Assembly (NCBI GenBank): GCA_965197935.1
Contig: CBDAOD010000002.1
Coordinates: forward strand, 1,809,185-1,873,184
DNA: 64,000 nt
Source of the DNA: Vicinamibacterales bacterium
GTDB lineage: Bacteria; Acidobacteriota; Vicinamibacteria; Vicinamibacterales; CAZQMT01
Direction of reading: 5' to 3'
The notes beneath the pieces were generated by a model. It searched no databases. It was given only the letters and a program-made list of their open reading frames with translations, and was not told the DNA's origin. The translations under genes were made by a program, and so were the position numbers. Below, piece by piece: positions 1-64,000 of the stretch (positions within the stretch are counted from its first letter, which is position 1; the number at the start of each line of letters is the position of its first letter).

Positions 1-906
1 TACGAGATGGGTGTCGACCCGCGCCGGGTGATCAAGCTGTCGGGCATCGGGTGCTCGAGCAAGAGCCCGGCCTACTTCCTGGGTGGGGCGCACGGCTTCA
101 ACTCCGTCCACGGACGGATGCCGTCGGTGGGCACCGGGGCCATGCTGGCCAACAAGCAGCTCATCGCCATCGGCGTGAGCGGGGACGGGGACACCGGTGC
201 CATCGGGATTGGGCAGTTCGTTCACCTCATGCGCCGGAATCTGCCGATCATCTACATCATCGAGGACAACGGCTGCTACGGGCTGACCAAGGGGCAGTTC
301 TCTCCCACCGCGGACCTGGGCTCGAAGCTCAAGACGGGGGTCGTCAACGACCTTCCGCCGATCGATACGTGCGCCCTGGCGATCCAGCTGGGCGCGACCT
401 TCGTGGCGCGGTCGTTCTCGGGCGACAAGAAGCAGCTGATGGCGGTTCTGAAGGCCGCTATCGCGCATCGTGGGACGGTCATGCTCGACGTCCTGTCGCC
501 CTGTGTGACCTTCAACGATCACGTCGGGTCGACCAGGAGCTACGTGTACGTGAAGGGGCACGACGAGCCGGTCGATGAGGTCAGCTTCATCCCCTACTTC
601 GAGGACATCACGGTCGACTACGAGCCGGGCACGACGCAGGAGGTCGAGCTGCACGACGGCTCGAAGCTGTATCTGAAGAAGCTCGAGGAGGACTTCGACC
701 CGACCGACCGGCTTCAGGCGCTTCGGGTTCTCCACGAGACGCGCCGTCGCGGGGAGTTCGCCACCGGGGTCATCTACGTGGAGCCCGACCGGGACGACTT
801 CCTGGATTTGCTGAACATGGTCGATGAGCCCCTCTCGACCTTGCCCCTCGAGCGCGTCCGTCCGCCGAGGGCGGCGCTCGACGAGATCATCGAGAGCCTT
901 CGCTAG
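1..906 (+). CDS. korB: 2-oxoacid (2-oxoglutarate):ferredoxin oxidoreductase beta subunit, TPP-binding; 5' end lies outside the window
   Basis: Motifs GIGCSSKSP, GDGDTGAIGIGQ and IIYIIEDNGCYGLTKGQ are typical of KorB/OorB-type TPP subunits. The frame is open to base 1. Confidence 0.85.
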   Translation, partial: YEMGVDPRRVIKLSGIGCSSKSPAYFLGGAHGFNSVHGRMPSVGTGAMLANKQLIAIGVSGDGDTGAIGIGQFVHLMRRNLPIIYIIEDNGCYGLTKGQFSPTADLGSKLKTGVVNDLPPIDTCALAIQLGATFVARSFSGDKKQLMAVLKAAIAHRGTVMLDVLSPCVTFNDHVGSTRSYVYVKGHDEPVDEVSFIPYFEDITVDYEPGTTQEVELHDGSKLYLKKLEEDFDPTDRLQALRVLHETRRRGEFATGVIYVEPDRDDFLDLLNMVDEPLSTLPLERVRPPRAALDEIIESLR

Positions 907-974
907 TGGACTGATACAGTCCACTAGCCGCCCGCCGAGACTCACCACTGGGCGAGATCACGAACGCACACCCG

Positions 975-1391
975 ATGGAACGGACCCTGGCCATCATCAA
1001 ACCCGACGCGGTCGCGCGGCGTCTCGCCGGCCGGATCCTCCAGCGCGTCGAGGAGGCGGGATTTCGGATTCGCGCCATGCGCATGGTGCGTCTCTCGCCG
1101 GCGCAGGCCGAGGGGTTCTACGCCGTACACCGACAGAAGCCGTTTTTCGGGAGCCTGACGGCGTTCATGTCGTCGGGACCGGCGGTCGTGCTGGTTCTCG
1201 AGGCCGAGGATGCGATTCGCAAGTGGCGCGGCTTGATGGGGGAGACGGACCCGGCCAAGGCCGAGTCTGCGACCCTGCGAAAGGAGTTCGGCACCTCGAT
1301 CGAACACAACGCAACACACGGCTCGGACGCGGTCGGGAGTGCCGTCCAGGAGATCGGCTACTTCTTTCCTGGCGTCGACTTCGCCGAGTGA
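975..1391 (+). CDS. ndk: nucleoside diphosphate kinase
   Basis: 138 aa. Contains ERTLAIIKPDAV, GPAVVLVLEAEDAI and NATHGSDAVGSA (active-site His context). Confidence 0.95.
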   Translation: MERTLAIIKPDAVARRLAGRILQRVEEAGFRIRAMRMVRLSPAQAEGFYAVHRQKPFFGSLTAFMSSGPAVVLVLEAEDAIRKWRGLMGETDPAKAESATLRKEFGTSIEHNATHGSDAVGSAVQEIGYFFPGVDFAE

Positions 1392-1460
1392 GGCGAGCTC
1401 GCGACGGGCGGGGCGGACGACGGTCGACCCCGGACGGCGGCGGCGCGACGATCGTGCAAC

Positions 1461-1655
1461 ATGGGCAAGCTGCTGGTGCTGGCGGGGTTGGTCCTCGTCG
1501 CGATAGGGGGCCTCATCATGGTCGGCATCCCGTTCGGACGACTGCCCGGTGATTTCGTCATCCGCCGCGGCACCTTCTCGCTGTATCTCCCTCTTGGCAC
1601 GTCGGTCGTCCTCAGCGTCTTGGTGACGCTGGTGCTCGCCTTCCTCAGACGGTAG
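1461..1655 (+). CDS. small membrane protein, DUF2905-like
   Basis: 64 aa with two hydrophobic helices flanking the [12 protein letters not shown] motif I associate with DUF2905. Confidence 0.65.
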
Positions 1656-1662
1656 AAACCGC

Positions 1663-2217
1663 ATGACCATCAAATCCGACGCGTGGATCAAGCGGATGGC
1701 GCTCGAGCGGGACATGATCGAGCCATTTGTCGAGGGGCAGGTCCGGGACGGCGTGGTCTCCTACGGTCTGTCGTCGTACGGCTACGATATCCGCGTCGCG
1801 GACGAGTTCAAGATCTTCACGAATATCAACACGACGCTCATCGATCCCAAGGCCTTCGACCCTCGATCGTTCGTGGATCTCAAGGCGCCGGTGTGCATCG
1901 TGCCCCCGAACTCGTTCGCGTTGGCCCGGACCGTGGAGTACTTCCGTATCCCGCGGGACGTCTTGACCGTGTGCCTCGGCAAGTCGACCTACGCCCGGTG
2001 CGGGATCATCGTGAACGTGACGCCGTTCGAACCCGAGTGGGAGGGTACGGCGACGCTGGAGATCTCGAACACGACGCCGCTGCCCGCCAAGATCTACGCG
2101 AACGAGGGCATTGCCCAGGTCCTGTTCTTCCAGGGCGACGAGCCGTGCATGACCTCCTACGCCGACAAACGGGGAAAGTACCAGGCGCAGCGGCAGGTGA
2201 CGCTGCCCAAGATCTGA
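1663..2217 (+). CDS. dcd: dCTP deaminase
   Basis: 184 aa. IEPF...[13 protein letters not shown] and the [12 protein letters not shown] signature. Starts 8 nt after the previous gene. Confidence 0.93.
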
Positions 2218-2335
2218 GCCTGTGGCGGCTGCTTGACCGAGTTTCGCGTTCGTAGGAAAATGCGCGTGGTACTAGGTCGTGGTGCCGGGAGATGGTATGT
2301 GAAATTCTTCACAAGCGGTGCGCCCACGCCCGGAT

Positions 2336-3235
2336 ATGAGTAGGCTCGTCGAGCGCCAAGCGGCGCCTCGCCCCGGATCCCTCAGCGGCGCACCCGCCCT
2401 GGCTGTCCAGTTCTTCCTGATTCCGCTCGCGGTCATCGCGACCCTCGCGGGGATCTACGCAGGCTTCAGGATGCTCGTCGCCGACCAGCGGTCGGCGCAG
2501 GACTACTTGAGCGACCTGCGGACGGGAGGACGCGAGCGCCAGTGGCCCGCCGCCTACGAGCTGTCGCGGTTGCTCGCCGATCCCGAGGTGGAGCAGCGCG
2601 AGCCGGGACTCGGTCCCGCGCTCGTCCAGGCGTTCGAGGAATCGGTTGGCGGTGACCCCCGGGTCCGCCGCTATCTCGCGATGGCGATCGGGCGTCTCGC
2701 GTCACCGCCGGCCGCGGCGGTGCCGGCGCTGCTCGAGGGTACCCGGGACGCCGACAGCGAGACCGTGATCAGCGCGGTCTGGGCGCTGGGATCGCTCGGG
2801 GCGCCGGCCGCGGTGCCCGCACTCGAGGAGCTGTACGGATCGTCCGACGCCGGCATTCGTAAGATGGTCGTCTACGCGCTGGGGGCGTTGCCGGGCGACC
2901 GGCAGGTGGGCACCCTGGGCGCCGCGCTCGGTGACCCGGTCGTGGACGTGCAATGGAACGCCGCGGTGGCGCTCGCACGGCACGGGGACGGGGGTGGAGT
3001 GCCGGTCCTGCGGCGGATGCTGGACCGAGAGTATGTCGAGGGCGCGGTGACCCGCACGCCCCGAGGAGATGCGGAGTCCGACCCGGTCGCCGACGTCATG
3101 ATCAGCGGCATCCAGGCGGTGATGACGCTCCGGGAGTCGTCCTTGCGGGAGCCGGTCGAGACGCTGAGCCTGGCGGATCGTAGCCTCCGGGTACGACAAG
3201 CGGCCCTCGAAGCCCTGAGAGAGATCGGAACCTGA
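2336..3235 (+). CDS. HEAT/PBS-lyase-like repeat protein with N-terminal TM segment
   Basis: Repeated R..A..ALG.LG...AVPAL units and one hydrophobic N-terminal helix. Start chosen at the internal ATG (the ORF track starts at 2318). Confidence 0.55.
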   Translation: MSRLVERQAAPRPGSLSGAPALAVQFFLIPLAVIATLAGIYAGFRMLVADQRSAQDYLSDLRTGGRERQWPAAYELSRLLADPEVEQREPGLGPALVQAFEESVGGDPRVRRYLAMAIGRLASPPAAAVPALLEGTRDADSETVISAVWALGSLGAPAAVPALEELYGSSDAGIRKMVVYALGALPGDRQVGTLGAALGDPVVDVQWNAAVALARHGDGGGVPVLRRMLDREYVEGAVTRTPRGDAESDPVADVMISGIQAVMTLRESSLREPVETLSLADRSLRVRQAALEALREIGT

Positions 3236-3319
3236 ACGCCGAAGTCGACCCTCGTGATGGGCCGCTGAGAGCGCGCGCTAGCGTGCGCCGCTCGGGCGGT
3301 CTGGACGGAGAGACGCATC

Positions 3320-4087
3320 GTGGCTGACGAACAGAAACCTCCCGCGCCCGGCCAGACGCCGGCCGCGCCCACACCCGAGGCGGCGAAGCCCGAGGTCGGC
3401 AAGGGCATGGCCTCGCCGACGGGGCAGGCGCCGGTGGCCGCTAAGCCTGCTGCGCCGGTGGCCAAGAAACGGCCGGCGCCGCCGCCGGCCGTGCCCCCCG
3501 CCAAGATTGCCGGCAAGACCACCACGGCGGCGGCAGCGTCCGTGCGGGCCGCCGCAGCCAAGAAGGGGGCCGTGCCCGACGACACGTCCCCGCTGGTCTC
3601 GCGTCGCGCCTGGATGGGCATGGCATGGGGCGCCTTCACGGCGGCCTCGGCGGCGGCGCTGGCGGCCACGGGTCGGTTCATGTTCCCGAACGTGCTCAAC
3701 GAGCCGCCGCAGCAGTTTGCGGCCGGCTTCCCGACGGAGTACGGGGTCGGCGTCGACGAGCGCTGGAAGGAGAAGTTCGGCGTCTGGCTCGTTCGGACTG
3801 ACAACGACGATGTGCACCAGGCGGCGGGCTTCTACGCGTTGCTCGTCACGTGCACGCACCTGGGCTGCACACCCAACTGGCTGTCGGCCGAGCTCAAGTT
3901 CAAGTGCCCCTGCCACGGCAGCGGGTTCAGGCCCACGGGGATCAACTTCGAGGGACCGGCGCCCCGGCCGCTCGAGCGCGCGCGGATCGTGCTCGCGGAA
4001 GACGGGCAGATCATGATCGACAAGGCGCGCAAGTTTCAGTTCGAACTCGGACAGTGGGCCGATCCCGAGGCGTTCTTGCAGGTATAG
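3320..4087 (+). CDS. Rieske 2Fe-2S subunit of a cytochrome bc-type complex
   Basis: CTHLGC...CPCHGSGF cluster-binding boxes. Ala/Pro-rich N-terminal region plus a TM helix. GTG start. Lies immediately upstream of cytochrome b. Confidence 0.85.
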   Translation: MADEQKPPAPGQTPAAPTPEAAKPEVGKGMASPTGQAPVAAKPAAPVAKKRPAPPPAVPPAKIAGKTTTAAAASVRAAAAKKGAVPDDTSPLVSRRAWMGMAWGAFTAASAAALAATGRFMFPNVLNEPPQQFAAGFPTEYGVGVDERWKEKFGVWLVRTDNDDVHQAAGFYALLVTCTHLGCTPNWLSAELKFKCPCHGSGFRPTGINFEGPAPRPLERARIVLAEDGQIMIDKARKFQFELGQWADPEAFLQV

Positions 4088-4215
4088 CAGCGCGCGGTGA
4101 AGGGCCTGCATCGTCGCAGGCTCACGGTGCGAGAGCCGCGGTTGGCTTGAGCAGGGAGTAAGGAGCGAGGATCGGCCGGCTCGAAATCCGAGACGACGCC
4201 ACTGACGGTTGGACT

Positions 4216-5031
4216 ATGGCTACCACCAAGACGATCGCACCGAAAGAAGGCGCGCTCACCCGCGCATGGAACTGGCTCACCGAAACGCAGATTTGGACGT
4301 CGGTCTTCCGGCACAGCGCCCCGATCAACGATCGGAATCGCGTCCTGGTCATGCTGTCCAACGTCTTCCTGCACATGCACCCGGTGCGCATACGCAAGTC
4401 GGGCGTGAAGCTGCGCTACACCTGGTGCATGGGCGGGCTGAGCTTCTTCCTGTTTCTGTCGCTGACCCTGACCGGTCTCCTGCTGATGTTCTACTACCGG
4501 CCGACGCTCGAGTATGCCTATTCGGACATCGTCGGCCTGCGCGAGCACGTGCCCCTCGGCATCATGCGGGAGATGCATCGGTGGGGCGCGCATGCGATGG
4601 TCATCACGGTGTGGCTTCACATGTTCAGGGTCTTCATGACCGGCTCGTATAAACCACCGCGCGAGTTCAACTGGAACGTCGGGGTCATCATGCTCGTGCT
4701 GACCCTGCTGCTGTCGTTCACCGGCTATCTGCTGCCGTGGGACCAGCTCGCCATCTGGGCCATCACCGTTGGATCGAACATGGCGCGGGCCACGCCCTTC
4801 CTCGGCCACGAGGGGCCGGGTGCGGCGCTGCTGGCGCTGGGTGACGTGAAGCTGATTCACGCGGGCGACGACGCGCGGTTCGCGCTACTGGGCGGCACCT
4901 TCGTCGGCGAGGGTGCGCTGCTGCGCTTCTACGTGCTGCACTGCGTGGCCCTGCCGTTGGTCATCGGCTTCCTGATGGCCATCCATTTCTGGCGAGTGCG
5001 CAAGGACGGCGGGATCTCGGGACCGCTGTAG
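4216..5031 (+). CDS. cytochrome b, N-terminal (b6-like) subunit
   Basis: 271-aa polytopic protein with conserved His-bearing helices ([24 protein letters not shown]). Split-b arrangement with the next gene. Confidence 0.85.
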
Positions 5032-5038
5032 GGGCTAG

Positions 5039-6115
5039 ATGGAACTGATTAAGGATTTCTTCAATCTCGTTGCCGATCCGCGCATCTTCTTCCTCCTGAC
5101 CGTGTCGTTGCTCGCGGTCATCGTCTGGAAGCGCGAGCTCGTCGCTTCGAACGCAGTCGGCTACGGGGGGCTCGCCCTGCTGACCGTGTTCTTTCTCCTC
5201 GGCTCGTTCGACGCGAATTTTCGTCTCATCGTCGCCAAGCCGGACAACGTGCCCATCGTGGGCCTGATCTTCTTGCTGGTCTTCTTTACCTGGTACTCGC
5301 TCCGCGAGGCGGTACGCAACGACCGGCGGCTGGCGGCGGGGAAGCCACCGATCGAGAAGGAGGAAGAGAATCGGGTGTGGGTATGGCCCGATCTGGTCTA
5401 CACGGAGCTCATCGCTCTCATCCTCTGCTCGGTCGTTCTCATTGTCTGGTCCATCGTGCTCGAGGCGCCGCTCGAGCAGCCCGCCAACCGGTCGGTGACA
5501 CCGAATCCCTCCAAGGCGCCGTGGTACTTCCTCGGGCTCCAAGAGATGCTGGTCTACTTCGATCCCTGGCTGGCGGGCGTCGTGCTCCCCGGGCTGATCA
5601 TCGTGGGGCTGATGGCCATCCCCTACATCGACACCAACCCGAAGGGGAACGGGTATTACACCTTCAACGAACGCAAGGTCGAGGTCACGCTCTTCCTGTT
5701 CGGGTTCGTGGTCCTCTGGGCGTCGCTCATCGTGCTCGGGACGTTCCTCCGGGGGCCGAACTGGAACTTCTTCGGTCCCTTCGAGTACTGGGACATCCAC
5801 AAGCTCGAGGCGCTGACCAACGTGAATCTCTCCGAGTACGTCTGGGTGCGGGCCTTCGACACCGGGCTCCCGAGCAACTGGTTCGTCAGGGAGATCTTCG
5901 GCATCATCGTCACGATCGGCTACATCGGGGTGCTGCCCGTGATCCTGGCGCGCTGGGGGCTCTCGTTCTACGTCCGGAAGCTGGGGCTGGCCCGATACTA
6001 CGTGACCGTGGTGCTGTTTCTGATGATGTTGTCGCTGCCAGTCAAGATGCTGCTGCGATGGATTTTCAACCTGAAGTACATCGTCGCGATTCCCGAGTTC
6101 TTCTTCAATATCTGA
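5039..6115 (+). CDS. cytochrome b C-terminal domain / subunit IV-like membrane protein, extended
   Basis: PEWY-type motif variant KAPWYFLGLQEML. Multi-TM. Starts 7 nt after cytochrome b. Confidence 0.75.
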   Translation: MELIKDFFNLVADPRIFFLLTVSLLAVIVWKRELVASNAVGYGGLALLTVFFLLGSFDANFRLIVAKPDNVPIVGLIFLLVFFTWYSLREAVRNDRRLAAGKPPIEKEEENRVWVWPDLVYTELIALILCSVVLIVWSIVLEAPLEQPANRSVTPNPSKAPWYFLGLQEMLVYFDPWLAGVVLPGLIIVGLMAIPYIDTNPKGNGYYTFNERKVEVTLFLFGFVVLWASLIVLGTFLRGPNWNFFGPFEYWDIHKLEALTNVNLSEYVWVRAFDTGLPSNWFVREIFGIIVTIGYIGVLPVILARWGLSFYVRKLGLARYYVTVVLFLMMLSLPVKMLLRWIFNLKYIVAIPEFFFNI

Positions 6116-6184
6116 CCTGGGTGCCGCGCCAGTGGGCGGCCGACCCTAACGATCCTGTGACTCTGAATCACTCGACATCTTGCC

Positions 6185-9064
6185 ATGGCTGACAAGAAGT
6201 CCGTGGGCCACGCCTACAACGTCGATTTTCTCAACGTGGTCTTCGCTGCGTCGAGCATCTTTCTCTTCGTCTGCACGATCTGGATGGTGTGGGACGACTT
6301 CGACCGCGAGTGGAAGAACTTCCAGCGACGCTTCGTCCAGCTCGAGGCGGAGGTGACGCGCGCGAGTCTCGCGCAGGCGGAGGCCGACGTCGACCAGGGG
6401 CGCCTGCAGGCGCTGGAGGCCGACCTGGCCGCGGCCCAGGGGGAGATCGTCGCGAGCCAGGAACGCGTGTCGGAGCTCGAGGCCCAGCTCGCCGACGTGA
6501 ACAACGACCTGTACCGGGTCAACCAGGACTACCAGTTCGCGAAGGCGACCTACGACGTCGACCGCTACGACTACGAGGTCCGCAAGAACGAGGACGACTC
6601 GGTGGAGACGCGCGAGGGCCCGGAGATCGCCCAGGCCTTCGCCGAGGTGACGCAGCTCAACCTGGAGGTGGAGCGGGTGACGGCCGACCGCGGTCGCCTC
6701 CGGGCGGAGCTCGGCACGCTGACCGGGCGCGTCGGTGAGATCGAGACCGAGCTGCGGACGCTGAACAGCGAGAAGATCCGGCTCGAGGACCGAATCGTGG
6801 CGCTGGAACCCAGCCTGGTCAACGACCTGGTCCTGAACGCCCCGCTGCTGGATTTCATGGCACCGACGATCCGGGTTCAGCAGATCATCACGCCCAACAT
6901 CGTCGACGACGTCAACTTCACGCGCGTGCTCAAGATGGACCGGTGCACGACCTGCCACCTGTCCATCGACCGGGAAGGATACGAGGAGTATCCGCAGCCG
7001 TTCACGACACATCCGAATCTGGATGTGTATCTCGGTAGCGCGTCGCCACATCCCATGGACCAGGTCGGCTGCACCGTCTGCCACGAGGGCATGGGGCAGT
7101 CGGTGACCTTCCGGGACGCGTCTCATACTCCGCCCGACTCGCACTGGGCGCACGACGGCGAGGAGACGGCGCGATGGGAGGAGGAGCACGGCTGGGCGGA
7201 ACCCCACCTGTGGGACTACCCCATGCTGCCGACCCAGATGACCGAGGCGTCGTGCGCGAAGTGTCACGACGCCCAGGCGCACGTGCCGGAGGCCGGTACG
7301 CTGAACCTGGCCAACGGTCTCTACGAGCGGGCGGGCTGCTACGCCTGCCACAAGAGCGAAGGGTTCGAGGGGCTCCGCAAGCCCGGTCCTGACCTCACCA
7401 GAATCGATTCCAAGCTCACCCGAGACTGGGTCGCCAACTGGATCCGTGAGCCGCGCGCGATCAAGTCGAGCACGTGGATGCCGCGGGTCTGGTACAACGG
7501 GAACAGCTCCGCGCCCGAGGACGCGCCGCGCAACGAGGCGGAGATCGACGCGACGGTCGCCTACCTGTTCGCCAATAGCATGCCGCACGAGTTGGAGGTG
7601 GCATCGCCGCCCGCCGGCGACGCCGCGCGCGGTGAGGCGTTGGTCGCGGCGGTCGGCTGTCTCGCGTGCCACGTCACGGACGAGACGAGCCGCCTCGAAG
7701 CCGGCCCGCGGCGCACCTTCGGGCAGCCGCTCCAGAGCGTCGGCAGCAAGACCACCTACGAGTGGCTCTACAACTGGGTACGCAACCCGGTTCACTACTC
7801 CGCGGACACCTACATGCCCGACATGCGGCTGACCGATGACGAAGCCGCCGATGTCGCCGCCTATCTGTCGTCGATGACCGGGTCGGGCGGAGAGGACGCG
7901 CGGGCGACCTACGACGAGTCGGTCATCGACGACGCCCTGCTCGACTACCTCAAGACCGTCATGTCCACGGAGGAGGCCACCGGCACGATCGGCGGGATGG
8001 ACCGCGAGGCCAAGATGCTCGATCTGGGCCAGCGTGCGATCGCGCGCTACGGGTGCTACAGCTGCCACGAGATCGAGGGCTTCGAGGACGTTCAGCCGAT
8101 CGGGATCGAGCTCTCCGAGGAGGGCAGCAAGCTGGTCACGCAGCTCGACTTCCAGTTCGTCCATATCCCGCACACGAAGACGGCCTGGTTCCGTCAGAAG
8201 ATGCTCGAGCCCCGGAGCTTCGACCAGAACCGCGTGCTCGTGCCGATGGACAGGCTGCGGATGCCGAACTACGGCCTGTCCGAAGAGGAGGCGGAGCTGT
8301 TCGTCACCGCGATCATGAGTTTCCAGCGCGAGGTCCAGCCCGCGGAGGCGATGCCCGCCGGGTCGGCTCGGCTCGACGCGCTGGTGGCGGGTCGCAACCT
8401 GACCCGGCGACGGAACTGCGTGGCGTGCCATGAGATCGAGGGGGACGGGGGCGACTACAAGACCCTGCTCGAGGATGCCTCGCTCGCGCCGCCGCTGCTC
8501 ACGCCGCAGGGCGCGAAGGTCCAGCCAGACTGGATGTACGCCTTCTTCCACAACGTGATTCCGATCCGGCCCTGGCTCGACGTGCGGATGCCCTCCTTCC
8601 CGCTGGATGACGCGGACTGGAACGAGGCGATCCGCTATTTCCAGGCCATGTCGGATGTGGTCGGACCGTTCAGGACGCAGCAACGATTCACGGCGGCCGA
8701 CGCGCGCGGCGGCGAGGAGCTCTTCGAGCTGCTACAGTGCCAGCGGTGTCACGTCCTCGATACGATCCCCGAGGGCCAGCCCACCGAGAACCTGGCGCCC
8801 GACCTCAGGATGACGCCCGAGCGACTGCAACCCGACTGGCTGTTGACGTGGCTGGTGTCGCCCCTGGCGATCCAGCCGGGCACGCGGATGCCGGCGTACT
8901 GGCCCGATTTCCCCGAGACCTTCTATGAGCAGCTCGACGGTGACGCGGAGGCGCAGATTCGGGCCATCCGTAACCATCTGATGACCTTCCGGGGAGCGCC
9001 CAGTCCGATGGAGGGCACGCGGACGGGGACCTATCTGGCCCCGACCACGTCGGCGAACGAGTAG
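6185..9064 (+). CDS. membrane-anchored multihaem cytochrome c (8 CxxCH) with long N-terminal coiled coil
   Basis: Eight CxxCH motifs read directly: CTTCH, CTVCH, CAKCH, CYACH, CLACH, CYSCH, CVACH, CQRCH. Five are followed by distal MP (Met-ligand-like) motifs. N-terminal TM helix, then about 200 aa of heptad-like Glu/Leu/Arg-rich sequence. Confidence 0.85.
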   Translation: MADKKSVGHAYNVDFLNVVFAASSIFLFVCTIWMVWDDFDREWKNFQRRFVQLEAEVTRASLAQAEADVDQGRLQALEADLAAAQGEIVASQERVSELEAQLADVNNDLYRVNQDYQFAKATYDVDRYDYEVRKNEDDSVETREGPEIAQAFAEVTQLNLEVERVTADRGRLRAELGTLTGRVGEIETELRTLNSEKIRLEDRIVALEPSLVNDLVLNAPLLDFMAPTIRVQQIITPNIVDDVNFTRVLKMDRCTTCHLSIDREGYEEYPQPFTTHPNLDVYLGSASPHPMDQVGCTVCHEGMGQSVTFRDASHTPPDSHWAHDGEETARWEEEHGWAEPHLWDYPMLPTQMTEASCAKCHDAQAHVPEAGTLNLANGLYERAGCYACHKSEGFEGLRKPGPDLTRIDSKLTRDWVANWIREPRAIKSSTWMPRVWYNGNSSAPEDAPRNEAEIDATVAYLFANSMPHELEVASPPAGDAARGEALVAAVGCLACHVTDETSRLEAGPRRTFGQPLQSVGSKTTYEWLYNWVRNPVHYSADTYMPDMRLTDDEAADVAAYLSSMTGSGGEDARATYDESVIDDALLDYLKTVMSTEEATGTIGGMDREAKMLDLGQRAIARYGCYSCHEIEGFEDVQPIGIELSEEGSKLVTQLDFQFVHIPHTKTAWFRQKMLEPRSFDQNRVLVPMDRLRMPNYGLSEEEAELFVTAIMSFQREVQPAEAMPAGSARLDALVAGRNLTRRRNCVACHEIEGDGGDYKTLLEDASLAPPLLTPQGAKVQPDWMYAFFHNVIPIRPWLDVRMPSFPLDDADWNEAIRYFQAMSDVVGPFRTQQRFTAADARGGEELFELLQCQRCHVLDTIPEGQPTENLAPDLRMTPERLQPDWLLTWLVSPLAIQPGTRMPAYWPDFPETFYEQLDGDAEAQIRAIRNHLMTFRGAPSPMEGTRTGTYLAPTTSANE

Positions 9065-9072
9065 CCGCCCGG

Positions 9073-9092
9073 CGTGAACGTCCGGGTTCACG
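9073..9092. terminator. possible bidirectional hairpin between convergent genes
   Basis: CGTGAAC-gtccgg-GTTCACG, a 7-bp stem between the cytochrome c stop (9064) and the pncA stop (9093). No U-tract. Confidence 0.3.
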
Positions 9093-9686
9093 TCACGCGA
9101 GCGCGGTCGACGGTACGACCCGCGCGCCCGCCTTTCTCATCTCCGACCACGCTCGCTCCGCATCGCCCGGAGCGAGCTCGACCGCCCGCACGGCATCGGC
9201 CACGACCGTCACGTGCAGGCCCAGCCGCCGCGCGTCGAGCACCGAGTGCCGCACGCAGTAGTCCGTGGCGAGCCCACCGACGTAGACGTGCTCGATGCCG
9301 CGCCCCTCGAGGTCCTCGACCAGCGTGCGGCCGTCCGGGGTTCTCCCGTCGAAGGCCGAGTAGCCGTCGGCGTCCCTCTGGTCCCCCTTGGTGATGACGA
9401 TCGTGTCGGCGGGCAGCTCGAGCCGCGGGTGGAATTCGGCGCCTGTGGTTCCGGCCACGCAATGCGGGGGCCACGCACCGCCGTGGGTCCGAAAGTGCGT
9501 CGTCACGGCCGGGTGCCAGTCACGCGAGGCATAGACCGCCGAGCCATCCCCCGCCCCGAACGACGCGAGCATCTCGTTCAGGACCGGCACGACGCGGTCA
9601 CCCTCCGGGACTGCCAGCGCGCCGCCCGCGCAGAAGTCTCGTTGGACGTCGACGACGAGCAAGGCCGATCCGGGTTGCAGTACCAT
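9093..9686 (-). CDS. pncA: nicotinamidase / isochorismatase-family hydrolase
   Basis: ALLVVDVQRDF, a conserved Lys (TKGD) and the Cys context GLATDYCV. Divergent from pncB. Confidence 0.8.
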   Translation of the reverse strand: MVLQPGSALLVVDVQRDFCAGGALAVPEGDRVVPVLNEMLASFGAGDGSAVYASRDWHPAVTTHFRTHGGAWPPHCVAGTTGAEFHPRLELPADTIVITKGDQRDADGYSAFDGRTPDGRTLVEDLEGRGIEHVYVGGLATDYCVRHSVLDARRLGLHVTVVADAVRAVELAPGDAERAWSEMRKAGARVVPSTALA

Positions 9687-9697
9687 ACCGTCCGAGC

Positions 9698-11092
9698 ATG
9701 ACAGAAGTGAGGGGGAGCGCGACAGCGCTGTCGACGGACCTCTACGAGCTGACCATGATGGCCGGCTACTACGCTGCGGGCGAGACCGGGTCCGCCACGT
9801 TCGACCTCTACGTGCGGGACCTCCCGCCGCAGCGCGGGTTTCTGGTGGCGGCGGGTCTCGATCAGGCGCTGGCCTATCTCGAGTCGCTCCGCTTCGATCC
9901 CGCCGAGATCCGGTATCTGCGGGGACTTCCGCAGCTGAAGGCGGTGCCCGCCGACTTCTTCGACCGATATCTGGCCGGTTTCCGCTTTACGGGGGAGGTC
10001 TGGGCCCTCGAGGAGGGGTGTCCCGTCTTCGCGACCGAGCCCATCCTCCGCGTCACGACTCCGTTGCCCGAGGCGCAGCTCGTGGAGACCGCGCTGCTGG
10101 CCACCCTGATGTTTCAGACGACCATCGCTTCCAAGGCGGCGCGCGTCGTCGCCGCGGCGGCCGGGCGTCCGGTCGTCGAGTACGGCAGCCGCCGCGCCCA
10201 CGGGGTGGAGGCCGGGCTCTACGCGGCGCGGGCGGCCTATCTGGGCGGCTGCGTCGGGACGTCCCACGTCGGGGCGGGCCACCGATTCGGCATTCCCGTC
10301 TCCGGGACGATGGCGCATTCCTGGGTCATGACCTTCTCCGAGGAGATGGAGGCGTTCCGACGCTACACGGATCTCTTCGGGTCGCACGCGACGTTGCTCA
10401 TCGATACATACGACACGGTCGAGGCGGCGCGACGGATCGCGGCGTCCGGTCTGCGCCCCGCGGCGGTCCGGCTCGACAGCGGCGATCTCGGGGCCCTCAG
10501 CGTCGTCGTCCGGACCATCCTCGATGAGGCCGGCTTGCGCGAGACGAGGATTCTGGCCAGCGGGGATCTCGATGAGTGGCGCATCGCCGATCTGCTGGGC
10601 GGCGGTGCACCCATCGACGGCTTCGGCGTCGGCACCGCCCTGTCGACCTCGAGCGACGCGCCCACGCTGTCCGGCGTCTACAAGCTCGCCGAGGTCGATC
10701 GAGACGGCGGGCGCCGCCCGGTCATGAAGCTGAGCGAGGGCAAGCTCACCTATCCTGGCACGAAGCAGGTCTGGCGGCTCCACGGCGGCGAAGCCGGCCG
10801 GCCCCTCGGGTTCCCCCAGCGACCTCACGACGTGATTGCTCTGGCCGACGAGTCTGGCCCCCCGGGCGGCGTGCCGCTGCTGCGTCGGGTGATGACCGGG
10901 GGGCGACGCGAGGCACCCACCGCGTCAATGGAGCAGCTCAGGGCGCGTGCGTGCGCCCTGGTCGCCGGCCTGCCGGCGGCAGTCAGACGGCTCGACGCCC
11001 CGGAGCCGATCGAGGTCAGGCCGAGCGCGGCCCTGGCCGGGCTGACCGATCGCCTGACTCGACGTCTCACCTCGGATTGCCGCCCCGCCTGA
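9698..11092 (+). CDS. pncB: nicotinate phosphoribosyltransferase
   Basis: LSTDLYELTMMAGYY N-terminus and the GTMAHSWV motif. 464 aa. Confidence 0.9.
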   Translation: MTEVRGSATALSTDLYELTMMAGYYAAGETGSATFDLYVRDLPPQRGFLVAAGLDQALAYLESLRFDPAEIRYLRGLPQLKAVPADFFDRYLAGFRFTGEVWALEEGCPVFATEPILRVTTPLPEAQLVETALLATLMFQTTIASKAARVVAAAAGRPVVEYGSRRAHGVEAGLYAARAAYLGGCVGTSHVGAGHRFGIPVSGTMAHSWVMTFSEEMEAFRRYTDLFGSHATLLIDTYDTVEAARRIAASGLRPAAVRLDSGDLGALSVVVRTILDEAGLRETRILASGDLDEWRIADLLGGGAPIDGFGVGTALSTSSDAPTLSGVYKLAEVDRDGGRRPVMKLSEGKLTYPGTKQVWRLHGGEAGRPLGFPQRPHDVIALADESGPPGGVPLLRRVMTGGRREAPTASMEQLRARACALVAGLPAAVRRLDAPEPIEVRPSAALAGLTDRLTRRLTSDCRPA

Positions 11093-11112
11093 GCGCGGAC
11101 GCCGGCGGGGGG

Positions 11113-11871
11113 TCATCCCACCGCCGGCAGCTGCGCCTCGACGAGATTCAGAACCGTCTCCGCCGGCCCCTGGAGGGCCAGATCGAGCCGGCCGGTCACC
11201 GGTGTGGTCTCGGGGTTGACCTCCGCGGTGAACGCTCCGCGGAGGCGGGCCTCCTCCACGAGACCCGCGGCGGGGTAGACGACCGACGAGGTGCCAACCA
11301 CGAGAAACACGTCGCAGGTGACGGCGCGTGCCGCCACGTCGAGCACCGGGGCGGGAATCGGCTCACCGAACCAGACGACCCCGGGTCGCGCCAGACCGCC
11401 GCAGTGGGGACAGCGGGGTGGGAGGCGGGGAAACGGTGCGGTGTCGTCGACCCAGCCCGGCGGGGCGGCCGCACAGCGCGCCCAGCAGCGTAGCTCCCAG
11501 ATCGATCCGTGAAATCGCGTGACGTTCCGGGTGCCCGCCCGCTCGTGGAGGCCGTCGACGTTCTGCGTGAGGAGATGCAAGGACGGATATCGGTGGCTCC
11601 ACGCAGCCAGGATCTCGTGAGCGCGGTTCGGGCGGCAGCTCGCGATGCGCTGGCGACGCCAGTCGTACCACTCCCAGACCAGCGCCGGCTCCCGCGTGAA
11701 CGCCTCGGGCGTCGCCAGCTCCTCGGGACGGTAGTGCTTCCAGAGTCCTCCGGCGCCCCTGAACGTGGGGACGCCGCTGGCCGCCGAGACACCGGCGCCG
11801 GTGACGACGGAGATCCGGGTGCCCGGCTGCAGGCGTCGGGCCAGCTCCGCGGTCGCGCTCTCGAGCGTCAT
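11113..11871 (-). CDS. cobB: NAD-dependent protein deacylase (sirtuin, CobB/Sir2 family)
   Basis: GAGVSAASGVPTFRG, TQNVDGLH, a Zn ribbon C..C...CP.CGG and VVGTSSVVYPAA. Start set at the internal ATG (11871). The upstream 145 codons of the tracked ORF are low-complexity with no similarity. Confidence 0.88.
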   Translation of the reverse strand: MTLESATAELARRLQPGTRISVVTGAGVSAASGVPTFRGAGGLWKHYRPEELATPEAFTREPALVWEWYDWRRQRIASCRPNRAHEILAAWSHRYPSLHLLTQNVDGLHERAGTRNVTRFHGSIWELRCWARCAAAPPGWVDDTAPFPRLPPRCPHCGGLARPGVVWFGEPIPAPVLDVAARAVTCDVFLVVGTSSVVYPAAGLVEEARLRGAFTAEVNPETTPVTGRLDLALQGPAETVLNLVEAQLPAVG

Positions 11872-11998
11872 GGTGAAGTGCAGCAGCGCCGGAGCCTCGA
11901 TGATACTATCTGGGAACCGTCGCGGCGTCCGGAGGCCGCGCGGCACGTCACGGTAAGTCGAATCCAACACGTTCCAGGACCCAGGCGGAGCGGGAGCC

Positions 11999-12991
11999 AT
12001 GGCAACTATTGCAGTCGGTGAGATTCGGTGCGATCCAGGTGAGAAGGCCAGCGGGTACGTGCCCGTCGTCAACCGGGTCGACGGGTCGTCGCTTGGCATC
12101 CCCGTCGTCGTCGTGGCCGGAAAGGCCGACGGGCCGGTGCTGCTCGTGGACGGCGGGATCCACGGAGACGAACCCGAGGGCACGCTGGCCATACTCGAGC
12201 TCGCCCGAGAGCTGGATCCGGCGGCGCTCTCCGGCGTGTTCATCGGTGTGCCGGTCGTGAACGTCGGCGCCTTCGAGGCGATGTCGCGGGGCAACCCGCG
12301 AGACACCCACTCCTACGACATGAACCGGATCTACCCCGGCCGCGAGGCTGGATTCCTGACCGAGCGGGTGGCCCAGATGCATCACCGTCAGATCGCGGCG
12401 CTCGCCGACATGGAGATCACCCTCCACTCCGGCGGCAACATCTGCTATCTGGCCGAGACGATCTTCACCAAGTCCGGTGACACGGCCAGCGAGGAGCTCG
12501 CGCGGGCGATGGGGCCCGACTGGCCGATCATCTTCGAGACGCCGCACCCGGTGGGCACCCCCATGGCGGCCATGTCGGAGCGCGACAAGCCATCCCTCAC
12601 CGTGGAGCTCGGCGGCGCGGCGGGCAGCATGCCGGACGTGCTGTGCCGTGACGTGGCGACGATCAAGGGTGGGCTCGTCAACGTGTGCCGGCACTACGGT
12701 CTGTTGACGGGCACCGCACGGTACGCCGACGGGCACTGGCGGGGCAAGCAGCGGGTCGTACAGGCGAGCCGCAGCGGCCTGATCAATCCGATTCCCGAGC
12801 GCAGGCTCAAGCAACCCATTCAGCAAGGCGAGGTCTTGATGCGGGTGACGGATCTTCTCGGGGAGCCCGTCGAGGAGCTGCGGGCGCCGTGCACGGGCAC
12901 CCTGTTCGGCCTCCGTACCTACCCCAGCGTGACCGCCGGGGACTGGACCCTGTTCTGCGGGGACGCGACCTTCGAACCGGCGAAGCGCTGA
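11999..12991 (+). CDS. succinylglutamate desuccinylase/aspartoacylase-family Zn deacylase
   Basis: GGIHGDEPEG zinc site, a second His in the HSGG context, about 330 aa. First gene of the ATGA-coupled operon. Confidence 0.75.
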   Translation: MATIAVGEIRCDPGEKASGYVPVVNRVDGSSLGIPVVVVAGKADGPVLLVDGGIHGDEPEGTLAILELARELDPAALSGVFIGVPVVNVGAFEAMSRGNPRDTHSYDMNRIYPGREAGFLTERVAQMHHRQIAALADMEITLHSGGNICYLAETIFTKSGDTASEELARAMGPDWPIIFETPHPVGTPMAAMSERDKPSLTVELGGAAGSMPDVLCRDVATIKGGLVNVCRHYGLLTGTARYADGHWRGKQRVVQASRSGLINPIPERRLKQPIQQGEVLMRVTDLLGEPVEELRAPCTGTLFGLRTYPSVTAGDWTLFCGDATFEPAKR

Positions 12992-14148
12992 TGATCTCCC
13001 ACCCCCTCGCGTTGCTGGCCTTCATGTGCCTGGTGGTAGCGTTCGCCCGCGGACTGGAGCGGCGATTCAAGGCCATCGAGAAGATCAGCTCGGCCGTCGT
13101 CTGCACGCTGCTCGGGATCGCGCTCTCGAACCTGGGCATCATCCCGCACGAGTCGGTGATCAACGAGGCCGTCTACACCTACGGCGTGCCCTATGCCATC
13201 GTCCTCGTGATCCTGGCGTCGAACCTGCGCGATCTCAGGGTTGCCGGTGGGCCGATCGTGGTCTGCTTCATCCTCGCCGTCTCCGGCAGCTTCATTGGAG
13301 GGTTAGCGGCCGGGCTGCTCTTCGAGGCCTGGATCGGGCCCGAGACCTGGAAGGTTGCGGGGCAGTTCGCGGGCGCCTTCGCCGGCGGAGGGATGAACTT
13401 CGCCGCCGTGGGACGGGGTCTGGAGACCTCTCCGAGCCTCTTCGCCGCGTCTGCGGTGGTGGACAACCTCTCCACCGTGCCCTGGATGCTGACCCAGGTC
13501 GGCTTGACGGTGGTGCTCGCGCGTTTCTACCCGAAGCTGGGAGAAGGCTGGCTGGCGCCGAAACAGGTGGAGCCGGCGGCGCAGGACTCGGGTGATGACG
13601 ATGACGTGCGCCGCGCGTGGACCACGACCGAGCTGAGCATCACGGACCTGTCGATCCTGGTGGCCCTGCCGCTGGGCGGGCTGTGGCTGGCAGAGCGGCT
13701 GTCGCCGCTCCTGCCGGGCTTTCCGCAGGTCCTGTGGCTGACGACGATGGCGATTGCGCTCGCGCAGGTGCCGGCCATCCGTCGTCTCAAGGGTGCCGCG
13801 GTTCTCTCCTACTTCGCCCTGCATCTGTTCTTCATCGTGATCGGGGCGTCGTCGATCGTGAGCGAGGTCGTCAGCGCGGGCGTTTCGCTGTTCGGCTTCA
13901 TGATCTTCATCATCGTGATTCACGCTGTCGTGGTGTACGGCGTCGGCTGGCTGCTACGCTTCGACCTGCCGACGATCGCGCTCGCGAGCCAGTCCGCCAT
14001 CGGCGGCCCCGGATCCTCGTTGGCGCTCGCCATGTCGATGAAGTGGAAGACGCTCGTCACGCCCAGCATCATCGTGGGCATCTTCGGCTATGCGCTGGGC
14101 AACTACCTCGGCTTCGCGTGCGCGTATCTCGTGCAGGCGCTCGGATGA
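12991..14148 (+). CDS. polytopic membrane protein, DUF819-like putative transporter
   Basis: About 385 aa with more than 10 hydrophobic helices. ATG overlaps the upstream stop (ATGA at 12989-12993). The family call is from memory of DUF819 N-terminal patterns. Confidence 0.55.
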   Translation: MISHPLALLAFMCLVVAFARGLERRFKAIEKISSAVVCTLLGIALSNLGIIPHESVINEAVYTYGVPYAIVLVILASNLRDLRVAGGPIVVCFILAVSGSFIGGLAAGLLFEAWIGPETWKVAGQFAGAFAGGGMNFAAVGRGLETSPSLFAASAVVDNLSTVPWMLTQVGLTVVLARFYPKLGEGWLAPKQVEPAAQDSGDDDDVRRAWTTTELSITDLSILVALPLGGLWLAERLSPLLPGFPQVLWLTTMAIALAQVPAIRRLKGAAVLSYFALHLFFIVIGASSIVSEVVSAGVSLFGFMIFIIVIHAVVVYGVGWLLRFDLPTIALASQSAIGGPGSSLALAMSMKWKTLVTPSIIVGIFGYALGNYLGFACAYLVQALG

Positions 14149-14930
14149 GCGGGAGGCTGTCCGGCGAGATCGTCGTCGTCACGGGTGCGGGGCGCGGCCT
14201 CGGGCGTGCCGTGGCCCTCGGGCTGGCTCGCGAGGGTGCCGCGGTGTGGATCTGCGCGCGAACCGAGCCCGAGCTCGACACGACGGCGGCGAGCATCAGG
14301 GCGGAGGGCGGCGTCGTCGAGGTGCGATCGGTCGATCTGGCCGACACCCGGGCCTGCGCCGACTTTGTGTCGGACGTCCTGGGCGCGGCCGGCCGGGTGG
14401 ACGTCCTGGTCAACAACGCCGCGGTGCTGGATCTGCTGCCGGTCGAGCGCCTCGACCGCGAGCGCTGGGACCGGACCCTGGCGGTCAACCTGACCGCGCC
14501 GTTTGTCCTGTCGCAGGGTGTGCTGCCGGGGATGCGCACCCGTGGCGGCTCGATCGTCAACGTGTCGTCTCGCGCCGGGGTGTCCGGCTTTGCCGACGAG
14601 GCGGCCTACTGCGCCTCGAAGTTCGGCCTCGAAGGCCTCTCGCGCGCGCTGGCGGTCGAGCTCGCGGAGACGGACGTCAGCGTCAACACGATCACGCCGG
14701 GGCTGAAGATCAAGCCGACGTCGGTGACCGACGTCCAGGTGGCGCAGCGTGCCCCGGCCGAGCGGGACGTCTGGAACGACCCCGCCCGACTGGTCCCCGC
14801 TTTCGTCTGGCTGAGCCGTCTGCGGGGCGAGGTGAGCGGGCGCCGTTTCGATGCGCACGCGCTCTCGCGCGCGCTCGACGCCGAGGGGTTCGCGCTGTCG
14901 CCCGAGAGGGCCGCCCAGATCGCCGAATGA
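14145..14930 (+). CDS. short-chain dehydrogenase/reductase (SDR)
   Basis: TGAGRGLG Rossmann motif, NNAA, and the S...YxxxK catalytic context (YCASK). ATGA overlap with the upstream gene. Confidence 0.85.
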   Translation: MSGRLSGEIVVVTGAGRGLGRAVALGLAREGAAVWICARTEPELDTTAASIRAEGGVVEVRSVDLADTRACADFVSDVLGAAGRVDVLVNNAAVLDLLPVERLDRERWDRTLAVNLTAPFVLSQGVLPGMRTRGGSIVNVSSRAGVSGFADEAAYCASKFGLEGLSRALAVELAETDVSVNTITPGLKIKPTSVTDVQVAQRAPAERDVWNDPARLVPAFVWLSRLRGEVSGRRFDAHALSRALDAEGFALSPERAAQIAE

Positions 14931-15730
14931 CGTCCGCCTCCGAGCTGCGAGCCGGTGTGTCGATGGCCCAGAGGTTGGCCGACCGGGCGGAGCGTGCCCG
15001 GGCACCGAGCGCCGAGCTGGACACGTGCGGCCGGACCGCGCCGGTGCCGCCATCTATCCTCGGGGCCGTGCGCGACGCGTTGTTGGGGGGCGAGACCCAC
15101 TACACGAGTCGCCCAGGAATCCCGGAGCTGCGTCAGCGGCTCGCTCGGGAGGTGGCGCGACTCGGCGGCCCCACCTACGGTCCCGACGCGGTCGTCGTCA
15201 CCGCCAGCGATCGCGAGGCGCTCTGCGCGACGCTGCTGGCGATGCGGTTCGACGCTGGCGCGGTCCTCGTCTCGACAGGGGCCGCGGCGCGTCACGCTCG
15301 ACTCTTCCGCATGCTCCAGCTGTTTCCCGCGGTGGCGACCCGTCCTCCGGCAGCGACTCGGCTGACGCGGCTCGTCTATCGGGAGTGGCCGGGGGACCGC
15401 GTCGAGCATGACGCGCTGCGTCGCCTGGCCGTCGAGACGCTCCGGCCCGGCGCGCAGGGCATCGGCGACGTGGTCGGCATGGTTGATTTCGGTACGCGGC
15501 TGGGACGAGCACCCGGCGAGTTCCCGCCGCTCAGCTCGGACCACACGATCCTCATCGGCAGCCTGGACTCGCTCCCGGGCCTGGCGTCGTTCGGGCTCGG
15601 CTTCGTTGCCGGCCCGCCGACCGCGATGGGACCGATCCGCACGTGGAAGCAGGCGCTCTCGATCTGCACGCCGGCGCCGTCACAGCGCGCGGCTCTCGCC
15701 GCCCTTGAGACCGCGGTCGGAGACGTATGA
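14927..15730 (+). CDS. truncated, probably catalytically dead class I/II aminotransferase-like protein
   Basis: 267 aa. The N-terminal half aligns with aminotransferase fold-type I (YTSRPGIPELRQRLA, VVVTASDREAL). At the position of the SKT..M.G.R.G PLP-lysine motif it reads SLDSLPGLASFGLG (Lys->Ser, Arg->Gly). The C-terminal small domain is absent. Confidence 0.55.
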   Translation: MTSASELRAGVSMAQRLADRAERARAPSAELDTCGRTAPVPPSILGAVRDALLGGETHYTSRPGIPELRQRLAREVARLGGPTYGPDAVVVTASDREALCATLLAMRFDAGAVLVSTGAAARHARLFRMLQLFPAVATRPPAATRLTRLVYREWPGDRVEHDALRRLAVETLRPGAQGIGDVVGMVDFGTRLGRAPGEFPPLSSDHTILIGSLDSLPGLASFGLGFVAGPPTAMGPIRTWKQALSICTPAPSQRAALAALETAVGDV

Positions 15731-16899
15731 GCACACACGCTCGAGCGCCGGTCGAGCAAAAGACGGAGACACGTTACAACCTGGTCGAGATGGCGTCGCG
15801 CATGAGCGACGTGATCACCCTCGGCCGCGGCGACCCCGATCTCGATACCCCGGGCCCGATCATCGACGGTGCGTTCCAGCTCATGGACGGACCGATCGAA
15901 CGGCCTCCGGTACGTGGGCTCGATCGGCTGCGGCAGGCCATCGCCGCCCGTTACGAGCGAGACAGGCGGCTGGTCGTGGACCCGGGACGGGAGATCCTCG
16001 TCACCAACGGGGCTCAGGAGGGGCTCTTCCTGGCGCTCCTCGCCCTGGTGAACCCCGGTGACGGCGTTCTGATGACCGACCCGCGTTACTCGGCCTACGA
16101 TCAGGCGGTCGACGCGGCGGGTGGGCGGCTGGTCCTGGTCCCAACCGGTCGAGATCACGACTTCGCCCCGGAGCCGGCCGAGATCCAGGAGCGGGCCGGT
16201 CGCGCGAAGGTGCTCGTGCTCGTCAACCCCAGCAACCCGACCGGCGCGATGGTGCACCCCGAGGGGGTCCGGGCGATCGCGGACGTGGCCCGGCGGGCCG
16301 GGCTGCTGGTCGTGTCGGACGAGATCTACGAGGGGCTCGTCTTCGACGGTGTCGAGGTGTGCTCCGTGGCCACATGCGAGGGGATGCGGGACAGCACGGT
16401 CACCCTGTCGGGATTCTCCAAGACCTACGCGATGACCGGGTTTCGGGTGGGGTACCTGATTGGCCCGCCAGCGTTTATCGAGGCGGCCGCGAGCCTCAAG
16501 GCCGCCATCTCCGGTCCGGGGCCGTTGCTCCCCCAGTGCGCGGCGCTCGCGGCGCTCGAGGGTCCGCAGGAGTCGATGGAGGCGTTCCGGCAGACGTTCG
16601 ACGGCCGCAGGCGGTTGATGATGCGCGGGCTCGACGAGCTCGGGATCCCCTACGGCTACCCCGGCGGCGGATTCTTCGTCTGGGCGGACATCTCGCGGTT
16701 CGGGATCCCGTCGGGTGAGTTCTGTCACCGTCTGCTGAGCGAGGCCCGGGTCCTCGTGTTTCCTGGGACCTCCTTTGGGTCGGCCTGGGAATACTACGTA
16801 CGCATCTCGCTGCTCCAGCCCGAGGAGCGCATCACCGAGGCGCTGACGCGGCTCAAACAGTTCCTGGACTCGCACCCGGACGAGAGGACATCGGCATGA
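15727..16899 (+). CDS. PLP-dependent aminotransferase, class I/II (aspartate aminotransferase-like)
   Basis: 390 aa. ITLGRGDPD, NPSNPTG, and FSKTYAMTGFRVGY with the PLP lysine. Confidence 0.9.
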   Translation: MSTHARAPVEQKTETRYNLVEMASRMSDVITLGRGDPDLDTPGPIIDGAFQLMDGPIERPPVRGLDRLRQAIAARYERDRRLVVDPGREILVTNGAQEGLFLALLALVNPGDGVLMTDPRYSAYDQAVDAAGGRLVLVPTGRDHDFAPEPAEIQERAGRAKVLVLVNPSNPTGAMVHPEGVRAIADVARRAGLLVVSDEIYEGLVFDGVEVCSVATCEGMRDSTVTLSGFSKTYAMTGFRVGYLIGPPAFIEAAASLKAAISGPGPLLPQCAALAALEGPQESMEAFRQTFDGRRRLMMRGLDELGIPYGYPGGGFFVWADISRFGIPSGEFCHRLLSEARVLVFPGTSFGSAWEYYVRISLLQPEERITEALTRLKQFLDSHPDERTSA

Positions 16900-17663
16900 G
16901 TGGACGCCTGGAGGGCCGGGTCGCGATCGTGACCGGAGGCGGCGCGGGAATCGGCCACGCCACGGCGCGCCGATTCGCGGCAGAAGGGGCGCGGGTGGTG
17001 ATTGCCGAGAAGGTGGCGGACGCGGCGGTGGCCGCGGCCGCGGAGATCGAGCGCGCCGGCGGCGCGGCGCTGGCGGTGCCGGCCGATGTGTCCCGGGCGG
17101 ACGAGGCCGCCGGCGTCGTGTCGCGGGCGGTGGCGCGGTTCTCGACCGTCGACGTCCTGGTCAACAACGCCGGCGTGGAGCTCAAGCGGGCGGTCGAGGA
17201 CACCACCGAAGAGGAGTGGGACAGGGTCCTGGCGGTCAATCTCAAGTCCGCCTTCCTCATGTCCAAGCACGTCATCCCGATCATGAAGTCGCAGCGTCGA
17301 GGGGCGATCGTGAACAACTCCTCGGTGGGCAACTTCATCGCGGCGGTGAACAGCGCGGCGTACGGCGCATCGAAGGCCGGCATGATGGCGCTGACGCGGG
17401 GCATGGCGCTCGAGCTGGCTCCCTTCGGGATCCGGGTTAACGCCGTGTGCCCGGGCGTGATCGACACGCCCATGAACCAGCGCAACCTCGCGCGCGCGGC
17501 GGACCCCGAGGCCATGCGGCGGTCGTGGTACGAGATCACGCCGCTCGGCAGGCTGGGCACGCCGGACGATGTGGCGGCGGCGCTGCTGTTTCTGGCGTCG
17601 GATGAGGCGGGGTTCATCACCGGCGCGCCGCTGGTCATCGACGGCGGCCGCATGGTGCAGTGA
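16896..17663 (+). CDS. SDR-family oxidoreductase (FabG/glucose dehydrogenase-like)
   Basis: TGGGAGIG, NNAG, S...YGASK and PGVIDTPM. Confidence 0.9.
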   Translation: MSGRLEGRVAIVTGGGAGIGHATARRFAAEGARVVIAEKVADAAVAAAAEIERAGGAALAVPADVSRADEAAGVVSRAVARFSTVDVLVNNAGVELKRAVEDTTEEEWDRVLAVNLKSAFLMSKHVIPIMKSQRRGAIVNNSSVGNFIAAVNSAAYGASKAGMMALTRGMALELAPFGIRVNAVCPGVIDTPMNQRNLARAADPEAMRRSWYEITPLGRLGTPDDVAAALLFLASDEAGFITGAPLVIDGGRMVQ

Positions 17664-17670
17664 TCTGCGG

Positions 17671-19068
17671 ATGGCTGACGATCTCCTCCTGACCGGCGGC
17701 ACCCTGGTCACCGCCACCGACACCTACAAGGCCGATCTGCTCGTCCGCGACGGGCGCATCGCCGCCATCGGCGACGATCTCTCGGCCGACTGCGAGACCG
17801 TGGACGCCGCAGGGCGGCTGGTCGTGCCGGGCGCGATCGATACCCACGTCCATCTCGCGCACGCGATCGACCGGTTGGGTCTCGTGACCGCGGACGACTT
17901 CCACAGCGGGACCGTCGCGGCGGCGTGCGGCGGCGTCACGACGATCGTCGATTTCGCCGTGCAGCGCCGGGGCGAGTCGCTCGAGCAGGCGCTGGCGAAC
18001 CGCCTGCCCGCCGCCGAGGGTCAGGCGGTGATCGACTTCGGCTTCCACATCATCGTCACGGACGTGCGGGATGACGTGCTGCGCGAGATTCCCCGCCTGA
18101 TCGAGATGGGGTGCCCGTCGTTCAAGATCTACATGACGTATCGCGACAAGATCGTCGACGACGCCGGTCTGCTGCGCGTGCTCGAGCGCTGCGCCGAGCA
18201 CGGCGGGTTGGTCTACGTCCACTGCGAGAACGACTGCGCCGTGACGCATCTGATCGAGCGGTCGCTCTCCCGCGGTGACGTCGCACCCGGATTCCACGCG
18301 CGGAGCCGGCCGCCGATGGTCGAGGGAGAGGCAACGAACCGGGCTCTCGTCCTGGCGGAGCTGGCCGGCGCGCCGATCTGCGTGGCCCACGTGACGGCCG
18401 CCGAGTCGCTCGAGCGGGTCGAGGCCGCTCGACACCGCGGCGCGGCCGCGTTTTGCGAGACCTGCCCTCAGTATCTCGTGCTCACCGACCAGTGCTACGC
18501 TGCCGACCAGGGATTCGAGGCGGCGAAGTTCGTCTGCAGCCCGCCGCTCCGGGGCACGGCGCATCGACAGGCGTTGTGGGAGGGGCTTAGACGCGGCAGC
18601 ATTCAGCAGGTGTCGTCCGACCACGCGCCGTTTCGCTTTGCGGATCAGAAGCAGCTCGGCCAGGACGACTTCACCCGAATCCCGAACGGCCTGCCCGGCA
18701 TCGAGAACCGGATGCCGCTGCTGTTCTCGGAGGGCGTCGCGGCCGGACGCCTGTCGCTGAACCGGTTCGTGTCGCTGGTCTCGACCAACCCGGCGAAGCT
18801 GTTCGGCCTCTACCCGCTCAAGGGTTCCCTGGCCATTGGAGCCGATGCGGATCTGGTCGTGATCGACCCCGATCGCGAGCAGACGATCGACCATCGCACG
18901 TTGCATCATCGGGTCGACTACTCGCCGTACGATGGCATGCGTCTCCGGGGGGCGCCCGTGCTCACGGTGGCGCGCGGCGCGATCGTCAGCCGCGATGGCC
19001 GGCCGACCGTGTCCCCCGGACGCGGTCGGTTCGTGCCGCGACGCGCCTGGGGCGGTTGGGATCTGTAG
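17671..19068 (+). CDS. dihydropyrimidinase / D-hydantoinase-type cyclic amidohydrolase
   Basis: 465 aa. PGAIDTHVHL metal site, FKIYMTY (carboxylated-Lys context), HCEN and SDHAP motifs. Start set at ATG 17671 rather than the upstream tracked start. Confidence 0.85.
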   Translation: MADDLLLTGGTLVTATDTYKADLLVRDGRIAAIGDDLSADCETVDAAGRLVVPGAIDTHVHLAHAIDRLGLVTADDFHSGTVAAACGGVTTIVDFAVQRRGESLEQALANRLPAAEGQAVIDFGFHIIVTDVRDDVLREIPRLIEMGCPSFKIYMTYRDKIVDDAGLLRVLERCAEHGGLVYVHCENDCAVTHLIERSLSRGDVAPGFHARSRPPMVEGEATNRALVLAELAGAPICVAHVTAAESLERVEAARHRGAAAFCETCPQYLVLTDQCYAADQGFEAAKFVCSPPLRGTAHRQALWEGLRRGSIQQVSSDHAPFRFADQKQLGQDDFTRIPNGLPGIENRMPLLFSEGVAAGRLSLNRFVSLVSTNPAKLFGLYPLKGSLAIGADADLVVIDPDREQTIDHRTLHHRVDYSPYDGMRLRGAPVLTVARGAIVSRDGRPTVSPGRGRFVPRRAWGGWDL

Positions 19069-19071
19069 GAC

Positions 19072-21510
19072 ATGCGACAACGGCTGCTGGTCGCGTCGAT
19101 TGCGTTGCTGCTGTCGGGCATCCCGCCGACCGGCGCGCAGTCGGGATCCGCCCTGGTCCGGGCGAAGCGCATCTACACCGTGACAGCCGGCATCCTCGAC
19201 AATGCCGAGATCCTCGTCGAGGGTGGCAAGATCGCCGAGATCGGCCAGCGCGTCAGGCATCCACCGGGGGTGGAGGTCCACGACGCGGAGGTCGTGATCC
19301 CGGGGATGATCGACGCCCACACCCACATGGCGCTCGATCGCAGCACCCGCGGGCCCGGGCCGGTATCGGCCGAGTGGAAGGCCGTCGATCACTTCGATCC
19401 GGCCGATCCGATGATCCCCGTGGCGCTCTCCGGCGGCCTGACCAGCGTCATCACGCGACCCGGCAGCGGAATCGTGAGCAGCGGCCAGGCCGTCGCGATC
19501 AAGCTGCGGAGCGATCCCGCCCGCGACATGGTCCTCAAGCCGTTCGTGGATCTCAAGATGGCGGTGCGCCCACTGATCAAGCTGCGTCCAGGTGAAACGC
19601 CCGCGACGGTAATGGGGTGGTACGCCACGGCGCATCGCTACTTCACCGAGGCGAGAGCCTATCTCGAGGAGCGGGACGCCGCCCGGCGCGGGGAGCGCTC
19701 CACGGCGCCGGAGGTCGACGAGCGGCTGGAGGCGTTCGCGGCGGTGCTCCGGGGCGACGCCATGCTCCACGCCCATGCGCACTACCCCTCGGAGATCATG
19801 ATGGTGCTGCGCCTCGCCCGTGAGTTCGGGTTCGCCGACCGCCTGGCGCTCAGCCACGCGAGCGAGGCGTTTCCGATCGCCGACGTGCTGGCCTCGACCA
19901 ACGTGATCCCCGTCGTCGGCCCCGTGATGATCGTTCGCTTCCTCGGGGACGCGCGGTCGCACAACGTGGTCAAGGAGCTGATGGACGCGGGTCTGCGCGC
20001 GAGCATCCAGACCGACCAGTCTCGGGAGCAGCTCAAGGGCTTCCGCGAGTACGGCGCCTTCCTCGTGCGCCACGGCCTCAGCGAGGCCCAGGCGCTGGAG
20101 GCCATGACGATCAACGGCGCCCGGGCGATGATGCTGGACCATCGGATCGGGAGCATCGAGGTCGGCAAGGATGCCGACCTCGTCCTCATGGACGGTCCGC
20201 CGCTCGATCTCCATGCCGAGCGCATCGTGAAGGTGTTCGTCGACGGTGCGCTCGAGTACGCGCGCGCGCGCGTCCGGCAGCTCGCAACGCCGACCCCGGT
20301 CGGACCCTTCACACCGATCCGCGGTCTGCAGCAGATACGCGACCGGAGCTTCGCGATCACGAACGCGCACATCTTCACCGTTGGCGGGGACACGATCACG
20401 CGCGGGACGATCGTGGTGCGGGGCGGGCGTATCGCGGACGTGCGCGCGGGTGAGCACCGTGTCGACGATCTCCCCGTCGTGGATATCGGGGGGCGGGTCG
20501 TGCTGCCCGGCTGGGTCACGGCGCGCGCGTTTCCGAACACCTGGATCGGAGACATCAAGTGGCAGGTGCAGAACGACGAGGACACCGAGCCCATCGTTCC
20601 GGAAATGAACGCGCGCTTCGGCATCGATCCGTGGCTGCCGTCATTCCCGGTCATGCGGGAGATCGGCATCACGTCTCAGCACGTCACGCCGGGCCATCTG
20701 AATCTAATCGGCGGCCGGGGCGTGGTGATCAAGACATCGGGAATGGACATCGACCGGATGGTGCGTCGAGAGCCGAGCGCGCTGGTGTTCTCGCTGGCGG
20801 AGACCTCCGTGCGCTTCTGGGCCCGTGGCTCGCGGATCCCCGTCACGCTCGCCTCGGCGGTCGCGTCGATCCGCGACACCCTCGAGGCGGCGCGGCGTTA
20901 CCTGGCGCGTGAGGACGCGCCGTACGATCCGCGGCTGGAGGCGCTCCGTCCGGCGCTGGATCGACGGATCCCGGTCGTCGTGCACGCCAATCGGGTCGAG
21001 GAGATTCGGGCGGCGTTGCAGCTCGCCGAGACGTTCGATCTGCGGTTGATCGTCAGTGGCGGCGTCGAAGCGCACACCCTGGCCGCCGATCTTGCCCGCC
21101 GGGGAGTGCCCGTGATCCTCGGGGATTCCTCCACCGCGCTCGAGGCGATCCGGGGCGGTGGCCGCGGCTACAGCGACGAGGCCCCCCGGATCCTCAGCCA
21201 GGCCGGGGTTGCCGTCTCCTTCTTCGGCGCCAGCGGATCGCGTCGGGGCATGCCGACCGGCCGCCTCGGTGGGGAACCCGCGCTGAACGCCGCCTGGGTG
21301 TTTCGCAACGGCGTGCCGGAGGCGGAGGCGATACGGATGTTCACGTTGCACCCGGCGGAGATGCTCGACCTCGCCGACGAGATCGGTAGCATCGAGGTCG
21401 GCAAGGCGGCGGACCTCCAGGTGCTCGAGGGGCATCCGTTCGACTATCGGGCGCTCCCGCAGCTCGTGTTCATCGACGGCGAGCTGGTGGTCGGCCGCCC
21501 AGGAAGGTGA
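19072..21510 (+). CDS. secreted tandem amidohydrolase-domain protein (second domain degenerate)
   Basis: Signal peptide. The first module has PGMIDAHTHMAL. The second module repeats the beta-sandwich entry (ITNAHIFT...GRIADV...VLPGWVTARAF) but lacks HxH. 812 aa. Confidence 0.7.
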   Translation: MRQRLLVASIALLLSGIPPTGAQSGSALVRAKRIYTVTAGILDNAEILVEGGKIAEIGQRVRHPPGVEVHDAEVVIPGMIDAHTHMALDRSTRGPGPVSAEWKAVDHFDPADPMIPVALSGGLTSVITRPGSGIVSSGQAVAIKLRSDPARDMVLKPFVDLKMAVRPLIKLRPGETPATVMGWYATAHRYFTEARAYLEERDAARRGERSTAPEVDERLEAFAAVLRGDAMLHAHAHYPSEIMMVLRLAREFGFADRLALSHASEAFPIADVLASTNVIPVVGPVMIVRFLGDARSHNVVKELMDAGLRASIQTDQSREQLKGFREYGAFLVRHGLSEAQALEAMTINGARAMMLDHRIGSIEVGKDADLVLMDGPPLDLHAERIVKVFVDGALEYARARVRQLATPTPVGPFTPIRGLQQIRDRSFAITNAHIFTVGGDTITRGTIVVRGGRIADVRAGEHRVDDLPVVDIGGRVVLPGWVTARAFPNTWIGDIKWQVQNDEDTEPIVPEMNARFGIDPWLPSFPVMREIGITSQHVTPGHLNLIGGRGVVIKTSGMDIDRMVRREPSALVFSLAETSVRFWARGSRIPVTLASAVASIRDTLEAARRYLAREDAPYDPRLEALRPALDRRIPVVVHANRVEEIRAALQLAETFDLRLIVSGGVEAHTLAADLARRGVPVILGDSSTALEAIRGGGRGYSDEAPRILSQAGVAVSFFGASGSRRGMPTGRLGGEPALNAAWVFRNGVPEAEAIRMFTLHPAEMLDLADEIGSIEVGKAADLQVLEGHPFDYRALPQLVFIDGELVVGRPGR

Positions 21511-21589
21511 GTACCGGGCATGACCAAACGGCCCCGGCAGTCGAGACCGCGGGCGGGGCCCTGGCGCCGCCGGGCGGTCCGGCACGCTA

Positions 21590-22726
21590 GTGTAGTGCCC
21601 TGAAATACATTTACATATCAACGACCTGCGTGCAATATAGGCGGGATGAATGATGCCGCCGCCGCTCTGTCCATGGCCGCGAAGGATCGGCGACTCCTGG
21701 AACAGTGGGCCCGTAGTACGTCGGCCCCGCATCGGGTAGTCATCCGCGCGAAGGCGTTGTTGCTGGCGACCGAGGGGGGTTCCAACAGCCGCATTGCCGC
21801 GACCGTGGACGTCAGCCGGCCGACCGTGCTGGCTTGGCGCGACCGGTTTGGAGAGGAGGGCGTTGATTCGGTGTTCGAGATGCGTGAGGGGCGCGGGCGC
21901 AAACCGACGATCAGTGCGCGCAGGGTCAAAGCCATCGTCCACGCAACGTTGCACCGCACGCCACCGGGGGCGACCCCCTGGAGTTGTCGCACGATGGCGA
22001 AGGCGCAGGGGGTCAGTCGCTCGACCGTGCAGCGGATCTGGGACGCGCATGGCCTCCAGCCCCATCGAGTGGAGACGTTCAAGCTGTCGACCGATCCCGC
22101 GTTCGTGGAGAAGCTGACGGACGTCGTGGGGCTGTACATGAATCCGCCCGAGAAGGCCGTCGTGCTGTGTGTGGACGAGAAGAGTCACATTCAGGCGCTG
22201 GACCGGACGCAGCCCGGGCTGCCGATGAAGAAGGGCCGCTGTGGGACACTCACGCATGACTACAAGCGCCACGGGACAACGACCTTGTTCGCCGCGCTGA
22301 AGCATGCTGACCGGGCAGGTCATCGGCGAGTGCCACGGCCGGCATCGGCATCAGGAATTCCTGAAGTTTCTTCGCCAACTCCACCGCGCGTTCCCCTCTC
22401 GCCTCGACCTCCACCTCATTCTGGACAACTACGGCACGCATAAACATCCGACCGTGCGGGCCTGGCTGGCGGCCCATCCGCGCTTCACGCTCCACTTCAC
22501 CCCTACCGGCGCATCGTGGCTCAACCTCGTCGAGAGTTGGTTCAGCCAGCTCACGCAGAAACGCATCCGCCGCGGGGTGTTTTGCAGTGTCGACGAACTC
22601 GTCGCCGCCATCAACGATTACCTCCAGCGCTACAACGACAACCCCCAACCCTTTGTCTGGACCGCGACGGTCGATACGATTCTAGAGAAGGTTGGGAAGT
22701 GCAAAGTTATTCTTGGGACACACCAC
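21590..22726 (+). mobile_element. IS630-family insertion sequence, copy 1 (defective)
   Basis: Ends GTGTAGTGCCC... and ...GGGACACACCAC are imperfect inverted repeats, flanked by TA (21588-89) and TA (22727-28). Paralogous to the element at 37611-38747. Confidence 0.75.
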
Positions 22727-22729
22727 TAG
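21646..22729 (+). pseudogene. IS630-family DDE transposase, frameshifted
   Basis: Two ORFs (21646-22443 and 22304-22729) together align with the intact 360-aa copy at 37668-38750. The frame breaks at about 22295-22310 (AALK|HADRAG versus AALSMLDGTVIGECH). Confidence 0.85.
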
Positions 22730-22880
22730 TGCACCGCCGTCGAGATGCCGCGGCCGGCCCGAGCAAGGCGCGGGAAGGAAGAATACCGGGAGTAACCGGG
22801 CGTATTTGACCCGTCGTGAACAATGCCCAACGCAGCCCGCAGCGGGATGCAGCGCCGGCAAGGGGCGAGGAGCGAGAAAG
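22729..22880. repeat. diverged copy of the interior of the 160-bp MITE family
   Basis: Shares GCAAGGCGCGrGGA..AAGAATACCGGGAGTA...TATTTGACC...AACGCAGCC...GGGATGCAGCGCCGG with 26030-26100. The unit starts to repeat again at 22860. Confidence 0.55.
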
Positions 22881-22882
22881 AC

Positions 22883-23758
22883 TCAGACCGGCCGGCGCTG
22901 GCGGAGGTTCTGGAAGATCGCGCGCGCCGACGGCGAGCGATTCAGGGTGTAGAAGTGGATGCCCGGCGCGCCCCCGTCGAGGAGCTCGACGCACTGACGC
23001 GTCGCATGCTCGATCCCGATCTCTCTCACCGCCGGCGCGTCGGTGCGCACCGCGTCCAGCCGCTCACGGAGGCCATCGGGAATCGACGCTCCACACATCG
23101 AGGTGAACCGCTCGAGCTGGTCGACGTTGGTGACCGGCATGATCCCGGGGACGATCGGCAGATCGATGCCGACGGCCCTGGCGCGCTCGACGAATCTGAA
23201 GTAGAGGGCCGAATCGAAGAACAGCTGGGTGACGAGGAACTCCGCCCCCGCGGCCACCTTCAGCTTCAGGTGCTCGAGGTCGCGGTCGAGGTCAGGGGTC
23301 TCCACGTGGCCTTCGGGATAGCAGGCCCCGCCGAGACAGAACGTGTAGCCGTCGCGCACGAACGCCGTGAGCTCGGACGCATATCCGAATCCGCCCGGCG
23401 TGCGCTCGAACGTGGTCTGGCCCTTGGGCGGATCGCCGCGCAGACACAGGACGTTCTCGATACCCTCTTCCGCCAGGCGAGCGAGGACGCGCGCGATCTC
23501 GTCGCGCGTCGACCCCACGCAGGTCAGGTGGGCCATGGCCTCGATGCCGAGATCTCGGCGTATGCTGCTGACGAGCTGCACGGTACGGTCTCGTGTCGAC
23601 CCGCCCGCTCCGTAGGTGACCGACACGAACGACGGCTTCAGGGGACGGAGCTTCTCCAGGGCGCTGGCGAGCTGGGTTTCGGCCTCAGCCGAGCGGGGGG
23701 GGAAGAACTCGAAGCTGATGACGGGCTCGCCCTGTTCGAAGAGATCACGGATCTTCAT
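22883..23758 (-). CDS. metF: 5,10-methylenetetrahydrofolate reductase
   Basis: FSFEFFPP, VTYGAGGSTR, HLTC and LCLRGDPP motifs. 291 aa. Confidence 0.92.
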   Translation of the reverse strand: MKIRDLFEQGEPVISFEFFPPRSAEAETQLASALEKLRPLKPSFVSVTYGAGGSTRDRTVQLVSSIRRDLGIEAMAHLTCVGSTRDEIARVLARLAEEGIENVLCLRGDPPKGQTTFERTPGGFGYASELTAFVRDGYTFCLGGACYPEGHVETPDLDRDLEHLKLKVAAGAEFLVTQLFFDSALYFRFVERARAVGIDLPIVPGIMPVTNVDQLERFTSMCGASIPDGLRERLDAVRTDAPAVREIGIEHATRQCVELLDGGAPGIHFYTLNRSPSARAIFQNLRQRRPV

Positions 23759-24046
23759 TCCACCTCGTCGATTCGATCACGGTGTGGATCATTGAACCAC
23801 GATTCCGACCAGGGGAGCCAGCCTGCGCAACGAAGCCGGTCGAGGTCACCTAACAGAAAAGGCCGCCGCTCGGCAACCCGGACGGCGCCGTGTCCGCGAC
23901 GCCCAGTGGATCCGATAGTGCGAGAGAGGACTGGTCGTGTGCCCGCCGTTTGGTAAGCTGGGTGAGAAAACGATGGTGTGCGACCTGGCATCGTCGCACG
24001 CAGGATCCATCGCCGAGAGGCCGGGCAGGCTGACGCCCGACGGACG

Positions 24047-25663
24047 ATGAGACCACTTCACTACGTTCTGGCGATCGCCATGCTCACGGGTTGTGCCTCT
24101 GATGGGGGGGAGCCTCCGCCCCCGCCTGCGCCGGTCTCCGCTCCGGAGGCGCCCCCGATCCAGGCGCCCGTGGAGCCGCCGACCTGGAATCTGACGCTCA
24201 CGGTCACGGACCGTGCCGGGCGTCCCGTGCCGCGAGCCGAGGTCGTCCTCGAGGACGGGAGTGGGGAGGCCGACCTCCGTCTCACGGACGGGAACGGGTT
24301 CGGTCACTTTCCGACGTTCCAGGGGGAGCGCCAGATCACCGTGCGGGCCGACGGCTACATGGAGCTCGTGCATCGGATACTGATCCTGGACGACGCGCAC
24401 CTCGATGTGGCGCTCGAGCGTCGCCGCCAACCCGCCCGTCGCGGCCGTGTCAGGTTGGCGGGCCGCCTGATGTCGGACGACGACGGGCCGCTGCTGGCCG
24501 TCGGGGCGTCGCTGTTCTGGGCCGCGTGGGCCTACGAGCACGATCGACCCCGCCTCGAGCGCAACCTCGAGTGGCTGGCCGGGTACGGCTTCGACTACGT
24601 CCGGGCGGTCGGGATGGTCGGACGACAGCCGTTCTGGGCCGGTCGCGAGATCCGCCCCTCCGCCCTCGACTACTGGCAAACGATCGAGGGAGTGACCGAC
24701 CTTGCCTACGACCGGTACGGCCTCCGGGTGCAGTGGGTGATCTTCGCGGACGCGCAGGTCATGATGCCGGACGAGACCGAGCGAGTCACGTGGGTCGACC
24801 GTTGGGCGGAGTTCGCCAATCGTCGGCCGAACAAGATCTTGTTCCTCGAGCTGGCCAACGAGTTCTGGCAGAACGGCTTGAACGCGCGTGAGCTGGTGGA
24901 CCTGACCGCGCGCCTCGGATCGCAGACCGAGGTTCTCGTGGCGGCATCGGCTCCGGCCGGCCCGGACTGCTCGAGCTGGCAGGCCGTGTATCGCGGCGGG
25001 CAGGCCGACCTCGCGACCATCCATTTCGACCGCGGCGACGAAGCCACCGAGGGCAAGTGGCGCCCCGTGCACCTGCCGTGGGAGTTCGGATCGTGCCAGG
25101 GGATGCCGCAGACGGCCTCGAACAACGAGCCGATCGGGCCGCACAGCTCGGTCGTGTCCGACGACGACCCGGTGCGCATCGTGAGCTCGGCCGTCCTGAC
25201 CTTCGTCAGCCAGCTCGCGGCCTACGTCTACCACAGCCGCGCGGGTGTCCGGGGCGACTTGAACCTGTGGGACGAGGAGCGTGCCGACGAGATCGCCACG
25301 GGTCTGCAGGCGCTCAAGCACTATCTGCCTGCCGATGTCCCGAACTGGGATCGGCAGGATCATCGCTCGCCCCGGCACCCCTTCGCCCCGAGCCTCGACG
25401 ACCAGATCTGGACGGACGGACGCCCCGAGGGCATCGTGCGAGCGTACGGCAGCGTGTCCGGTAACGAGTTCGTCGTCGTGCCGATCGGGATCCGAGGAGA
25501 GGTGCGGTTGGTACCGCAGCGCGCGATGGTCCTGGATCTGATCGAGCCTGCCACCGGCGTCACGCGGGAGCATCGCGAGCTCGAGGCCGGTGAGGTGCTC
25601 GTGCTCCGGGACGAGATGCGGGCCGTCGTCATCAAGGGGCGGTTCCTCGAGACGGCCTCCTGA
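24047..25663 (+). CDS. lipoprotein with carboxypeptidase-regulatory-like domain and clan GH-A (GH5-like) glycoside hydrolase domain
   Basis: Lipobox LTGC. TLTVTDRAGRPVPRAEVVLEDG beta-sandwich. LELANEFW acid/base-like NE motif and a later SNNEP. Start moved to ATG 24047. Confidence 0.55.
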   Translation: MRPLHYVLAIAMLTGCASDGGEPPPPPAPVSAPEAPPIQAPVEPPTWNLTLTVTDRAGRPVPRAEVVLEDGSGEADLRLTDGNGFGHFPTFQGERQITVRADGYMELVHRILILDDAHLDVALERRRQPARRGRVRLAGRLMSDDDGPLLAVGASLFWAAWAYEHDRPRLERNLEWLAGYGFDYVRAVGMVGRQPFWAGREIRPSALDYWQTIEGVTDLAYDRYGLRVQWVIFADAQVMMPDETERVTWVDRWAEFANRRPNKILFLELANEFWQNGLNARELVDLTARLGSQTEVLVAASAPAGPDCSSWQAVYRGGQADLATIHFDRGDEATEGKWRPVHLPWEFGSCQGMPQTASNNEPIGPHSSVVSDDDPVRIVSSAVLTFVSQLAAYVYHSRAGVRGDLNLWDEERADEIATGLQALKHYLPADVPNWDRQDHRSPRHPFAPSLDDQIWTDGRPEGIVRAYGSVSGNEFVVVPIGIRGEVRLVPQRAMVLDLIEPATGVTREHRELEAGEVLVLRDEMRAVVIKGRFLETAS

Positions 25664-25755
25664 GCGCGATCGACCGCACCCTCCCGACGGGTATAGCTCG
25701 ACGACCGACGTACCGATACATCCCTACACGGGCGCGGTTACAGCGAGGAGGCACC

Positions 25756-25971
25756 ATGAACGAGAGATCTGGTGCGGACGGCTTGAGGGATGTGTGCGGG
25801 TGGGGTCTGCTGGCCCTGGCGCTTCTCGTCGCCTTCGATTTCGCAGGGAAGGCGGCTGCCAGCCAAGGAGTGGGGGACGCGACGGCGACCGGAGCATTCG
25901 GTGACAACCTGGTGTTCCCGGTGTTGGTCGCGCTGGCGGCGTTGGTGGGTGGGCGGCTGAGCCGAAACTAG
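25756..25971 (+). CDS. small secreted/membrane-anchored hypothetical protein
   Basis: Strong RBS GAGGAGG 5 nt upstream. N-terminal signal-like helix and a C-terminal hydrophobic helix with a basic tail. The stop codon overlaps the TA target of the adjacent MITE. Confidence 0.4.
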   Translation: MNERSGADGLRDVCGWGLLALALLVAFDFAGKAAASQGVGDATATGAFGDNLVFPVLVALAALVGGRLSRN

Positions 25972-26130
25972 CAGCCCGTGGCGAGAGTCCTGCGTTGCAC
26001 CAAGGCCGGCGCTACGCCCGGCTGGCAAGGCGCGAGGAGCAAGAATACCGGGAGTATTTGACCGACGAGCAACGCAGCCAGGCGGGATGCAGCGCCGGTC
26101 GACTGCAGCAGGACTTTTGCCAAGGGCTGC
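25971..26130. mobile_element. 160-bp MITE with 24-bp terminal inverted repeats, flanked by TA
   Basis: Left end GCAGCCCGTGGCGAGAGTCCTGC versus the reverse complement of the right end GCAGCCCTTGGCAAAAGTCCTGC (21/24 identical). TA at 25969-70 and 26131-32. No coding capacity. Confidence 0.75.
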
Positions 26131-26232
26131 TAGCCCCGCGCTCGCCCGGCGCCGGCGCTTCGGAAGTCGCCGCCACCGTCACCCGGATCGGCCAAGAGAT
26201 TGGCGGTCGAGGCGGCCGGTTGTCCATCATCG

Positions 26233-27705
26233 TCATCTAGCTGATTCCGCGTTACTTCCGACGCCCGACGTCTCTCGCTCGATCAAGGGGTTGGCCGGTC
26301 TCCATCGCCATTGGATCGTGACGGGCCCGTGAGCAGGAGGGCGACGGCCCTCGCCTGGCTGGATCGGGTCTTGCGTGCCCATCGTCGTGGCCAGCCGCCG
26401 CGGGTAGAGGATCTCGAGGGGACGCGTGTCGGGGACATGCGCGAAGAATGGTAAGGCCGCGCGCGCCGTCGTCAACGCCCGGGACAGGTGGACCATCTCT
26501 CCGACCGCCTGTAGCGACGACAGCCCGAGCAGGGTCAGCAGCACGGTCACGCCGCCGGACCAAGCCGCCAGGACGCGAGGCGATGCCGGTTCTGCCGATG
26601 GCGACGGACGCACCCATGCCAGCGCGGCCAGCCACGTGAGCGAAACGGGGAGGGCGAGGGCGTAGGTCGCGTAGCGCGAAGGTAGCGCCTGCAAGGTGCC
26701 TGACGCCGATCGGAGCATCGCCCCTGCGGCCGCGTGTGCGAGCGCGTAGCCGCCGACCACCAACCAGGGAAGCGCGGCCCGGAGGTTGTCGGCCGTCCGG
26801 CAGACCCGCAGCGTCGCGGCCAGATAGGCCGAGAAGAGGAGGCCGCCGACGACCGGCGCGACCGTCACCGGGTCGAACGCCGTGCCGCGGGCGAACGGCG
26901 CTCCCAAGAACGTGAAGAAATACAGGCCGAATCGTGCCGGGCTCGAGAACGGCGTCACGGCCGCCGGATGGCCCTCGACCGTCGTGTAGCCGGTGAAGAA
27001 GAACCAGGCGGTGACGCCAGCGGTTACCGCCCAGATGGCGAGACCGCCGCCGCGCCGGTCTTGCCGCGCAGGATCGGGCGGGTACCAGAGGGCCGGCGCG
27101 CCGAGTACCCAGATCACGAAGCCGTTGGGAACCGAGAAGGACGCGAGGGCGGCGAGGCTCGCGCCCACGCCCCAGCGTAGCCACCACGCCCCGCCGGCGC
27201 CCGCGAGCACGAGCACGCCGGCCAGGCAGACCCCCGGAACGAAGGCGATGTGCTGGAGCGCCATCATCCAGTTGTCATCCTGGGTGGGGCTGAACAGCAG
27301 GAGCGAGGTGACGGCCAGGGCCAGCCACCAGGCCGGCCGGTGTCGCCCGACTCGCGCCGCACCGACCCACGCCAGCAGCGCCAGCGTGATCGCCGCCAGC
27401 GCGGGCGCCACGAGCGACTGGTATCGCAGGTTCCAGTCGGCGACGGCGGCGAAGGTCAGGATGACGAGCCGCCCCACGGCGACCCGGCTCTCGTTGCATT
27501 GAGAGAAGAAGTCGGCTGCGGCCAGCTCGCCACGCGCGGCCTTGGCGAGGAACCCCGTGTACTCCCACTCGTCCCAGTGCGGCACGTCGACCGAGAGCGT
27601 CCAGACGAGATACGTCAGGACGGCCGGTGCGGCAATGGTGACGCCCAGGGCGGCGAGCGTGTCGATGCGGCGTCGAGCGTCGGCGCGTGCCGTGGTGTCC
27701 GTCAC
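26233..27705 (-). CDS. polytopic membrane protein, possible GT-C-type glycosyltransferase
   Basis: 490 aa with more than 10 TM helices and an early DxxHWDEWEY loop. No firm family assignment. Confidence 0.45.
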   Translation of the reverse strand: MTDTTARADARRRIDTLAALGVTIAAPAVLTYLVWTLSVDVPHWDEWEYTGFLAKAARGELAAADFFSQCNESRVAVGRLVILTFAAVADWNLRYQSLVAPALAAITLALLAWVGAARVGRHRPAWWLALAVTSLLLFSPTQDDNWMMALQHIAFVPGVCLAGVLVLAGAGGAWWLRWGVGASLAALASFSVPNGFVIWVLGAPALWYPPDPARQDRRGGGLAIWAVTAGVTAWFFFTGYTTVEGHPAAVTPFSSPARFGLYFFTFLGAPFARGTAFDPVTVAPVVGGLLFSAYLAATLRVCRTADNLRAALPWLVVGGYALAHAAAGAMLRSASGTLQALPSRYATYALALPVSLTWLAALAWVRPSPSAEPASPRVLAAWSGGVTVLLTLLGLSSLQAVGEMVHLSRALTTARAALPFFAHVPDTRPLEILYPRRLATTMGTQDPIQPGEGRRPPAHGPVTIQWRWRPANPLIERETSGVGSNAESAR

Positions 27706-27781
27706 CCGGCGCTCCGTGACGAAGGCCCCGCGTCACCGGCGCGCCGCCGTGCGCCGGCGCCGATCCACGGCAGCGGGGTGC

Positions 27782-28390
27782 TCAACATGGGCGGTCCGGG
27801 TCGAGGCGCTTGGTGAAATAGACCATCGGCTCCCCGAACACCTGAAGCCGCTGCGCCAGGACGAATCCCGCGCGCGCGTAGAAGTCCTGGGCGTGAACCA
27901 GCTGGCTGCGTACGGCGACCTGATAGCTACGATGTCCACGCGCGACGAGCTCGGTCTCGAGCGCGCGCACGAGCGCCGCCCCGATGCCCGACCGCTGCCG
28001 CGCGGGATCGACCGCCAGCAGCAGCAGCTCGGCTTCGATCGCGCCGTGCGGTCCCTGCTCGAACGGGAACCTGGACACCGGTCCCACCAGGGCCGGCCGT
28101 CGCAGGAGGGCCGCGAGGAGGGAGGGCAGCACCCGCCATCGCAGGTGCGCGTTGAACCTGGCCGAGTGGGTGGTGCCGAGCGCGAACCCGGCCACGCCCG
28201 ACGTCTCGTCGACCGCCACGAGGGCCAGGGTCGTGTCGTGCGACAGGGCGACCCGATGAAAGCGATCGAGAAACCGTGCCCCTAGCCGCGCCAGAAACGA
28301 CACACCAAGGGTGGCCACCTGGAGGGTGATGATCGCGGGCAGGTCCTCCGGCTGCGTGGGTCGGACGACGATGTGCGGGTCGTGGTTCAT
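27782..28390 (-). CDS. GNAT-family N-acetyltransferase
   Basis: The acetyl-CoA motif Q/RxxGxG/A is present as RQRSGIGAALV. 202 aa from ATG 28390. The tracked upstream extension is low-complexity. Confidence 0.8.
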   Translation of the reverse strand: MNHDPHIVVRPTQPEDLPAIITLQVATLGVSFLARLGARFLDRFHRVALSHDTTLALVAVDETSGVAGFALGTTHSARFNAHLRWRVLPSLLAALLRRPALVGPVSRFPFEQGPHGAIEAELLLLAVDPARQRSGIGAALVRALETELVARGHRSYQVAVRSQLVHAQDFYARAGFVLAQRLQVFGEPMVYFTKRLDPDRPC

Positions 28391-28465
28391 GCGTTGATGG
28401 CCCCGCCAGAGTGTAACCGAGCCGCACCCTGACGACCCACCTTCACGCAGGTCTCGGTCGGGTGT

Positions 28466-29152
28466 ATGCTCTCTAGATTGCATACTGCTGGGTGCTGGCT
28501 CGCCGCCAGCGCGTTGACCATCGTGGCCGCCTCGGCGTGCCGGACCGCCGGTGTCGAACCGGGCGTGGCATCTGGTGTCGAAACCGACCCGCGGATCGTG
28601 CAGCCGGGAGTCCCGGGGGAGCCGGGTCGAGTGATCGGCGTTGACGAGGCGGTCGATCTCTCGCGGGTCCAGCACACGGCGGCCGACGTGCGATTCATGC
28701 AGGGGATGATCGGCCATCACGCGCAGGCGCTGGAGATGGCCGCCCTGATGCCCTCTCGGACGCGCCGGCAGGACATGCGGCTACTGGGCCAGCGGATCGA
28801 CGTGTCGCAGGCGGACGAGATCAATATGATGCTGGACTGGCTGAAGATTCGCGGCCAGGAGGTCCCGAGCTTGGACGCGCACCACGCGCACGGCGCGATG
28901 CTGATGCCGGGCATGCTCACCGCGGAGGAAATGGATCGTCTGGCGGCGGCGACGGGCACCGAGTTCGTTCGGCTCTTCCTCGAGTTCATGATCAAGCATC
29001 ATGAGGGGGCCCTGCTCATGGTGGAGGAGCTCTTCGCCAGCCCAGGCGCGGGTCAGGAGACGGAGATCTTCGCGTTCTCGGCCGACGTGGATGCCGATCA
29101 ACGCATGGAGATCGACCGGATGCGTGCGATGCTAGGCTCGATCCAAAGATAA
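28466..29152 (+). CDS. DUF305-family (ferritin-like four-helix) exported protein
   Basis: Duplicated F...MI.HH.GA motif (FMQGMIGHHAQALEM and FMIKHHEGALLM). Signal/lipobox-like N-terminus. Confidence 0.8.
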   Translation: MLSRLHTAGCWLAASALTIVAASACRTAGVEPGVASGVETDPRIVQPGVPGEPGRVIGVDEAVDLSRVQHTAADVRFMQGMIGHHAQALEMAALMPSRTRRQDMRLLGQRIDVSQADEINMMLDWLKIRGQEVPSLDAHHAHGAMLMPGMLTAEEMDRLAAATGTEFVRLFLEFMIKHHEGALLMVEELFASPGAGQETEIFAFSADVDADQRMEIDRMRAMLGSIQR

Positions 29153-29208
29153 TCATCGACCCGCTGGCAGGTTCGTCGGCGGCCGCTCTCCCAACAACGA
29201 GGTCCAAC

Positions 29209-31194
29209 ATGACACCCGAAGCGGTCACTCCTCGGAGCAACGGCGGAGGCTCGACGCCTCCCGCCTGGGTCCTGTGCGCATCGGTGGCGCTCCTGATTGC
29301 GGCGAGCCAGGGACGCGCACAGGAACGCGCCGCGGCCACGACCCCGGTCGATCCCCGGGTCGGGCTCAGCGCCGGCCTCCGGGACGCGGGGGAGGCGATC
29401 CACAACCTCGAGCTCGTCGAGAGTCTCCCCAAGCCGGAAGGGTTCTTCGACCCCGAGTCTCCGGCGGGCTATCCCACGCCGCCGGAAAAGACGGAAGAAG
29501 AAAAGAAGGCAGAGGAAAAGGAGGCGGAAGAAGCGAAGGCAGAAGCGGAGAAGTCCACACCCTCGGATGGAGCGGAATCGGCGTCGGCCGAACCGGAGAA
29601 ACCCGAGCGGCCGTCACGTCCGAGCTTCTCGAACACCGACCTCGCCTTCAGCGGCGACCATCTCTTCATTGGCAGCTACCACGGGTTCAACACCTACAAC
29701 ATGGAGGATCCGCGGAGCCTCCAGCTCCTGACGTCCGTGGTTTGCCCGGGCGGCCAGGGTGACGTGTCCGTCTACGGCAATCTGTTGTTCATGTCGGTCC
29801 AGGAGACGCGAGGCCGGCTCGACTGCGGCACGGGGGGAGTCGAGGAGACGGTGAGTCCCGAGCGCTTCCGCGGCGTGCGCATCCTCGACATCAGCGACCT
29901 GCGTAACCCGAAGCAGGTGGCTGCCGTGCAGACCTGCCGGGGGTCGCATACACATTCCCTGGTCACCGACCCGAACGACGAGACGGTCCTGTACGTCTAC
30001 AATTCTGGCACGAGCGCGGTGCGGCCGGGCGAGGAGCTCGAGGGATGCTCCGATCTGGAGCCCGACGAAGACGAGGACACCGCGCTCTTCAGCATCGATG
30101 TGATCCGGGTGCCCCTCGCCGCACCGGAGACCGCGCGGATCGTCAATCGGCCGCGCATCTTTGCCGACGCGACGACCGCCAGCATCGCGGGGCTCTGGCA
30201 GGGTGGAGACCACGGTCCGGGGACGCAGACCACGCGGCTGACCAACCAATGTCATGACCTCACCGTCTTCCCCGAGATCGGTCTGGCGGCGGGGGCGTGC
30301 GCGGGGAACGGCATCCTCCTGGACATCTCCGACCCGGTGAATCCCGTCCGGCTCGATCAGGTCGTCGACGAGAACTTTGCCTACTGGCACTCGGCCACGT
30401 TCAACAACGACGGCTCGAAGGTGATCTTCACCGACGAGTGGGGCGGCGGCTCGCGCCCCCGCTGTCGGGAGACCGACCTGCCGACGTGGGGAGCCGACGC
30501 GATCTTCGACATCGTCGACCGCGAGCTGCACTTCCGCAGCTACTACAAGATGCCCGCGCCGCAGACCGAGGTGGAGAACTGTGTGGCCCACAACGGCTCG
30601 TTCATCCCGGTGCCGGGGCGCGACATCATGGCCCAGGCGTGGTATCAGGGCGGGATGTCGGTGTTCGATTTCACGGACTCGGCGAACCCGGTGGAGATCG
30701 CGTTCTTCGACCGCGGTCCGCTCGACTCCACCCAGCTGATCACGGGCGGGTACTGGTCGACCTACTGGTACAACGGCTACATCTACGGTACCGAGATCGC
30801 TCGCGGGATCGACGTGTTCAGGCTGACGCCCAGCGAGCATCTGTCGCAGAACGAAATCGACGCCGCGACCGAGGTGCGCTACGAGGAGTTCAATGCGCAG
30901 CAGCAGCCGCGAGTGACGTGGCCGGCCAGCTCTGCGGTGGCGCGTGCGTATCTCGACCAGCTCGCACGTAGCGATGGCATCCTGCCCGAGCGCGCGGGCG
31001 CCGTGCGGGTCGCGCTCGACCGTATCGACCGGGTCGGGAGCCGGGCCGAGGACGGGGCCGCCGCCGCGATACGCGAGCTCGAGACGCTGGCGAGCGCGGT
31101 CGAGGAGAACGCCGGCGCGGCGGAGGGGCGCGATGCGGCTCGCCTGCGGTCACTCGCGGAAACTCTCGCGGGACGCGCGGTCGCGCTGCGCTGA
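29209..31194 (+). CDS. LVIVD-repeat beta-propeller protein with acidic/Lys-rich linker
   Basis: Repeats of the type GVRILDISDLRNP, GILLDISDPVNP, MSVFDFTDSANP and GIDVFRL. Low-complexity EEKKAEEKEAEEAKAEAEK segment. A C-terminal helical domain. Confidence 0.65.
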   Translation: MTPEAVTPRSNGGGSTPPAWVLCASVALLIAASQGRAQERAAATTPVDPRVGLSAGLRDAGEAIHNLELVESLPKPEGFFDPESPAGYPTPPEKTEEEKKAEEKEAEEAKAEAEKSTPSDGAESASAEPEKPERPSRPSFSNTDLAFSGDHLFIGSYHGFNTYNMEDPRSLQLLTSVVCPGGQGDVSVYGNLLFMSVQETRGRLDCGTGGVEETVSPERFRGVRILDISDLRNPKQVAAVQTCRGSHTHSLVTDPNDETVLYVYNSGTSAVRPGEELEGCSDLEPDEDEDTALFSIDVIRVPLAAPETARIVNRPRIFADATTASIAGLWQGGDHGPGTQTTRLTNQCHDLTVFPEIGLAAGACAGNGILLDISDPVNPVRLDQVVDENFAYWHSATFNNDGSKVIFTDEWGGGSRPRCRETDLPTWGADAIFDIVDRELHFRSYYKMPAPQTEVENCVAHNGSFIPVPGRDIMAQAWYQGGMSVFDFTDSANPVEIAFFDRGPLDSTQLITGGYWSTYWYNGYIYGTEIARGIDVFRLTPSEHLSQNEIDAATEVRYEEFNAQQQPRVTWPASSAVARAYLDQLARSDGILPERAGAVRVALDRIDRVGSRAEDGAAAAIRELETLASAVEENAGAAEGRDAARLRSLAETLAGRAVALR

Positions 31195-31332
31195 TCGGCG
31201 CGTCGCGCCACGGGCCGGCGTGCGAGGACGCCAGAGCCGATCTCGGCGGCGGGCCAGACAGGCGGCGTTCGTCCGTCTGACGGCATCGAGGCCAACCGAT
31301 GATCGCGCCGAGCCCGCCGAGACCGGGCGCGA

Positions 31333-32100
31333 TCAGCGCACGGCGACCAGCGCCGGCGAGTCGAACACGGCATCCGGCAGGTCGTTCGTGACGACGATGT
31401 CCGTCATCCGGATCGCGATCGTTCCATCCAGAGCCTCCCGGATTGTCGACATCATCAAGCCGTTGTACTCCTCCCACCCCTTCCACCGGAACTCACCTTC
31501 GGCTCCTCGCCCCAGTCGGTACTTCCATCGATCGACTAGGTGCGTCTCCGGGTTGACATACACCCACCCAGAACTCGTCTCCCGACGTATCGATGTCCTC
31601 GAAGCTCAGATGCAAGGTGTCGTACGTGATTCCGTCGAGCGTGTCCCGTCCGTCGTGCCGGAGGGTCACGTGGGGATCCCGGAGCTTGTACGGCGCCAGG
31701 AGCCAGTAGGTCTCGCCCTTCCAGACCCGGAACGCTCGGTTGAGATACTCGTCGAGGATCTCGCCCTGGAGAGGCCGCCCGCCAGGTACGCATGACCCTG
31801 CTTCGTGTTCACGTTCATCAGGACGACATAGGGCCGTCCGTCCTCGGCCGTGGCGTCGAGACGAGACCGACCCGACCACTTGTCCCACGTGAGTTTCAAC
31901 GCGGTCTCGCCACGCAGGAACGTGAAGCGAATATAGCGGGTCCCCTCCCACGCGTCTCGGCCGCCGAGCGCCGTCAAGGCCAGGTCGGCGATCTCGGCAG
32001 CCTTCCGCGCCGAGGCCGTGGACTGCGCTGCGGCGCCCGTGGTGGCGACCAGGAGCGCCGCCAGAACGAACGCGGTGGGGCCAGCCGATGAACGCTCCAT
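31333..32100 (-). pseudogene. secreted conserved hypothetical protein broken into three frames
   Basis: A signal peptide ORF (from ATG 32100, RBS GAGGA) continues sensibly in a second frame at about 31800 (..GHAYLAGG|RPLQGEILDEYL..) and a third frame at about 31560 (..GDEFWVG|VYVNPETHL..). Confidence 0.6.
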
Positions 32101-32167
32101 GCTGTGTGTCCTCAGGCGACCGGGCACAATCCTGGTCAGAAAGGCCCTCACTACCCCGGTGCTCGTC

Positions 32168-33100
32168 CTATTGCTCGATGGGGACCTCTTGGTCGTTGCC
32201 CCACTCCTGCCAGGAGCCATCGTAGTTACCAAGGCTGTCATAACCCAGAAGACGAAGCGTTAGGTACGTCACCGACGACCTCTGACCGGTCTGTCAGTAC
32301 GCGTGGAGTCGCTTGTCTCTGGTGATGCCTGCCGATGTGTAGATCTCGGTTAGCTCGGCTGGTGGCTTGAAGACCGGCACCTCTCCTTCGGTGAAGTTCT
32401 CCCGCCAGTCGATGTTGATGGCTCCGGGGATATGGCCGCCCCGTGCGGACCGGACGCTCTCACCCCGGTGCTCTTCCGGAGAGCGCGCGTCGACCATCGC
32501 CACGTCCTCCCGACCGAGGTCCGCCAGGAGGCTCTGCTTCGTGGAGAGCCTGTCCGGCCGAGGCTCGACGGTGAACGTCACGGGAGTGATGTCTGGCGTT
32601 TCGGTTCTGACGTCGCGTCCCTCCGCCTCCCACTTGGTGAAGCCGCCGTCGAGCACCGAGACGTTGGGATGACCGTAGTATTCGAGCGTCCAGAAGACTC
32701 TCGGCGCCGCCGTGCTCCGTCCCTCGTCGTGGACGATCACGTGAGCGGTCTCGTCGATTCCCCCGGCGCCGAAGAGGGCGGCGATGTGATCCGGCCGTCC
32801 GACGATGCTCCCCAACTCCTCCGGGTCGAACGTGGCGGCGCGTGGGATGTTCACCGCCCCGGGAACGTGTCCGGCCTGATACGCCTCCGCGTCGCGAGTA
32901 TCCACGATACGCACGTCGGTGTCGTCGAGATGGGCGGCCAGCCATTCGGTCTCGACCAGCAGGCCGGGATTGGCGAAGCGTATCGGTTGTGCCTCGGACA
33001 CCGGAGCGGGCACTTGCTCGGGGCGACAGCCTCCGGAAACGAGCGCCAGCGGCATCACCACCGCTGGCAGTATCCACGCCACCCGTCTAGCCTCCACCAT
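32168..33100 (-). CDS. two-domain rhodanese (thiosulfate/3-mercaptopyruvate sulfurtransferase-like) lipoprotein with in-frame TGA at the catalytic position; candidate selenoprotein or fresh nonsense pseudogene
   Basis: RBS GAGGAGG before ATG 33100 and lipobox LVSGGC. The N-terminal domain is inactive (HDEGRS). The C-terminal domain reads ...[52 protein letters not shown]. The TGA (32296-32294) sits at the C of CxxGxR(S/T). Confidence 0.6.
32262..32281 (-). promoter_or_regulatory. candidate bacterial SECIS apical hairpin
   Basis: The mRNA reads AGGUCGUC-GGU-GACG(U)ACCU, starting 12 nt after the UGA. It has an 8-bp stem, one bulged U and a G/U-containing loop. Confidence 0.4.
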
Positions 33101-33406
33101 TGATCCTCCTCGAGGGACGACAAGATGGATTCTACCAGGAAGACAGAAAGACGCGTGCTCTTTGGGCGGGCGCCAAGGAGGGGTCCAACAGCCGGCATCG
33201 CCGGGTGCGTCGTCTGCTATGCTCATGGCAAGCTCCGTCGCAAGATCGAAGCTCGCGTCCTGGAAAAATCAGTCTTCGCAACCGAGGGCCATTGTTCCAA
33301 GCACGCAGATCGTGTCGCCCTGATTGCCGCAGTCGTGAGTTTCGGAGGGCGCGATGCCCGATCCTGAGAATCGGCATCGGCCGCGAAGCGGCCGGAAAGG
33401 CCCGGG

Positions 33407-33951
33407 ATGGGCGTGAAGGCGCCTGAGCGGGTGGCGACCCCGAGGCTGATCCTGCGACGGCCTCGTCGCCAAGATACAGAAGCGTCCTCGCCCGATACGC
33501 GAGTGACGCCGACGTGACCCGCCTTCTCGGCTGGCCTCGGCATGAGTCAGCGAACGCGACGCGTGCGTTCGTGGACTTCAGCGACGCGGAATGGACGCGC
33601 TGGCCGGCGGGGCCTTATCTGGTGGAGTCCGGCGAGGATGGCAGCTTGCTCGGCAGTACGGGCTTCGGGTTCGAGACGGCCTACCGGGCCGCGACAGGGT
33701 ATGTGCTCGCGAAGGACGCGTGGGGGAAGGGCTATGCCACGGAGGCATTGGCGGCCGTCATCGATATCGCGCGTGGTGTCGACCTCGTCCGACTCTATGC
33801 CCTGTGCCACCTCGAGAACCCCGCCTCGTGGCGCGTACTCGAGAAATGTGGATTCGCTCGTGAGGGGATCTTGCGGCGGCACTCCGTGTTCCCCAACCTG
33901 AGAACGGTCGGCCCGTGCGACGTAGTGTGCTATGGGTTGGTTTTGAAGTGA
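33407..33951 (+). pseudogene. GNAT (RimJ/RimL-like) acetyltransferase with one frameshift
   Basis: Frame 1 reads MGVKAPERVATPRLILRRPRRQDTEA. Frame 2 reads SVLARYASDADVTRLLGWPRHE... through the GNAT core. The break is at about 33478-33484. Confidence 0.6.
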
Positions 33952-34021
33952 GGCGGCCCACGACCGGGCAGCGCCGCCGCGCGTTGGCAAGACATCACAC
34001 AGCCATGGCGGAGAGCCACGA

Positions 34022-34215
34022 ATGCCAGAGGTTGACGCCGCGTCGGAGATCGTGATCGCCTGCCCGCGTGGCGCGCTATGCTGCCGACCCCGACAACGTC
34101 CCGGACTGGCACGTGAACATCAAGTCCGTCGAATGGAGGACACCCCGACCCGCCATCGTCGGATCGCGGATTGCGTTCGTGGCCCACTTCCTGGGGCGCC
34201 GTTTGGAGGGCGTTG
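34022..34215 (+). pseudogene. SRPBCC (polyketide cyclase/START-like) gene remnant, frameshifted and 3'-truncated
   Basis: MPEVDAASEIVIA.. continues in another frame as RYAADPDNVPDWHVNIKSVEWRTPRPAIVGSRIAFVAHFLGRRL. Similarity is then lost next to the IS6 remnant. Confidence 0.45.
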
Positions 34216-34269
34216 TCAACTTGAGGCGGAGGTGCACACGTCGTCCAAGGTGGCGCCGCTTCTGCGGGT

Positions 34270-34485
34270 TCAGCAGGGACACGTCACCGCATCCCAGTCG
34301 GCGCACGCTCGCGTGCGGAGGAGGCGGTGATCAGCGGCCCGCAGCAAGTGGCGACCGACCCTGAGGAGATTCTGAACGACGCCGTGGACTGACCCGAAAC
34401 GTTGAAGGTGGCCGGCGGACTTGAAGCGGCGCATCTGGCGCTCACGCTGGCGGGTCGGCTGATGTGAGACTTCGGCGCGGTTGTT
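34270..34485 (-). pseudogene. C-terminal fragment (71 codons) of an IS6-family transposase
   Basis: NNRAEVSHQPTRQRERQMRRFKSAGHLQRFGSVHGVVQNLLRVGRHLL matches the conserved IS6-type C-terminus as I remember it. It is cut off by the IS256-like left end at 34487. Confidence 0.6.
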
Positions 34486-34590
34486 CGGAGGGTGAGCGAA
34501 ACTTAGTTGGAAATTGAAACGGCTCCCACACCCTGTGGTTTGATGACGTTAAGCAAAACGGCCATCAACCCACGAGAGAAAGGAGCCGAG

Positions 34591-35870
34591 ATGAGCAGTG
34601 TCCTACGTCCTGTCAGGAAGCGCAAGAAGGGTCGCAAGCTGGGCCGGGTCGAGGTCATCCGGCGCGAGGACTACACCGCGCTGGAGCTGGACGCCAAGGT
34701 GGAGCTGATCCGCTCGCTGGTCCCGCTGGGCTTGATGCACGTGGAGGAGGTGCTCGACGAGGAGGTAACGGCGCTGGCTGGCGAGCGCTACGCCCGCAAG
34801 GCCGCGTCGATCGGGGGCCGCCGGCACGGTAGCAACCCTGGGACCGTCGGCCTGGCGGGGCAGCGGGTGCCGATTCGGGTGCCGCGGGTGCGCGGGGTCG
34901 CGGGGCGGGAGATTCCGTTGCGCGCCTACGAGGCGTTGCATGGCGACGGCGCGGTGAATGACCTCCTGCTGAAGCGCGGGCTCTATGGGATCTCGTGTCG
35001 CAACTACGAGGCGGCCGCCGAGGCGATTCCCGGCGCGATCGGGCTGTCGGGGTCGACGGTGTCCCGAGGCTTCATCGAGGCCAGCGCCGCGAAGCTTCAC
35101 GAGCTCCAGGAGCGGGACCTGGCCGCTGAGGACGTCGTGGCCATCGTATTGGACGGCAAGACGTTCGCCGAGGCCACAATGGTCATCGCACTGGGCATCA
35201 CCATTTCTGGGGCGAAACACTTCCTCGGCTTCGTGGAGACGGACACGGAGAATGAGCGGGTGCTGACGCTGTGCTTGCGGTCGTTGGTCGAGCGGGGCTG
35301 GACCTCTCGCAGGGCCTGCTGGTGATCCTCGACGGCAGCAAGGGGCTGCGGGCAGCCGTCCGGAAGACCTTCCGCCACCGCGCCCTGGTCCAACGGTGCC
35401 AGTGGCACAAGCGGGAGAACGTGGTGAGTCACCTGGCCAAGAGCGAACTGGCGGCGTGGCGTCAGCGCCTCCAGCGCGCCTACAACCGGCCGGAGTACGA
35501 CGAGGCCCTCACGGCGCTCAAGACGCTCCAGGGCGAGCTCGACGAACGGAACCAGTCGGCGGCTCGGAGCTTGACAGAAGGTCTGGACGAAACCTTAACG
35601 CTGCATCGCCTCGGGCTGTACGGGGTGCTGGGCCGGTCGCTGAAGACGACGAACTGTCTGGAGTCGGTCAATGCGCTCGTTGAGGAACGCTGTGCGAAGG
35701 TTGACCACTGGCAGAACTCGAGCCAACGCCACCGCTGGCTGGCGACCGCGCTCCTGGACATCGAGCCGCGCCTGCGGAAGCTGATGGGCTACCGCCACCT
35801 GCCCACGCTTCGTGCCGCGTTGAAGCAAGAACTGAAGATCGACACGACGACATCGAAGAAGGCCGCATGA
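34591..35870 (+). pseudogene. IS256-family (mutator-type) transposase, one frameshift in a G4 run
   Basis: RBS AAAGGAG before the ATG. LDGKTF...DG.KGL...VQRCQWHKRENV signature. The frame changes at GAGCGGGGCTGG (35294-35297), where one extra G would restore ..VERGLDLSQGLLVILDG.. Confidence 0.8.
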
Positions 35871-35897
35871 CGAATCCGGAGCCGTAGAGAGTTTCAA

Positions 35898-36055
35898 TTG
35901 AGTCTCCCTCGCCTGAAGGCGAGGGAATCAGTGCGCCGCGTCGGCTGAAGCCGACTATCACGGCGCACGTCCCAGAGCCCGAAGAGGTCCGGCCCTGCGG
36001 CCTCCTGAAGGCTTCGCCTAAAGGCGAGGGGTTTCACCCATCCCAGAGGGAGACT
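35898..36055 (-). mobile_element. 158-bp TSD-less, CTTAG-specific non-autonomous element (copy 1)
   Basis: Absent from the otherwise identical right end of IS256 copy 2 (GTTTCAA|CTAAG). 100% identical to 58440-58597 and 62992-63149. Confidence 0.85.
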
Positions 36056-36075
36056 CTAAGAATGGGCTTGACTCG

Positions 36076-37332
36076 CTCGAGGCCTTCAAGGCGTGCTTCG
36101 GCCATCGCGCACAGGAGCTGGCGTTGCGCCGGTACGTCCAGGGGTTGCTCAGCGACAGCCCGCGCAAGTCGATGGAAGCGATGCTGGCGCGGGGGACCGA
36201 TCCCTGGGGCTATCAAGCGTTCCAACACTTCATCACCGATGCGCCGTGGAGTGCCGACGGCGTCTGGCGCTGCCTGCGGGCGGTGCTGCCCGAACGCGAA
36301 GGGCTGGTGATCTTCGCTGGCACGAGTTTCCCCAAGCCAGGGACGTCCTCGGTCGGGGTGGCCCGCCAGTACTGTGGGGCCGTGGGGAAAGTCGCCAATG
36401 GCCAAGTGGCGGTCACCGCGGCGCCGTGGACCGGGCTGCGCGCCTACTTGCTGGGGGCCGCGCTCTATGTGCCCGAGGCGTGGCTGACCGACGCCGCCCG
36501 CGATCGGGCGCGGCTTCCCCGGGGTGTCCGGTTGCAGGCGAAGTGGCGCCAAGCGCTCACCCTGCTCCGGCAGGTGCGCGCCAGCGGCCTCACCGGCACC
36601 GGCGTGCTGGCCGATGCGGAGTTTGGCGATACCGGCCTGTTTCGGGCCATGTGGCATCGGTTGCGGCTCCCCTATGCGGTGGGGATTTCCTCGTCGCAGA
36701 CCGTGTTCCTGGGGCGGCCGCGCCTCGGGCACCGGCGGGGCGGCCGGCTGGGGCGCCCGCGCACCCGGCCAGACCTGGCGGCGGGCGTGCGGGCGTACAC
36801 GGTGGCCCAGGCCGCCAAGGCGCAGCCGCGGTGGCGGCCCATCAGCTGGCGCAACCGCCGCGGCGGGCGCCGCTGGACGGTCCAGTGTGTGGCCCTGCGG
36901 GTGACCCCGGCCCACGACTGGCGCGACCGCCGGCTCGCCCCCGAGGTGTGGCTGCTGGCCGAACGCGACACGGGCGCGACGCCGCGGACCAAATACTTCT
37001 TCGTCAACCTGCCGGCCACCACCTCCTGGCCGCAGCTCGTCCGACTCGCGCATCAGCGGTGGGCCATCGAGCAGCAGTTCCAAGAGTTGAAGCCCCACCT
37101 CGGGTTGGATCACTTCGAAGGCCGCACGTTCCCGGGCTGGCACCATCACGTCGTGCTCACCGCCGTGACGTACAACTTCCTGCAGGCCGAGCGGCGGCGG
37201 CACCTCGCCGGGCTCACCTTTCCAGTGGCCCGCGCGATCGTGCAGGAAATCTTCACCGCGTACCTCTTTGCTCCACGGCCGTTCTACCTGAACCGCATCG
37301 AGGCGCTAAAGTCGGTGCAATTGCGGATCTAA
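36076..37332 (+). pseudogene. IS701-like (IS4 superfamily) DDE transposase, 5'-truncated
   Basis: LEAFKACFGHRAQELALRRYVQGLLSDSPRKS... through to HQRWAIEQQFQELKPHLGLDHFEGRTFPGWHHH (IS701-type C-terminal motif). The reading frame is open up to the IS256 boundary with no start codon. Confidence 0.7.
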
Positions 37333-37610
37333 CAAAGTAGTACTAGCTGGGTGTCAAGTGCCGGCTAGGGCTAGAGCCGTTCCCCTACCATCGGCGCGAA
37401 GTAGTCGTACAATACACCCTTTCACAACGGCGTCCTGGCTACTCCGTCATCCGCGACGCTCTGGCCATTGCGACACGTCTGCGCCGCCCTGCGATAGTCG
37501 TGGTGAAGCCTGTCCCTACCGGAAACCCGATCGGCATGGGAAGGGCCTCAGATTGCGTACGAGGAGCGTCGCCAACCCGCGGCTCCCAGTCCCCTCAGTC
37601 CGGGGCGCCA

Positions 37611-38747
37611 GTGGTGTGTATCCTAAATACCTTTACATTTGAATGACCCGAATGCTATAACGGCTCTGTGAATAGGGCCGCGGTGGCTCTGCCGGTCGAC
37701 GACGAGGATCGGTACCTGCTTGAACAGTGGGCGCGCAGCGCGTCGGCGCCGCATCGCGTGGTCATCCGGGCCCAGGGCCTCTTGATGGCGACGGCCGGGG
37801 TCGCCAATAGCCGCATTGCGACCGCCCTGGGCGTCAGCCGACCGACCGTGCTGGACTGGCGCCGGCGCTTTCTGGAGGACGGCCTCGACTCGGTCGTGGA
37901 GATCCGTGAGGGGCGGGGGTGCAAACCGGCGATCACGGCCCGCAAGGTCAAAGCCATCGTCCACGCCACGCTGCACCGCACGCCGCCGGGGGCCACGCAC
38001 TGGAGCTGTCGCACGATGGCAACGGCGCAGGGGGTCAGTCACGCGACCGTGCAGCGGGTCTGGGACGCGCATGGGCTCCAACCCCACCGAGCGACGACGT
38101 TCAAGCTGTCGACTGACCCCGCCTTCGTGGAAAAGCTGACGGACATCGTCGGGCTGTACATGAATCCGCCCGATAAGGCCGTGGTGTTGTGCGTGGACGA
38201 GAAGAGTCAGATTCAAGCGCTGGACCGCACTCAGCCCGGGCTCCCGATGAAGACAGGCCGCTGCGGAACGCTCACGCATGACTACAAGCGACACGGCACG
38301 ACGACCTTGTTCGCCGCCTTGAGTATGCTGGACGGCACGGTCATCGGCGAATGCCACGGTCGACACCGGCATCAGGAGTTCTTGAAATTCCTGCGCACAC
38401 TGCACCGAACTTTCCCGCGCCGTCGGGACCTGCACCTCATCCTGGACAATTACGGCACCCATAAGCATCCGAAGGTGCGCGCGTGGCTGGCGGCCCACCC
38501 GCGCTTCCAACTCCATTTCACTCCCACTGGCGCGTCGTGGCTGAACCTCGTCGAAAGCTGGTTCAGCCAGCTGACGCAGAAACGCCTTCGCCGAGGAGTG
38601 TTTCGCAGTGTGCATGAGTTAGTCGCCGCTATCGAAGCGTATCTGCAGCACTACAACAAGAACCCCACGCCCTTCGTCTGGACCGCCACCGCCGACGCCA
38701 TACTGCAGAAGGTCGGGAAGTGTAAAGTCATTCTTGAGACACACCAC
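37611..38747 (+). mobile_element. IS630-family insertion sequence, copy 2 (apparently intact)
   Basis: Terminal inverted repeats GTGGTGTGTATCC... and ...GAGACACACCAC. Single 360-aa ORF. Confidence 0.8.
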
Positions 38748-38750
38748 TAG
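37668..38750 (+). CDS. IS630-family DDE transposase
   Basis: HTH N-terminus, then [22 protein letters not shown] and [12 protein letters not shown] motifs. GTG start. Confidence 0.88.
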   Translation: MNRAAVALPVDDEDRYLLEQWARSASAPHRVVIRAQGLLMATAGVANSRIATALGVSRPTVLDWRRRFLEDGLDSVVEIREGRGCKPAITARKVKAIVHATLHRTPPGATHWSCRTMATAQGVSHATVQRVWDAHGLQPHRATTFKLSTDPAFVEKLTDIVGLYMNPPDKAVVLCVDEKSQIQALDRTQPGLPMKTGRCGTLTHDYKRHGTTTLFAALSMLDGTVIGECHGRHRHQEFLKFLRTLHRTFPRRRDLHLILDNYGTHKHPKVRAWLAAHPRFQLHFTPTGASWLNLVESWFSQLTQKRLRRGVFRSVHELVAAIEAYLQHYNKNPTPFVWTATADAILQKVGKCKVILETHH

Positions 38751-38938
38751 CTGTTTCGGACGACCGAAAGCAGCACCCACAGCCCGCGATCGGCCCACCC
38801 TAGCCGTGGACGTTTCGGTGCCAGCCGCTGGAGGACGGCGAGTTGATGGCGCAGGGCGAGAATCTTCGCCCCAAGCTCCAGTCGGGACCGCAGGGACGAC
38901 CGAACGGCGGCAAACAGAGCGACGAGCAGGGCGGTCAT
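38750..38938 (-). pseudogene. N-terminal fragment of an integrase-core (rve-type) transposase, cut by IS630 copy 2
   Basis: MTALLVALFAAVRSSLRSRLELGAKILALRHQLAVLQRLAPKRPRLGWADRGLWVLLS resembles the conserved N-terminus of such transposases. It ends exactly at the IS630 right end. Confidence 0.5.
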
Positions 38939-39099
38939 GCTGGGGTCGGACCGTATCAGCCTCGCCGCGTAACCGCAACGGCTACAACGCGTACCAGGTG
39001 TCCGGTAGGGACAGGCGGCCAAGAAGCCAGTGGCAGCCGATGGCGCGGCGCGGCTGTGCACCAACGCCCGCGGGTGCCAGCCCGACGATGCGAGGAAGC

Positions 39100-39876
39100 T
39101 CACCGGTCGGCTGCACGCAGGTACCAGTCGTCGACCGACTGCTCTCGCGCGAGTCGATATCCGTTTGCTTCTAGCAGCGCTCGGATCTGCTGTCTCTTCG
39201 GTTCCTCGAAGTTGTGCTCAACGGAAAAGGCGCCTACGGTGTACTCCGAGAAGGGCAGCGCTTTGAGAATCTCGAATTCCGATCCTTCTGTGTCGATGCT
39301 GACGTAATGAATGAAGCTCGGAGCGTTGGCTCGGTCGAGCACATCACCGATCGTCGTGGTGGTGAGTTCCAAGACGGGGAATGACGCCACCTCTTCCTTG
39401 TGGTGTTCGATGTGTTTGTCAATACCTCCCAAGGTATCGGCCTGTCTGAACGCGACCACCTCTCCCTTCTTGCTGTAAACAACTTCCTCGAAAAGCTGGC
39501 ACGTTCGGTTCGTCCAATTACGTGGGAACGGCTCTATACAGATTCCCGTCCAGCCGCGTTTCTCCAGTGCCTTCGTGTTGGAAAGAATTTCTGCATCCCA
39601 GGCGCCGACATCAACAAAAAAGCCGTCGGTGACATGGGGGAAGACGCTTCCAAGGATCCACTTGTCCTGACCCAACTGGCTATAGAACTCTTGAAGACCT
39701 ACGAACGCCCGGAGATCCAGGAAAAGAGAGGGCAACCGAACCGTCGGATGTCCGCCGGGGGGCTGGTAGCCGGTACCAGAACCAAACCTGTACTCGATGG
39801 GCGCACCGGCCGCCAAGGCGAGCGCCAGTGATGCCAGCAGCAGCCTCGTTCCCTTTTTCGTGCCGACTGTCTTCAT
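39100..39876 (-). CDS. FkbM-family methyltransferase with signal peptide
   Basis: FFVDVGAWDAE, HYVSIDTEGSEFEIL and FSVEHNF motifs. Start set at ATG 39876. GC is visibly lower (about 52-60% in hand-counted samples). Confidence 0.7.
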   Translation of the reverse strand: MKTVGTKKGTRLLLASLALALAAGAPIEYRFGSGTGYQPPGGHPTVRLPSLFLDLRAFVGLQEFYSQLGQDKWILGSVFPHVTDGFFVDVGAWDAEILSNTKALEKRGWTGICIEPFPRNWTNRTCQLFEEVVYSKKGEVVAFRQADTLGGIDKHIEHHKEEVASFPVLELTTTTIGDVLDRANAPSFIHYVSIDTEGSEFEILKALPFSEYTVGAFSVEHNFEEPKRQQIRALLEANGYRLAREQSVDDWYLRAADR

Positions 39877-40000
39877 GGCTGCTACCTTTGAGTAACCTCC
39901 TTCGGTCCTCTCGCTGGACAAACGGAGTGTCGCATGTACCCGTAGCGGATCACCTGGTTGAGGGGCACGAGCGCGACTGACACCGCAAGAAATCACGGGT

Positions 40001-41041
40001 TCAAAACATCGCGATCGGGTTGGCCGGGCTGCCGGTCCCTCGCGCGACCCTGAGCGGCAGTGCCATGAACATGAACTCGTAGCGTCCTTCCTCCGCGCAC
40101 GCGCTGGCAAGCGGCTCGAGCAGGGCATTATCCAGGAGTGCCACGCCGTAGTTGAAGAGGACACCGTGCACCGGGAAGGTCAGGCCATAGGAGTTGGGTT
40201 GCGCGTCACTCATGTCCCATCCGAGCAACGCCACATCGTGATCCCGAATGAACTTGGCACAGCTGACATGCAACCCCGGTCGGTCGTCGCCACCGAACGT
40301 GTTGCCGCGCCGTTCGAACTCCTCTCGGCCACTGTGGACCAGCAGCGCGTCGCCCGAGGTGAGGTCGACGCCCTGCGCACGAGCAACCTCCTCGAGCTCC
40401 CACCCGTGAACCGGCCTGTCCGGTGTGACATGTGGCTCGCGGCGGTGGCGCGGCACATCGATGAGGACGCCCCGGGTGATGATGCCGCCGCTCCACGCCG
40501 TAATGTCACCGAAGTGTGCACCGTGGGTGTCGAGCTCGACCTCCGGGTCGCCGCCCTGCCACATACCCTCCTTGTCCCACATGTGACACAGCGCGTCGAG
40601 GTGCGTCACGGTCTGGCCGTGGTAGATGAAGCCGTAGTAGTCTCTGACCGAGCCGGCGCCGGTGTCTCCGCGCGGGTTCTTGCGCATGAAGTGTTGCGTC
40701 GGCTCGAAGACGCGGCTCATCGAGACCGTCCGCCCGTTTCTGGCCAGCGCCGTCGCCTCCCGGCGTTTCTCGGGCGTAACGAGATTGATGGCGCCCAGCT
40801 GATCGTCGGCGCCCCACCGCCCCCAGTTGCGCCGTTCCGTGTACCAGGCGTCGACCTCGGCCTGGGTGGGGAGTCTGCGATCCGGTGTCTGGGCCGGGAT
40901 CCCGCCATCGGCGGCCGGCGCCACCCGGCCAGAAGCGGCCGGCTCGAGTGTCGGGACGGTCCACGTCCCGGCGTGCCGACCGAACGCCACGCCGCCCATC
41001 GCCGCTGCGCCCATGAGAAATCGTCGTCGTGAAGAAGCCAT
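40001..41041 (-). CDS. Tat-exported cyclase-family protein (kynurenine formamidase-like fold)
   Basis: Twin-arginine signal SRRRFLMGAAA. THLDALCH and GVLIDV motifs typical of the putative-cyclase family. Confidence 0.7.
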   Translation of the reverse strand: MASSRRRFLMGAAAMGGVAFGRHAGTWTVPTLEPAASGRVAPAADGGIPAQTPDRRLPTQAEVDAWYTERRNWGRWGADDQLGAINLVTPEKRREATALARNGRTVSMSRVFEPTQHFMRKNPRGDTGAGSVRDYYGFIYHGQTVTHLDALCHMWDKEGMWQGGDPEVELDTHGAHFGDITAWSGGIITRGVLIDVPRHRREPHVTPDRPVHGWELEEVARAQGVDLTSGDALLVHSGREEFERRGNTFGGDDRPGLHVSCAKFIRDHDVALLGWDMSDAQPNSYGLTFPVHGVLFNYGVALLDNALLEPLASACAEEGRYEFMFMALPLRVARGTGSPANPIAMF

Positions 41042-41473
41042 GACGTGTCTCCCCTTGCCTGGACGAGTCAGTGGAGCGTGAGTCTACGTTCGAGCGTTGC
41101 TAGTGGTGGCTGAAACCTCGCCCGAAGTCCGGATCGCCGCTCGCGCCAGCGGTTAATCCAGAGTTCACGTGGGTCCCCACGCCTGGCGCAGGGCTGGGCG
41201 GCGAAGGCAAGGCACCAGCTCTCTAAGCTCCCGCTTGCTTCACGTCGGGGCAGAGTGCGGTCAGGAGAGCCGACACCTCGTTCGGCATCGGCTGCTGCGA
41301 GCTCACGGGTATGCTGATCGAAAGAGGAGGCCAATGACAGCCCTCGTCCGCTGTGCTCGGCGCGGTTGCCTCAGGATACCTCGAGTCGCTGCGGAAGCCG
41401 GAATGATGGATCGGGAGTGGCTCCCGGGGGGCGCATGGCTGAGACGCCTTCGTTCCTCGTGTGGTCAAGAAAC

Positions 41474-41644
41474 TCATGCGGCCGCGCGATGGTAGAATTT
41501 CAGCAGGCCCCCGAGGCGCTCGCGGCACCGCACTGGACCGGTCTGGCCGACCTCCTCGTGCGGGAAGAGGAGGAGGTTATCTTTTCCCTGGTGATTCCGC
41601 TCGCCGTGGAAGTGCGCGACGTACGCACGCAACGCGCGTGCTGG
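41474..41644 (-). pseudogene. C-terminal fragment of an rve-type transposase
   Basis: Below the ORF-track threshold. Translates to ALRAYVAHFHGERNHQGKDNLLLFPHEEVGQTGPVRCRERLGGLLKFYHRAAA-stop, the conserved HYH.ERNHQG...RLGGLL..Y C-terminus. Confidence 0.55.
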
Positions 41645-41852
41645 CTACTTGCCACGTCCACCCGTGACAATTAGGGCCGAGAGGCATCGGAACACCCAAC
41701 CGTCGTCGACAAGGTTGCCCGCTATATCGCGATCCAATTGAAATCCGCGCCCCGTGGACCCCGACGCTCTGCCCTGGTTCGTGAGTCGTTCGCCTTGCAT
41801 ACGGCACCGATTCTGTAGCGCAGACGGGGCGCTCTGGACGGGTCGGCTGTGG

Positions 41853-43298
41853 CTAGGTGCCGCAAAAAGTTTCGTGGACGATTTCTTCTGGTCGCGGTGG
41901 CGTTTCGAGATCGGCGTATTCGACCTGCTCAGTGTAGGGCACGGTGAGCGCCTCGACGAGACGGTGGAACGGGGCATAGTCGCCACGATAGGCGTCCTGG
42001 ATGGCCTGCTCGACGCGGTGATTGCGCGGAATCCGGATCGGGTTGGCCGCACGCATGTCGGCGAGGTGCTCGGCGGGGTCCGCTTCGCCACGCCATTTGG
42101 CGAACCACTCCTCAAAAGGCTCGCTATTGGAAAACATCGCCGCAAGCGTTTCAGAATCCTCTCCACCGGCGACGCATGTCAGCTGACGGAAGAAGAGGGT
42201 GAAATCGACCCCTTGCGCGCCGAGTAGATCGAGACACTCCTTCGCGAGCTCGACTGGGGCCTCGGGTGGGAGGCCGAACTTTGCCCGGAAGCGGGCGATA
42301 TATTGGTTGCCGAATCGCTCAGGGTATCCGGAGAGGGCAGCTTCCGCGATCTTGGTCGCTCTACTGGGATCCGCAGACAACAATGGCAGCAAGGTTTCCG
42401 CGAAACGGGTGAGGTTCCAGAGCCCGATGTCGGGCTGGTTGCCCCAGGCATAGCGCCCACCGGAGTCGATGGAGCTGAAGACGCACTGCGCGTGGAACGC
42501 GTCCATGAACGCGCACGGGCCATAGTCGATCGTCTCCCCAGAAATGGCGGTGTTGTCCGTATTCATCACACCGTGGATGAAGCCGAGAGACATCCACTGA
42601 GCGATCAGATCCGCCTGGGCAGCCGCGACAGACTCGAGCAAAGCCACATAGGGCTCTAGTGCATCGGTGGCACCCGGGTAGTGTCGAGCGATGGAGTGAT
42701 CGGCGAGCAGTCGCAGGGCATCGATATCGCTGCGTGCGAGAAAATACTGAAAAGTCCCGACGCGAATGTGACTGGCCGCCACGCGGGTCAACACGCCGCC
42801 GAGAAGCAGCCCTTCTTGGCGCATGACGGTTTCGCCGGTGGTAACCGCGGCGAGCGCCCGTGTCGTGGGAACCCCGAGCGCGGCCATGGCTTCGCTGACA
42901 ATGTATTCGCGGACCACCGGGCCGAGCGCGGATTTACCATCGCCGCGCGAGAATGGCGTGCGTCCTGAGCCCTTCAGCTGCAGATCGCGACGTACGCCGT
43001 CGGTGTCGATGACTTCGCCGAGCAGGATAGCGCGGCCGTCGCCGAGTTGTGGAGAGAATCCACCGAACTGGTGGCCAGCGTAGGCTTGCGCAATCGGCTC
43101 GGCACCCTCGGGAATCGCATTACCCGCGAGCATCGCGACGCCGTCAGGTGATTCCAGCCAGTCGTTGTCGATCAAGAGGTTTGTCGCTAGTTCGCGATTG
43201 AGACAGATCAGCTTCGGTTCCTGAACAGGGGCGGGTTCCTGTTTGGCGAAGAAACGTTCGGGCAGCTGGGCGTAGGTGTTGTCGAAGGGAATGTTCAT
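41853..43298 (-). CDS. selO: protein adenylyltransferase SelO (YdiU family pseudokinase-fold AMPylase)
   Basis: 481 aa. YAGHQFG, LGDGRA and [14 protein letters not shown]-like motifs. Ends ..ETFCGT (Cys, no TGA). Lower GC than its surroundings. Confidence 0.9.
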
Positions 43299-43639
43299 GC
43301 CCTTGAGGTCACTCTTTCGGATCCGATGATGTTAGCGGGCGTTGGGGCTCAGGCCCCCTGGTTAAGCGCCTGAATCCGTTGCCAGAAGACCGGTGACGGG
43401 GTCCGCTTGCTTGATTCCCACTGGTACACGACGGCGACCTCTTGCTGCACGGCCGCGAGGCCATGACTCCGACCGCCGCCGTTGCGGCTGCTCTGCTTCC
43501 GAACTTGGCCCTCACCTGCACTGGAACCAGAAAGGCGTCGTTGTCAACGGGTGTCACGCCAGATTTCATCGGGCAAGTCCGCCCTGGCCTGTGGCGGCTG
43601 AGACTCTGCTTTCAGAACGCTGGGTCGTGGCCGCCGGTC

Positions 43640-43834
43640 CCTCCGGGATGACGGGCGCCGCGCTCGACGATCTCCCCTGGCCGTTCGCCGCCGGCCGGGA
43701 CCGCGACGGCGGCTGCCGTCGTACTTCTTGGCAACCAAGGTCCGGTACCAGCGAAGGACGGTGTCCGGCGTCACGATGGAGGCGATCTCTTGCAGGAGCG
43801 TGCTCCCCAGCGCCTTGCCCTTGACCGCCAGGCG
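43640..43834 (-). pseudogene. internal fragment of an rve-type transposase (degenerate)
   Basis: [48 protein letters not shown], then decays into shifted frames. Confidence 0.45.
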
Positions 43835-43874
43835 GAGGGCGTGAGGTGACGTGTGTCTAAACCGGAGGTCTGAG

Positions 43875-45404
43875 TCATCGCTTCATAGGCGGCGGAACCT
43901 GTCCGTTCAACGTCAACTTGACAGTGCTGGGCCGATACCCGAGCAGCGCGCGCTCCTTGATGATCCGCGCGACGGCGTCGGGAACCTCGGCTTCCCAGCC
44001 TGGCTCGCCGGATCTGATCTTGACGAGCACCCGCCGCGAGAAAATCGGGAGGTTGCGTTCATCGATATTTCGAAGGCCTTCGATGAGCCGGTTCTCCACG
44101 AGGTAGGCGTGCAGGTGCCGCAGATGCGGGGCCACGCGGAGGTTCGTCGCCGAGATCATGGCGCCGCTGTCCCGATCGAGCAGGGGGTGCACGTACAGCT
44201 TTAGGTCGTTCTTGAAGAGCCGACCGAACGATTCGAGAATCCCTCCTGACAGGTCGGTGTAATACTTCTCGTCGAAGATCTCCCGCAGCGTCGGCACACC
44301 CATCACCAGACCAATCATCTTCTGCGTGTAGCGGAAGAAATAGGCGGCGAGTCGATGGTACTCGGCGTAGTTGGAAATGAGGACCGTCTTGTCCAGCGCG
44401 CCGAGGATGTCTACGCGATCGAGAAAGTCCTCGTGATCGATTCGATCGCCATCGGTGAGGTTCTTGAGGGTCATCTCCATTAGGGTGACCACGTCGTTGC
44501 CTTCGACCCGCGGTTCCTGGACGAAGTGTGCTTCGGCGCAGCGCAGCATGTCCAGGGTGAGCTTGGTCACCGGACGAAAGCTGCCACGTTCGACCAGGAT
44601 GCACTTCTTGCGGAGCACGTCGGCAGGCGGCACCACCTTGCCATCGGCCGTGAACAGGGCCGCGTGCGTCAGGCCATGCTGGACCAGCTTGAAGGCCATC
44701 AGACGATTGTCCACCGACTCGAAGGCCTGGCCTGAGAACTCAATCATGTCGACCTCGACGCGGTCGGCGGTGAAGTTATCGACCAGCGACGTGATCAGCG
44801 CTTCGGGGTCGTGGTGCAGGTAGAGAGCGCCGTGAACGAGGTTGACGCCGAGAACGCCCAGCGCCTCCTGCTCGGGCAGCGCTTCGTTGTGCCACAGACG
44901 GGCGTGCAGGACGATCTCGGACGGGGCGGCACCGGGCCGCGTCTGGAAGCGGATGCCCAACCACGCTTGGGCGTTCCCTTTTCGCGAATAACTGCTGACC
45001 GTGCAGGTGTTTGCGAACGCAAAGAAGGTCGTCGTCGCTCCCCGGCTGGTGTCGAGTCGTTCGACGAGCAGGCCGAACTCGTGATCTAGCATGGTGTGGA
45101 GCCGCTGCCGGCTGACGTAGCGGTCACTGGATCCGTAGATCGCATCGCTGAACGTCATGTCGTACGCCGACATCGCCTTGGCCATGGTGCCGGCCGCCCC
45201 ACCCACCCTGAAGAACCAGCGGGCCGTTTCCTGACCAGCGCCGATCTCCGCGAAGGTGCCATACTGGTTCGCATTGAGGTTGATCCGCAGAGCCCGCTGG
45301 TGAGGATCCGAGACCGCGCCCTGCTCGACGTCTTCCTGCGTTGACAACTCTGGCCCCCTGGGTTCTTGTGCCGGGATTTCCGTTTTGCCTGCTCCGGATG
45401 GCAC
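43875..45404 (-). CDS. conserved hypothetical protein, function unknown
   Basis: 509-aa ORF with coding-like composition, low GC relative to the window and no motif I can name. The N-terminal limit is uncertain. Confidence 0.5.
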
Positions 45405-45445
45405 CTTTATACACCCGAGGGGCCCAACGGGGCATCACCGTTGGA

Positions 45446-46534
45446 GGGCGTTGTTGCAGGACTCGACGGTGACGCGAAACAATCCAACCCACCGGCACCT
45501 CAGCGACCGATGCTGTATGACTCGGGGCGACCAAGCTCGGCCATCCGATTCAAGACGTTGCACGCAAGCCGTGCCTCCGTCTGCCGCCCTCCTGGCGTTC
45601 GGGCTCGCAGACCACCTCCGATAATCGATTTGTACCGAAAGACCGCATTCTCCACGCGCGCCTGCCGATGGTATCCCGACGCCTTCTTCCAGCGTCGACG
45701 GCCGAGTACCGTGACCCACTTGATCGTCCGATCTCGGACACCGGACCGGGGTCCACGTCGAGACAGCGACGCCGTTTTCGCCGGCGGCACCACGACGGTC
45801 GCGCCTCGCGCACCGGCCGCATCGTAGAACGCGAGGGTATCGTAGGCCGCATCCGCCGTCACGCTCAAAACGGCCCCGTCCACCTGCTCGACCAGACCAA
45901 TGCCGGTTGTCGCGTCGTCGGCCGTCGGCTCCGTCAACGCCTGGGCAACGATCACCCCGGATCGGTCAACACCGAGATGGAGTTTCTTCCAGCCTCGCTT
46001 GCCGCGTCTTCCGTGTTTCGCGACGGCCCATTCGCCCTCGCCAAGGACCGACAGTCCCGTACTATCGACGATGAGATGAAGAGGACCCCGCGCCGGAATG
46101 CGACCGAGCGCGAGGTCGAGGTGCTGACTCCGCCGCGAGAGCGTGGTGTGATCTGGAGCGTCGAGATCGGCCCGCGTCAAGGCTAGGACCGACCGCAGGA
46201 AGCCCTCCGTCTGGCGCAACGCCAACTGAAAGACGAGCCGCAGTGTCAACGCTGTCTCGATCGCGTGATCGGAGAACTTCTTCGGCCCGCCCGGTCGACC
46301 AGTCGGCGCCGGTCTCCACGCATCCATCGCGTCGGCGGAGAGCCAGAGAGTCAGGTCGCCGCGGTGCACGAGGGCTCGCTCGTACTCCGGCCAGTTCCCG
46401 ACGCGGTATTTCGTCTTGTACTTCGGATAGATCCTCGACTTCACGGTGAGATTGTGCGCCAGTCGCCTCGACAGAACCAGCGGATCCTCGATCACCTCCC
46501 AGGCCGAGACTGAGGAATCCTGCACCAACGCCCC
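45446..46534 (-). mobile_element. IS5-family (IS903-group-like) insertion sequence
   Basis: Inverted ends GGGCGTTGTTGCAGGACTC and GGGCGTTGGTGCAGGATTC (reverse complement of 46516-46534). No obvious target duplication. Confidence 0.65.
45500..46528 (-). CDS. IS5-family DDE transposase
   Basis: YRVGNWPEYERALVHRGDLTLW, DSTGLSV.GEGEW, DAAYD and the C-terminal ENAVFRYK...LRAR motifs. The true start is probably internal. Confidence 0.8.
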   Translation of the reverse strand: MVQDSSVSAWEVIEDPLVLSRRLAHNLTVKSRIYPKYKTKYRVGNWPEYERALVHRGDLTLWLSADAMDAWRPAPTGRPGGPKKFSDHAIETALTLRLVFQLALRQTEGFLRSVLALTRADLDAPDHTTLSRRSQHLDLALGRIPARGPLHLIVDSTGLSVLGEGEWAVAKHGRRGKRGWKKLHLGVDRSGVIVAQALTEPTADDATTGIGLVEQVDGAVLSVTADAAYDTLAFYDAAGARGATVVVPPAKTASLSRRGPRSGVRDRTIKWVTVLGRRRWKKASGYHRQARVENAVFRYKSIIGGGLRARTPGGRQTEARLACNVLNRMAELGRPESYSIGR

Positions 46535-46585
46535 ACGTCGTGCCGCTGTGAGAGCCCACGGGGCGCACCACGACGGCGTCGGGTG

Positions 46586-47641
46586 TCAGGCATCGGCGGG
46601 CGGGCTGGGCGGGTTGGCGTCGAGCAGGACCGCGACCCAGCGAAAGTCCTCGATGTTCTCGAGCGCGATCTTGACGATCATGGTCAGGGGCACCGACAGC
46701 AGCATCCCCACCGGCCCCCACACCCAGCCCCAGAAGACGAGAGAGAGGAAGACGACGAGCGTCGACAGACCCAGGCGGCGCCCCATCAGATACGGCTCGA
46801 TGAAGTTCGCGAGCACCACGTTGATCACCAGGTAGCCGACGGCCACCGCGACCGCCTGCGCCGGGCCGAGCTGGAGCAGCGCCAGCAACACAGGCGGCAC
46901 CGCCGCGAGAATCGACCCGAGATTCGGGATGAAGTTGAACAGGAAGGCCGTGATCCCCCAGAGCAGCGGGAAGCCTAGACCCAGGATGGCCACCCAGAGG
47001 CCTGCCAGCAACCCGGTCGCGAGGCTGATGAGCGTTTTCATCGCCAGGTAGCGCTGGACCTGACGCGCCATGATGGCGAACCGGTCGAGATGATCGCGAC
47101 GGTCTCCGAAGGCGGCGCTGAGCTTCCGCGAGAAGCCGGCCGCCTCGAAGAGGATGAAGATCATCGTCAGGACGACCAGGAAGGTGTTCGAGAGCATCGT
47201 CGCGACGGCGCTGAGCGTGCTGCCCACGAGATCCACCACGCTGCCCGGGTTGATGAGCTCCAGCGTCTCCGTCCCGCCGATCGCGATGCCGCGTGCATCG
47301 AGCCAGGCGAGCGACGTCCGCAGCAGCTCCTGCAGGCGGTCCTGGTAGCTCGGCATCACATCGGCGAACTGATTCACCGACTGACCCACGACGAGGATCA
47401 GCCCCGCCAGGATGGCGACATCCGCCACGATCGTGCAGAGCACGGCGAGCGACGTCGGCACGCGTTTGCCCTGCAGCCACACCATCAACGGCAGGCTCAG
47501 GATCGCGAGCAGCAGGGACACCAGCAACGGCAGCAGGATCGCGCTGGCCGCCCGGAGCCCCGCCACGACGACCACCAGGCTGGCCGCCACCAGGAGAAAC
47601 CGCGCGCCGGGACCCTGATAACGGGTCTGTGCCACGTCCAT
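46586..47641 (-). CDS. AI-2E family transporter (PerM/YhhT-like permease)
   Basis: 351 aa, 8 TM pattern, and the conserved F.PNLG...P and L...VFWGW.WGP.G motifs. Confidence 0.8.
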   Translation of the reverse strand: MDVAQTRYQGPGARFLLVAASLVVVVAGLRAASAILLPLLVSLLLAILSLPLMVWLQGKRVPTSLAVLCTIVADVAILAGLILVVGQSVNQFADVMPSYQDRLQELLRTSLAWLDARGIAIGGTETLELINPGSVVDLVGSTLSAVATMLSNTFLVVLTMIFILFEAAGFSRKLSAAFGDRRDHLDRFAIMARQVQRYLAMKTLISLATGLLAGLWVAILGLGFPLLWGITAFLFNFIPNLGSILAAVPPVLLALLQLGPAQAVAVAVGYLVINVVLANFIEPYLMGRRLGLSTLVVFLSLVFWGWVWGPVGMLLSVPLTMIVKIALENIEDFRWVAVLLDANPPSPPADA

Positions 47642-47697
47642 CTGCTATCCTGTGGCGATTATACTCTTCCGATCTCTCGAGCCCCCGGAGACGCCCG

Positions 47698-48750
47698 ATG
47701 ACTCGCCGACATCGTACAGCCGTCGCCTCGGTCGCCCCGCTCCTCGGCGCCATCATGGCCCTTACGCCGACGCTGATGCCGCGCCTCACGGCCCGCCCCG
47801 TCGTTCCGACGCAGCCGGGCTCGACCCTGCGGTGGTACAAGGGCAACACGCACACCCACACGCTCAACAGCGACGGCGACAGCGCGCCCGACGAGGTCGC
47901 GCGCTGGTATCGCGAGCAGGGGTACCAGTTCCTCGTCCTCAGCGACCACAACTTCCTGACGCCGGTCGATGGACTCAACACGACCCTGGGCGCCGACGAG
48001 CAGTTCCTCGTGATCAGGGGCGAGGAGGTCAGCACCAGACACGATGACCGGAGCCTCCACGTCAACGGCCTGAACATCGAACGGCAGGTCGCGGCCCCCA
48101 TGCCCCCGGACGGCAGCAGCGTGACCGACGTGCTCCAGGACAGCGTCGATGCCATACGCGATGCCGCGGGCGTTCCGCACATCAACCGTCCCAACTTCCG
48201 CTGGTCGCTCACGACGGACGATCTCCAGCGCGTGCAGCGTTATCGGTTGTTCGAGATCTACAACGGGCACCCCCGGGTCAACAATCTCGGCGGAGGCGAT
48301 GTCCCGGGGCTCGAGGAGATCTGGGACCGGCTGCTCGCGAGCGGCAAGCTCGTCTACGGGATCGCGGTGGATGACGCGCACGTGTTCAAGCGACCGTGGG
48401 ATCCCACGGCGTCGCGGCCCGGCTTCGGCTGGGTGATGGTCCGGGCGGAGCGGCTCACCCCGTCCTCCATCATGGAGGCGCTGGAGCGCGGCGACTTCTA
48501 TGCGTCGACGGGTGTGGAGCTGTCGAGCTACACCGCCGATGACGACACGATTACGATCGCCGTCCAGGAGGAGGGGGACAGCCGGTTCCGCGTTCGGTTC
48601 ATCGGTGATGGCGGCCGCTCGCTGCAGGAGACGACCGAAAACCCGGCGATCTATCGCATCCGCGGCGACGAGACCTACGTCCGGGCCAAGGTGATGGAGT
48701 CGAACGGCGCGGTCGCCTGGACCCAGCCGGTGATGGTGAGCCCGCGCTGA
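47698..48750 (+). CDS. PHP-domain / CehA-McbA-family metallohydrolase, exported
   Basis: KGNTHTHTLNSDGD His cluster, SDHN and VDDAH. N-terminal signal. Start set at ATG 47698. Confidence 0.7.
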   Translation: MTRRHRTAVASVAPLLGAIMALTPTLMPRLTARPVVPTQPGSTLRWYKGNTHTHTLNSDGDSAPDEVARWYREQGYQFLVLSDHNFLTPVDGLNTTLGADEQFLVIRGEEVSTRHDDRSLHVNGLNIERQVAAPMPPDGSSVTDVLQDSVDAIRDAAGVPHINRPNFRWSLTTDDLQRVQRYRLFEIYNGHPRVNNLGGGDVPGLEEIWDRLLASGKLVYGIAVDDAHVFKRPWDPTASRPGFGWVMVRAERLTPSSIMEALERGDFYASTGVELSSYTADDDTITIAVQEEGDSRFRVRFIGDGGRSLQETTENPAIYRIRGDETYVRAKVMESNGAVAWTQPVMVSPR

Positions 48751-48753
48751 CGG

Positions 48754-49987
48754 TCAGGCCACCAGCTTCGCTCCATCCTTCCCCGCATGGCCCAACGCGA
48801 GGACCATCTGCAGGTAGTCCCGCGTGTGGCGGGTGATGAGGAAGTGCTGTTTGACGTGCTGATGGCCGTTCTCGCCCAGCCGCGCGCCGAGCCTGGGATC
48901 CTCGAGCAGGCGGATCGCGCGTTCGGCCGCCTCCGCGGGTGAGGCCACCAGGAACCCGGTGACGCCGTCGATCACCTGGAGCTTCCTTCCCACCGACCGC
49001 GCCGGCGATCACCGGCTTCCGCTTCCACAGCGCCTCCGAGACGGTGAGACCGAACCCTTCCTTGAGCGATTTCTGCATCACGATCGTGGAGCCCCTGACC
49101 AGGGCGTTGATCTCGAGGTCGCTCGACAGAGGCAGGACGAGCACGTGGATGTCGGGGTCTCCCGCCGCTGCCTCACGGACCTCGGCGAGCACCTCGGCCC
49201 CCTCCGGATCGTCCTGCGCGGTTCCGCCGGCCAGGACGAGCTGGCAGTCGTGCTCCTTCCGCACGAGGCGGTAGGCCTGGACGACCCCGACGGGATCCTT
49301 GAGCCGGTCGAACCGCGAGATCTGCGTGATGATCGGCCGACCGGGATCGATCTGATACCGCTCGAGCGTGGCGGCCACCTGCTCCGCCGGCAGCTCCCGG
49401 TTCTTGTCGCTCAGCGGATCGATGGACGGCGGCACCATGAACTGCGGGACGGGCAGCGGCTTCGCGAAGTCACGCACGGAGAACACCAGGGCATCGTACT
49501 GCTCAACGAAGGTCCCGAGGAACTCCCACACGCGGGGATCCGGTGTCGAGAGATCGATGTGACAGCGCCAGATCCACCGGCGTCCGAGCTCGCGCTTGCG
49601 CTGAATGAGTCCCGCGGGCTGCGGGTCGTGGACCAGCACGACGTCACCCGTGATCTCGACGTCCCGGAGGTTCCGGTCGGTGTTGGCGCGGTAGACGTCG
49701 AACATGTCATCCGTCGTCTCGCCCAGGCTGCCATGGAGCGCGTTGTGGAAGGCCTTGGTGGCGCGGAAGAAGGCCTCGTCGCCGTTGATGACGTCCCAGG
49801 TCGTCTCCACGCCGAGCGACTGGAGGAGCGGAACCATGCGAAGCAGAATCTCGGCAACGCCACCTCCGCTCGGAGTCGAGTTGAGGTTCTGGAGCCGAAG
49901 CGGCCGCACCCGGTCGGCGACCCGGTGGAGCTCATCCATGACCTCGGGCCCGACGACGTCCCGGTAGTCTTCCAGCTTCTCGCCCAT
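48754..49987 (-). pseudogene. GT4 glycosyltransferase, trehalose-synthase (TreT)-like, one frameshift
   Basis: NSTPSGGGVAEIL and EGFGLTVSEALWKRKPVIAGAVGG, then the frame changes at about 48990-48996 to (R)KLQVIDGVTGFLV... Confidence 0.7.
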
Positions 49988-50269
49988 GGGTTCTCCCGCG
50001 GTCCCACCCGGCACGTGTGTGCCATCGTGCCAGGCATGCCGGCCGACTCCCGACGATCGAAGATTTCCGCCCGGTGGGCCCAGTCGTTCATCGGCCCCCG
50101 GAGACATCCATGGCTGCATAATCGTCAGCTTTCTCCTGGAGATGAGAGATCCGAGCGTTCGGGCCGGTCTTCGTCGACCGGATGCACGCTCGCCGTGTCT
50201 TATCGGTATTCGCGAGGGTCCCGAGCAGGGGCGGGTGACGCCGAACGGCACGCTATACTGGAGGCGGGT

Positions 50270-51868
50270 ATGCCCTCACAACCCTGGCACCGGTGGTGGT
50301 CGGTCATCGGCGCGAGCTCCCTCCTGCTGCCCCCTCTCGGCCTCCTGCTCCTCTGGGCGCGCAAGGGCACGGGAGTCGGCGTGAAGCTCCTCGGCTCGAT
50401 CGCCATCCTCGCCGTCACGGCCGGCATCCTCCACATCGGTTTCGGCTTCCGGCTGCAGGTCGACGGCTCCGGCTGGCGCCCGCGGTTCGCGACCCGCGGC
50501 CGCGAGGCCCACGACTCGGCCCTCGAGCGGAATCGTGCCCGCCAGCGCGCGCGCGATCCGGAGCCCACGGCACGGCGCGCCGCCGCCCCGGTCGATGCCG
50601 GTCCCGCGACCGCGCCCCTGTCGGGAATGTCGAGAACGTCGAGAACGACCCCGGCCGAAACAGCCGCTCCCGAGCCCGTCGGCACGCCGCGGGACGACGT
50701 CCGAGCCTACTGGTCGGACTTCCGGGGACCGAAGCGCGACGGCCGGTATGAGGCGTCACCCATCCTCACCACGTGGCCCGAATACGGGCTACGGTTGCTC
50801 TGGCGTCAACCCGTCGGCGGCGGCTACGCCTCGTTCGTGGCCGCCGGCGGCCGGCTGTTCACGATCGAGCAGCGCCGGCAGCAGGAGGTGCTGGCCAGCT
50901 ACGACCTGGAAACGGGCCGGGAGCACTGGAGCGAGGGCTGGGACGCCGACTTCAGGGAGGCCATGGGCGGCGACGGACCTCGGGCGACGCCGACCTGGGA
51001 CGGGGGCCGCGTCTACGGCCTCGGCGCGACGGGCGCGCTGCGCTGCGTCGACGCGGAGACCGGCGAGCTGCTCTGGGAACGAAATATCCTGTCCGAGAAC
51101 GGTGCCAGGAACATCCCCTGGGCCATGTCGGCCTCGCCGCTGATCGTCGACGACAAGGTGATCGTGCTCCCGGGTGGCGCGGAGGGTCGCTCGATCGTGG
51201 CCTACGACAAGATGACCGGCGAGAGAATCTGGAGCGCCCTCGACGACAGGCAGGCCTATACCTCACCCATGCTCGTCACGCTCGCCGGCCGGCGCCAGAT
51301 CCTCGTCGTGAGCGCCCGCCGCGCCATGGGCGTCACAGTCGACGATGGCACGCTGCTCTGGGAATACCCCTGGACCACGAGCTACGATGCCAACATCGCC
51401 CAGCCGGTGCTGCTGGGCCAGGACCGGGTCTTCCTCTCGGCGGGCTATGGACACGGCGCGGCGGTCTTCGAGGTTCGCCGGACGGGTGAATCGTTCTCCA
51501 CCCGGGCTCGCTGGGAGAACATCCGCATGAAGAACAAGTTCACCAGCTCGATCCTGCACGAGGGCTACCTCTACGGACTGGACGAGGCGATCCTCGCGTG
51601 CGTGGACGCGGAGACCGGCGAGCTGATGTGGAAGGGTGGTCGGTACGGCCACGGTCAGGTCGTCTTCGGGAGCGGACACCTGATCGTCCTGACGGAGGGG
51701 GGTGACCTCGTCCTCGTGGAGGCGACCCCGGAGCGACACGCGGAGCGGGCGCGCTTTCCGGCGATCTCGGGCAAGAGCTGGAATCACCCGATCATCGCCG
51801 ACGGGCGGTTGGTCGTCCGCAACACGACCGAGATGGCGGCCTTCGACATCTCGGTGGACGGCCGGTAG
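50270..51868 (+). CDS. membrane-anchored PQQ-like (BamB-type) beta-propeller repeat protein
   Basis: N-terminal TM pair, an Ala/Pro/Arg linker, then repeated A.D..TGE.LW blades. The upstream 437 codons of the tracked ORF are the antisense shadow of the glycosyltransferase. Confidence 0.7.
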   Translation: MPSQPWHRWWSVIGASSLLLPPLGLLLLWARKGTGVGVKLLGSIAILAVTAGILHIGFGFRLQVDGSGWRPRFATRGREAHDSALERNRARQRARDPEPTARRAAAPVDAGPATAPLSGMSRTSRTTPAETAAPEPVGTPRDDVRAYWSDFRGPKRDGRYEASPILTTWPEYGLRLLWRQPVGGGYASFVAAGGRLFTIEQRRQQEVLASYDLETGREHWSEGWDADFREAMGGDGPRATPTWDGGRVYGLGATGALRCVDAETGELLWERNILSENGARNIPWAMSASPLIVDDKVIVLPGGAEGRSIVAYDKMTGERIWSALDDRQAYTSPMLVTLAGRRQILVVSARRAMGVTVDDGTLLWEYPWTTSYDANIAQPVLLGQDRVFLSAGYGHGAAVFEVRRTGESFSTRARWENIRMKNKFTSSILHEGYLYGLDEAILACVDAETGELMWKGGRYGHGQVVFGSGHLIVLTEGGDLVLVEATPERHAERARFPAISGKSWNHPIIADGRLVVRNTTEMAAFDISVDGR

Positions 51869-51876
51869 TATCCGTC

Positions 51877-52857
51877 GTGGGACCTCTCGATCACGGCGCG
51901 GTCGGTCGCCGCGGCGGGCGGCGTCGCCTCGCGATCCTCGTCGCGGCGCTCGGCTGGGGGCTGACGCTCGCCGCCTGGCAGCCCGGGCCGGATGTGCCCG
52001 CCCTCCAACCACCCGTGCTGGTGGTGGAGGCTCCCGTCGAGCTGGGGCCCGTCGTCGCCCGCGTCCGCGCCTTCGATCCCGAGCGGCTCCTCGGGGTGAT
52101 GCGTCTGGTCGGCCTCGACGCGCCGGGCGACCGCATCCGCGTGGTGCTGATCGCTCCGGACTCGGAGCTCGCGCACACGACGCCAGCCTGGATCTCCGGC
52201 TTCGCCTTCGGCGCCGACGGCACCGTTTTCCTGCTTCCAGACCGAACGCCCGGCTACCCCGACGACTCGCTCGAGGCGCTGCTCCATCACGAGGTGGCCC
52301 ACGTCCTCATCACCAGGGCCGCTGGAGGACGGCCCCTGCCGCGCTGGTTCAACGAGGGCCTCGCGCTGGTTGCCGAGCGTACCTGGGGACTCGAGGACCG
52401 CACCCGCGTCGCCTTCGAGCTGCTCGGCAGTGAGCGCATTCCCCTCGACGACCTCGACGCGCTCTTCCGGCAGGACCCGCGTAGCATCGCCCGAGCCTAC
52501 GCCCTGTCGGGCGCGTTCGTGCGCGACGTGTTGCGGCAGCACGGCCCGGACGGCGCGGCCCGGATCCTGTCGCTGGTGGCGGCCGGCGTACCGTTCCCGG
52601 ACGCCTTCGCCCGCGCCACGGGCCTCTCGCTCCGGCTGGCCGAGAGCGCGTTCTGGCGCCGGACGCTCTGGACTCACTGGGTTCCGATTCTGACCAGCTC
52701 GGTCGTGCTCTGGATCGGCATCACGTTCCTGGCCCTCGCCGCGATCAGGAAACGCCGTCGGCGCAGCGCCGAGCTGCGGCGCCGGTGGGAGGAGGAGGAA
52801 GCGGCGCAGGCCGCGCGTGTGGCGCAGGTCGACGATTCACCGGAGACGATCCACTGA
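51877..52857 (+). CDS. peptidase MA-like zinc metalloprotease with C-terminal TM anchor
   Basis: The HExxH motif is present as HHEVAHVL, with a downstream NEGLA (Glu third-ligand context). C-terminal hydrophobic helix followed by an RRRR/EEEE tail. Confidence 0.6.
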   Translation: MGPLDHGAVGRRGGRRRLAILVAALGWGLTLAAWQPGPDVPALQPPVLVVEAPVELGPVVARVRAFDPERLLGVMRLVGLDAPGDRIRVVLIAPDSELAHTTPAWISGFAFGADGTVFLLPDRTPGYPDDSLEALLHHEVAHVLITRAAGGRPLPRWFNEGLALVAERTWGLEDRTRVAFELLGSERIPLDDLDALFRQDPRSIARAYALSGAFVRDVLRQHGPDGAARILSLVAAGVPFPDAFARATGLSLRLAESAFWRRTLWTHWVPILTSSVVLWIGITFLALAAIRKRRRRSAELRRRWEEEEAAQAARVAQVDDSPETIH

Positions 52858-52896
52858 GGGCCCGTCGGCGGGTCCCGGGGCTGCTACACTGGGCGC

Positions 52897-53445
52897 ATGT
52901 CGATCTTCCGCTTCCTCGGGGGCGCGCTGGGTAGTCAGCGGACCGACGAGACCGAGACTCAGACGGAGACGGTCCGCAAGATCACCCAGGCGCTCGATCG
53001 TCTCGACCCCGACCGCGCCCGCTATCTCGCCACCTTCGCCTACATCCTGGGCCGCATCGCGCACGCCGACTCCCACGTGTCAGCAGAGGAGAGCCACGAG
53101 ATGGAGCGCATCCTCGTTCAGCAGGGGGAGCTGCCCGAGGAGCAGGCGATCATCGTGGTCCAGATGGCCAAGACGCAGAATGCCCTGTTCGGCGGCACCG
53201 AGAACTTCCTGGTCACGCGGGAGTTCGCCCGGCTCGCGACCCGGGAGCAGAAGATGGCCCTGCTCCACTGCCTGTTCGCGGTCTCGTCTTCGGACGACGC
53301 CATCGACACGGTCGAGGACAACGAGATTCGGCGGATCGTCCAGGAGGTTGGGCTGGAGCACGCGGACTTCATCGCGGTCCGCACGATCTTCCGCCGGCAC
53401 CTGTCCGTGCTGCGCCCGACCTCGGAGCCCACCCGGGTAGAGTGA
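52897..53445 (+). CDS. TerB-family (tellurite-resistance/DjlA N-domain-like) protein
   Basis: Two helical repeats with AHADSHVSAEE and SSSDDAIDTVEDNEI acidic metal-binding-like motifs. Confidence 0.65.
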   Translation: MSIFRFLGGALGSQRTDETETQTETVRKITQALDRLDPDRARYLATFAYILGRIAHADSHVSAEESHEMERILVQQGELPEEQAIIVVQMAKTQNALFGGTENFLVTREFARLATREQKMALLHCLFAVSSSDDAIDTVEDNEIRRIVQEVGLEHADFIAVRTIFRRHLSVLRPTSEPTRVE

Positions 53446-53475
53446 GGGTGGCACGAGCCCCGAGACCGGTATCCA

Positions 53476-54638
53476 TCAGCCGCCCAGGAGTCGCGCCACC
53501 GCCCAGTAGCCACCGACCGCCGCAATAATCGCCGAGGCGGGGATCACGATCCGGTCGCGATACCACGCCCGGCGGTGGAACCAGCCGACCGCCAGGAAGG
53601 CCAGGCCGATGACGGCGAGCTGGCCCAGCTCGACCCCGAGATTGAACGTCACCAGCGCGGTGACGAAGCGGCCGGCCGGGAGTCCCAGGTCACGCAAGAC
53701 TCCGGCGAACCCCAGTCCGTGGAGGAGACCGAAGCCGAAGACGACCAGCGCACGCCAGGGCTTGAGCTCCGACATCAGCATGTTCTCGACCGCCACGTAC
53801 GCGATCGACACGGCGATCAGCGGCTCCACGACCGTCGGCGGCAGCGACACCACACCGTACATCGACAGGGCGAGCGTCAGCGTGTGCGCCACGGTGAAGG
53901 CCGTGACCTGCCAGAGCAGCGGCGCCAGCCGGGCGCTCAGCAGATACAACCCGAGCACGAAGAGGATGTGGTCGAGCCCCTTCGGCAGAATGTGCTCGAA
54001 TCCCAGCGACAGGTACTCTCGCGCCACGGTCAGCCACGCGGAGGTGACGGGCGCCCGGTCGGAGGCGGTAGGGTCGGCTGTCCTCGACCGGACGCAGGAT
54101 TTCCTCGTATACCTCTCCGCCGTCGTCCTGTCGGATCCGCAGGACGACGAGGTTGAACACCGGTGATGGGGTGAACACGAACTCGCGGGCACCCAGTGGG
54201 ACCGATCCGCTCAACCGCACCAGATGACCGGGCAAGGCATCCCCATCGGCGTCGTCATCGCCGCGAGCGGCGACATCCATGTTGGGGAAGCCAACCTCCG
54301 GGGTTGCCTTCTCGCCGTCGAACCGGACGTCGGTCATGACGATGAAGAAGCGGCGCACCAGCTCGAGGCGGCGCTCGATCTCCTCGGGCGTGAAGCCACG
54401 CAGCGTCGCGTACTGCTGCTCGGTGAGGTCGCCGAGGGGCACCTCGGCCAGCATGGCGTCCACGTGGAACGTGATGTCCACCCGATAGCTGACATCACGC
54501 CCGTGGCGCGTGAAGACCGACGTCGACCTCGGTGATCTCGAAGGGGTGGGCCCCTACCGGCCCCGCGCAGAGCGCCAGGAGCGCCATCACGAGGAGTCCG
54601 GAAATCGGGCCGGCTCGGCCGTCGCCACGCGATATCAT
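53476..54638 (-). pseudogene. HupE/UreJ-family membrane protein with N-terminal periplasmic domain, two frameshifts
   Basis: The signal peptide ORF (MISRGD..GAHPFEITEVDV) continues in another frame (VFTRHGRDVSYRVDITFHVDAML...) at about 54520. It shifts again at about 54075 into the HupE core (LSLGFEHILPKGLDHILFVL...). Confidence 0.6.
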
Positions 54639-54769
54639 GGCCGGATGATCCGCAGATCCCGCATTGTCCCACACACGCGGATGACGGCCGTCGCGCCTCG
54701 CTCGAGACGTGCCCGTGCCACCCAGCCGCCGTCGATGCGCACCCGCACAGGCGAGGCACCTGGCGACCG

Positions 54770-54815
54770 ATGAAGCGGGTGCTGTTCGCCTGCGTACACA
54801 ACGCGGCCGGTCCGC
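54770..54815 (+). pseudogene. 15-codon 5' remnant of an arsC-like gene
   Basis: ATGAAGCGGGTGCTGTTCGCCTGCGTACACAACGCGG parallels the start of arsC at 57922 (MK.VLFACVHNAGRS). Similarity is then lost. Confidence 0.45.
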
Positions 54816-54877
54816 CAGCCCGGACTTCAGCACGGTTCTTCGCCGGCCTGCTAGTTGGCGTCTAGGAGAGAAGCTGA

Positions 54878-55870
54878 ATGAACTCGAACAAGTTGCTCCT
54901 GAAAGGTCTTCGTCATGTGTTCCCAGTTATTTCGCCGCTGTTGGCCGCTGGCCTGGTACCAACGTCGCTCCACGCGCAACCAACCGTGACGCCGGCGGTC
55001 ACCGGCTGGTCGCTCAACACCACGAGCGCCAAGGGCACGAGCTCGAATGCCGCCGTGAATGCCGTCTTGAGTCAGATCGACGCGGATATTCAGCAGATCC
55101 GACACAACGACACCGACGTCTACATCAACGCGACGGGCGTTCCTTCCTATTCAATCGGGCCCTGGGTCAACCCCGCTGTCGCGACGAACCGTAACTTCTT
55201 GATACGGGTTCCCAAGACCCCACAGGAGCAACTGGGCCCCAAGACCGCCACAGCCCTCGGCGCGATCGGCCAGTGGGTCAACGGCGTCCCGATCTACAAC
55301 GCTTGGGACGGACTATGCTTTGATGCCGCCTGCAACTGGCAACGTGACGCGACCGTGTGGGAGTTGGCCGGCCAGGACGCCGCCAACGGACATCCGGCTC
55401 CAGTGGCCGGGGGCACGCCGATTGGCGGCTTTGAGGAAGGTGAATACCATCATCACTTCAATCCGACCTCGCTGCGGACGCAGTTGGGGGACAATGGCAC
55501 GTCTCACTCACCGATCTTGGGCTTCGCCTACAACGGGTTCCCGGTCTACGGCCCCTTTGGGTTCGCCAACGCCGACGGGACGGGAGGAGTCGTGCGGATG
55601 GAGAGCAGCTACCGGCTCAAGACCGGGCCGCGGCCCACTGGGCCCAACGATCCAGGCGGGACGTACGACGGCTCGTATCTTCAGGACTGGGAATATGTCG
55701 CCGGGCTCGGCCACCTCAACGAGCACAACATGCGCTTCGCCGTCACCCCGGAATACCCCGGCGGAACCCAGGCCTACTATCTGACCCTCAATTCCGGTCT
55801 GACGACGATGTACCCTCACATCGTCGGCCCCAATTACTTCGGCGTGGTCGTTGCGGAAAACCTCAGCTAG
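54878..55870 (+). CDS. secreted YHYH-domain protein
   Basis: Signal peptide. GHPAP...EYHHHF, GFAYNGFPVYGP and HLNEHNMRF..TPEYPGGTQAYY motifs. Confidence 0.7.
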   Translation: MNSNKLLLKGLRHVFPVISPLLAAGLVPTSLHAQPTVTPAVTGWSLNTTSAKGTSSNAAVNAVLSQIDADIQQIRHNDTDVYINATGVPSYSIGPWVNPAVATNRNFLIRVPKTPQEQLGPKTATALGAIGQWVNGVPIYNAWDGLCFDAACNWQRDATVWELAGQDAANGHPAPVAGGTPIGGFEEGEYHHHFNPTSLRTQLGDNGTSHSPILGFAYNGFPVYGPFGFANADGTGGVVRMESSYRLKTGPRPTGPNDPGGTYDGSYLQDWEYVAGLGHLNEHNMRFAVTPEYPGGTQAYYLTLNSGLTTMYPHIVGPNYFGVVVAENLS

Positions 55871-57565
55871 ATGGTGACGGTTCCCAACAACGTGGTCACC
55901 TACCTTCCCCCTTCCAGCGTGAGCGTGACGATCGACGGCCTGGCCAACGTCACGCACACCTCCCCGTTCCTCGATGTGTCCGGCACGGCCAGCGCGAGCG
56001 CCCGGCCCGCCGCCGGCTTCCGCCTCGACGGGTCCGCTGCCACGGTCACGAGCGTGACGTGGGAGAACGACCGCGGCGGCACCGGCACAGCCGACGGGAC
56101 GACGACGTGGCGCGCGCCGCTCATTCCGCTGCAGCCCGGCGCGAACACGATCACGCTCAGGGCGACCGACGACACTGGAGCCACCACTGCGGCGACTGTG
56201 ACCGCGACGGTGACGCAGCTGCTCTACTACCTGGCCGAAGGCGCCACCGGCCCGTTCTTCGACTACGACCTCCTGCTCGGCAATCCGAACGGCGTGTCGG
56301 CGCCCGTGACGATCACCTTCCTCAAGGAGGACGGCAGTACTACCGTCGTGAACGAGACCCTGGCGGCGACCTCGCAGCGAACGATCCGCGTCAACGACAT
56401 CGCGGGTTTGGGCGCGGTTCCGGTCTCCACGGTGGTGGCCTCGACCGACGGGCTCGCGCTGACGGTCGAGCGCTCCATGCTCTGGGACGCCTCCCTGCCG
56501 GCGTCCAGGGATCCGGACGGCTCGGCGCTCACGCCCGGCACGACGCACTACGGCGGCCACACGGCCAAGGCCGTCGACAGCCCGGGCACAGCACGGTTCT
56601 TCGCCGAAGGCTCGCAGGGCTTCTTCGACACGTATCTGCTCCTCGCCAACTCCGGCCCGACCCCGGCGACGGCCACCGTCACCTACCTGCTCGAGGGCGC
56701 CGCCCCGGTCGTCCAGGTCGTCCCGGTGGGGGCGACCTCCCGCGTGACCCTCTTCGCCGGGAGCCTCCCGGCGCTGGTCGGCCGATCGTTCGGGATCCAG
56801 GTGACCTCGACGCAGCCGATCATCGCCGAGCGGGCGATGTACTTCACCAGCACGGGCCGCTTCTACGAAGGGGGCCACGAGTCGGCGGGCGTTCCCGAAG
56901 CCGCTACGAGCTGGTTCCTCGCCGAGGGGGCCACCGGGGCCTTCTACGACAACTTCATCCTCGTCAGCAACTCGAACGGGGTCCCGGCCAACCTGACGGT
57001 CACCTTCCTGCTCGACACCGGCGTGGCTATTCCGACGATCCATCAGGTGCCGGCCAACGCGCGGATCACGATCAACGTCGAGACCCAGGACGCGCAGCTG
57101 GCCACCGCGAACGTCTCGACGACGGTCACCTCCGACGTCCCAGTCGTCGTCGAGCGCGCGATGTACTGGTCGGGCGGGTCCACGACCTGGTACGAGGCCC
57201 ACAACGCCTTCGGCGTCACGGCCACCGGGACCAAGTGGGGGCTGGCCGAGGGACGGGTCGGGGCGCCGTTCAACCACCAGACGTTCATCCTGCTGGCCAA
57301 CCCCGGGGGAGTCGCCGCGACGGTGCGGATCACCTACCTGCGGACCAGCGGGACGACCGTCGTCAAGACCTACACCGTTGGGGGAACCAGCCGCCTCAAC
57401 GTCTGGGTCAACGCCGAGGTGCCCGAGCTGGCCAACGAGAGCTTCGGGGCGCTCATCGAGGTGACCAACGGCGTCGAGATCGCGGTGGAGCGGGCGCTCT
57501 ATTGGGACAATGGTGGCCAGGTCTTCGGGGTCGGGACCGACGCGACGGCGGTACGGCTCCCCTGA
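55871..57565 (+). CDS. secreted protein with N-terminal Ig-like module and four ~110-aa internal repeats
   Basis: Four units each start [YF]LAEG.(T/Q)G.F(F/Y)(D).....L(L/V).N and end (V/A)ERA(M/L)YW. The ATG immediately follows the YHYH gene stop. Confidence 0.6.
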   Translation: MVTVPNNVVTYLPPSSVSVTIDGLANVTHTSPFLDVSGTASASARPAAGFRLDGSAATVTSVTWENDRGGTGTADGTTTWRAPLIPLQPGANTITLRATDDTGATTAATVTATVTQLLYYLAEGATGPFFDYDLLLGNPNGVSAPVTITFLKEDGSTTVVNETLAATSQRTIRVNDIAGLGAVPVSTVVASTDGLALTVERSMLWDASLPASRDPDGSALTPGTTHYGGHTAKAVDSPGTARFFAEGSQGFFDTYLLLANSGPTPATATVTYLLEGAAPVVQVVPVGATSRVTLFAGSLPALVGRSFGIQVTSTQPIIAERAMYFTSTGRFYEGGHESAGVPEAATSWFLAEGATGAFYDNFILVSNSNGVPANLTVTFLLDTGVAIPTIHQVPANARITINVETQDAQLATANVSTTVTSDVPVVVERAMYWSGGSTTWYEAHNAFGVTATGTKWGLAEGRVGAPFNHQTFILLANPGGVAATVRITYLRTSGTTVVKTYTVGGTSRLNVWVNAEVPELANESFGALIEVTNGVEIAVERALYWDNGGQVFGVGTDATAVRLP

Positions 57566-57622
57566 GACCGGTGGTATCCACGGGAAGGATCCGAGGAGCG
57601 TGGAGAAACTATACGGGCGCCC

Positions 57623-57860
57623 GCGACGCTCGCGGCCCCGCTGGTGAACGAACTGCTCGAGGCTCGGGATGACAAGCGCCTACTGCGCTTCCAAAAACAG
57701 CTGGCCAAGCAGGACCTGTTGATCGTCGACGAGCTCGGCTACGTCCCGTTATCGAAGACCGGGTCCGTCGGCGGCTGGCGTTCGATCACACAGCTCGCAC
57801 GCTACACCCACCCGACCGCGGCCTCGAAGCTGGCCGCCGTCAACGCCGTCGGCGGGGCTG
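57623..57860 (+). pseudogene. fused fragments: IS21 IstB helper ATPase piece plus tyrosine-recombinase C-terminal piece
   Basis: LVNELLEARDDKRLLRFQKQLAKQDLLIVDELGYVPLSKTG (IstB Walker B region), followed in frame by GGWRSITQLARYTHP...KLAAVNAV (integrase R-Y-containing tail). Confidence 0.55.
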
Positions 57861-57921
57861 TACCGGCGCGATTCCAATCACGTGACAATCACGTGAGAAG
57901 CGAAACTCGTAGTATTTCCTA

Positions 57922-58356
57922 ATGAAAACAGTGTTGTTCGCCTGCGTGCACAACGCGGGGCGTTCGCAGATGGCGGCCGCCCTCTTCAATGCCGGCGCCG
58001 ACCCGGTCCTGGCTCTGGCGATCTCGGCGGGAACCGAACCGGCGCCGAGCGTGCATCCGGTAGTGATCGAGGCCATGGGGGAGGTCGGAATCGACCTGAG
58101 CCACGCGGCCCCTCGCCGGCTCACCGACGAGCTGGCCGCGACGGTTCAGGTACTGGTCACGATGGGGTGCGGTGAGGTCTGTCCGACGGTGCCCGGGGTG
58201 CGCCGCGAAGACTGGCCGCTCGCGGATCCGAAAGGCCAGTCGATCGACGACGTCCGCCGCATTCGACAGCAGATCCGATCCCGGGTCGACGCCCTGATCG
58301 CCGCAGAAGGCTGGGCGCAGCCCCGCCGGACGGACACCCTGGGGCGACCGCGTTGA
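57922..58356 (+). CDS. arsC: arsenate reductase, LMW-PTPase type
   Basis: CVHNAGRS P-loop, a later GCGE.CP Cys pair and the DP(K/A)G motif. 144 aa. Confidence 0.85.
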   Translation: MKTVLFACVHNAGRSQMAAALFNAGADPVLALAISAGTEPAPSVHPVVIEAMGEVGIDLSHAAPRRLTDELAATVQVLVTMGCGEVCPTVPGVRREDWPLADPKGQSIDDVRRIRQQIRSRVDALIAAEGWAQPRRTDTLGRPR

Positions 58357-58439
58357 ACTCGGTCGATTCTTCCCCGCCTGATAGTCCGTGGCGCCTGTCT
58401 CCGGCGCCCACTGGCTCACGGAGGGTGAGCGAAACTTAG

Positions 58440-58597
58440 AGTCTCCCTCTGGGATGGGTGAAACCCCTCGCCTTTAGGCGAAGCCTTCAGGAGGCCGCAG
58501 GGCCGGACCTCTTCGGGCTCTGGGACGTGCGCCGTGATAGTCGGCTTCAGCCGACGCGGCGCACTGATTCCCTCGCCTTCAGGCGAGGGAGACTCAA
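58440..58597 (+). mobile_element. 158-bp TSD-less, CTTAG-specific non-autonomous element (copy 2)
   Basis: Interrupts GCGAAACTTAG|TTGGAAATTG, which is uninterrupted in IS256 copy 1 (34496-34516). Confidence 0.85.
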
Positions 58598-58681
58598 TTG
58601 GAAATTGAAACGGCTCCCACACCCTGTGGTTTGATGACGTTAAGCAAAACGGCCATCAACCCACGAGAGAAAGGAGCCGAG

Positions 58682-59960
58682 ATGAGCAGTGTCCTACGTC
58701 CTGTCAGGAAGCGCAAGAAGGGTCGCCAGCTGGGCCGGGTCGAGGTCATCCGGCGCGAGGACTACACCGCGCTGGAGCTGGACGCCAAGGTGGAGCTGAT
58801 CCGCTCGCTGGTCCCGCTGGGCTTGATGCACGTGGAGGAGGTGCTCGACGAGGAGGTAACGGCGCTGGCTGGCGAGCGCTACGCCCGCAAGGCCGCGTCG
58901 ATCGGGGGCCGCCGGCACGGTAGCAACCCTGGGACCGTCGGCCTGGCGGGGCAGCGGGTGCCGATTCGGGTGCCGCGGGTGCGCGGGGTCGCGGGGCGGG
59001 AGATTCCGTTGCGCGCCTACGAGGCGTTGCATGGCGACGGCGCGGTGAATGACCTCCTGCTGAAGCGCGGGCTCTATGGGATCTCGTGTCGCAACTACGA
59101 GGCGGCCGCCGAGGCGATTCCCGGCGCGATCGGGCTGTCGGGGTCGACGGTGTCCCGAGGCTTCATCGAGGCCAGCGCCGCGAAGCTTCACGAGCTCCAG
59201 GAGCGGGACCTGGCCGCTGAGGACGTCGTGGCCATCGTATTGGACGGCAAGACGTTCGCCGAGGCCACAATGGTCATCGCACTGGGCATCACCATTTCTG
59301 GGGCGAAACACTTCCTCGGCTTCGTGGAGACGGACACGGAGAATGAGCGGGTGCTGACGCTGTTCTTGCGGTCGTTGGTCGAGCGGGGCTGGACCTCTCG
59401 CAGGGCCTGCTGGTGATCCTCGACGGCAGCAAGGGGCTGCGGGCAGCCGTCCGGAAGACCTTCCGCCACCGCGCCCTGTCCAACGGTGCCAGTGGCACAA
59501 GCGGGAGAACGTGGTGAGTCACCTGGCCAAGAGCGAACTGGCGGCGTGGCGTCAGCGCCTCCAGCGCGCCTACAACCGGCCGGAGTACGACGAGGCCCTC
59601 ACGGCGCTCAAGACGCTCCAGGGCGAGCTCGACGAACGGAACCAGTCGGCGGCTCGGAGCTTGACAGAAGGTCTGGACGAAACCTTAACGCTGCATCGCC
59701 TCGGGCTGTACGGGGTGCTGGGCCGGTCGCTGAAGACGACGAACTGTCTGGAGTCGGTCAATGCGCTCGTTGAGGAACGCTGTGCGAAGGTTGACCACTG
59801 GCAGAACTCGAGCCAACGCCACCGCTGGCTGGCGACCGCGCTCCTGGACATCGAGCCGCGCCTGCGGAAGCTGATGGGCTACCGCCACCTGCCCACGCTT
59901 CGTGCCGCGTTGAAGCAAGAACTGAAGATCGACACGACGACATCGAAGAAGGCCGCATGA
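58682..59960 (+). pseudogene. IS256-family transposase, two frameshifts
   Basis: Same G4-run shift as copy 1 (59385-59388), plus loss of one G at 59478 (CCCTGTCC versus CCCTGGTCC). Confidence 0.8.
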
Positions 59961-60152
59961 CGAATCCGGAGCCGTAGAGAGTTTCAACTAAGAATGGGCT
60001 TGACTCTGGTTGGCACTCCACCCCCTTCCCGATTACCATGCTACGCAGTTCACCCTCGACGGCGCGCCGCACCCGCGTGAGCCCACGGTGAACGTTCCGG
60101 CGCGGCAACACGCGCCTGATCGCCTCTGACCGCCAGTCAAGGAGCCGCCACC

Positions 60153-61787
60153 ATGCGGGAGATATCGATGAGCCGCGCCGTGCCCCTGCTACTGCTGTGC
60201 TCGGCGCTGTGCGTCCTGCCCGTGCTGGCGCTCGCGGAGGATGACGCCGATGTCACCTGGCGCATCCGGCGCGAGGCCGACGAGCACTCGCAGATCATGC
60301 GGACGCTGCACTTCCTGACCGACGTCTACGGCCCGCGCCTGACCGGGTCTCCGAACCTCGAGGCCGCGGGCCGGTGGGCCATCCAGCAGATGGAGGACTG
60401 GGGGCTCGAGAACGGGCGCCTCGAGCCCTGGGACTTCGGTCATCCGGGGTGGCTGAACGAGCGATTCTCGGGCCACATCCTCACGCCGGTCAAGGACCAG
60501 CTGACCTGCGAGGTCCTGGCCTGGACCCCGAGCACGGACGGCGCCGTGCTCGGCACCACCGTCCTCCTGGAGCTGCCGGAGCAGCCGACGGCGGCCGAGC
60601 TCGACTCGCATCTGGCGCCCCTGGCCGATCGCGTCCGGGGTCGAATCGTCCTGGTCGGTGAGCCGCGCCGTGTCGAGGTCACCTTCAACGCCCCGCCGCT
60701 ACGCCGGGACACCGCCCAGGCGCGGCGGATGTACGACCCGGACAACCCGAACGCCGGCCGGTTCCCACGGCCGCGCCCCCGACAGCCCGAGGAGCGAGAC
60801 GGCGAGCCGGTGCTGACGGCCCGGCAGATCGAGCGAGCGGTCGACGAGTTTCTCGTCTCGGCGGGCGCGCTCGCGCGGGTCAACGACGCCGGCCGGGATC
60901 ACGGGCAGATTCGCGCGTTCCGCAATCGCACCTACGACGTGGCGAAGGTGGTGCCCACGGTCGTAATGCGCAACGAGGACTACGGGCGGATCGTGCGGCT
61001 CATGGGTGACGGCACCCCGGTGGAGCTCGAGCTCGACATCGTCAACCGCGTCTACCCGGAGGGCGCGACCGCGTACAACACGATCGCCGAGATTCCCGGC
61101 ACCGACAGGGCCGAGGAGGTGATCATGCTCGGCGGACACCTCGACTCCTGGCATGCAGGGACGGGCGCGACCGACAACGCCATCGGCGTCGCCGTCATGA
61201 TGGAGGTGGTCAGGATCCTGAAGGCGCTCGACCTGCAGCCCCGGCGGACGATTCGCGTGGCGCTCTGGAGCGGCGAGGAGCAGGGGCTCCTGGGCTCACA
61301 GGCCTACGTCAAGGAGCACTTCGGATCGTTCGAGGAGCCCAAGCCCGCCTACGCCGACTTCGGCGGGTACTTCAACATCGACTCCGGTACCGGCCGGGCG
61401 CGCGGCGCGACGGTCTTCGGTCCGCCGGAAGCGGCGACGATCCTGCGCGCGGCGCTCGACTCGTTCGGGGACCTGGCGTTCATGGGTGCCGTCACGACGC
61501 GGAGCCGGCGGCGGGGCGGTTCGGATCACACCTCGTTCAACGAAGCGGGCCTGCCCGGAATCAGCATGGGCCAGGACCCGATCGAGTACCGCACCTACAC
61601 CTGGCACACCGGCCTCGATACCTACGAGCGGGTCGTCGAGGAAGACGCCAAGGTGTCCGCGACCGTGATCGCCGCCGCCGTCTATCATCTCGCCACCCGC
61701 GAGGACCTGCTGCCACGGCTCGACGCCGAGACGATGCCCGAGCCCCCCGAGCCGCCGGAAACCCCCACGACCACTAGCAGCCCGTGA
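60153..61787 (+). CDS. secreted M28-family aminopeptidase with PA domain
   Basis: Signal peptide. GGHLDSWHAGTGATDNAIG, ALWSGEEQGLLGS and GGSDHTSF metal-ligand motifs. The last three codons and the stop lie inside a MITE fragment. Confidence 0.85.
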   Translation: MREISMSRAVPLLLLCSALCVLPVLALAEDDADVTWRIRREADEHSQIMRTLHFLTDVYGPRLTGSPNLEAAGRWAIQQMEDWGLENGRLEPWDFGHPGWLNERFSGHILTPVKDQLTCEVLAWTPSTDGAVLGTTVLLELPEQPTAAELDSHLAPLADRVRGRIVLVGEPRRVEVTFNAPPLRRDTAQARRMYDPDNPNAGRFPRPRPRQPEERDGEPVLTARQIERAVDEFLVSAGALARVNDAGRDHGQIRAFRNRTYDVAKVVPTVVMRNEDYGRIVRLMGDGTPVELELDIVNRVYPEGATAYNTIAEIPGTDRAEEVIMLGGHLDSWHAGTGATDNAIGVAVMMEVVRILKALDLQPRRTIRVALWSGEEQGLLGSQAYVKEHFGSFEEPKPAYADFGGYFNIDSGTGRARGATVFGPPEAATILRAALDSFGDLAFMGAVTTRSRRRGGSDHTSFNEAGLPGISMGQDPIEYRTYTWHTGLDTYERVVEEDAKVSATVIAAAVYHLATREDLLPRLDAETMPEPPEPPETPTTTSSP

Positions 61788-61825
61788 TGAAAGTCCTGCG
61801 TCGCACCAAGGGAGGCGCTGCGCGT
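61777..61825. repeat. left-end fragment of the 160-bp MITE family
   Basis: TA|GCAGCCCGTGATGAAAGTCCTGCGTCGCACCAAGG matches 25971-26005 at about 31/35 positions. No right end was found. Confidence 0.6.
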
Positions 61826-61870
61826 GCGCGATCCGGTGCGGAGGCGCCGGGCATCGGTGAGTACGACTCT

Positions 61871-62016
61871 GTCGGTTTCGCGTGACACGGGGCGGCGTCC
61901 GCCCAGCAAACCGTGAAGGCGGCCAGCCTCCTGGCGCGTGCGACATTCGTGCGTGAGCCGCCGCACTGTTTTCGGTTTGCAGGGCGGACGCCGCCCCCGT
62001 GTCGCGCGAAACCGAC
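61871..62016. repeat. 146-bp long imperfect palindrome
   Basis: GTCGGTTTCGCGTGACACGGGGCGGCGTCCGCCC (61871-) pairs with GGGCGGACGCCGCCCCCGTGTCGCGCGAAACCGAC (-62016). The arms extend inward (GCAAACCG/CGGTTTGC). Confidence 0.65.
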
Positions 62017-62132
62017 CGCATCACCCCCGGGCTTGCGCTACGGCTCGCGAGGCTTCGTGACAAACCCCTCGAAGCTGCTGGGCTCCGCGGCCATCGCCTC
62101 GACCTCGTCGACCTCGGAAGCTCTCATAAATG

Positions 62133-62750
62133 TCAAGGGGCGCTCGTCGAGCCTCCAACATCGGCGGTGTTGGCCTTCACAAGGGGATAGACCTCACGAG
62201 CGATGTATCGCTTGATGCAGCGGATGGCCTCGAGTTTGGACTTACCGCTGGCGACCTTGCGTTGAGCAAACGCTTGCGTGCGCTCGTCGGTGCGGAGCCG
62301 GCTAATCGTGATCATGTGGAGGGCCCGGTTGGCTTGACGGTCGCCGCCACGGTTGAGGCGGTGGCGATCAGTCTTGCCGGGAGGAGGCGGGCAGCGGCGC
62401 CACCCCGCAGAGCATCGCCCAGGCGGCTTCGGACCGGATGCGCCCGGGGTTGTCGCCGGCGGTGACGAGCAGCTGCCCAGCGGTCTCAATGCCGATGCAC
62501 GGGCGCTCGATGAGTCGCGCGCCGAGGTCGGTGACGAGGGGCTCGATGAGGTCGTCGAGGTCGGCCACTTCGTTGTTGAGCTCCAGGATACGCCGGGCCA
62601 ACGACCGCATCGCGATCCGGGTGGCGGTGGCGGGATGGTCGAAGTCGTCATAGTCGGGCCGCCAGGCCGCGACGGTCCGCAGCAGCTGCATCCGGGTCAG
62701 GGAACGGACCTCGTCGCGGACCTCGTCCGGGGTCCGACGCGCGTCGCCAT
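62133..62750 (-). pseudogene. C-terminal half of an IS110-family transposase, frameshifted and 5'-truncated
   Basis: ...IGIETAGQLLVTAGDNPGRIRSEAAWAMLCGVAPLPASS then a shift to GKTDRHRLNRGGDRQANRALHMI...IKRYIAREVY. The N-terminal DEDD domain is absent. Confidence 0.7.
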
Positions 62751-62759
62751 CTCCACCGT

Positions 62760-62987
62760 CCAGCCACCCGCGCCGGCGCCGACCTCCCCGACCGTCATGC
62801 CCGGTCGAATCGCCAGCGCGTCCGCCAGACGGCCGGCGTCGTCACCCCGGTCCCCGTACCCACCGTGCACCCAGACGGCCACGGAGACCAGCACGACCGT
62901 CGCGACACCGATCGTCAGCCCGCGGCGCATGATGCGACCGTTTGCCCATGGCATCGTGCTGCCCATCCTGCCCCCCCTTGCTCTCAC
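62760..62987 (-). pseudogene. N-terminal fragment of a class I SAM-dependent methyltransferase
   Basis: TM/signal segment, then LAIRPGMTVGEVGAGAGGWTVEMATRVGP (motif I). It runs into IS110-derived sequence. Confidence 0.45.
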
Positions 62988-62991
62988 TTAG

Positions 62992-63149
62992 AGTCTCCCT
63001 CTGGGATGGGTGAAACCCCTCGCCTTTAGGCGAAGCCTTCAGGAGGCCGCAGGGCCGGACCTCTTCGGGCTCTGGGACGTGCGCCGTGATAGTCGGCTTC
63101 AGCCGACGCGGCGCACTGATTCCCTCGCCTTCAGGCGAGGGAGACTCAA
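62992..63149 (+). mobile_element. 158-bp TSD-less, CTTAG-specific non-autonomous element (copy 3)
   Basis: Base-for-base identical to 58440-58597. Preceded by CACTTAG. Confidence 0.8.
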
Positions 63150-63215
63150 TCGAGCGCGGACCAGGTCGGTGTTCCGCGGTGGACGGGCCGCGGGCAGGCC
63201 GGCCAGCACGGGCTG

Positions 63216-64000
63216 CTAGGGCGAGCCGGCGCGGCCGGCGACGAGGGCGCCACCGAGAATGATCAGGTTTCCGACGTCCTCGGTGCCCGGTCCGAGTCCG
63301 TTGCCCTGCATCTCGTTCGTGATGATGTCGAGCCGTCCATCCGCGTCGACGTGCCCGGCAGCGGCGCTGTAGCAGAGCGTGTCACCGGCGTCGGCCCCCT
63401 GGGCGCCGTGCGCGCCGAGGACCTCTGTGATCCGTACGCCGGCGAGGCTGGCGAGGTCGGCCAGGTCGAGGAGCGAGGGCCAGGGAACGCCCTGGCCGTG
63501 GAAGACGTACAGCACGCCGGCATCCCCCCGCCCCAGGGGGTCCGCGTGGGGCGAGCTGAACGCCAGGTCGGCGATGCCGTCGCCATCGAAATCCCCGCTC
63601 GCGGCCGTGTCGGCGGAGATGTCGCCGGCCGCGCCACCGAGGAACGTCGAGATCACGAGTCCGGCGGGCGGCGCGTCGAGGCCGAAGGCCAGCCCCTTGA
63701 GACTGGCCGCCCGGAAGATCACGTGTCCGAGCCCGGACCCCGGCCGATCCTGCGCCGGCGTGCCGTCGCCCACGAGGTCGCCGATGAACAGGTCGGCCGA
63801 GCGGTCGTGGTCGTAGTCGTCCCCGCCGAGGAGCTCCTTCCCGAATCGCACGTTGCCCACCCGGCCATGGATGGTCGTCCACGTGCCTGCCGCCCCGCCC
63901 GCTCGTAACGTCAGCCCGGCCGGCCAGGGATTCACGGCAAAGGTGTCGTCCCAGGCGATGTAGACCGTCCCCCTGGGCGACCCCCCGGCGAAGTGCGCCG
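63216..64000 (-). CDS. FG-GAP/VCBS-repeat protein, 5' part beyond the window
   Basis: Repeated Ca-binding-like DxDGDGxxD motifs (GDFDGDGIADLAF, VDADGRLDIITNE, DHDRSADLFIGD). The frame probably stays open to the window end. Confidence 0.65.
   Translation of the reverse strand, partial: AHFAGGSPRGTVYIAWDDTFAVNPWPAGLTLRAGGAAGTWTTIHGRVGNVRFGKELLGGDDYDHDRSADLFIGDLVGDGTPAQDRPGSGLGHVIFRAASLKGLAFGLDAPPAGLVISTFLGGAAGDISADTAASGDFDGDGIADLAFSSPHADPLGRGDAGVLYVFHGQGVPWPSLLDLADLASLAGVRITEVLGAHGAQGADAGDTLCYSAAAGHVDADGRLDIITNEMQGNGLGPGTEDVGNLIILGGALVAGRAGSP

What the first reader, a model, noticed from the sequence alone, without database searches (positions are those of the whole stretch)
32168..33100. In-frame TGA at the catalytic cysteine position of a rhodanese, with a SECIS-like hairpin: candidate selenocysteine sulfurtransferase
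**Seen in the sequence**
- The ORF track ends this two-domain rhodanese at TGA 32296-32294 (...RDKRLHAY-stop).
- The same frame then continues for 41 sense codons, [41 protein letters not shown], and ends at TAG 32170-32168.
- That places TGA at the first position of the rhodanese active-site loop C-x-x-G-x-R-(S/T), here [TGA]-Q-T-G-Q-R-S.
- The downstream codons encode the normal end of the catalytic domain (YDGSW.EW).
- Without readthrough the protein has no nucleophile.
- Twelve nt after the UGA the mRNA can fold as AGGUCGUC-GGU-GACG(U)ACCU (32281-32262). It has an 8-bp stem, a bulged U and a G/U-containing loop.
- The extension also closes an otherwise unexplained 190-nt gap to the next gene. 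The gap is 67 nt when the extension is included.

**Established knowledge**
- The hairpin geometry is the one described for the SelB-binding apex of E. coli fdhF/fdnG SECIS elements.
- Rhodanese-related sulfurtransferases appear in published computational selenoproteome surveys as a Sec/Cys family.

**Alternative**
- It could be a very recent TGC/TGT->TGA nonsense mutation, since this region holds several pseudogenes. Those, however, are indels, not substitutions.
Basis: partly seen in the sequence, partly recalled or inferred. Interest (0 to 1): 0.8.

Follow-up and report, generated by a model that had tools for sequence, protein, structure and literature searches.

The report
Selenocysteine rhodanese gene, miscalled as truncated
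The in-frame TGA is almost certainly a real selenocysteine codon in an exported two-domain rhodanese sulfurtransferase, which belongs to a selenoprotein family predicted since 2005 but routinely annotated as a truncated protein.

Summary

- **The gene.** A minus-strand gene (33100 to 32168) encodes a two-domain rhodanese. TGA 32296-32294 sits exactly on the catalytic cysteine. Forty-one conserved sense codons follow, and a 20-nt hairpin starts 12 nt after the UGA.
- **The hairpin alone proves nothing.** It folds no better than shuffled sequence (z = -0.05). About 40% of all TGA triplets in this GC-rich window pass the same bacterial SECIS criteria.
- **Comparison with relatives settles it.**
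  - 37 of the 89 best protein homologs end just before the catalytic Cys.
  - 18 distinct DNA loci, from MAGs labelled as several phyla, carry TGA there with the tail conserved in frame.
  - All Sec forms make one clade, with two nested Cys reversions.
  - The six codons forming the hairpin show almost no synonymous variation. Every other conserved 4- or 6-fold degenerate codon varies.
  - An independent 99.7% identical contig has the same TGA.
- **What is not shown.** No compensatory base changes support the stem. selA, selB, selC and selD could not be checked in this genome.
- **Novelty.** COG2897 rhodanese-related sulfurtransferase has been a predicted selenoprotein family since the 2005 Sargasso Sea survey. 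This is a new member of a known kind.

The parts
32168..33100 (-). Full selenoprotein coding sequence: 310 codons including Sec269, plus the TAG stop. It encodes a two-domain rhodanese-type sulfurtransferase.
   Evidence: Translation. Pfam PF00581 with two stretches, E 1.1e-41. PDB homologs 8k55, 1uar and 1e0c align over residues 40-310.
33104..33110 (-). Shine-Dalgarno-like AGGAGGA, 3 nt upstream of ATG 33100-33098. It supports 33100 as the start rather than the upstream ATG at 33226.
   Evidence: Read directly in the sequence. Homologs start with an equivalent signal peptide.
33026..33100 (-). Predicted lipoprotein signal peptide, [24 protein letters not shown], followed by Cys25.
   Evidence: Inferred from the sequence. 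A hydrophobic segment ending in [G/A/S]-C recurs in nearly all clade members, for example ...FGACRPAE...LGACRPAE and ...IFGGC. No signal-peptide predictor was run.
32621..32950 (-). N-terminal rhodanese domain (residues 51-160). It has no catalytic Cys.
   Evidence: Best Pfam stretch, residues 51-160.
32192..32533 (-). C-terminal catalytic rhodanese domain (approximately residues 190-303). It is interrupted by the UGA in current gene calls.
   Evidence: Second Pfam stretch. PDB alignments run through residue 310.
32294..32296 (-). UGA codon 269, the predicted selenocysteine at the catalytic nucleophile position.
   Evidence: It aligns to the catalytic Cys of 8k55 and 1uar. TGA is at the same column in 18 distinct loci, and more distant homologs have TGC or TGT there.
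32276..32296 (-). Active-site loop U-Q-T-G-Q-R-S.
   Evidence: Translation. Cys-type homologs have CQTGQRS at the same place.
32262..32281 (-). SECIS-type hairpin AGGUCGUC-GGU-GACG(U)ACCU. The apical loop GGU is at 32273-32271 and the bulged U is at 32266.
   Evidence: Fold. It is nearly invariant in 18 Sec loci, including synonymous sites. It meets all four bSECIS constraints quoted in PMC13188914.
32171..32293 (-). The 41 codons after the UGA. They encode the end of the catalytic domain ([11 protein letters not shown]).
   Evidence: Amino acids are conserved while their codons vary synonymously across Sec loci, so the region is translated.
32168..32170 (-). True stop codon, TAG.
   Evidence: Homologs end at the equivalent position...PIE[KQ]*.

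Best explanation
Window 33100-32168 (minus strand) is one intact gene for a selenocysteine-containing, two-domain rhodanese-type sulfurtransferase.

**Recoding (inferred).** When the ribosome reaches UGA 32296-32294, the hairpin 12 nt downstream acts as a bacterial SECIS element. It has an 8-bp stem, a bulged U and a GGU apical loop centred about 22 nt after the UGA. It recruits SelB-GTP-Sec-tRNA(Sec), so Sec is inserted and translation continues 41 codons to TAG 32170-32168. This step is inferred by analogy with E. coli fdhF.

**Protein (partly inferred).** The product has an N-terminal lipoprotein-type signal peptide. It is therefore probably exported and membrane-anchored. It has an inactive N-terminal rhodanese domain and a catalytic C-terminal domain. 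In the catalytic loop U-Q-T-G-Q-R-S, selenium replaces the sulfur nucleophile.

**Chemistry (inferred).** Sec would take a sulfane sulfur from a donor such as thiosulfate, a persulfide or polysulfide. This would form a Se-S intermediate, which is then passed to an acceptor. The donor and acceptor are unknown.

**Shown here:**
- The gene structure.
- The position of the UGA on the catalytic Cys.
- Conservation of TGA, the tail and the hairpin across the clade.

**Inferred:**
- SelB-dependent decoding in this organism.
- Export of the protein.
- The chemistry of the Se-S intermediate.
For: 1. **Position.** The TGA aligns with the catalytic Cys of solved rhodaneses.
2. **Truncated homologs.** 37 of the 89 best homologs, at 50-67% identity, end at ...H-A-Y, one residue before that Cys.
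3. **DNA of relatives.**
   - 18 distinct loci, including the window, have TGA there followed by an in-frame conserved tail of about 40 codons.
   - They include MAGs labelled Acidobacteriota (Marinacidobacterales), Chloroflexi and Planctomycetota.
   - No other stop codon was seen at this column.
4. **The tail is translated.** Conserved residues after the UGA (L, R, L, L, G) use 3-4 synonymous codons each.
5. **RNA-level constraint.**
   - Codons +5 to +10 (R S S V T Y) are AGG (17 loci) or CGG (1 locus), then TCG TCG GTG ACG TAC.
   - Otherwise they show no synonymous variation.
   - All 20 other conserved 4- or 6-fold degenerate columns use 2-6 codons.
   - The third base of Leu +11, just outside the stem, varies freely.
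6. **Same-contig contrast.** On the L166 contig a Sec copy keeps the hairpin. The adjacent Cys paralog, with the same RSSVTYL peptide, has three synonymous changes that break it.
7. **Phylogeny.** A neighbour-joining tree puts all Sec forms and the window in one clade, with two nested Cys forms. One of these (P0001, locus L162) still carries the identical hairpin with TGC.
8. **Independent sequence.** Contig L161, 99.74% identical, has the same TGA.
9. **SECIS criteria.** All four published bSECIS constraints are met: 3-nt loop, 8-bp stem, G at loop positions 1 and 2, 20-nt spacing, and MFE of -9.9 to -13.3 kcal/mol (PMC13188914).
10. **Literature.** The family is a published predicted selenoprotein family (PMC1088965, PMC2398784, PMC13188914).
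Against: - **Sec machinery not found in held sequence.** No selA, selB, selD or tRNA-Sec is present in the 64-kb window or in about 1 Mb of held related loci. The rest of this genome could not be read.
- **The hairpin is not statistically distinctive alone.** z = -0.05, and the background pass rate is 40%.
- **No compensatory changes.** The stem has 0 double-sided changes. There are only two G-U wobble changes, and three cells do not pair. The structure rests on conservation, not covariation.
- **No Rfam match.** No family matches even at E <= 10.
- **The hairpin sequence is not exclusive to Sec genes.** Some Cys-type relatives (L162, L168) keep most or all of it.
- **No experimental evidence** for selenium incorporation in this protein family was found in the papers searched.
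Confidence: 0.88

Rival explanations
1. Fossil selenoprotein gene. The lineage inherited a genuine Sec-rhodanese gene but has since lost the Sec machinery. The UGA now terminates translation and the gene is a very young pseudogene.
For: No Sec machinery gene or tRNA-Sec is in the window. The gene sits next to insertion sequences (34491-38750) and next to a downstream gene split over three frames. The neighbourhood does show decay.
Against: The hairpin is identical to the clade consensus. The 41-codon tail is intact and about 80% identical to that of L081, which is higher than the whole-protein identity of 62%. There is no sign of relaxed selection. A 64-kb window is too small for the absence of sel genes to mean anything.
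Confidence: 0.07
2. Recent TGC/TGT to TGA nonsense mutation in an ordinary Cys rhodanese.
For: A single-base change would suffice. Pseudogene-like frames exist nearby.
Against: TGA is at this column in 18 distinct loci across the whole clade. 37 truncated protein clusters show the same pattern. The window branches inside that clade.
Confidence: 0.02
3. Sequencing or assembly error at 32294-32296.
For: The related low-coverage contig L161 differs from the window by 12 single-base indels. Long-read errors therefore occur in this material.
Against: Those differences are mostly indels (12, against 2 substitutions), and none lies at the TGA. L161 carries the same TGA. All clade members carry it too.
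Confidence: 0.01
4. The UGA is read through or recoded as something other than Sec, for example Trp, Gly or Cys by a suppressor tRNA or an alternative genetic code.
For: Nothing specific. It is only that the Sec machinery was not observed.
Against: Other genes in the window end at TGA with no sign of read-through. The recoded position is specifically the catalytic Cys. A conserved hairpin sits at SECIS distance from it.
Confidence: 0.02

Closest known systems
Rhodanese-related sulfurtransferase (COG2897) selenoprotein family. It was predicted in the Sargasso Sea and GOS metagenomes (Zhang, Fomenko and Gladyshev 2005, PMC1088965; Zhang and Gladyshev 2008, PMC2398784). [quoted passage not shown]
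   Same: PF00581 rhodanese domains. The best NCBIfam match is SseA-type 3-mercaptopyruvate sulfurtransferase, which is two-domain and COG2897-like. Sec replaces the catalytic Cys. The motif is U-x-x-G, here UQTG. A stem-loop with G in the apical loop follows the UGA. Cys homologs are widespread.
   Different: The published representatives (AACY01016424, MCY3690685.1) could not be compared at sequence level here. The lipoprotein signal, the nucleotide-invariant hairpin and the single-clade origin with Cys reversions were found here. I did not see them in the passages read.
E. coli fdhF SECIS element (the SelB-binding apical hairpin).
   Same: It lies immediately downstream of the UGA inside the coding sequence. 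The apical loop begins GGU. The loop starts 18 nt (fdhF) or 20 nt (window) after the UGA. One U is bulged in the upper stem.
   Different: In fdhF the loop is GGUC and the bulged U is on the 5' strand, 3 bp below the loop. In the window the loop is GGU and the bulged U is on the 3' strand, 4 bp below the loop. There is no sequence homology.
Tandem-domain rhodaneses with a Cys nucleophile. Examples are Azotobacter vinelandii RhdA (PDB 1e0c), Thermus rhodanese (1uar), sulfur transferase 8k55 and E. coli SseA (1urh).
   Same: Full-length alignment at E 1e-37 to 5e-47. The same two-domain layout, with the catalytic residue at the start of a six-residue loop ending in R-S. From memory, the loop UQTGQRS resembles RhdA CQTHHRS.
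   Different: Sec replaces Cys. An N-terminal lipoprotein-type signal is present. It falls below the NCBIfam equivalog cut-off for 3-mercaptopyruvate sulfurtransferase, 151.6 against 250 bits.
Extracytoplasmic rhodaneses: E. coli PspE and YnjE, and Wolinella Sud (named from memory).
   Same: Rhodanese catalytic domain outside the cytoplasm. YnjE is a weak structural-sequence hit (3ipo and 2wlr, E about 1e-15).
   Different: These use Cys and have different domain numbers. None is known to be a selenoprotein.

Membership tests
Bacterial selenoprotein gene (Sec-UGA plus bSECIS) | In-frame UGA aligned with Cys in homologs | tested here: met
   The TGA aligns with the catalytic Cys of 8k55 and 1uar. 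Cys-type homologs have TGC or TGT at the same column.
Bacterial selenoprotein gene (Sec-UGA plus bSECIS) | Reading frame downstream of the UGA conserved at protein level across orthologs that also carry UGA | tested here: met
   18 distinct loci carry TGA and a conserved tail of about 40 codons. Synonymous variation at conserved residues shows the tail is translated.
Bacterial selenoprotein gene (Sec-UGA plus bSECIS) | bSECIS model: 3-9 nt apical loop, 4-16 bp upper stem, G in the first two loop positions, 16-37 nt from UGA to loop, MFE <= -7.5 kcal/mol (PMC13188914, Fig. 2 legend) | tested here: met
   Loop GGU (3 nt), 8 bp, GG at the first two positions, 20-nt spacing, MFE -9.9 to -13.3 kcal/mol. 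The filter is weak here, because 40% of all TGA triplets in the window pass it.
Bacterial selenoprotein gene (Sec-UGA plus bSECIS) | SECIS structure supported by covariation | tested here: inconclusive
   97.9% of cells are paired but there are 0 compensatory changes. Four of 8 pairs never vary and two show G-U wobble changes. Support comes from invariant synonymous sites instead.
Bacterial selenoprotein gene (Sec-UGA plus bSECIS) | Genome encodes selA, selB, selC (tRNA-Sec) and selD | not testable with these tools
   None is in the window or in the held loci.
Bacterial selenoprotein gene (Sec-UGA plus bSECIS) | Selenium demonstrably incorporated (75Se labelling or mass spectrometry) | not testable with these tools
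   This needs an experiment.
Rhodanese-related sulfurtransferase COG2897 selenoprotein family (PMC1088965; 'form 4', UxxG, in PMC13188914) | Rhodanese (PF00581) architecture of the two-domain SseA/COG2897 type | tested here: met
   Two PF00581 stretches. Best NCBIfam match is 3-mercaptopyruvate sulfurtransferase over residues 47-309. Tandem-domain PDB homologs align full-length.
Rhodanese-related sulfurtransferase COG2897 selenoprotein family (PMC1088965; 'form 4', UxxG, in PMC13188914) | Sec at the catalytic position with motif UxxG | tested here: met
   U-Q-T-G.
Rhodanese-related sulfurtransferase COG2897 selenoprotein family (PMC1088965; 'form 4', UxxG, in PMC13188914) | Direct sequence relationship to the published representatives (AACY01016424, MCY3690685.1) | not tested
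3-mercaptopyruvate sulfurtransferase SseA (NCBIfam NF008557 equivalog) | Score at or above the curated cut-off (250 bits) | tested here: not met
   151.6 bits. It is a homolog, not an SseA equivalog.
E. coli fdhF-type SECIS | GGU(C) apical loop about 20 nt after the UGA | tested here: met
   In fdhF the loop GGUC is at nt 22-25. In the window the loop GGU is at nt 24-26, counting the U of UGA as 1.
E. coli fdhF-type SECIS | Bulged U on the 5' strand of the upper stem | tested here: not met
   The window's bulged U (U31, window position 32266) is on the 3' strand.

The most novel reading that the evidence does not exclude
This clade is a set of lipid-anchored, extracytoplasmic selenocysteine rhodaneses. 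Their SECIS hairpin is so constrained that it has frozen both the RNA and the encoded peptide (R-S-S-V-T-Y) across several phyla. If the enzyme really works outside the cytoplasm through a Se-S (or Se-Se) intermediate, it could be a dedicated carrier for sulfane sulfur or selenium at the cell envelope. That role has not been described for any selenoprotein.
Probability: 0.15. Interest if true: 0.65.

Novelty: new member of a known kind. Interest (0 to 1): 0.38.

Why it matters
**Annotation.**
- The gene is intact, not a pseudogene or a 268-residue fragment.
- Dozens of database entries are cut at the Sec codon. They include NCBI records named simply 'sulfurtransferase' (P0011, P0018, P0035).
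- No NCBIfam model reaches its cut-off for this form. A dedicated model, or the 20-nt hairpin motif, would correct these calls.

**Biology.**
- No Sec-containing rhodanese has been characterised experimentally in the literature I could search.
- A clade with an ultraconserved SECIS and natural Sec-to-Cys revertants is a convenient system. It could be used to ask what selenium adds to sulfur-transfer chemistry, and how a SECIS inside a coding sequence constrains protein evolution.

Tried and rejected
- **Rfam.** There were no matches at gathering thresholds over the whole window. There were none at E <= 10 over 32180-32330. Bacterial SECIS elements are heterogeneous (PMC13188914), so this is not evidence against the reading.
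- **Thermodynamic significance of the hairpin.** None was found, z = -0.05. A bSECIS-like filter passes 40% of all TGA triplets in the window. I therefore dropped the hairpin as stand-alone evidence.
- **Covariation.** RNAalifold supports only the apical hairpin. Putative lower stems (CAGAC/GUCUG) are not consistent between loci. No compensatory changes were seen.
- **Sec machinery.**
  - ARAGORN found no tRNA in the window or in 21 Sec loci.
  - Pfam scans of 40 window ORFs found no SelA, SelB or SelD.
  - tblastn with E. coli SelA, SelB and SelD against the window and about 1 Mb of loci gave only one weak, irrelevant hit in a Cys-type locus.
  - The window's own contig could not be retrieved.
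- **Other selenoprotein candidates in the window.** A scan for in-frame TGA flanked by coding-like sequence found only ordinary gene ends.
- **Conserved gene neighbourhood.** None was found. The flanking genes differ between Sec loci, so context gives no functional clue.
- **Taxonomy.** MTHFR homologs left the phylum undecided. The nearest named hits, at about 64-67% identity, are labelled Planctomycetota, Armatimonadota, SAR202 and Terriglobales.

Full report
**1. The observation**

On the minus strand an ORF runs from ATG 33100. An AGGAGGA Shine-Dalgarno-like motif precedes it at 33110-33104. The ORF reaches TGA 32296-32294 (...RDKRLHAY). The same frame then continues for 41 sense codons, [41 protein letters not shown], to TAG 32170-32168.

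With Cys placed at the TGA, the 310-residue protein is a two-domain rhodanese (PF00581, E 1.1e-41, two stretches). It aligns end to end with solved tandem rhodaneses: 8k55 at E 5.5e-47, 1uar, 1e0c and 1urh. The printed alignments put the TGA exactly on the catalytic Cys of AYCRIGERSS (8k55) and VYCRIAERSS (1uar).

The gap to the next start codon (ATG 32100) falls from 193 nt to 67 nt when the extension is included.

**2. The hairpin alone is not evidence**

- The 47-nt region folds at -13.3 kcal/mol. Dinucleotide shuffles average -13.2 kcal/mol, giving z = -0.05.
- I implemented the published bacterial SECIS constraints from the Fig. 2 legend of PMC13188914:
  - a 3-9 nt loop;
  - a 4-16 bp stem;
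  - G in the first two loop positions;
  - 16-37 nt spacing from the UGA;
  - MFE <= -7.5 kcal/mol.
- The window's element passes all of them: loop GGU, 8 bp, 20-nt spacing.
- So do 611 of 1527 TGA triplets (40%) in this 67% GC window.
- Rfam gives no match at gathering thresholds or at E <= 10.

**3. Comparative evidence**

*Protein homologs.* A protein search returned 4278 homologs at E <= 1e-20. Among the 89 best, excluding the frameshifted P0002, 37 end at ...H-A-Y. That is one residue before the catalytic Cys. The rest continue with C-Q-T-G-Q-R-S....

*DNA of relatives.* DNA came from species-representative genomes, from metagenomes and from contigs that encode individual hits. It shows TGA at this column in 18 distinct sequences including the window.
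- These include MAGs labelled Candidatus Marinacidobacterales (L001), Chloroflexi (L002, two tandem copies) and Planctomycetota (L006).
- The set also contains a 6.8-Mb contig (L173).
- Each is followed in frame by a conserved tail of about 40 codons ending ...PIE[KQ]-stop.
- No other stop codon occurs at this column.
- More distant homologs have TGC or TGT.

*Same organism, independent contig.* L161 is a low-coverage contig that is 99.74% identical to the window. It differs from the window by 12 single-base indels and 2 substitutions. It has the same TGA and tail.

**4. The tail is translated and the hairpin is under RNA-level selection**

I built a codon table over the 18 Sec loci.
- Conserved residues downstream of the UGA use several synonymous codons each. 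For example L+13, R+14, L+15, L+16 and G+17 use 3-4 codons. This is the signature of protein-level purifying selection.
- Codons +5 to +10 (R S S V T Y) are AGG in 17 loci and CGG in one, then TCG, TCG, GTG, ACG and TAC. There is no other synonymous variation.
- Every one of the 20 other conserved 4- or 6-fold degenerate columns in the 73-codon stretch uses 2-6 codons.
- The third base of Leu +11 is the first nucleotide past the stem. It takes all four values.
- Counting columns with a single codon gives 4 of 5 inside the hairpin against 0 of 20 outside. A Fisher exact calculation done by hand gives about 4e-4. Comparing columns within the same sequences controls for relatedness.

On the L166 contig the Sec copy keeps the hairpin. 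The adjacent Cys paralog encodes the same RSSVTYL peptide but uses AGG TCC TCG GTT ACC TAC, which breaks three pairs.

*Caveat.* There is no covariation. 97.9% of cells pair, there are no double-sided changes, and only two G-U wobble substitutions occur. RNAalifold supports only the apical hairpin, not a lower stem.

**5. Evolution**

A neighbour-joining tree used the region upstream of the Sec/Cys site. It places the window and all 37 Sec-type proteins in a single clade. Only two Cys-type proteins, P0001 and P0003, are nested inside it. The remaining 51 Cys proteins lie outside.
- P0001 (L162) has TGC followed by a hairpin identical to the Sec consensus.
- P0003 (L170) retains most of the hairpin.

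Both look like recent Sec-to-Cys reversions with fossil SECIS elements. This rules out a recent nonsense mutation in the window's lineage.

**6. Comparison with E. coli fdhF**

I read fdhF from MG1655.

| Feature | fdhF | Window |
|---|---|---|
| Apical loop | GGUC | GGU |
| Loop position (U of UGA = 1) | nt 22-25 | nt 24-26 |
| Upper stem | 6 bp | 8 bp |
| Bulged U | 5' strand | 3' strand (U31) |

The resemblance is real: a GGU loop, similar spacing and one bulged U. The geometry is not identical.

**7. The protein**

The N-terminus is [26 protein letters not shown] hydrophobic segment ending in [G/A/S]-C recurs across the clade, for example LVFGAC-RPAE, LALGAC-RPAE and FIFGGC. One member instead has a twin-arginine-like leader (P0018). 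I infer an exported, probably lipid-anchored enzyme. No signal-peptide predictor was run.

No NCBIfam model reaches its cut-off. The best is 3-mercaptopyruvate sulfurtransferase at 151.6 bits against a cut-off of 250.

The catalytic loop UQTGQRS resembles the RhdA-type loop (from memory). Substrate specificity cannot be assigned.

Gene neighbourhoods differ between loci, so they give no functional clue.

**8. What could not be shown**

- No tRNA-Sec, SelA, SelB or SelD is encoded in the window or in the roughly 1 Mb of held loci.
- The window's contig is 2.65 Mb but could not be retrieved.
- Active decoding in this particular organism is therefore inferred. The intact consensus hairpin supports it. 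So does a tail that is better conserved (about 80% identical to L081) than the protein as a whole (62%).

**9. What is known**

- Rhodanese-related sulfurtransferase (COG2897) was reported as a new predicted selenoprotein family in the Sargasso Sea survey, with 3 sequences and a predicted SECIS shown for AACY01016424 (PMC1088965).
- It was seen again in GOS as 'Sulfurtransferase COG2897' (PMC2398784).
- The window's motif is UQTG.
- I found no experimental characterisation of a Sec rhodanese in the papers searched.

**10. Verdict**

This is a genuine member of a known, computationally predicted selenoprotein family that gene callers miscall as truncated. It is not a new kind of system.

The points found here are modest additions:
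- the nucleotide-invariant SECIS;
- the single Sec clade with two fossil-bearing Cys revertants;
- the lipoprotein signal;
- the scale of the mis-annotation.

Interest is moderate to low.

Noticed in passing
window 34491-35897 and 58582-59987; also 35892-36060, 58435-58604 and 62987-63150: An insertion sequence of about 1.4 kb occurs twice at 99.4% identity. It encodes a Mutator-family (PF00872) transposase split into two overlapping ORFs (34507-35325 and 35271-35870). A segment of about 165 nt next to it recurs inverted at two other places. Two further transposase genes follow: DDE_5 at 36022-37332 and DDE_3 with HTH domains at 37647-38750.
   Followed up: partly
window 31333-32100, minus strand: The gene 67 nt downstream of the rhodanese starts MERSSAGPTAFVLAALLVATTGAAAQ and has no Pfam or NCBIfam match. 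It is split over three reading frames (ORFs 31666-32241, 31493-31951 and 31333-31563). The near-identical contig L161 has one extra A at window position 31775 and a longer ORF of 202 aa. At least one break may therefore be an assembly indel rather than a true pseudogene.
   Followed up: partly
L162:4179 (protein P0001) and L170:8760 (protein P0003): Two Cys-type rhodaneses nested inside the Sec clade still carry the SECIS hairpin sequence after TGC. It is identical in L162 and partly retained in L170. They appear to be fossil SECIS elements left by recent Sec-to-Cys conversions.
   Followed up: partly
L002:3796 and L002:5084; L166:1211 and L166:2317: Tandem paralogous rhodanese genes occur on single contigs. 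In the Chloroflexi MAG locus L002 both copies have TGA. In L166 one copy has TGA with the hairpin, and the other has TGC with the hairpin decayed at three synonymous sites.
   Followed up: partly
proteins P0011, P0018, P0035 (NCBI records); L176:10811-10915 and L177:1690-1794: Public annotations truncate these selenoproteins at the UGA and name them plain 'sulfurtransferase'. In some contigs the 34-residue C-terminal piece is called as a separate small gene.
   Followed up: no
window 41853-43298, minus strand: A full-length SelO protein adenylyltransferase homolog is present (PF02696, E 5e-107). Despite its name it is not part of the Sec insertion machinery.
   Followed up: no
window 3278-9064, plus strand: A respiratory gene cluster. 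It holds a Rieske protein, a split cytochrome b (N-terminal part at 4216-5031, C-terminal part at 5039-6115) and a 959-residue multi-haem cytochrome c (6185-9064).
   Followed up: no
window 28466-29152 and 52858-55870: Several genes look related to metal or metalloid handling: DUF305, TerB (tellurite resistance family), HupE/UreJ and a YHYH protein. No link to the rhodanese was established.
   Followed up: no

Follow-up and report, generated by a model that had tools for sequence, protein, structure and literature searches.

A gene-less 158-bp element inserted 3' of TTAG in a Vicinamibacterales genome, very probably a PATE of the IS200 group

Three copies of a 158-bp sequence occur within a 64,000-nucleotide stretch of a Vicinamibacterales (Acidobacteriota) genome, which was analysed as a whole and is referred to here as the window, and two of these copies interrupt the ends of other mobile elements. 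The locus raises the question of what this unit is, how it entered its sites without leaving a duplication, and what kind of enzyme would have moved it. The first-pass annotation had read the unit as a product of single-strand HUH transposition, that is, as a non-autonomous PATE derivative of the IS200/IS605 family. That reading is supported by ends that are linked to Y1 transposases in relatives, by duplication-free insertion at TTAG and by covariation between guide and target. The unit is very probably a PATE, in the sense of an IS200-group element (IS200/IS605 family) that has lost tnpA and retained its ends.

Three copies and two paralogous empty sites

Copies A, B and C (Table 1) agree at 158 of 158 positions on direct comparison, as first annotated, two of them being on the plus strand and one on the minus strand. 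A search of the 64-kb window with a family profile found no fourth copy. Each copy is preceded by (A/T)CTTAG and terminates in GAGACTCAA (3/3), and no target-site duplication is present at any of the three sites. The only open reading frame that starts inside the element is a spurious frame running into the flank, and the unit is gene-less. Upstream of copy C, the frame at 62353-62991 does not show the pattern of GC across codon positions that marks real genes in this sequence. The TAG of CTTAG at copy C was considered as a genuine stop codon and rejected, because that frame lacks the coding GC3 signature.

Copies A and B reside in two IS256-like elements, both of the Mutator/IS256 type (Pfam PF00872). 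The inverted repeats of these hosts are imperfect, and in both repeats CTTAG joined directly to TTG is found approximately 20 nt from the tip. The three differences previously noted between the host copies proved, with the inserts removed, to be two substitutions and one indel over an alignment of 1431/1430 bp. Each host provides an empty site for the other: the intact left end of IS copy 1 reads ...GCGAAACTTAG and continues directly into TTGGAAATTG (34502-34506), and the intact right end of IS copy 2 reads GTTTCAA followed directly by CTAAGAATGGG (59988-59992). The window therefore supplies one filled and empty pair per orientation, in the left inverted repeat (plus) and in the right inverted repeat (minus). 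Relative to both paralogous empty sites the gain is exactly 158 bp, with zero bases added or lost, as expected from the annotated claim of precise, duplication-free insertion 3' of CTTAG. This parse is unambiguous, because a shift of the boundary by a single base conflicts with the empty sites.

The window is 67% G+C, and the target words are rare in it; CTTAG is found eight times on both strands where base composition predicts 63, and TTAG 28 times where 187 are expected. The inverted repeats appear to be targeted because TTAG, a rare word in the genome, occurs in them. Each insertion splits one inverted repeat and so probably disables that end of the IS. The inserts are identical where their host elements differ at three positions, which argues for recent movement. 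The window is also rich in DDE insertion sequences, which are of the IS256, IS630 and DDE_5 types.

Identical copies might alternatively represent immobile relics of an IS200 element that were spread by recombination or gene conversion, or their identity might be an artefact of assembly, and the lack of a transposase in the window would suit either case. We consider this very improbable. The copies have three distinct flanks with boundaries that are base-precise at the predicted cleavage sites; they have remained identical while the host elements diverged at three positions; members of the family stand in independent flanking sequence in 17 metagenome contigs; and neither collapse nor duplication would yield exact junctions after TTAG and after TCAA in two different IS ends.

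Table 1. Positions of the 158-bp copies (putative PATE), their hosts and empty sites, and the parts of the element, with window positions given for copy B. IR, inverted repeat; element nt 1 is the first inserted base.
Feature	Window position	Element nt	Strand	Remark
Host IS256-like copy 1, 1431 bp + putative PATE in right IR	34486..36074		plus	left IR is an empty site
Vacant TTAG target, left IR of IS copy 1	34503..34506		plus	paralogous empty junction between 34506 and 34507
Copy A, 158 bp	35898..36055		minus	within right IR of IS256-like copy 1
Host IS256-like copy 2, 1430 bp + putative PATE in left IR	58419..60006		plus	right IR is an empty site
Left cleavage/target site CL, TTAG	58436..58439		plus	flanking DNA, outside element; still present in empty sites
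Copy B, 158 bp	58440..58597		plus	within left IR of IS256-like copy 2
Left terminus with small CCC/GGG hairpin		1-21		
Left guide GL, AAAC	58461..58464	22-25	plus	4 nt 5' of left hairpin foot; pairs with TTAG
Left imperfect palindrome IPL, CCCTCGCC-TTTA-GGCGAAG	58465..58483	26-44	plus	one C.A mismatch
Second left-end hairpin, GCCT-TCAGG-AGGC	58483..58495	44-56	plus	contains AGGAGG
G+C-rich spacer		57-98		
Internal right-end stem-loop, GTGCGCCG...GTCGGC-TTCA-GCCGAC...CGGCGCAC	58527..58564	88-125	plus	predicted, nested
Right guide GR, GATT	58566..58569	127-130	plus	GAAT in most metagenome relatives
Right palindrome IPR, CCCTCGCC-TTCA-GGCGAGGG	58570..58589	131-150	plus	perfect 8-bp stem
AGAC		151-154		
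Right cleavage site CR, TCAA	58594..58597	155-158	plus	last 4 nt; boundary from empty site
Vacant TTAG target, right IR of IS copy 2	59988..59991		minus	paralogous empty junction between 59987 and 59988
Copy C, 158 bp	62992..63149		plus	intergenic, directly 3' of CTCACTTAG

Anatomy of the ends and the guide rule

The element consists of a left end (nt 1-56), a spacer of approximately 40 nt and a right end (about nt 99-158). Each end carries a subterminal hairpin, the two being equally oriented on one strand, an arrangement that had been annotated and is located here at nt 26-44 and nt 131-150. The foot of the left palindrome lies 25 nt from the left cut, and the right cut falls 8 nt 3' of the foot of the right palindrome. 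The AGGAGG of the second left hairpin reads as the putative ribosome-binding site of the lost tnpA; in two related loci, L032 and L098, tnpA begins just past this point. The GTCGGCTTCAGCCGAC hairpin of the internal stem-loop is common to the right end of a third relative, L104, where it lies downstream of tnpA. Across nine family members, six pairs of the internal right-end stems show compensatory changes. The predicted folding of either strand of the element is much more stable than that of shuffled sequence (z about -5). A search against Rfam returned no family over the whole window at gathering thresholds, and only noise on the element at E<=10.

In IS608 of Helicobacter pylori recognition of the cleavage sites depends not on the protein but on base pairing with the tetranucleotide immediately 5' of each hairpin foot, the pairs being CL TTAC with GL AAAG and CR TCAA with GR GAAT, with positions -3 and -4 as the partners of guide bases 1 and 2 (PMC3201880, PMC5934647). 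The window element follows the same rule, with TTAG/AAAC on the left and TCAA/GATT on the right. As with IS608, its insertion is 3' of a tetranucleotide and leaves no duplication, and the element has same-orientation subterminal imperfect palindromes, a 4-nt guide 5' of each foot, and TCAA as its right cleavage site. The left pairs of the two elements differ only in that the last base pair is swapped, whereas the GAAT of IS608, which is also the right guide of most relatives, is replaced in the window copies by GATT. Furthermore, IS608 carries tnpA and tnpB, and the window element no gene; the left hairpin foot is 19 nt away from its cut in IS608 against 25 nt, the right spacing is 10 nt against 8 nt, and the hairpin sequences are unrelated.

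The rule was evaluated by covariation among relatives, with the element boundary set from element-internal sequence alone. In 100 of 106 distinct listed insertions the flanking base at -1 is the Watson-Crick partner of the last guide base, and the combinations among these insertions include TTAG/AAAC (32), TTAG/AACC (6), TTAA/AAAT (28), TTAT/AAAA (22) and TTAC/AAAG (1); the chi-square p is about 6e-38. The rule is broken in six of the 106, and also in L017 and L058. Right ends covary at two positions, as in GAAG/TCAC, AAAG/TTAC, GAAC/TCAG, AAAC/TTAG, CAAG/TGAC and CATT/TGAA. Covariation of guide and target is specific to IS200/IS605 single-strand transposition and is predicted by neither a DDE nor an IS110-type mechanism. 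The first-pass annotation had named CTTAG as the target, and this word does precede all three copies, but the core target is the tetranucleotide TTAG and not specifically CTTAG.

Under the mechanism that we propose, a Y1 HUH transposase encoded elsewhere would act on the element in trans by 'peel-and-paste' single-strand transposition. When the top strand is single-stranded, a TnpA dimer would bind the two subterminal hairpins, with AAAC 5' of the left hairpin base-pairing with the flanking TTAG and GATT 5' of the right hairpin with the terminal TCAA. TnpA would then cut 3' of TTAG and 3' of TCAA, the donor would be resealed with CTTAG joined to TTG, and a single-strand circle with TCAA joined to AGTC at its junction would be released. 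The AAAC of this circle would pair with another single-stranded TTAG and the circle would be pasted 3' of it; no base would be duplicated or lost, because pasting occurs 3' of the guide-paired TTAG. Since there is no tnpA in the window, mobilisation would have to be in trans, and we infer a cognate TnpA elsewhere in the genome, continued mobility, and single-strand intermediates. Several observations count against the PATE reading: the lack of tnpA in the window, the few relatives that break the guide rule, the failure to recover, among the listed loci, one full-length element with both exact ends, and the location of the two IS-end insertions on opposite strands, so that they cannot both have used the lagging-strand template of one replication direction.

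Relatives with and without a transposase

The exact right-end pattern has no match in GTDB representative genomes and is present in 17 soil-metagenome contigs. Eight of these contigs contain whole gene-less elements of 146-167 bp, and three contain 53-bp single-hairpin forms; in a further three no left end can be recognised, two of the elements running off the contig and one being left-truncated, and the last three have a solo right hairpin, among which L010 may be a chance match. The whole elements are preceded by TTAG in seven cases and by TTTG in one (L005), and the 53-bp forms by TTGG, TTAA and GTAG, while the 3' flanks are unrelated. The flanks of related copies had been singled out in advance as a check, and across these 17 contigs the TTAG-type 5' flank is kept and no duplication is seen. 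In a sister subfamily the right end is that of the window element but the left terminus is GGTCGCGTTC. In a BLAST search of the 158-mer against plasmids the only match was a 53-nt, chance-level one in Shinella.

A scan for the shared hairpin (CCCTCGCCTTYAGGCGARG) recovered at least 117 loci in MAGs and genomes of very many phyla. Most of the listed matches are left ends, in which TTAN is followed across the cut by (T/G/A)GTC...GGGGATGG..GAAAN-hairpin. Among the 72 listed left ends with >=600 nt of downstream sequence, 30 are followed directly by an IS200-type ORF on the same strand. In ten listed relatives without tnpA, the ORF downstream of the left end is in most cases an ordinary host gene and in one case TnpB. 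One hairpin, CCCTCGCC-TTYA-GGCGARG, is almost invariant in the IS200-type elements of the many phyla listed, and the taxa that share it include Acidobacteriota, Desulfobacterota, Bacteroidota, Patescibacteria and Rickettsia. The listed TnpA proteins are 36-57% identical to the two query proteins, with the exceptions of L053 (75%) and near-identical copies of the queries (87-100%).

The left end of the window element has close counterparts within this set. Positions 1-56 are identical at 54 of 56 sites to the left end of L034, from a Vicinamibacterales MAG, in which no downstream ORF is readable because the contig ends 88 nt past the hairpin. Positions 2-56 are identical at 52 of 55 sites to the left end shared by L032, L033 and L070 (Acidobacteriota, about 600 bp). 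Similarity to L032, L034, L098 and L128 stops at nt 56, exactly at the putative ribosome-binding site. The downstream ORF of L032 is a Y1 transposase (Pfam Y1_Tnp PF01797, E=8.5e-41), with 154 bits for the NCBIfam IS200 equivalog (cut-off 55) and with PDB structure matches to the TnpA of IS608, ISDra2 and Sulfolobus elements.

The right end leads to a different element. Positions 99-150 can be aligned to the right end that follows tnpA directly in L104 (Acidobacteriota), where the hairpin is followed by a tail with the same 4+4-nt geometry as in the window element. The matches to the left end and to the right end come from different full-length elements, and no full-length element with both exact window ends is found among 134 listed loci; the closest complete element, L032, has another right hairpin (CCACCGCC...) and a longer tail of 19 nt. 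The search for longer relatives that the first-pass annotation had recommended thus yields the left end followed by a Y1 HUH TnpA, and the right end matching sequence downstream of another tnpA. The annotation had also reported no cognate transposase in the window, and tblastn of two related TnpA proteins against the 64 kb likewise found no tnpA.

Compared with IS200-group elements (tnpA only, about 0.6-0.7 kb; L032, L034 and L104), the window element has the same left hairpin and the same second hairpin with its putative ribosome-binding site, and L104 and L018 share its right hairpin and tail geometry; the difference is that in the window element tnpA has been deleted. The pair L103 and L053 shows how miniatures of the 158-bp kind arise, L103 being an internal-deletion derivative of approximately 250 bp and L053 a full-length copy in the same MAG. 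Nothing specific on IS200 elements that target TTAG emerged from a search of the literature. PATEs are known from Haloquadratum walsbyi and Geobacillus stearothermophilus; like the window element these are short and gene-less, with ends of the IS200/IS605 type, and TnpA is presumed to mobilise them in trans; many of those described derive from tnpB-bearing elements and encode omega-RNA (PMC3119063; PMC10055086). The window element differs from them in having a right end that matches tnpA-only elements, in matching no Rfam RNA family, and in its host lineage.

One neighbouring class of sequence, REP/BIME with RAYT (TnpA-REP), was considered and rejected. Its members are short palindromes with a conserved 5' GTAG that go with a REP-type Y1 protein, whereas the window unit is a two-ended element of 158 bp, and the related TnpA scores only 33.6 bits on REP_Tyr_transpos (cut-off 80) against 154 on the IS200 equivalog.

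Terminal complementarity and alternative origins

The two termini of the element are complementary, and this feature bears both on its origin and on a possible additional structure. The first-pass annotation had described an atypical 11-bp terminal inverted repeat. The complementarity is present, but within the element the repeat is 10 bp long (AGTCTCCCTC/GAGGGAGACT), the 11-bp version takes its first G from the target, and the repeat is not a feature of the family. Two to three further element bases lie between the right arm and the terminus.

Elements of the IS110/IS1111 type insert without duplication, may have subterminal inverted repeats, and in some cases target the inverted repeats of transposons. 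IS4321 and IS5075 (IS1111 group) target the inverted repeats of Tn21-family transposons, also without duplication. These two resemble the window element in being site-specific for the terminal inverted repeats of another mobile element; however, they use a DEDD enzyme and another recognition mechanism, whereas the window element hits inverted repeats simply via TTAG. A non-autonomous member of the IS110/IS1111 family, mobilised by a DEDD recombinase, would account for the lack of a target duplication, for a 10/11-bp inverted repeat that ends 3 nt from the right terminus and for the two insertions within IS inverted repeats, and a frameshifted, 5'-truncated remnant of an IS110-type transposase (62133-62691; Pfam PF02371, score below cut-off) lies about 300 bp from copy C. 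Nonetheless, such an origin is highly improbable. The longer listed relatives encode Y1 TnpA (30 loci) or, once, TnpB, and never a DEDD enzyme; the GGTCGCGTTC sister subfamily has lost the inverted repeat, and the wider family is without it; and covariation of guide with target points specifically to IS608-type chemistry. The remnant adjoins none of the copies and has no association with copies A or B, and after examination it was rejected as the source of the element, to which it is unconnected.

The notion of a classical MITE, moved by a DDE transposase acting on the terminal inverted repeats GAGTCTCCCTC/GAGGGAGACTC, is scarcely credible, for although the 11-bp repeat is there in situ and DDE insertion sequences abound in the window, all three sites are without target-site duplication, with empty sites available for comparison, the element extends 2-3 bases past the right arm of the repeat, the repeat is not conserved in relatives, and the full-length relatives carry a Y1 and not a DDE enzyme. 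The first-pass annotation had itself held that DDE transposases in full-length relatives would speak against single-strand transposition; among the matches listed, neither a DDE nor an IS110/DEDD enzyme was found in longer relatives with the same left end, and Y1 enzymes are present instead.

With the unit read as an IS200-group PATE, its terminal complementarity might still have a function of its own. In the window family the right-end tail pairs without a mismatch with the initial 10 nt of the left end, and the full-length L032 group also reaches 10/10, as GGTCCCACTC/GAGTGGGACC; at each of the three positions where the two lineages differ, both sides have changed, and so the helix is kept. 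As a general feature of the family, complementarity between left terminus and right tail was rejected, own ends matching at 6.7/10 against 6.4/10 for cross-paired ends (mean best match). Within the wider listed family only the L032 group reaches 10/10, and in the GGTCGCGTTC subfamily complementarity is broken despite the same right end. Absent from both, the helix is not essential and is treated as a lead. A selected long-range helix between left terminus and right tail in an acidobacterial sub-clade is, on these comparisons of sequence, an unlikely proposition. If real, the helix would clamp the two cleavage sites of the donor strand together, and the excised circle would form a hairpin across its junction, which in the window element would compete with the right TnpA-binding hairpin. 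It would then represent an extra structural layer in single-strand transposition, outside the IS608 model. A role for RNA might likewise be hinted at by the conservation of the internal stems.

These findings leave the current understanding of the mechanism unchanged, and the locus provides a clean example of well-understood mobile DNA. The three repeats can be annotated confidently as IS200/IS605 PATE insertions, and so can the interrupted ends of the two IS256-type elements. The occurrence of TTAG, TTAA, TTAT and TTAC among the relatives indicates that the target word is re-set in nature via single changes in the guide. Hence, the re-targeting rule shown experimentally for IS608 is confirmed on a large scale by natural relatives, and the listed loci could serve as a source of TnpA and end pairs with known specificities.

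Insertion sequences and target words in the window

Both words contained in the insertion site are strongly depleted across the whole window, TTAG occurring 28 times against 187 expected and CTTAG 8 times against 63, and (A/T)CTTAG is present at five sites only: three filled by PATE, the gene-less 158-bp IS200/IS605-type element, and two empty in insertion sequence ends. Insertion sequences are densely packed here (see table). The transposase of the IS256-like elements that host two of the PATE copies is made up of two overlapping frames in copy 1 and copy 2 alike; an extra 1-bp deletion at IS position 902 shortens the second frame of copy 2, which, at least, looks defective as a result. The two IS630-type elements are 73–80% identical to each other, and the one at the lower coordinates is broken into two frames. 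Close to PATE copy C, the IS110-family remnant is frameshifted and 5'-truncated; its Transposase_20 domain is divided between two frames, each half falling slightly under the Pfam cut-off, and the DEDD N-terminal domain is absent. A motif of ~47 nt, ACTAGCAGCCCGTG..GA.AGTCCTGCGT.GCACCAAGG..GGCGCT, occurs twice with 86% identity and without a match in Rfam, and one occurrence overlaps the 3' end of an M28 peptidase gene.

Features of the window and of related loci
Feature	Source	Coordinates	Strand
DDE_5/DDE_Tnp_1 transposase gene, adjoining IS256-like copy 1	window	36124-37332	+
IS630-type elements (DDE_3 plus HTH), repeats D3/D4	window	37668-38750; 21646-22729	both +
IS256-like transposase frames, copy 1	window	34507-35870	
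IS256-like transposase frames, copy 2	window	58598-59960	
IS110-family transposase remnant	window	62133-62691	-
~47-nt motif	window	25967-26017; 61773-61823	
53-bp single-hairpin form	L002	723-775	
53-bp single-hairpin form	L014	5742-5794	
53-bp single-hairpin form	L017	611-663	
Solo right-end hairpin, GAGACTCAA tail	L008	7024-7049	
Solo right-end hairpin, GAGACTCAA tail	L009	4371-4396	
Two complete IS200-type copies in tandem	L123, Candidatus Marinacidobacterales MAG	4120-5330	
TnpB-only element	L078, Patescibacteria MAG	2-1078	-

Single-hairpin and solo-hairpin forms

Three related loci carry forms in which a 25-nt left terminus with guide is followed by one hairpin and an 8-nt right tail. 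These are similar to REP units and look like deletions between the two homologous hairpins. The last guide base is complementary to the base next to the left cut (flank -1) in L014 (flank/guide TTAA/AATT) and also fits it in L017 (GTAG/CATC), where guide bases 1 and 2 against -3 and -4 break the IS608 pairing. Solo right-end hairpins at two further loci have no left end and may be remnants; that of L008 is situated at the 3' end of a putative ferritin-like gene.

Larger relatives and their termini

The TnpB-only element, with OrfB_IS605 and Cas12f1-like TNB domains, shares its left-end hairpin with the tnpA-only elements, and its flank and guide are TTAA/AATT. The tandem copies lie head-to-tail, 588 bp apart, and the left end TGTCCC is joined directly to the right end ...GCGCTCAG, the sequence that would be expected of a circle junction. 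In the Acidobacteriota element, G directly follows the terminal TCAA in all five independent insertions (L032, L033 and L070, of ~600 bp, the full-length L053 and, in the same MAG as L053, the deletion derivative L103), an invariance which suggests either a target preference at +1 or a right cleavage site of 5 nt.
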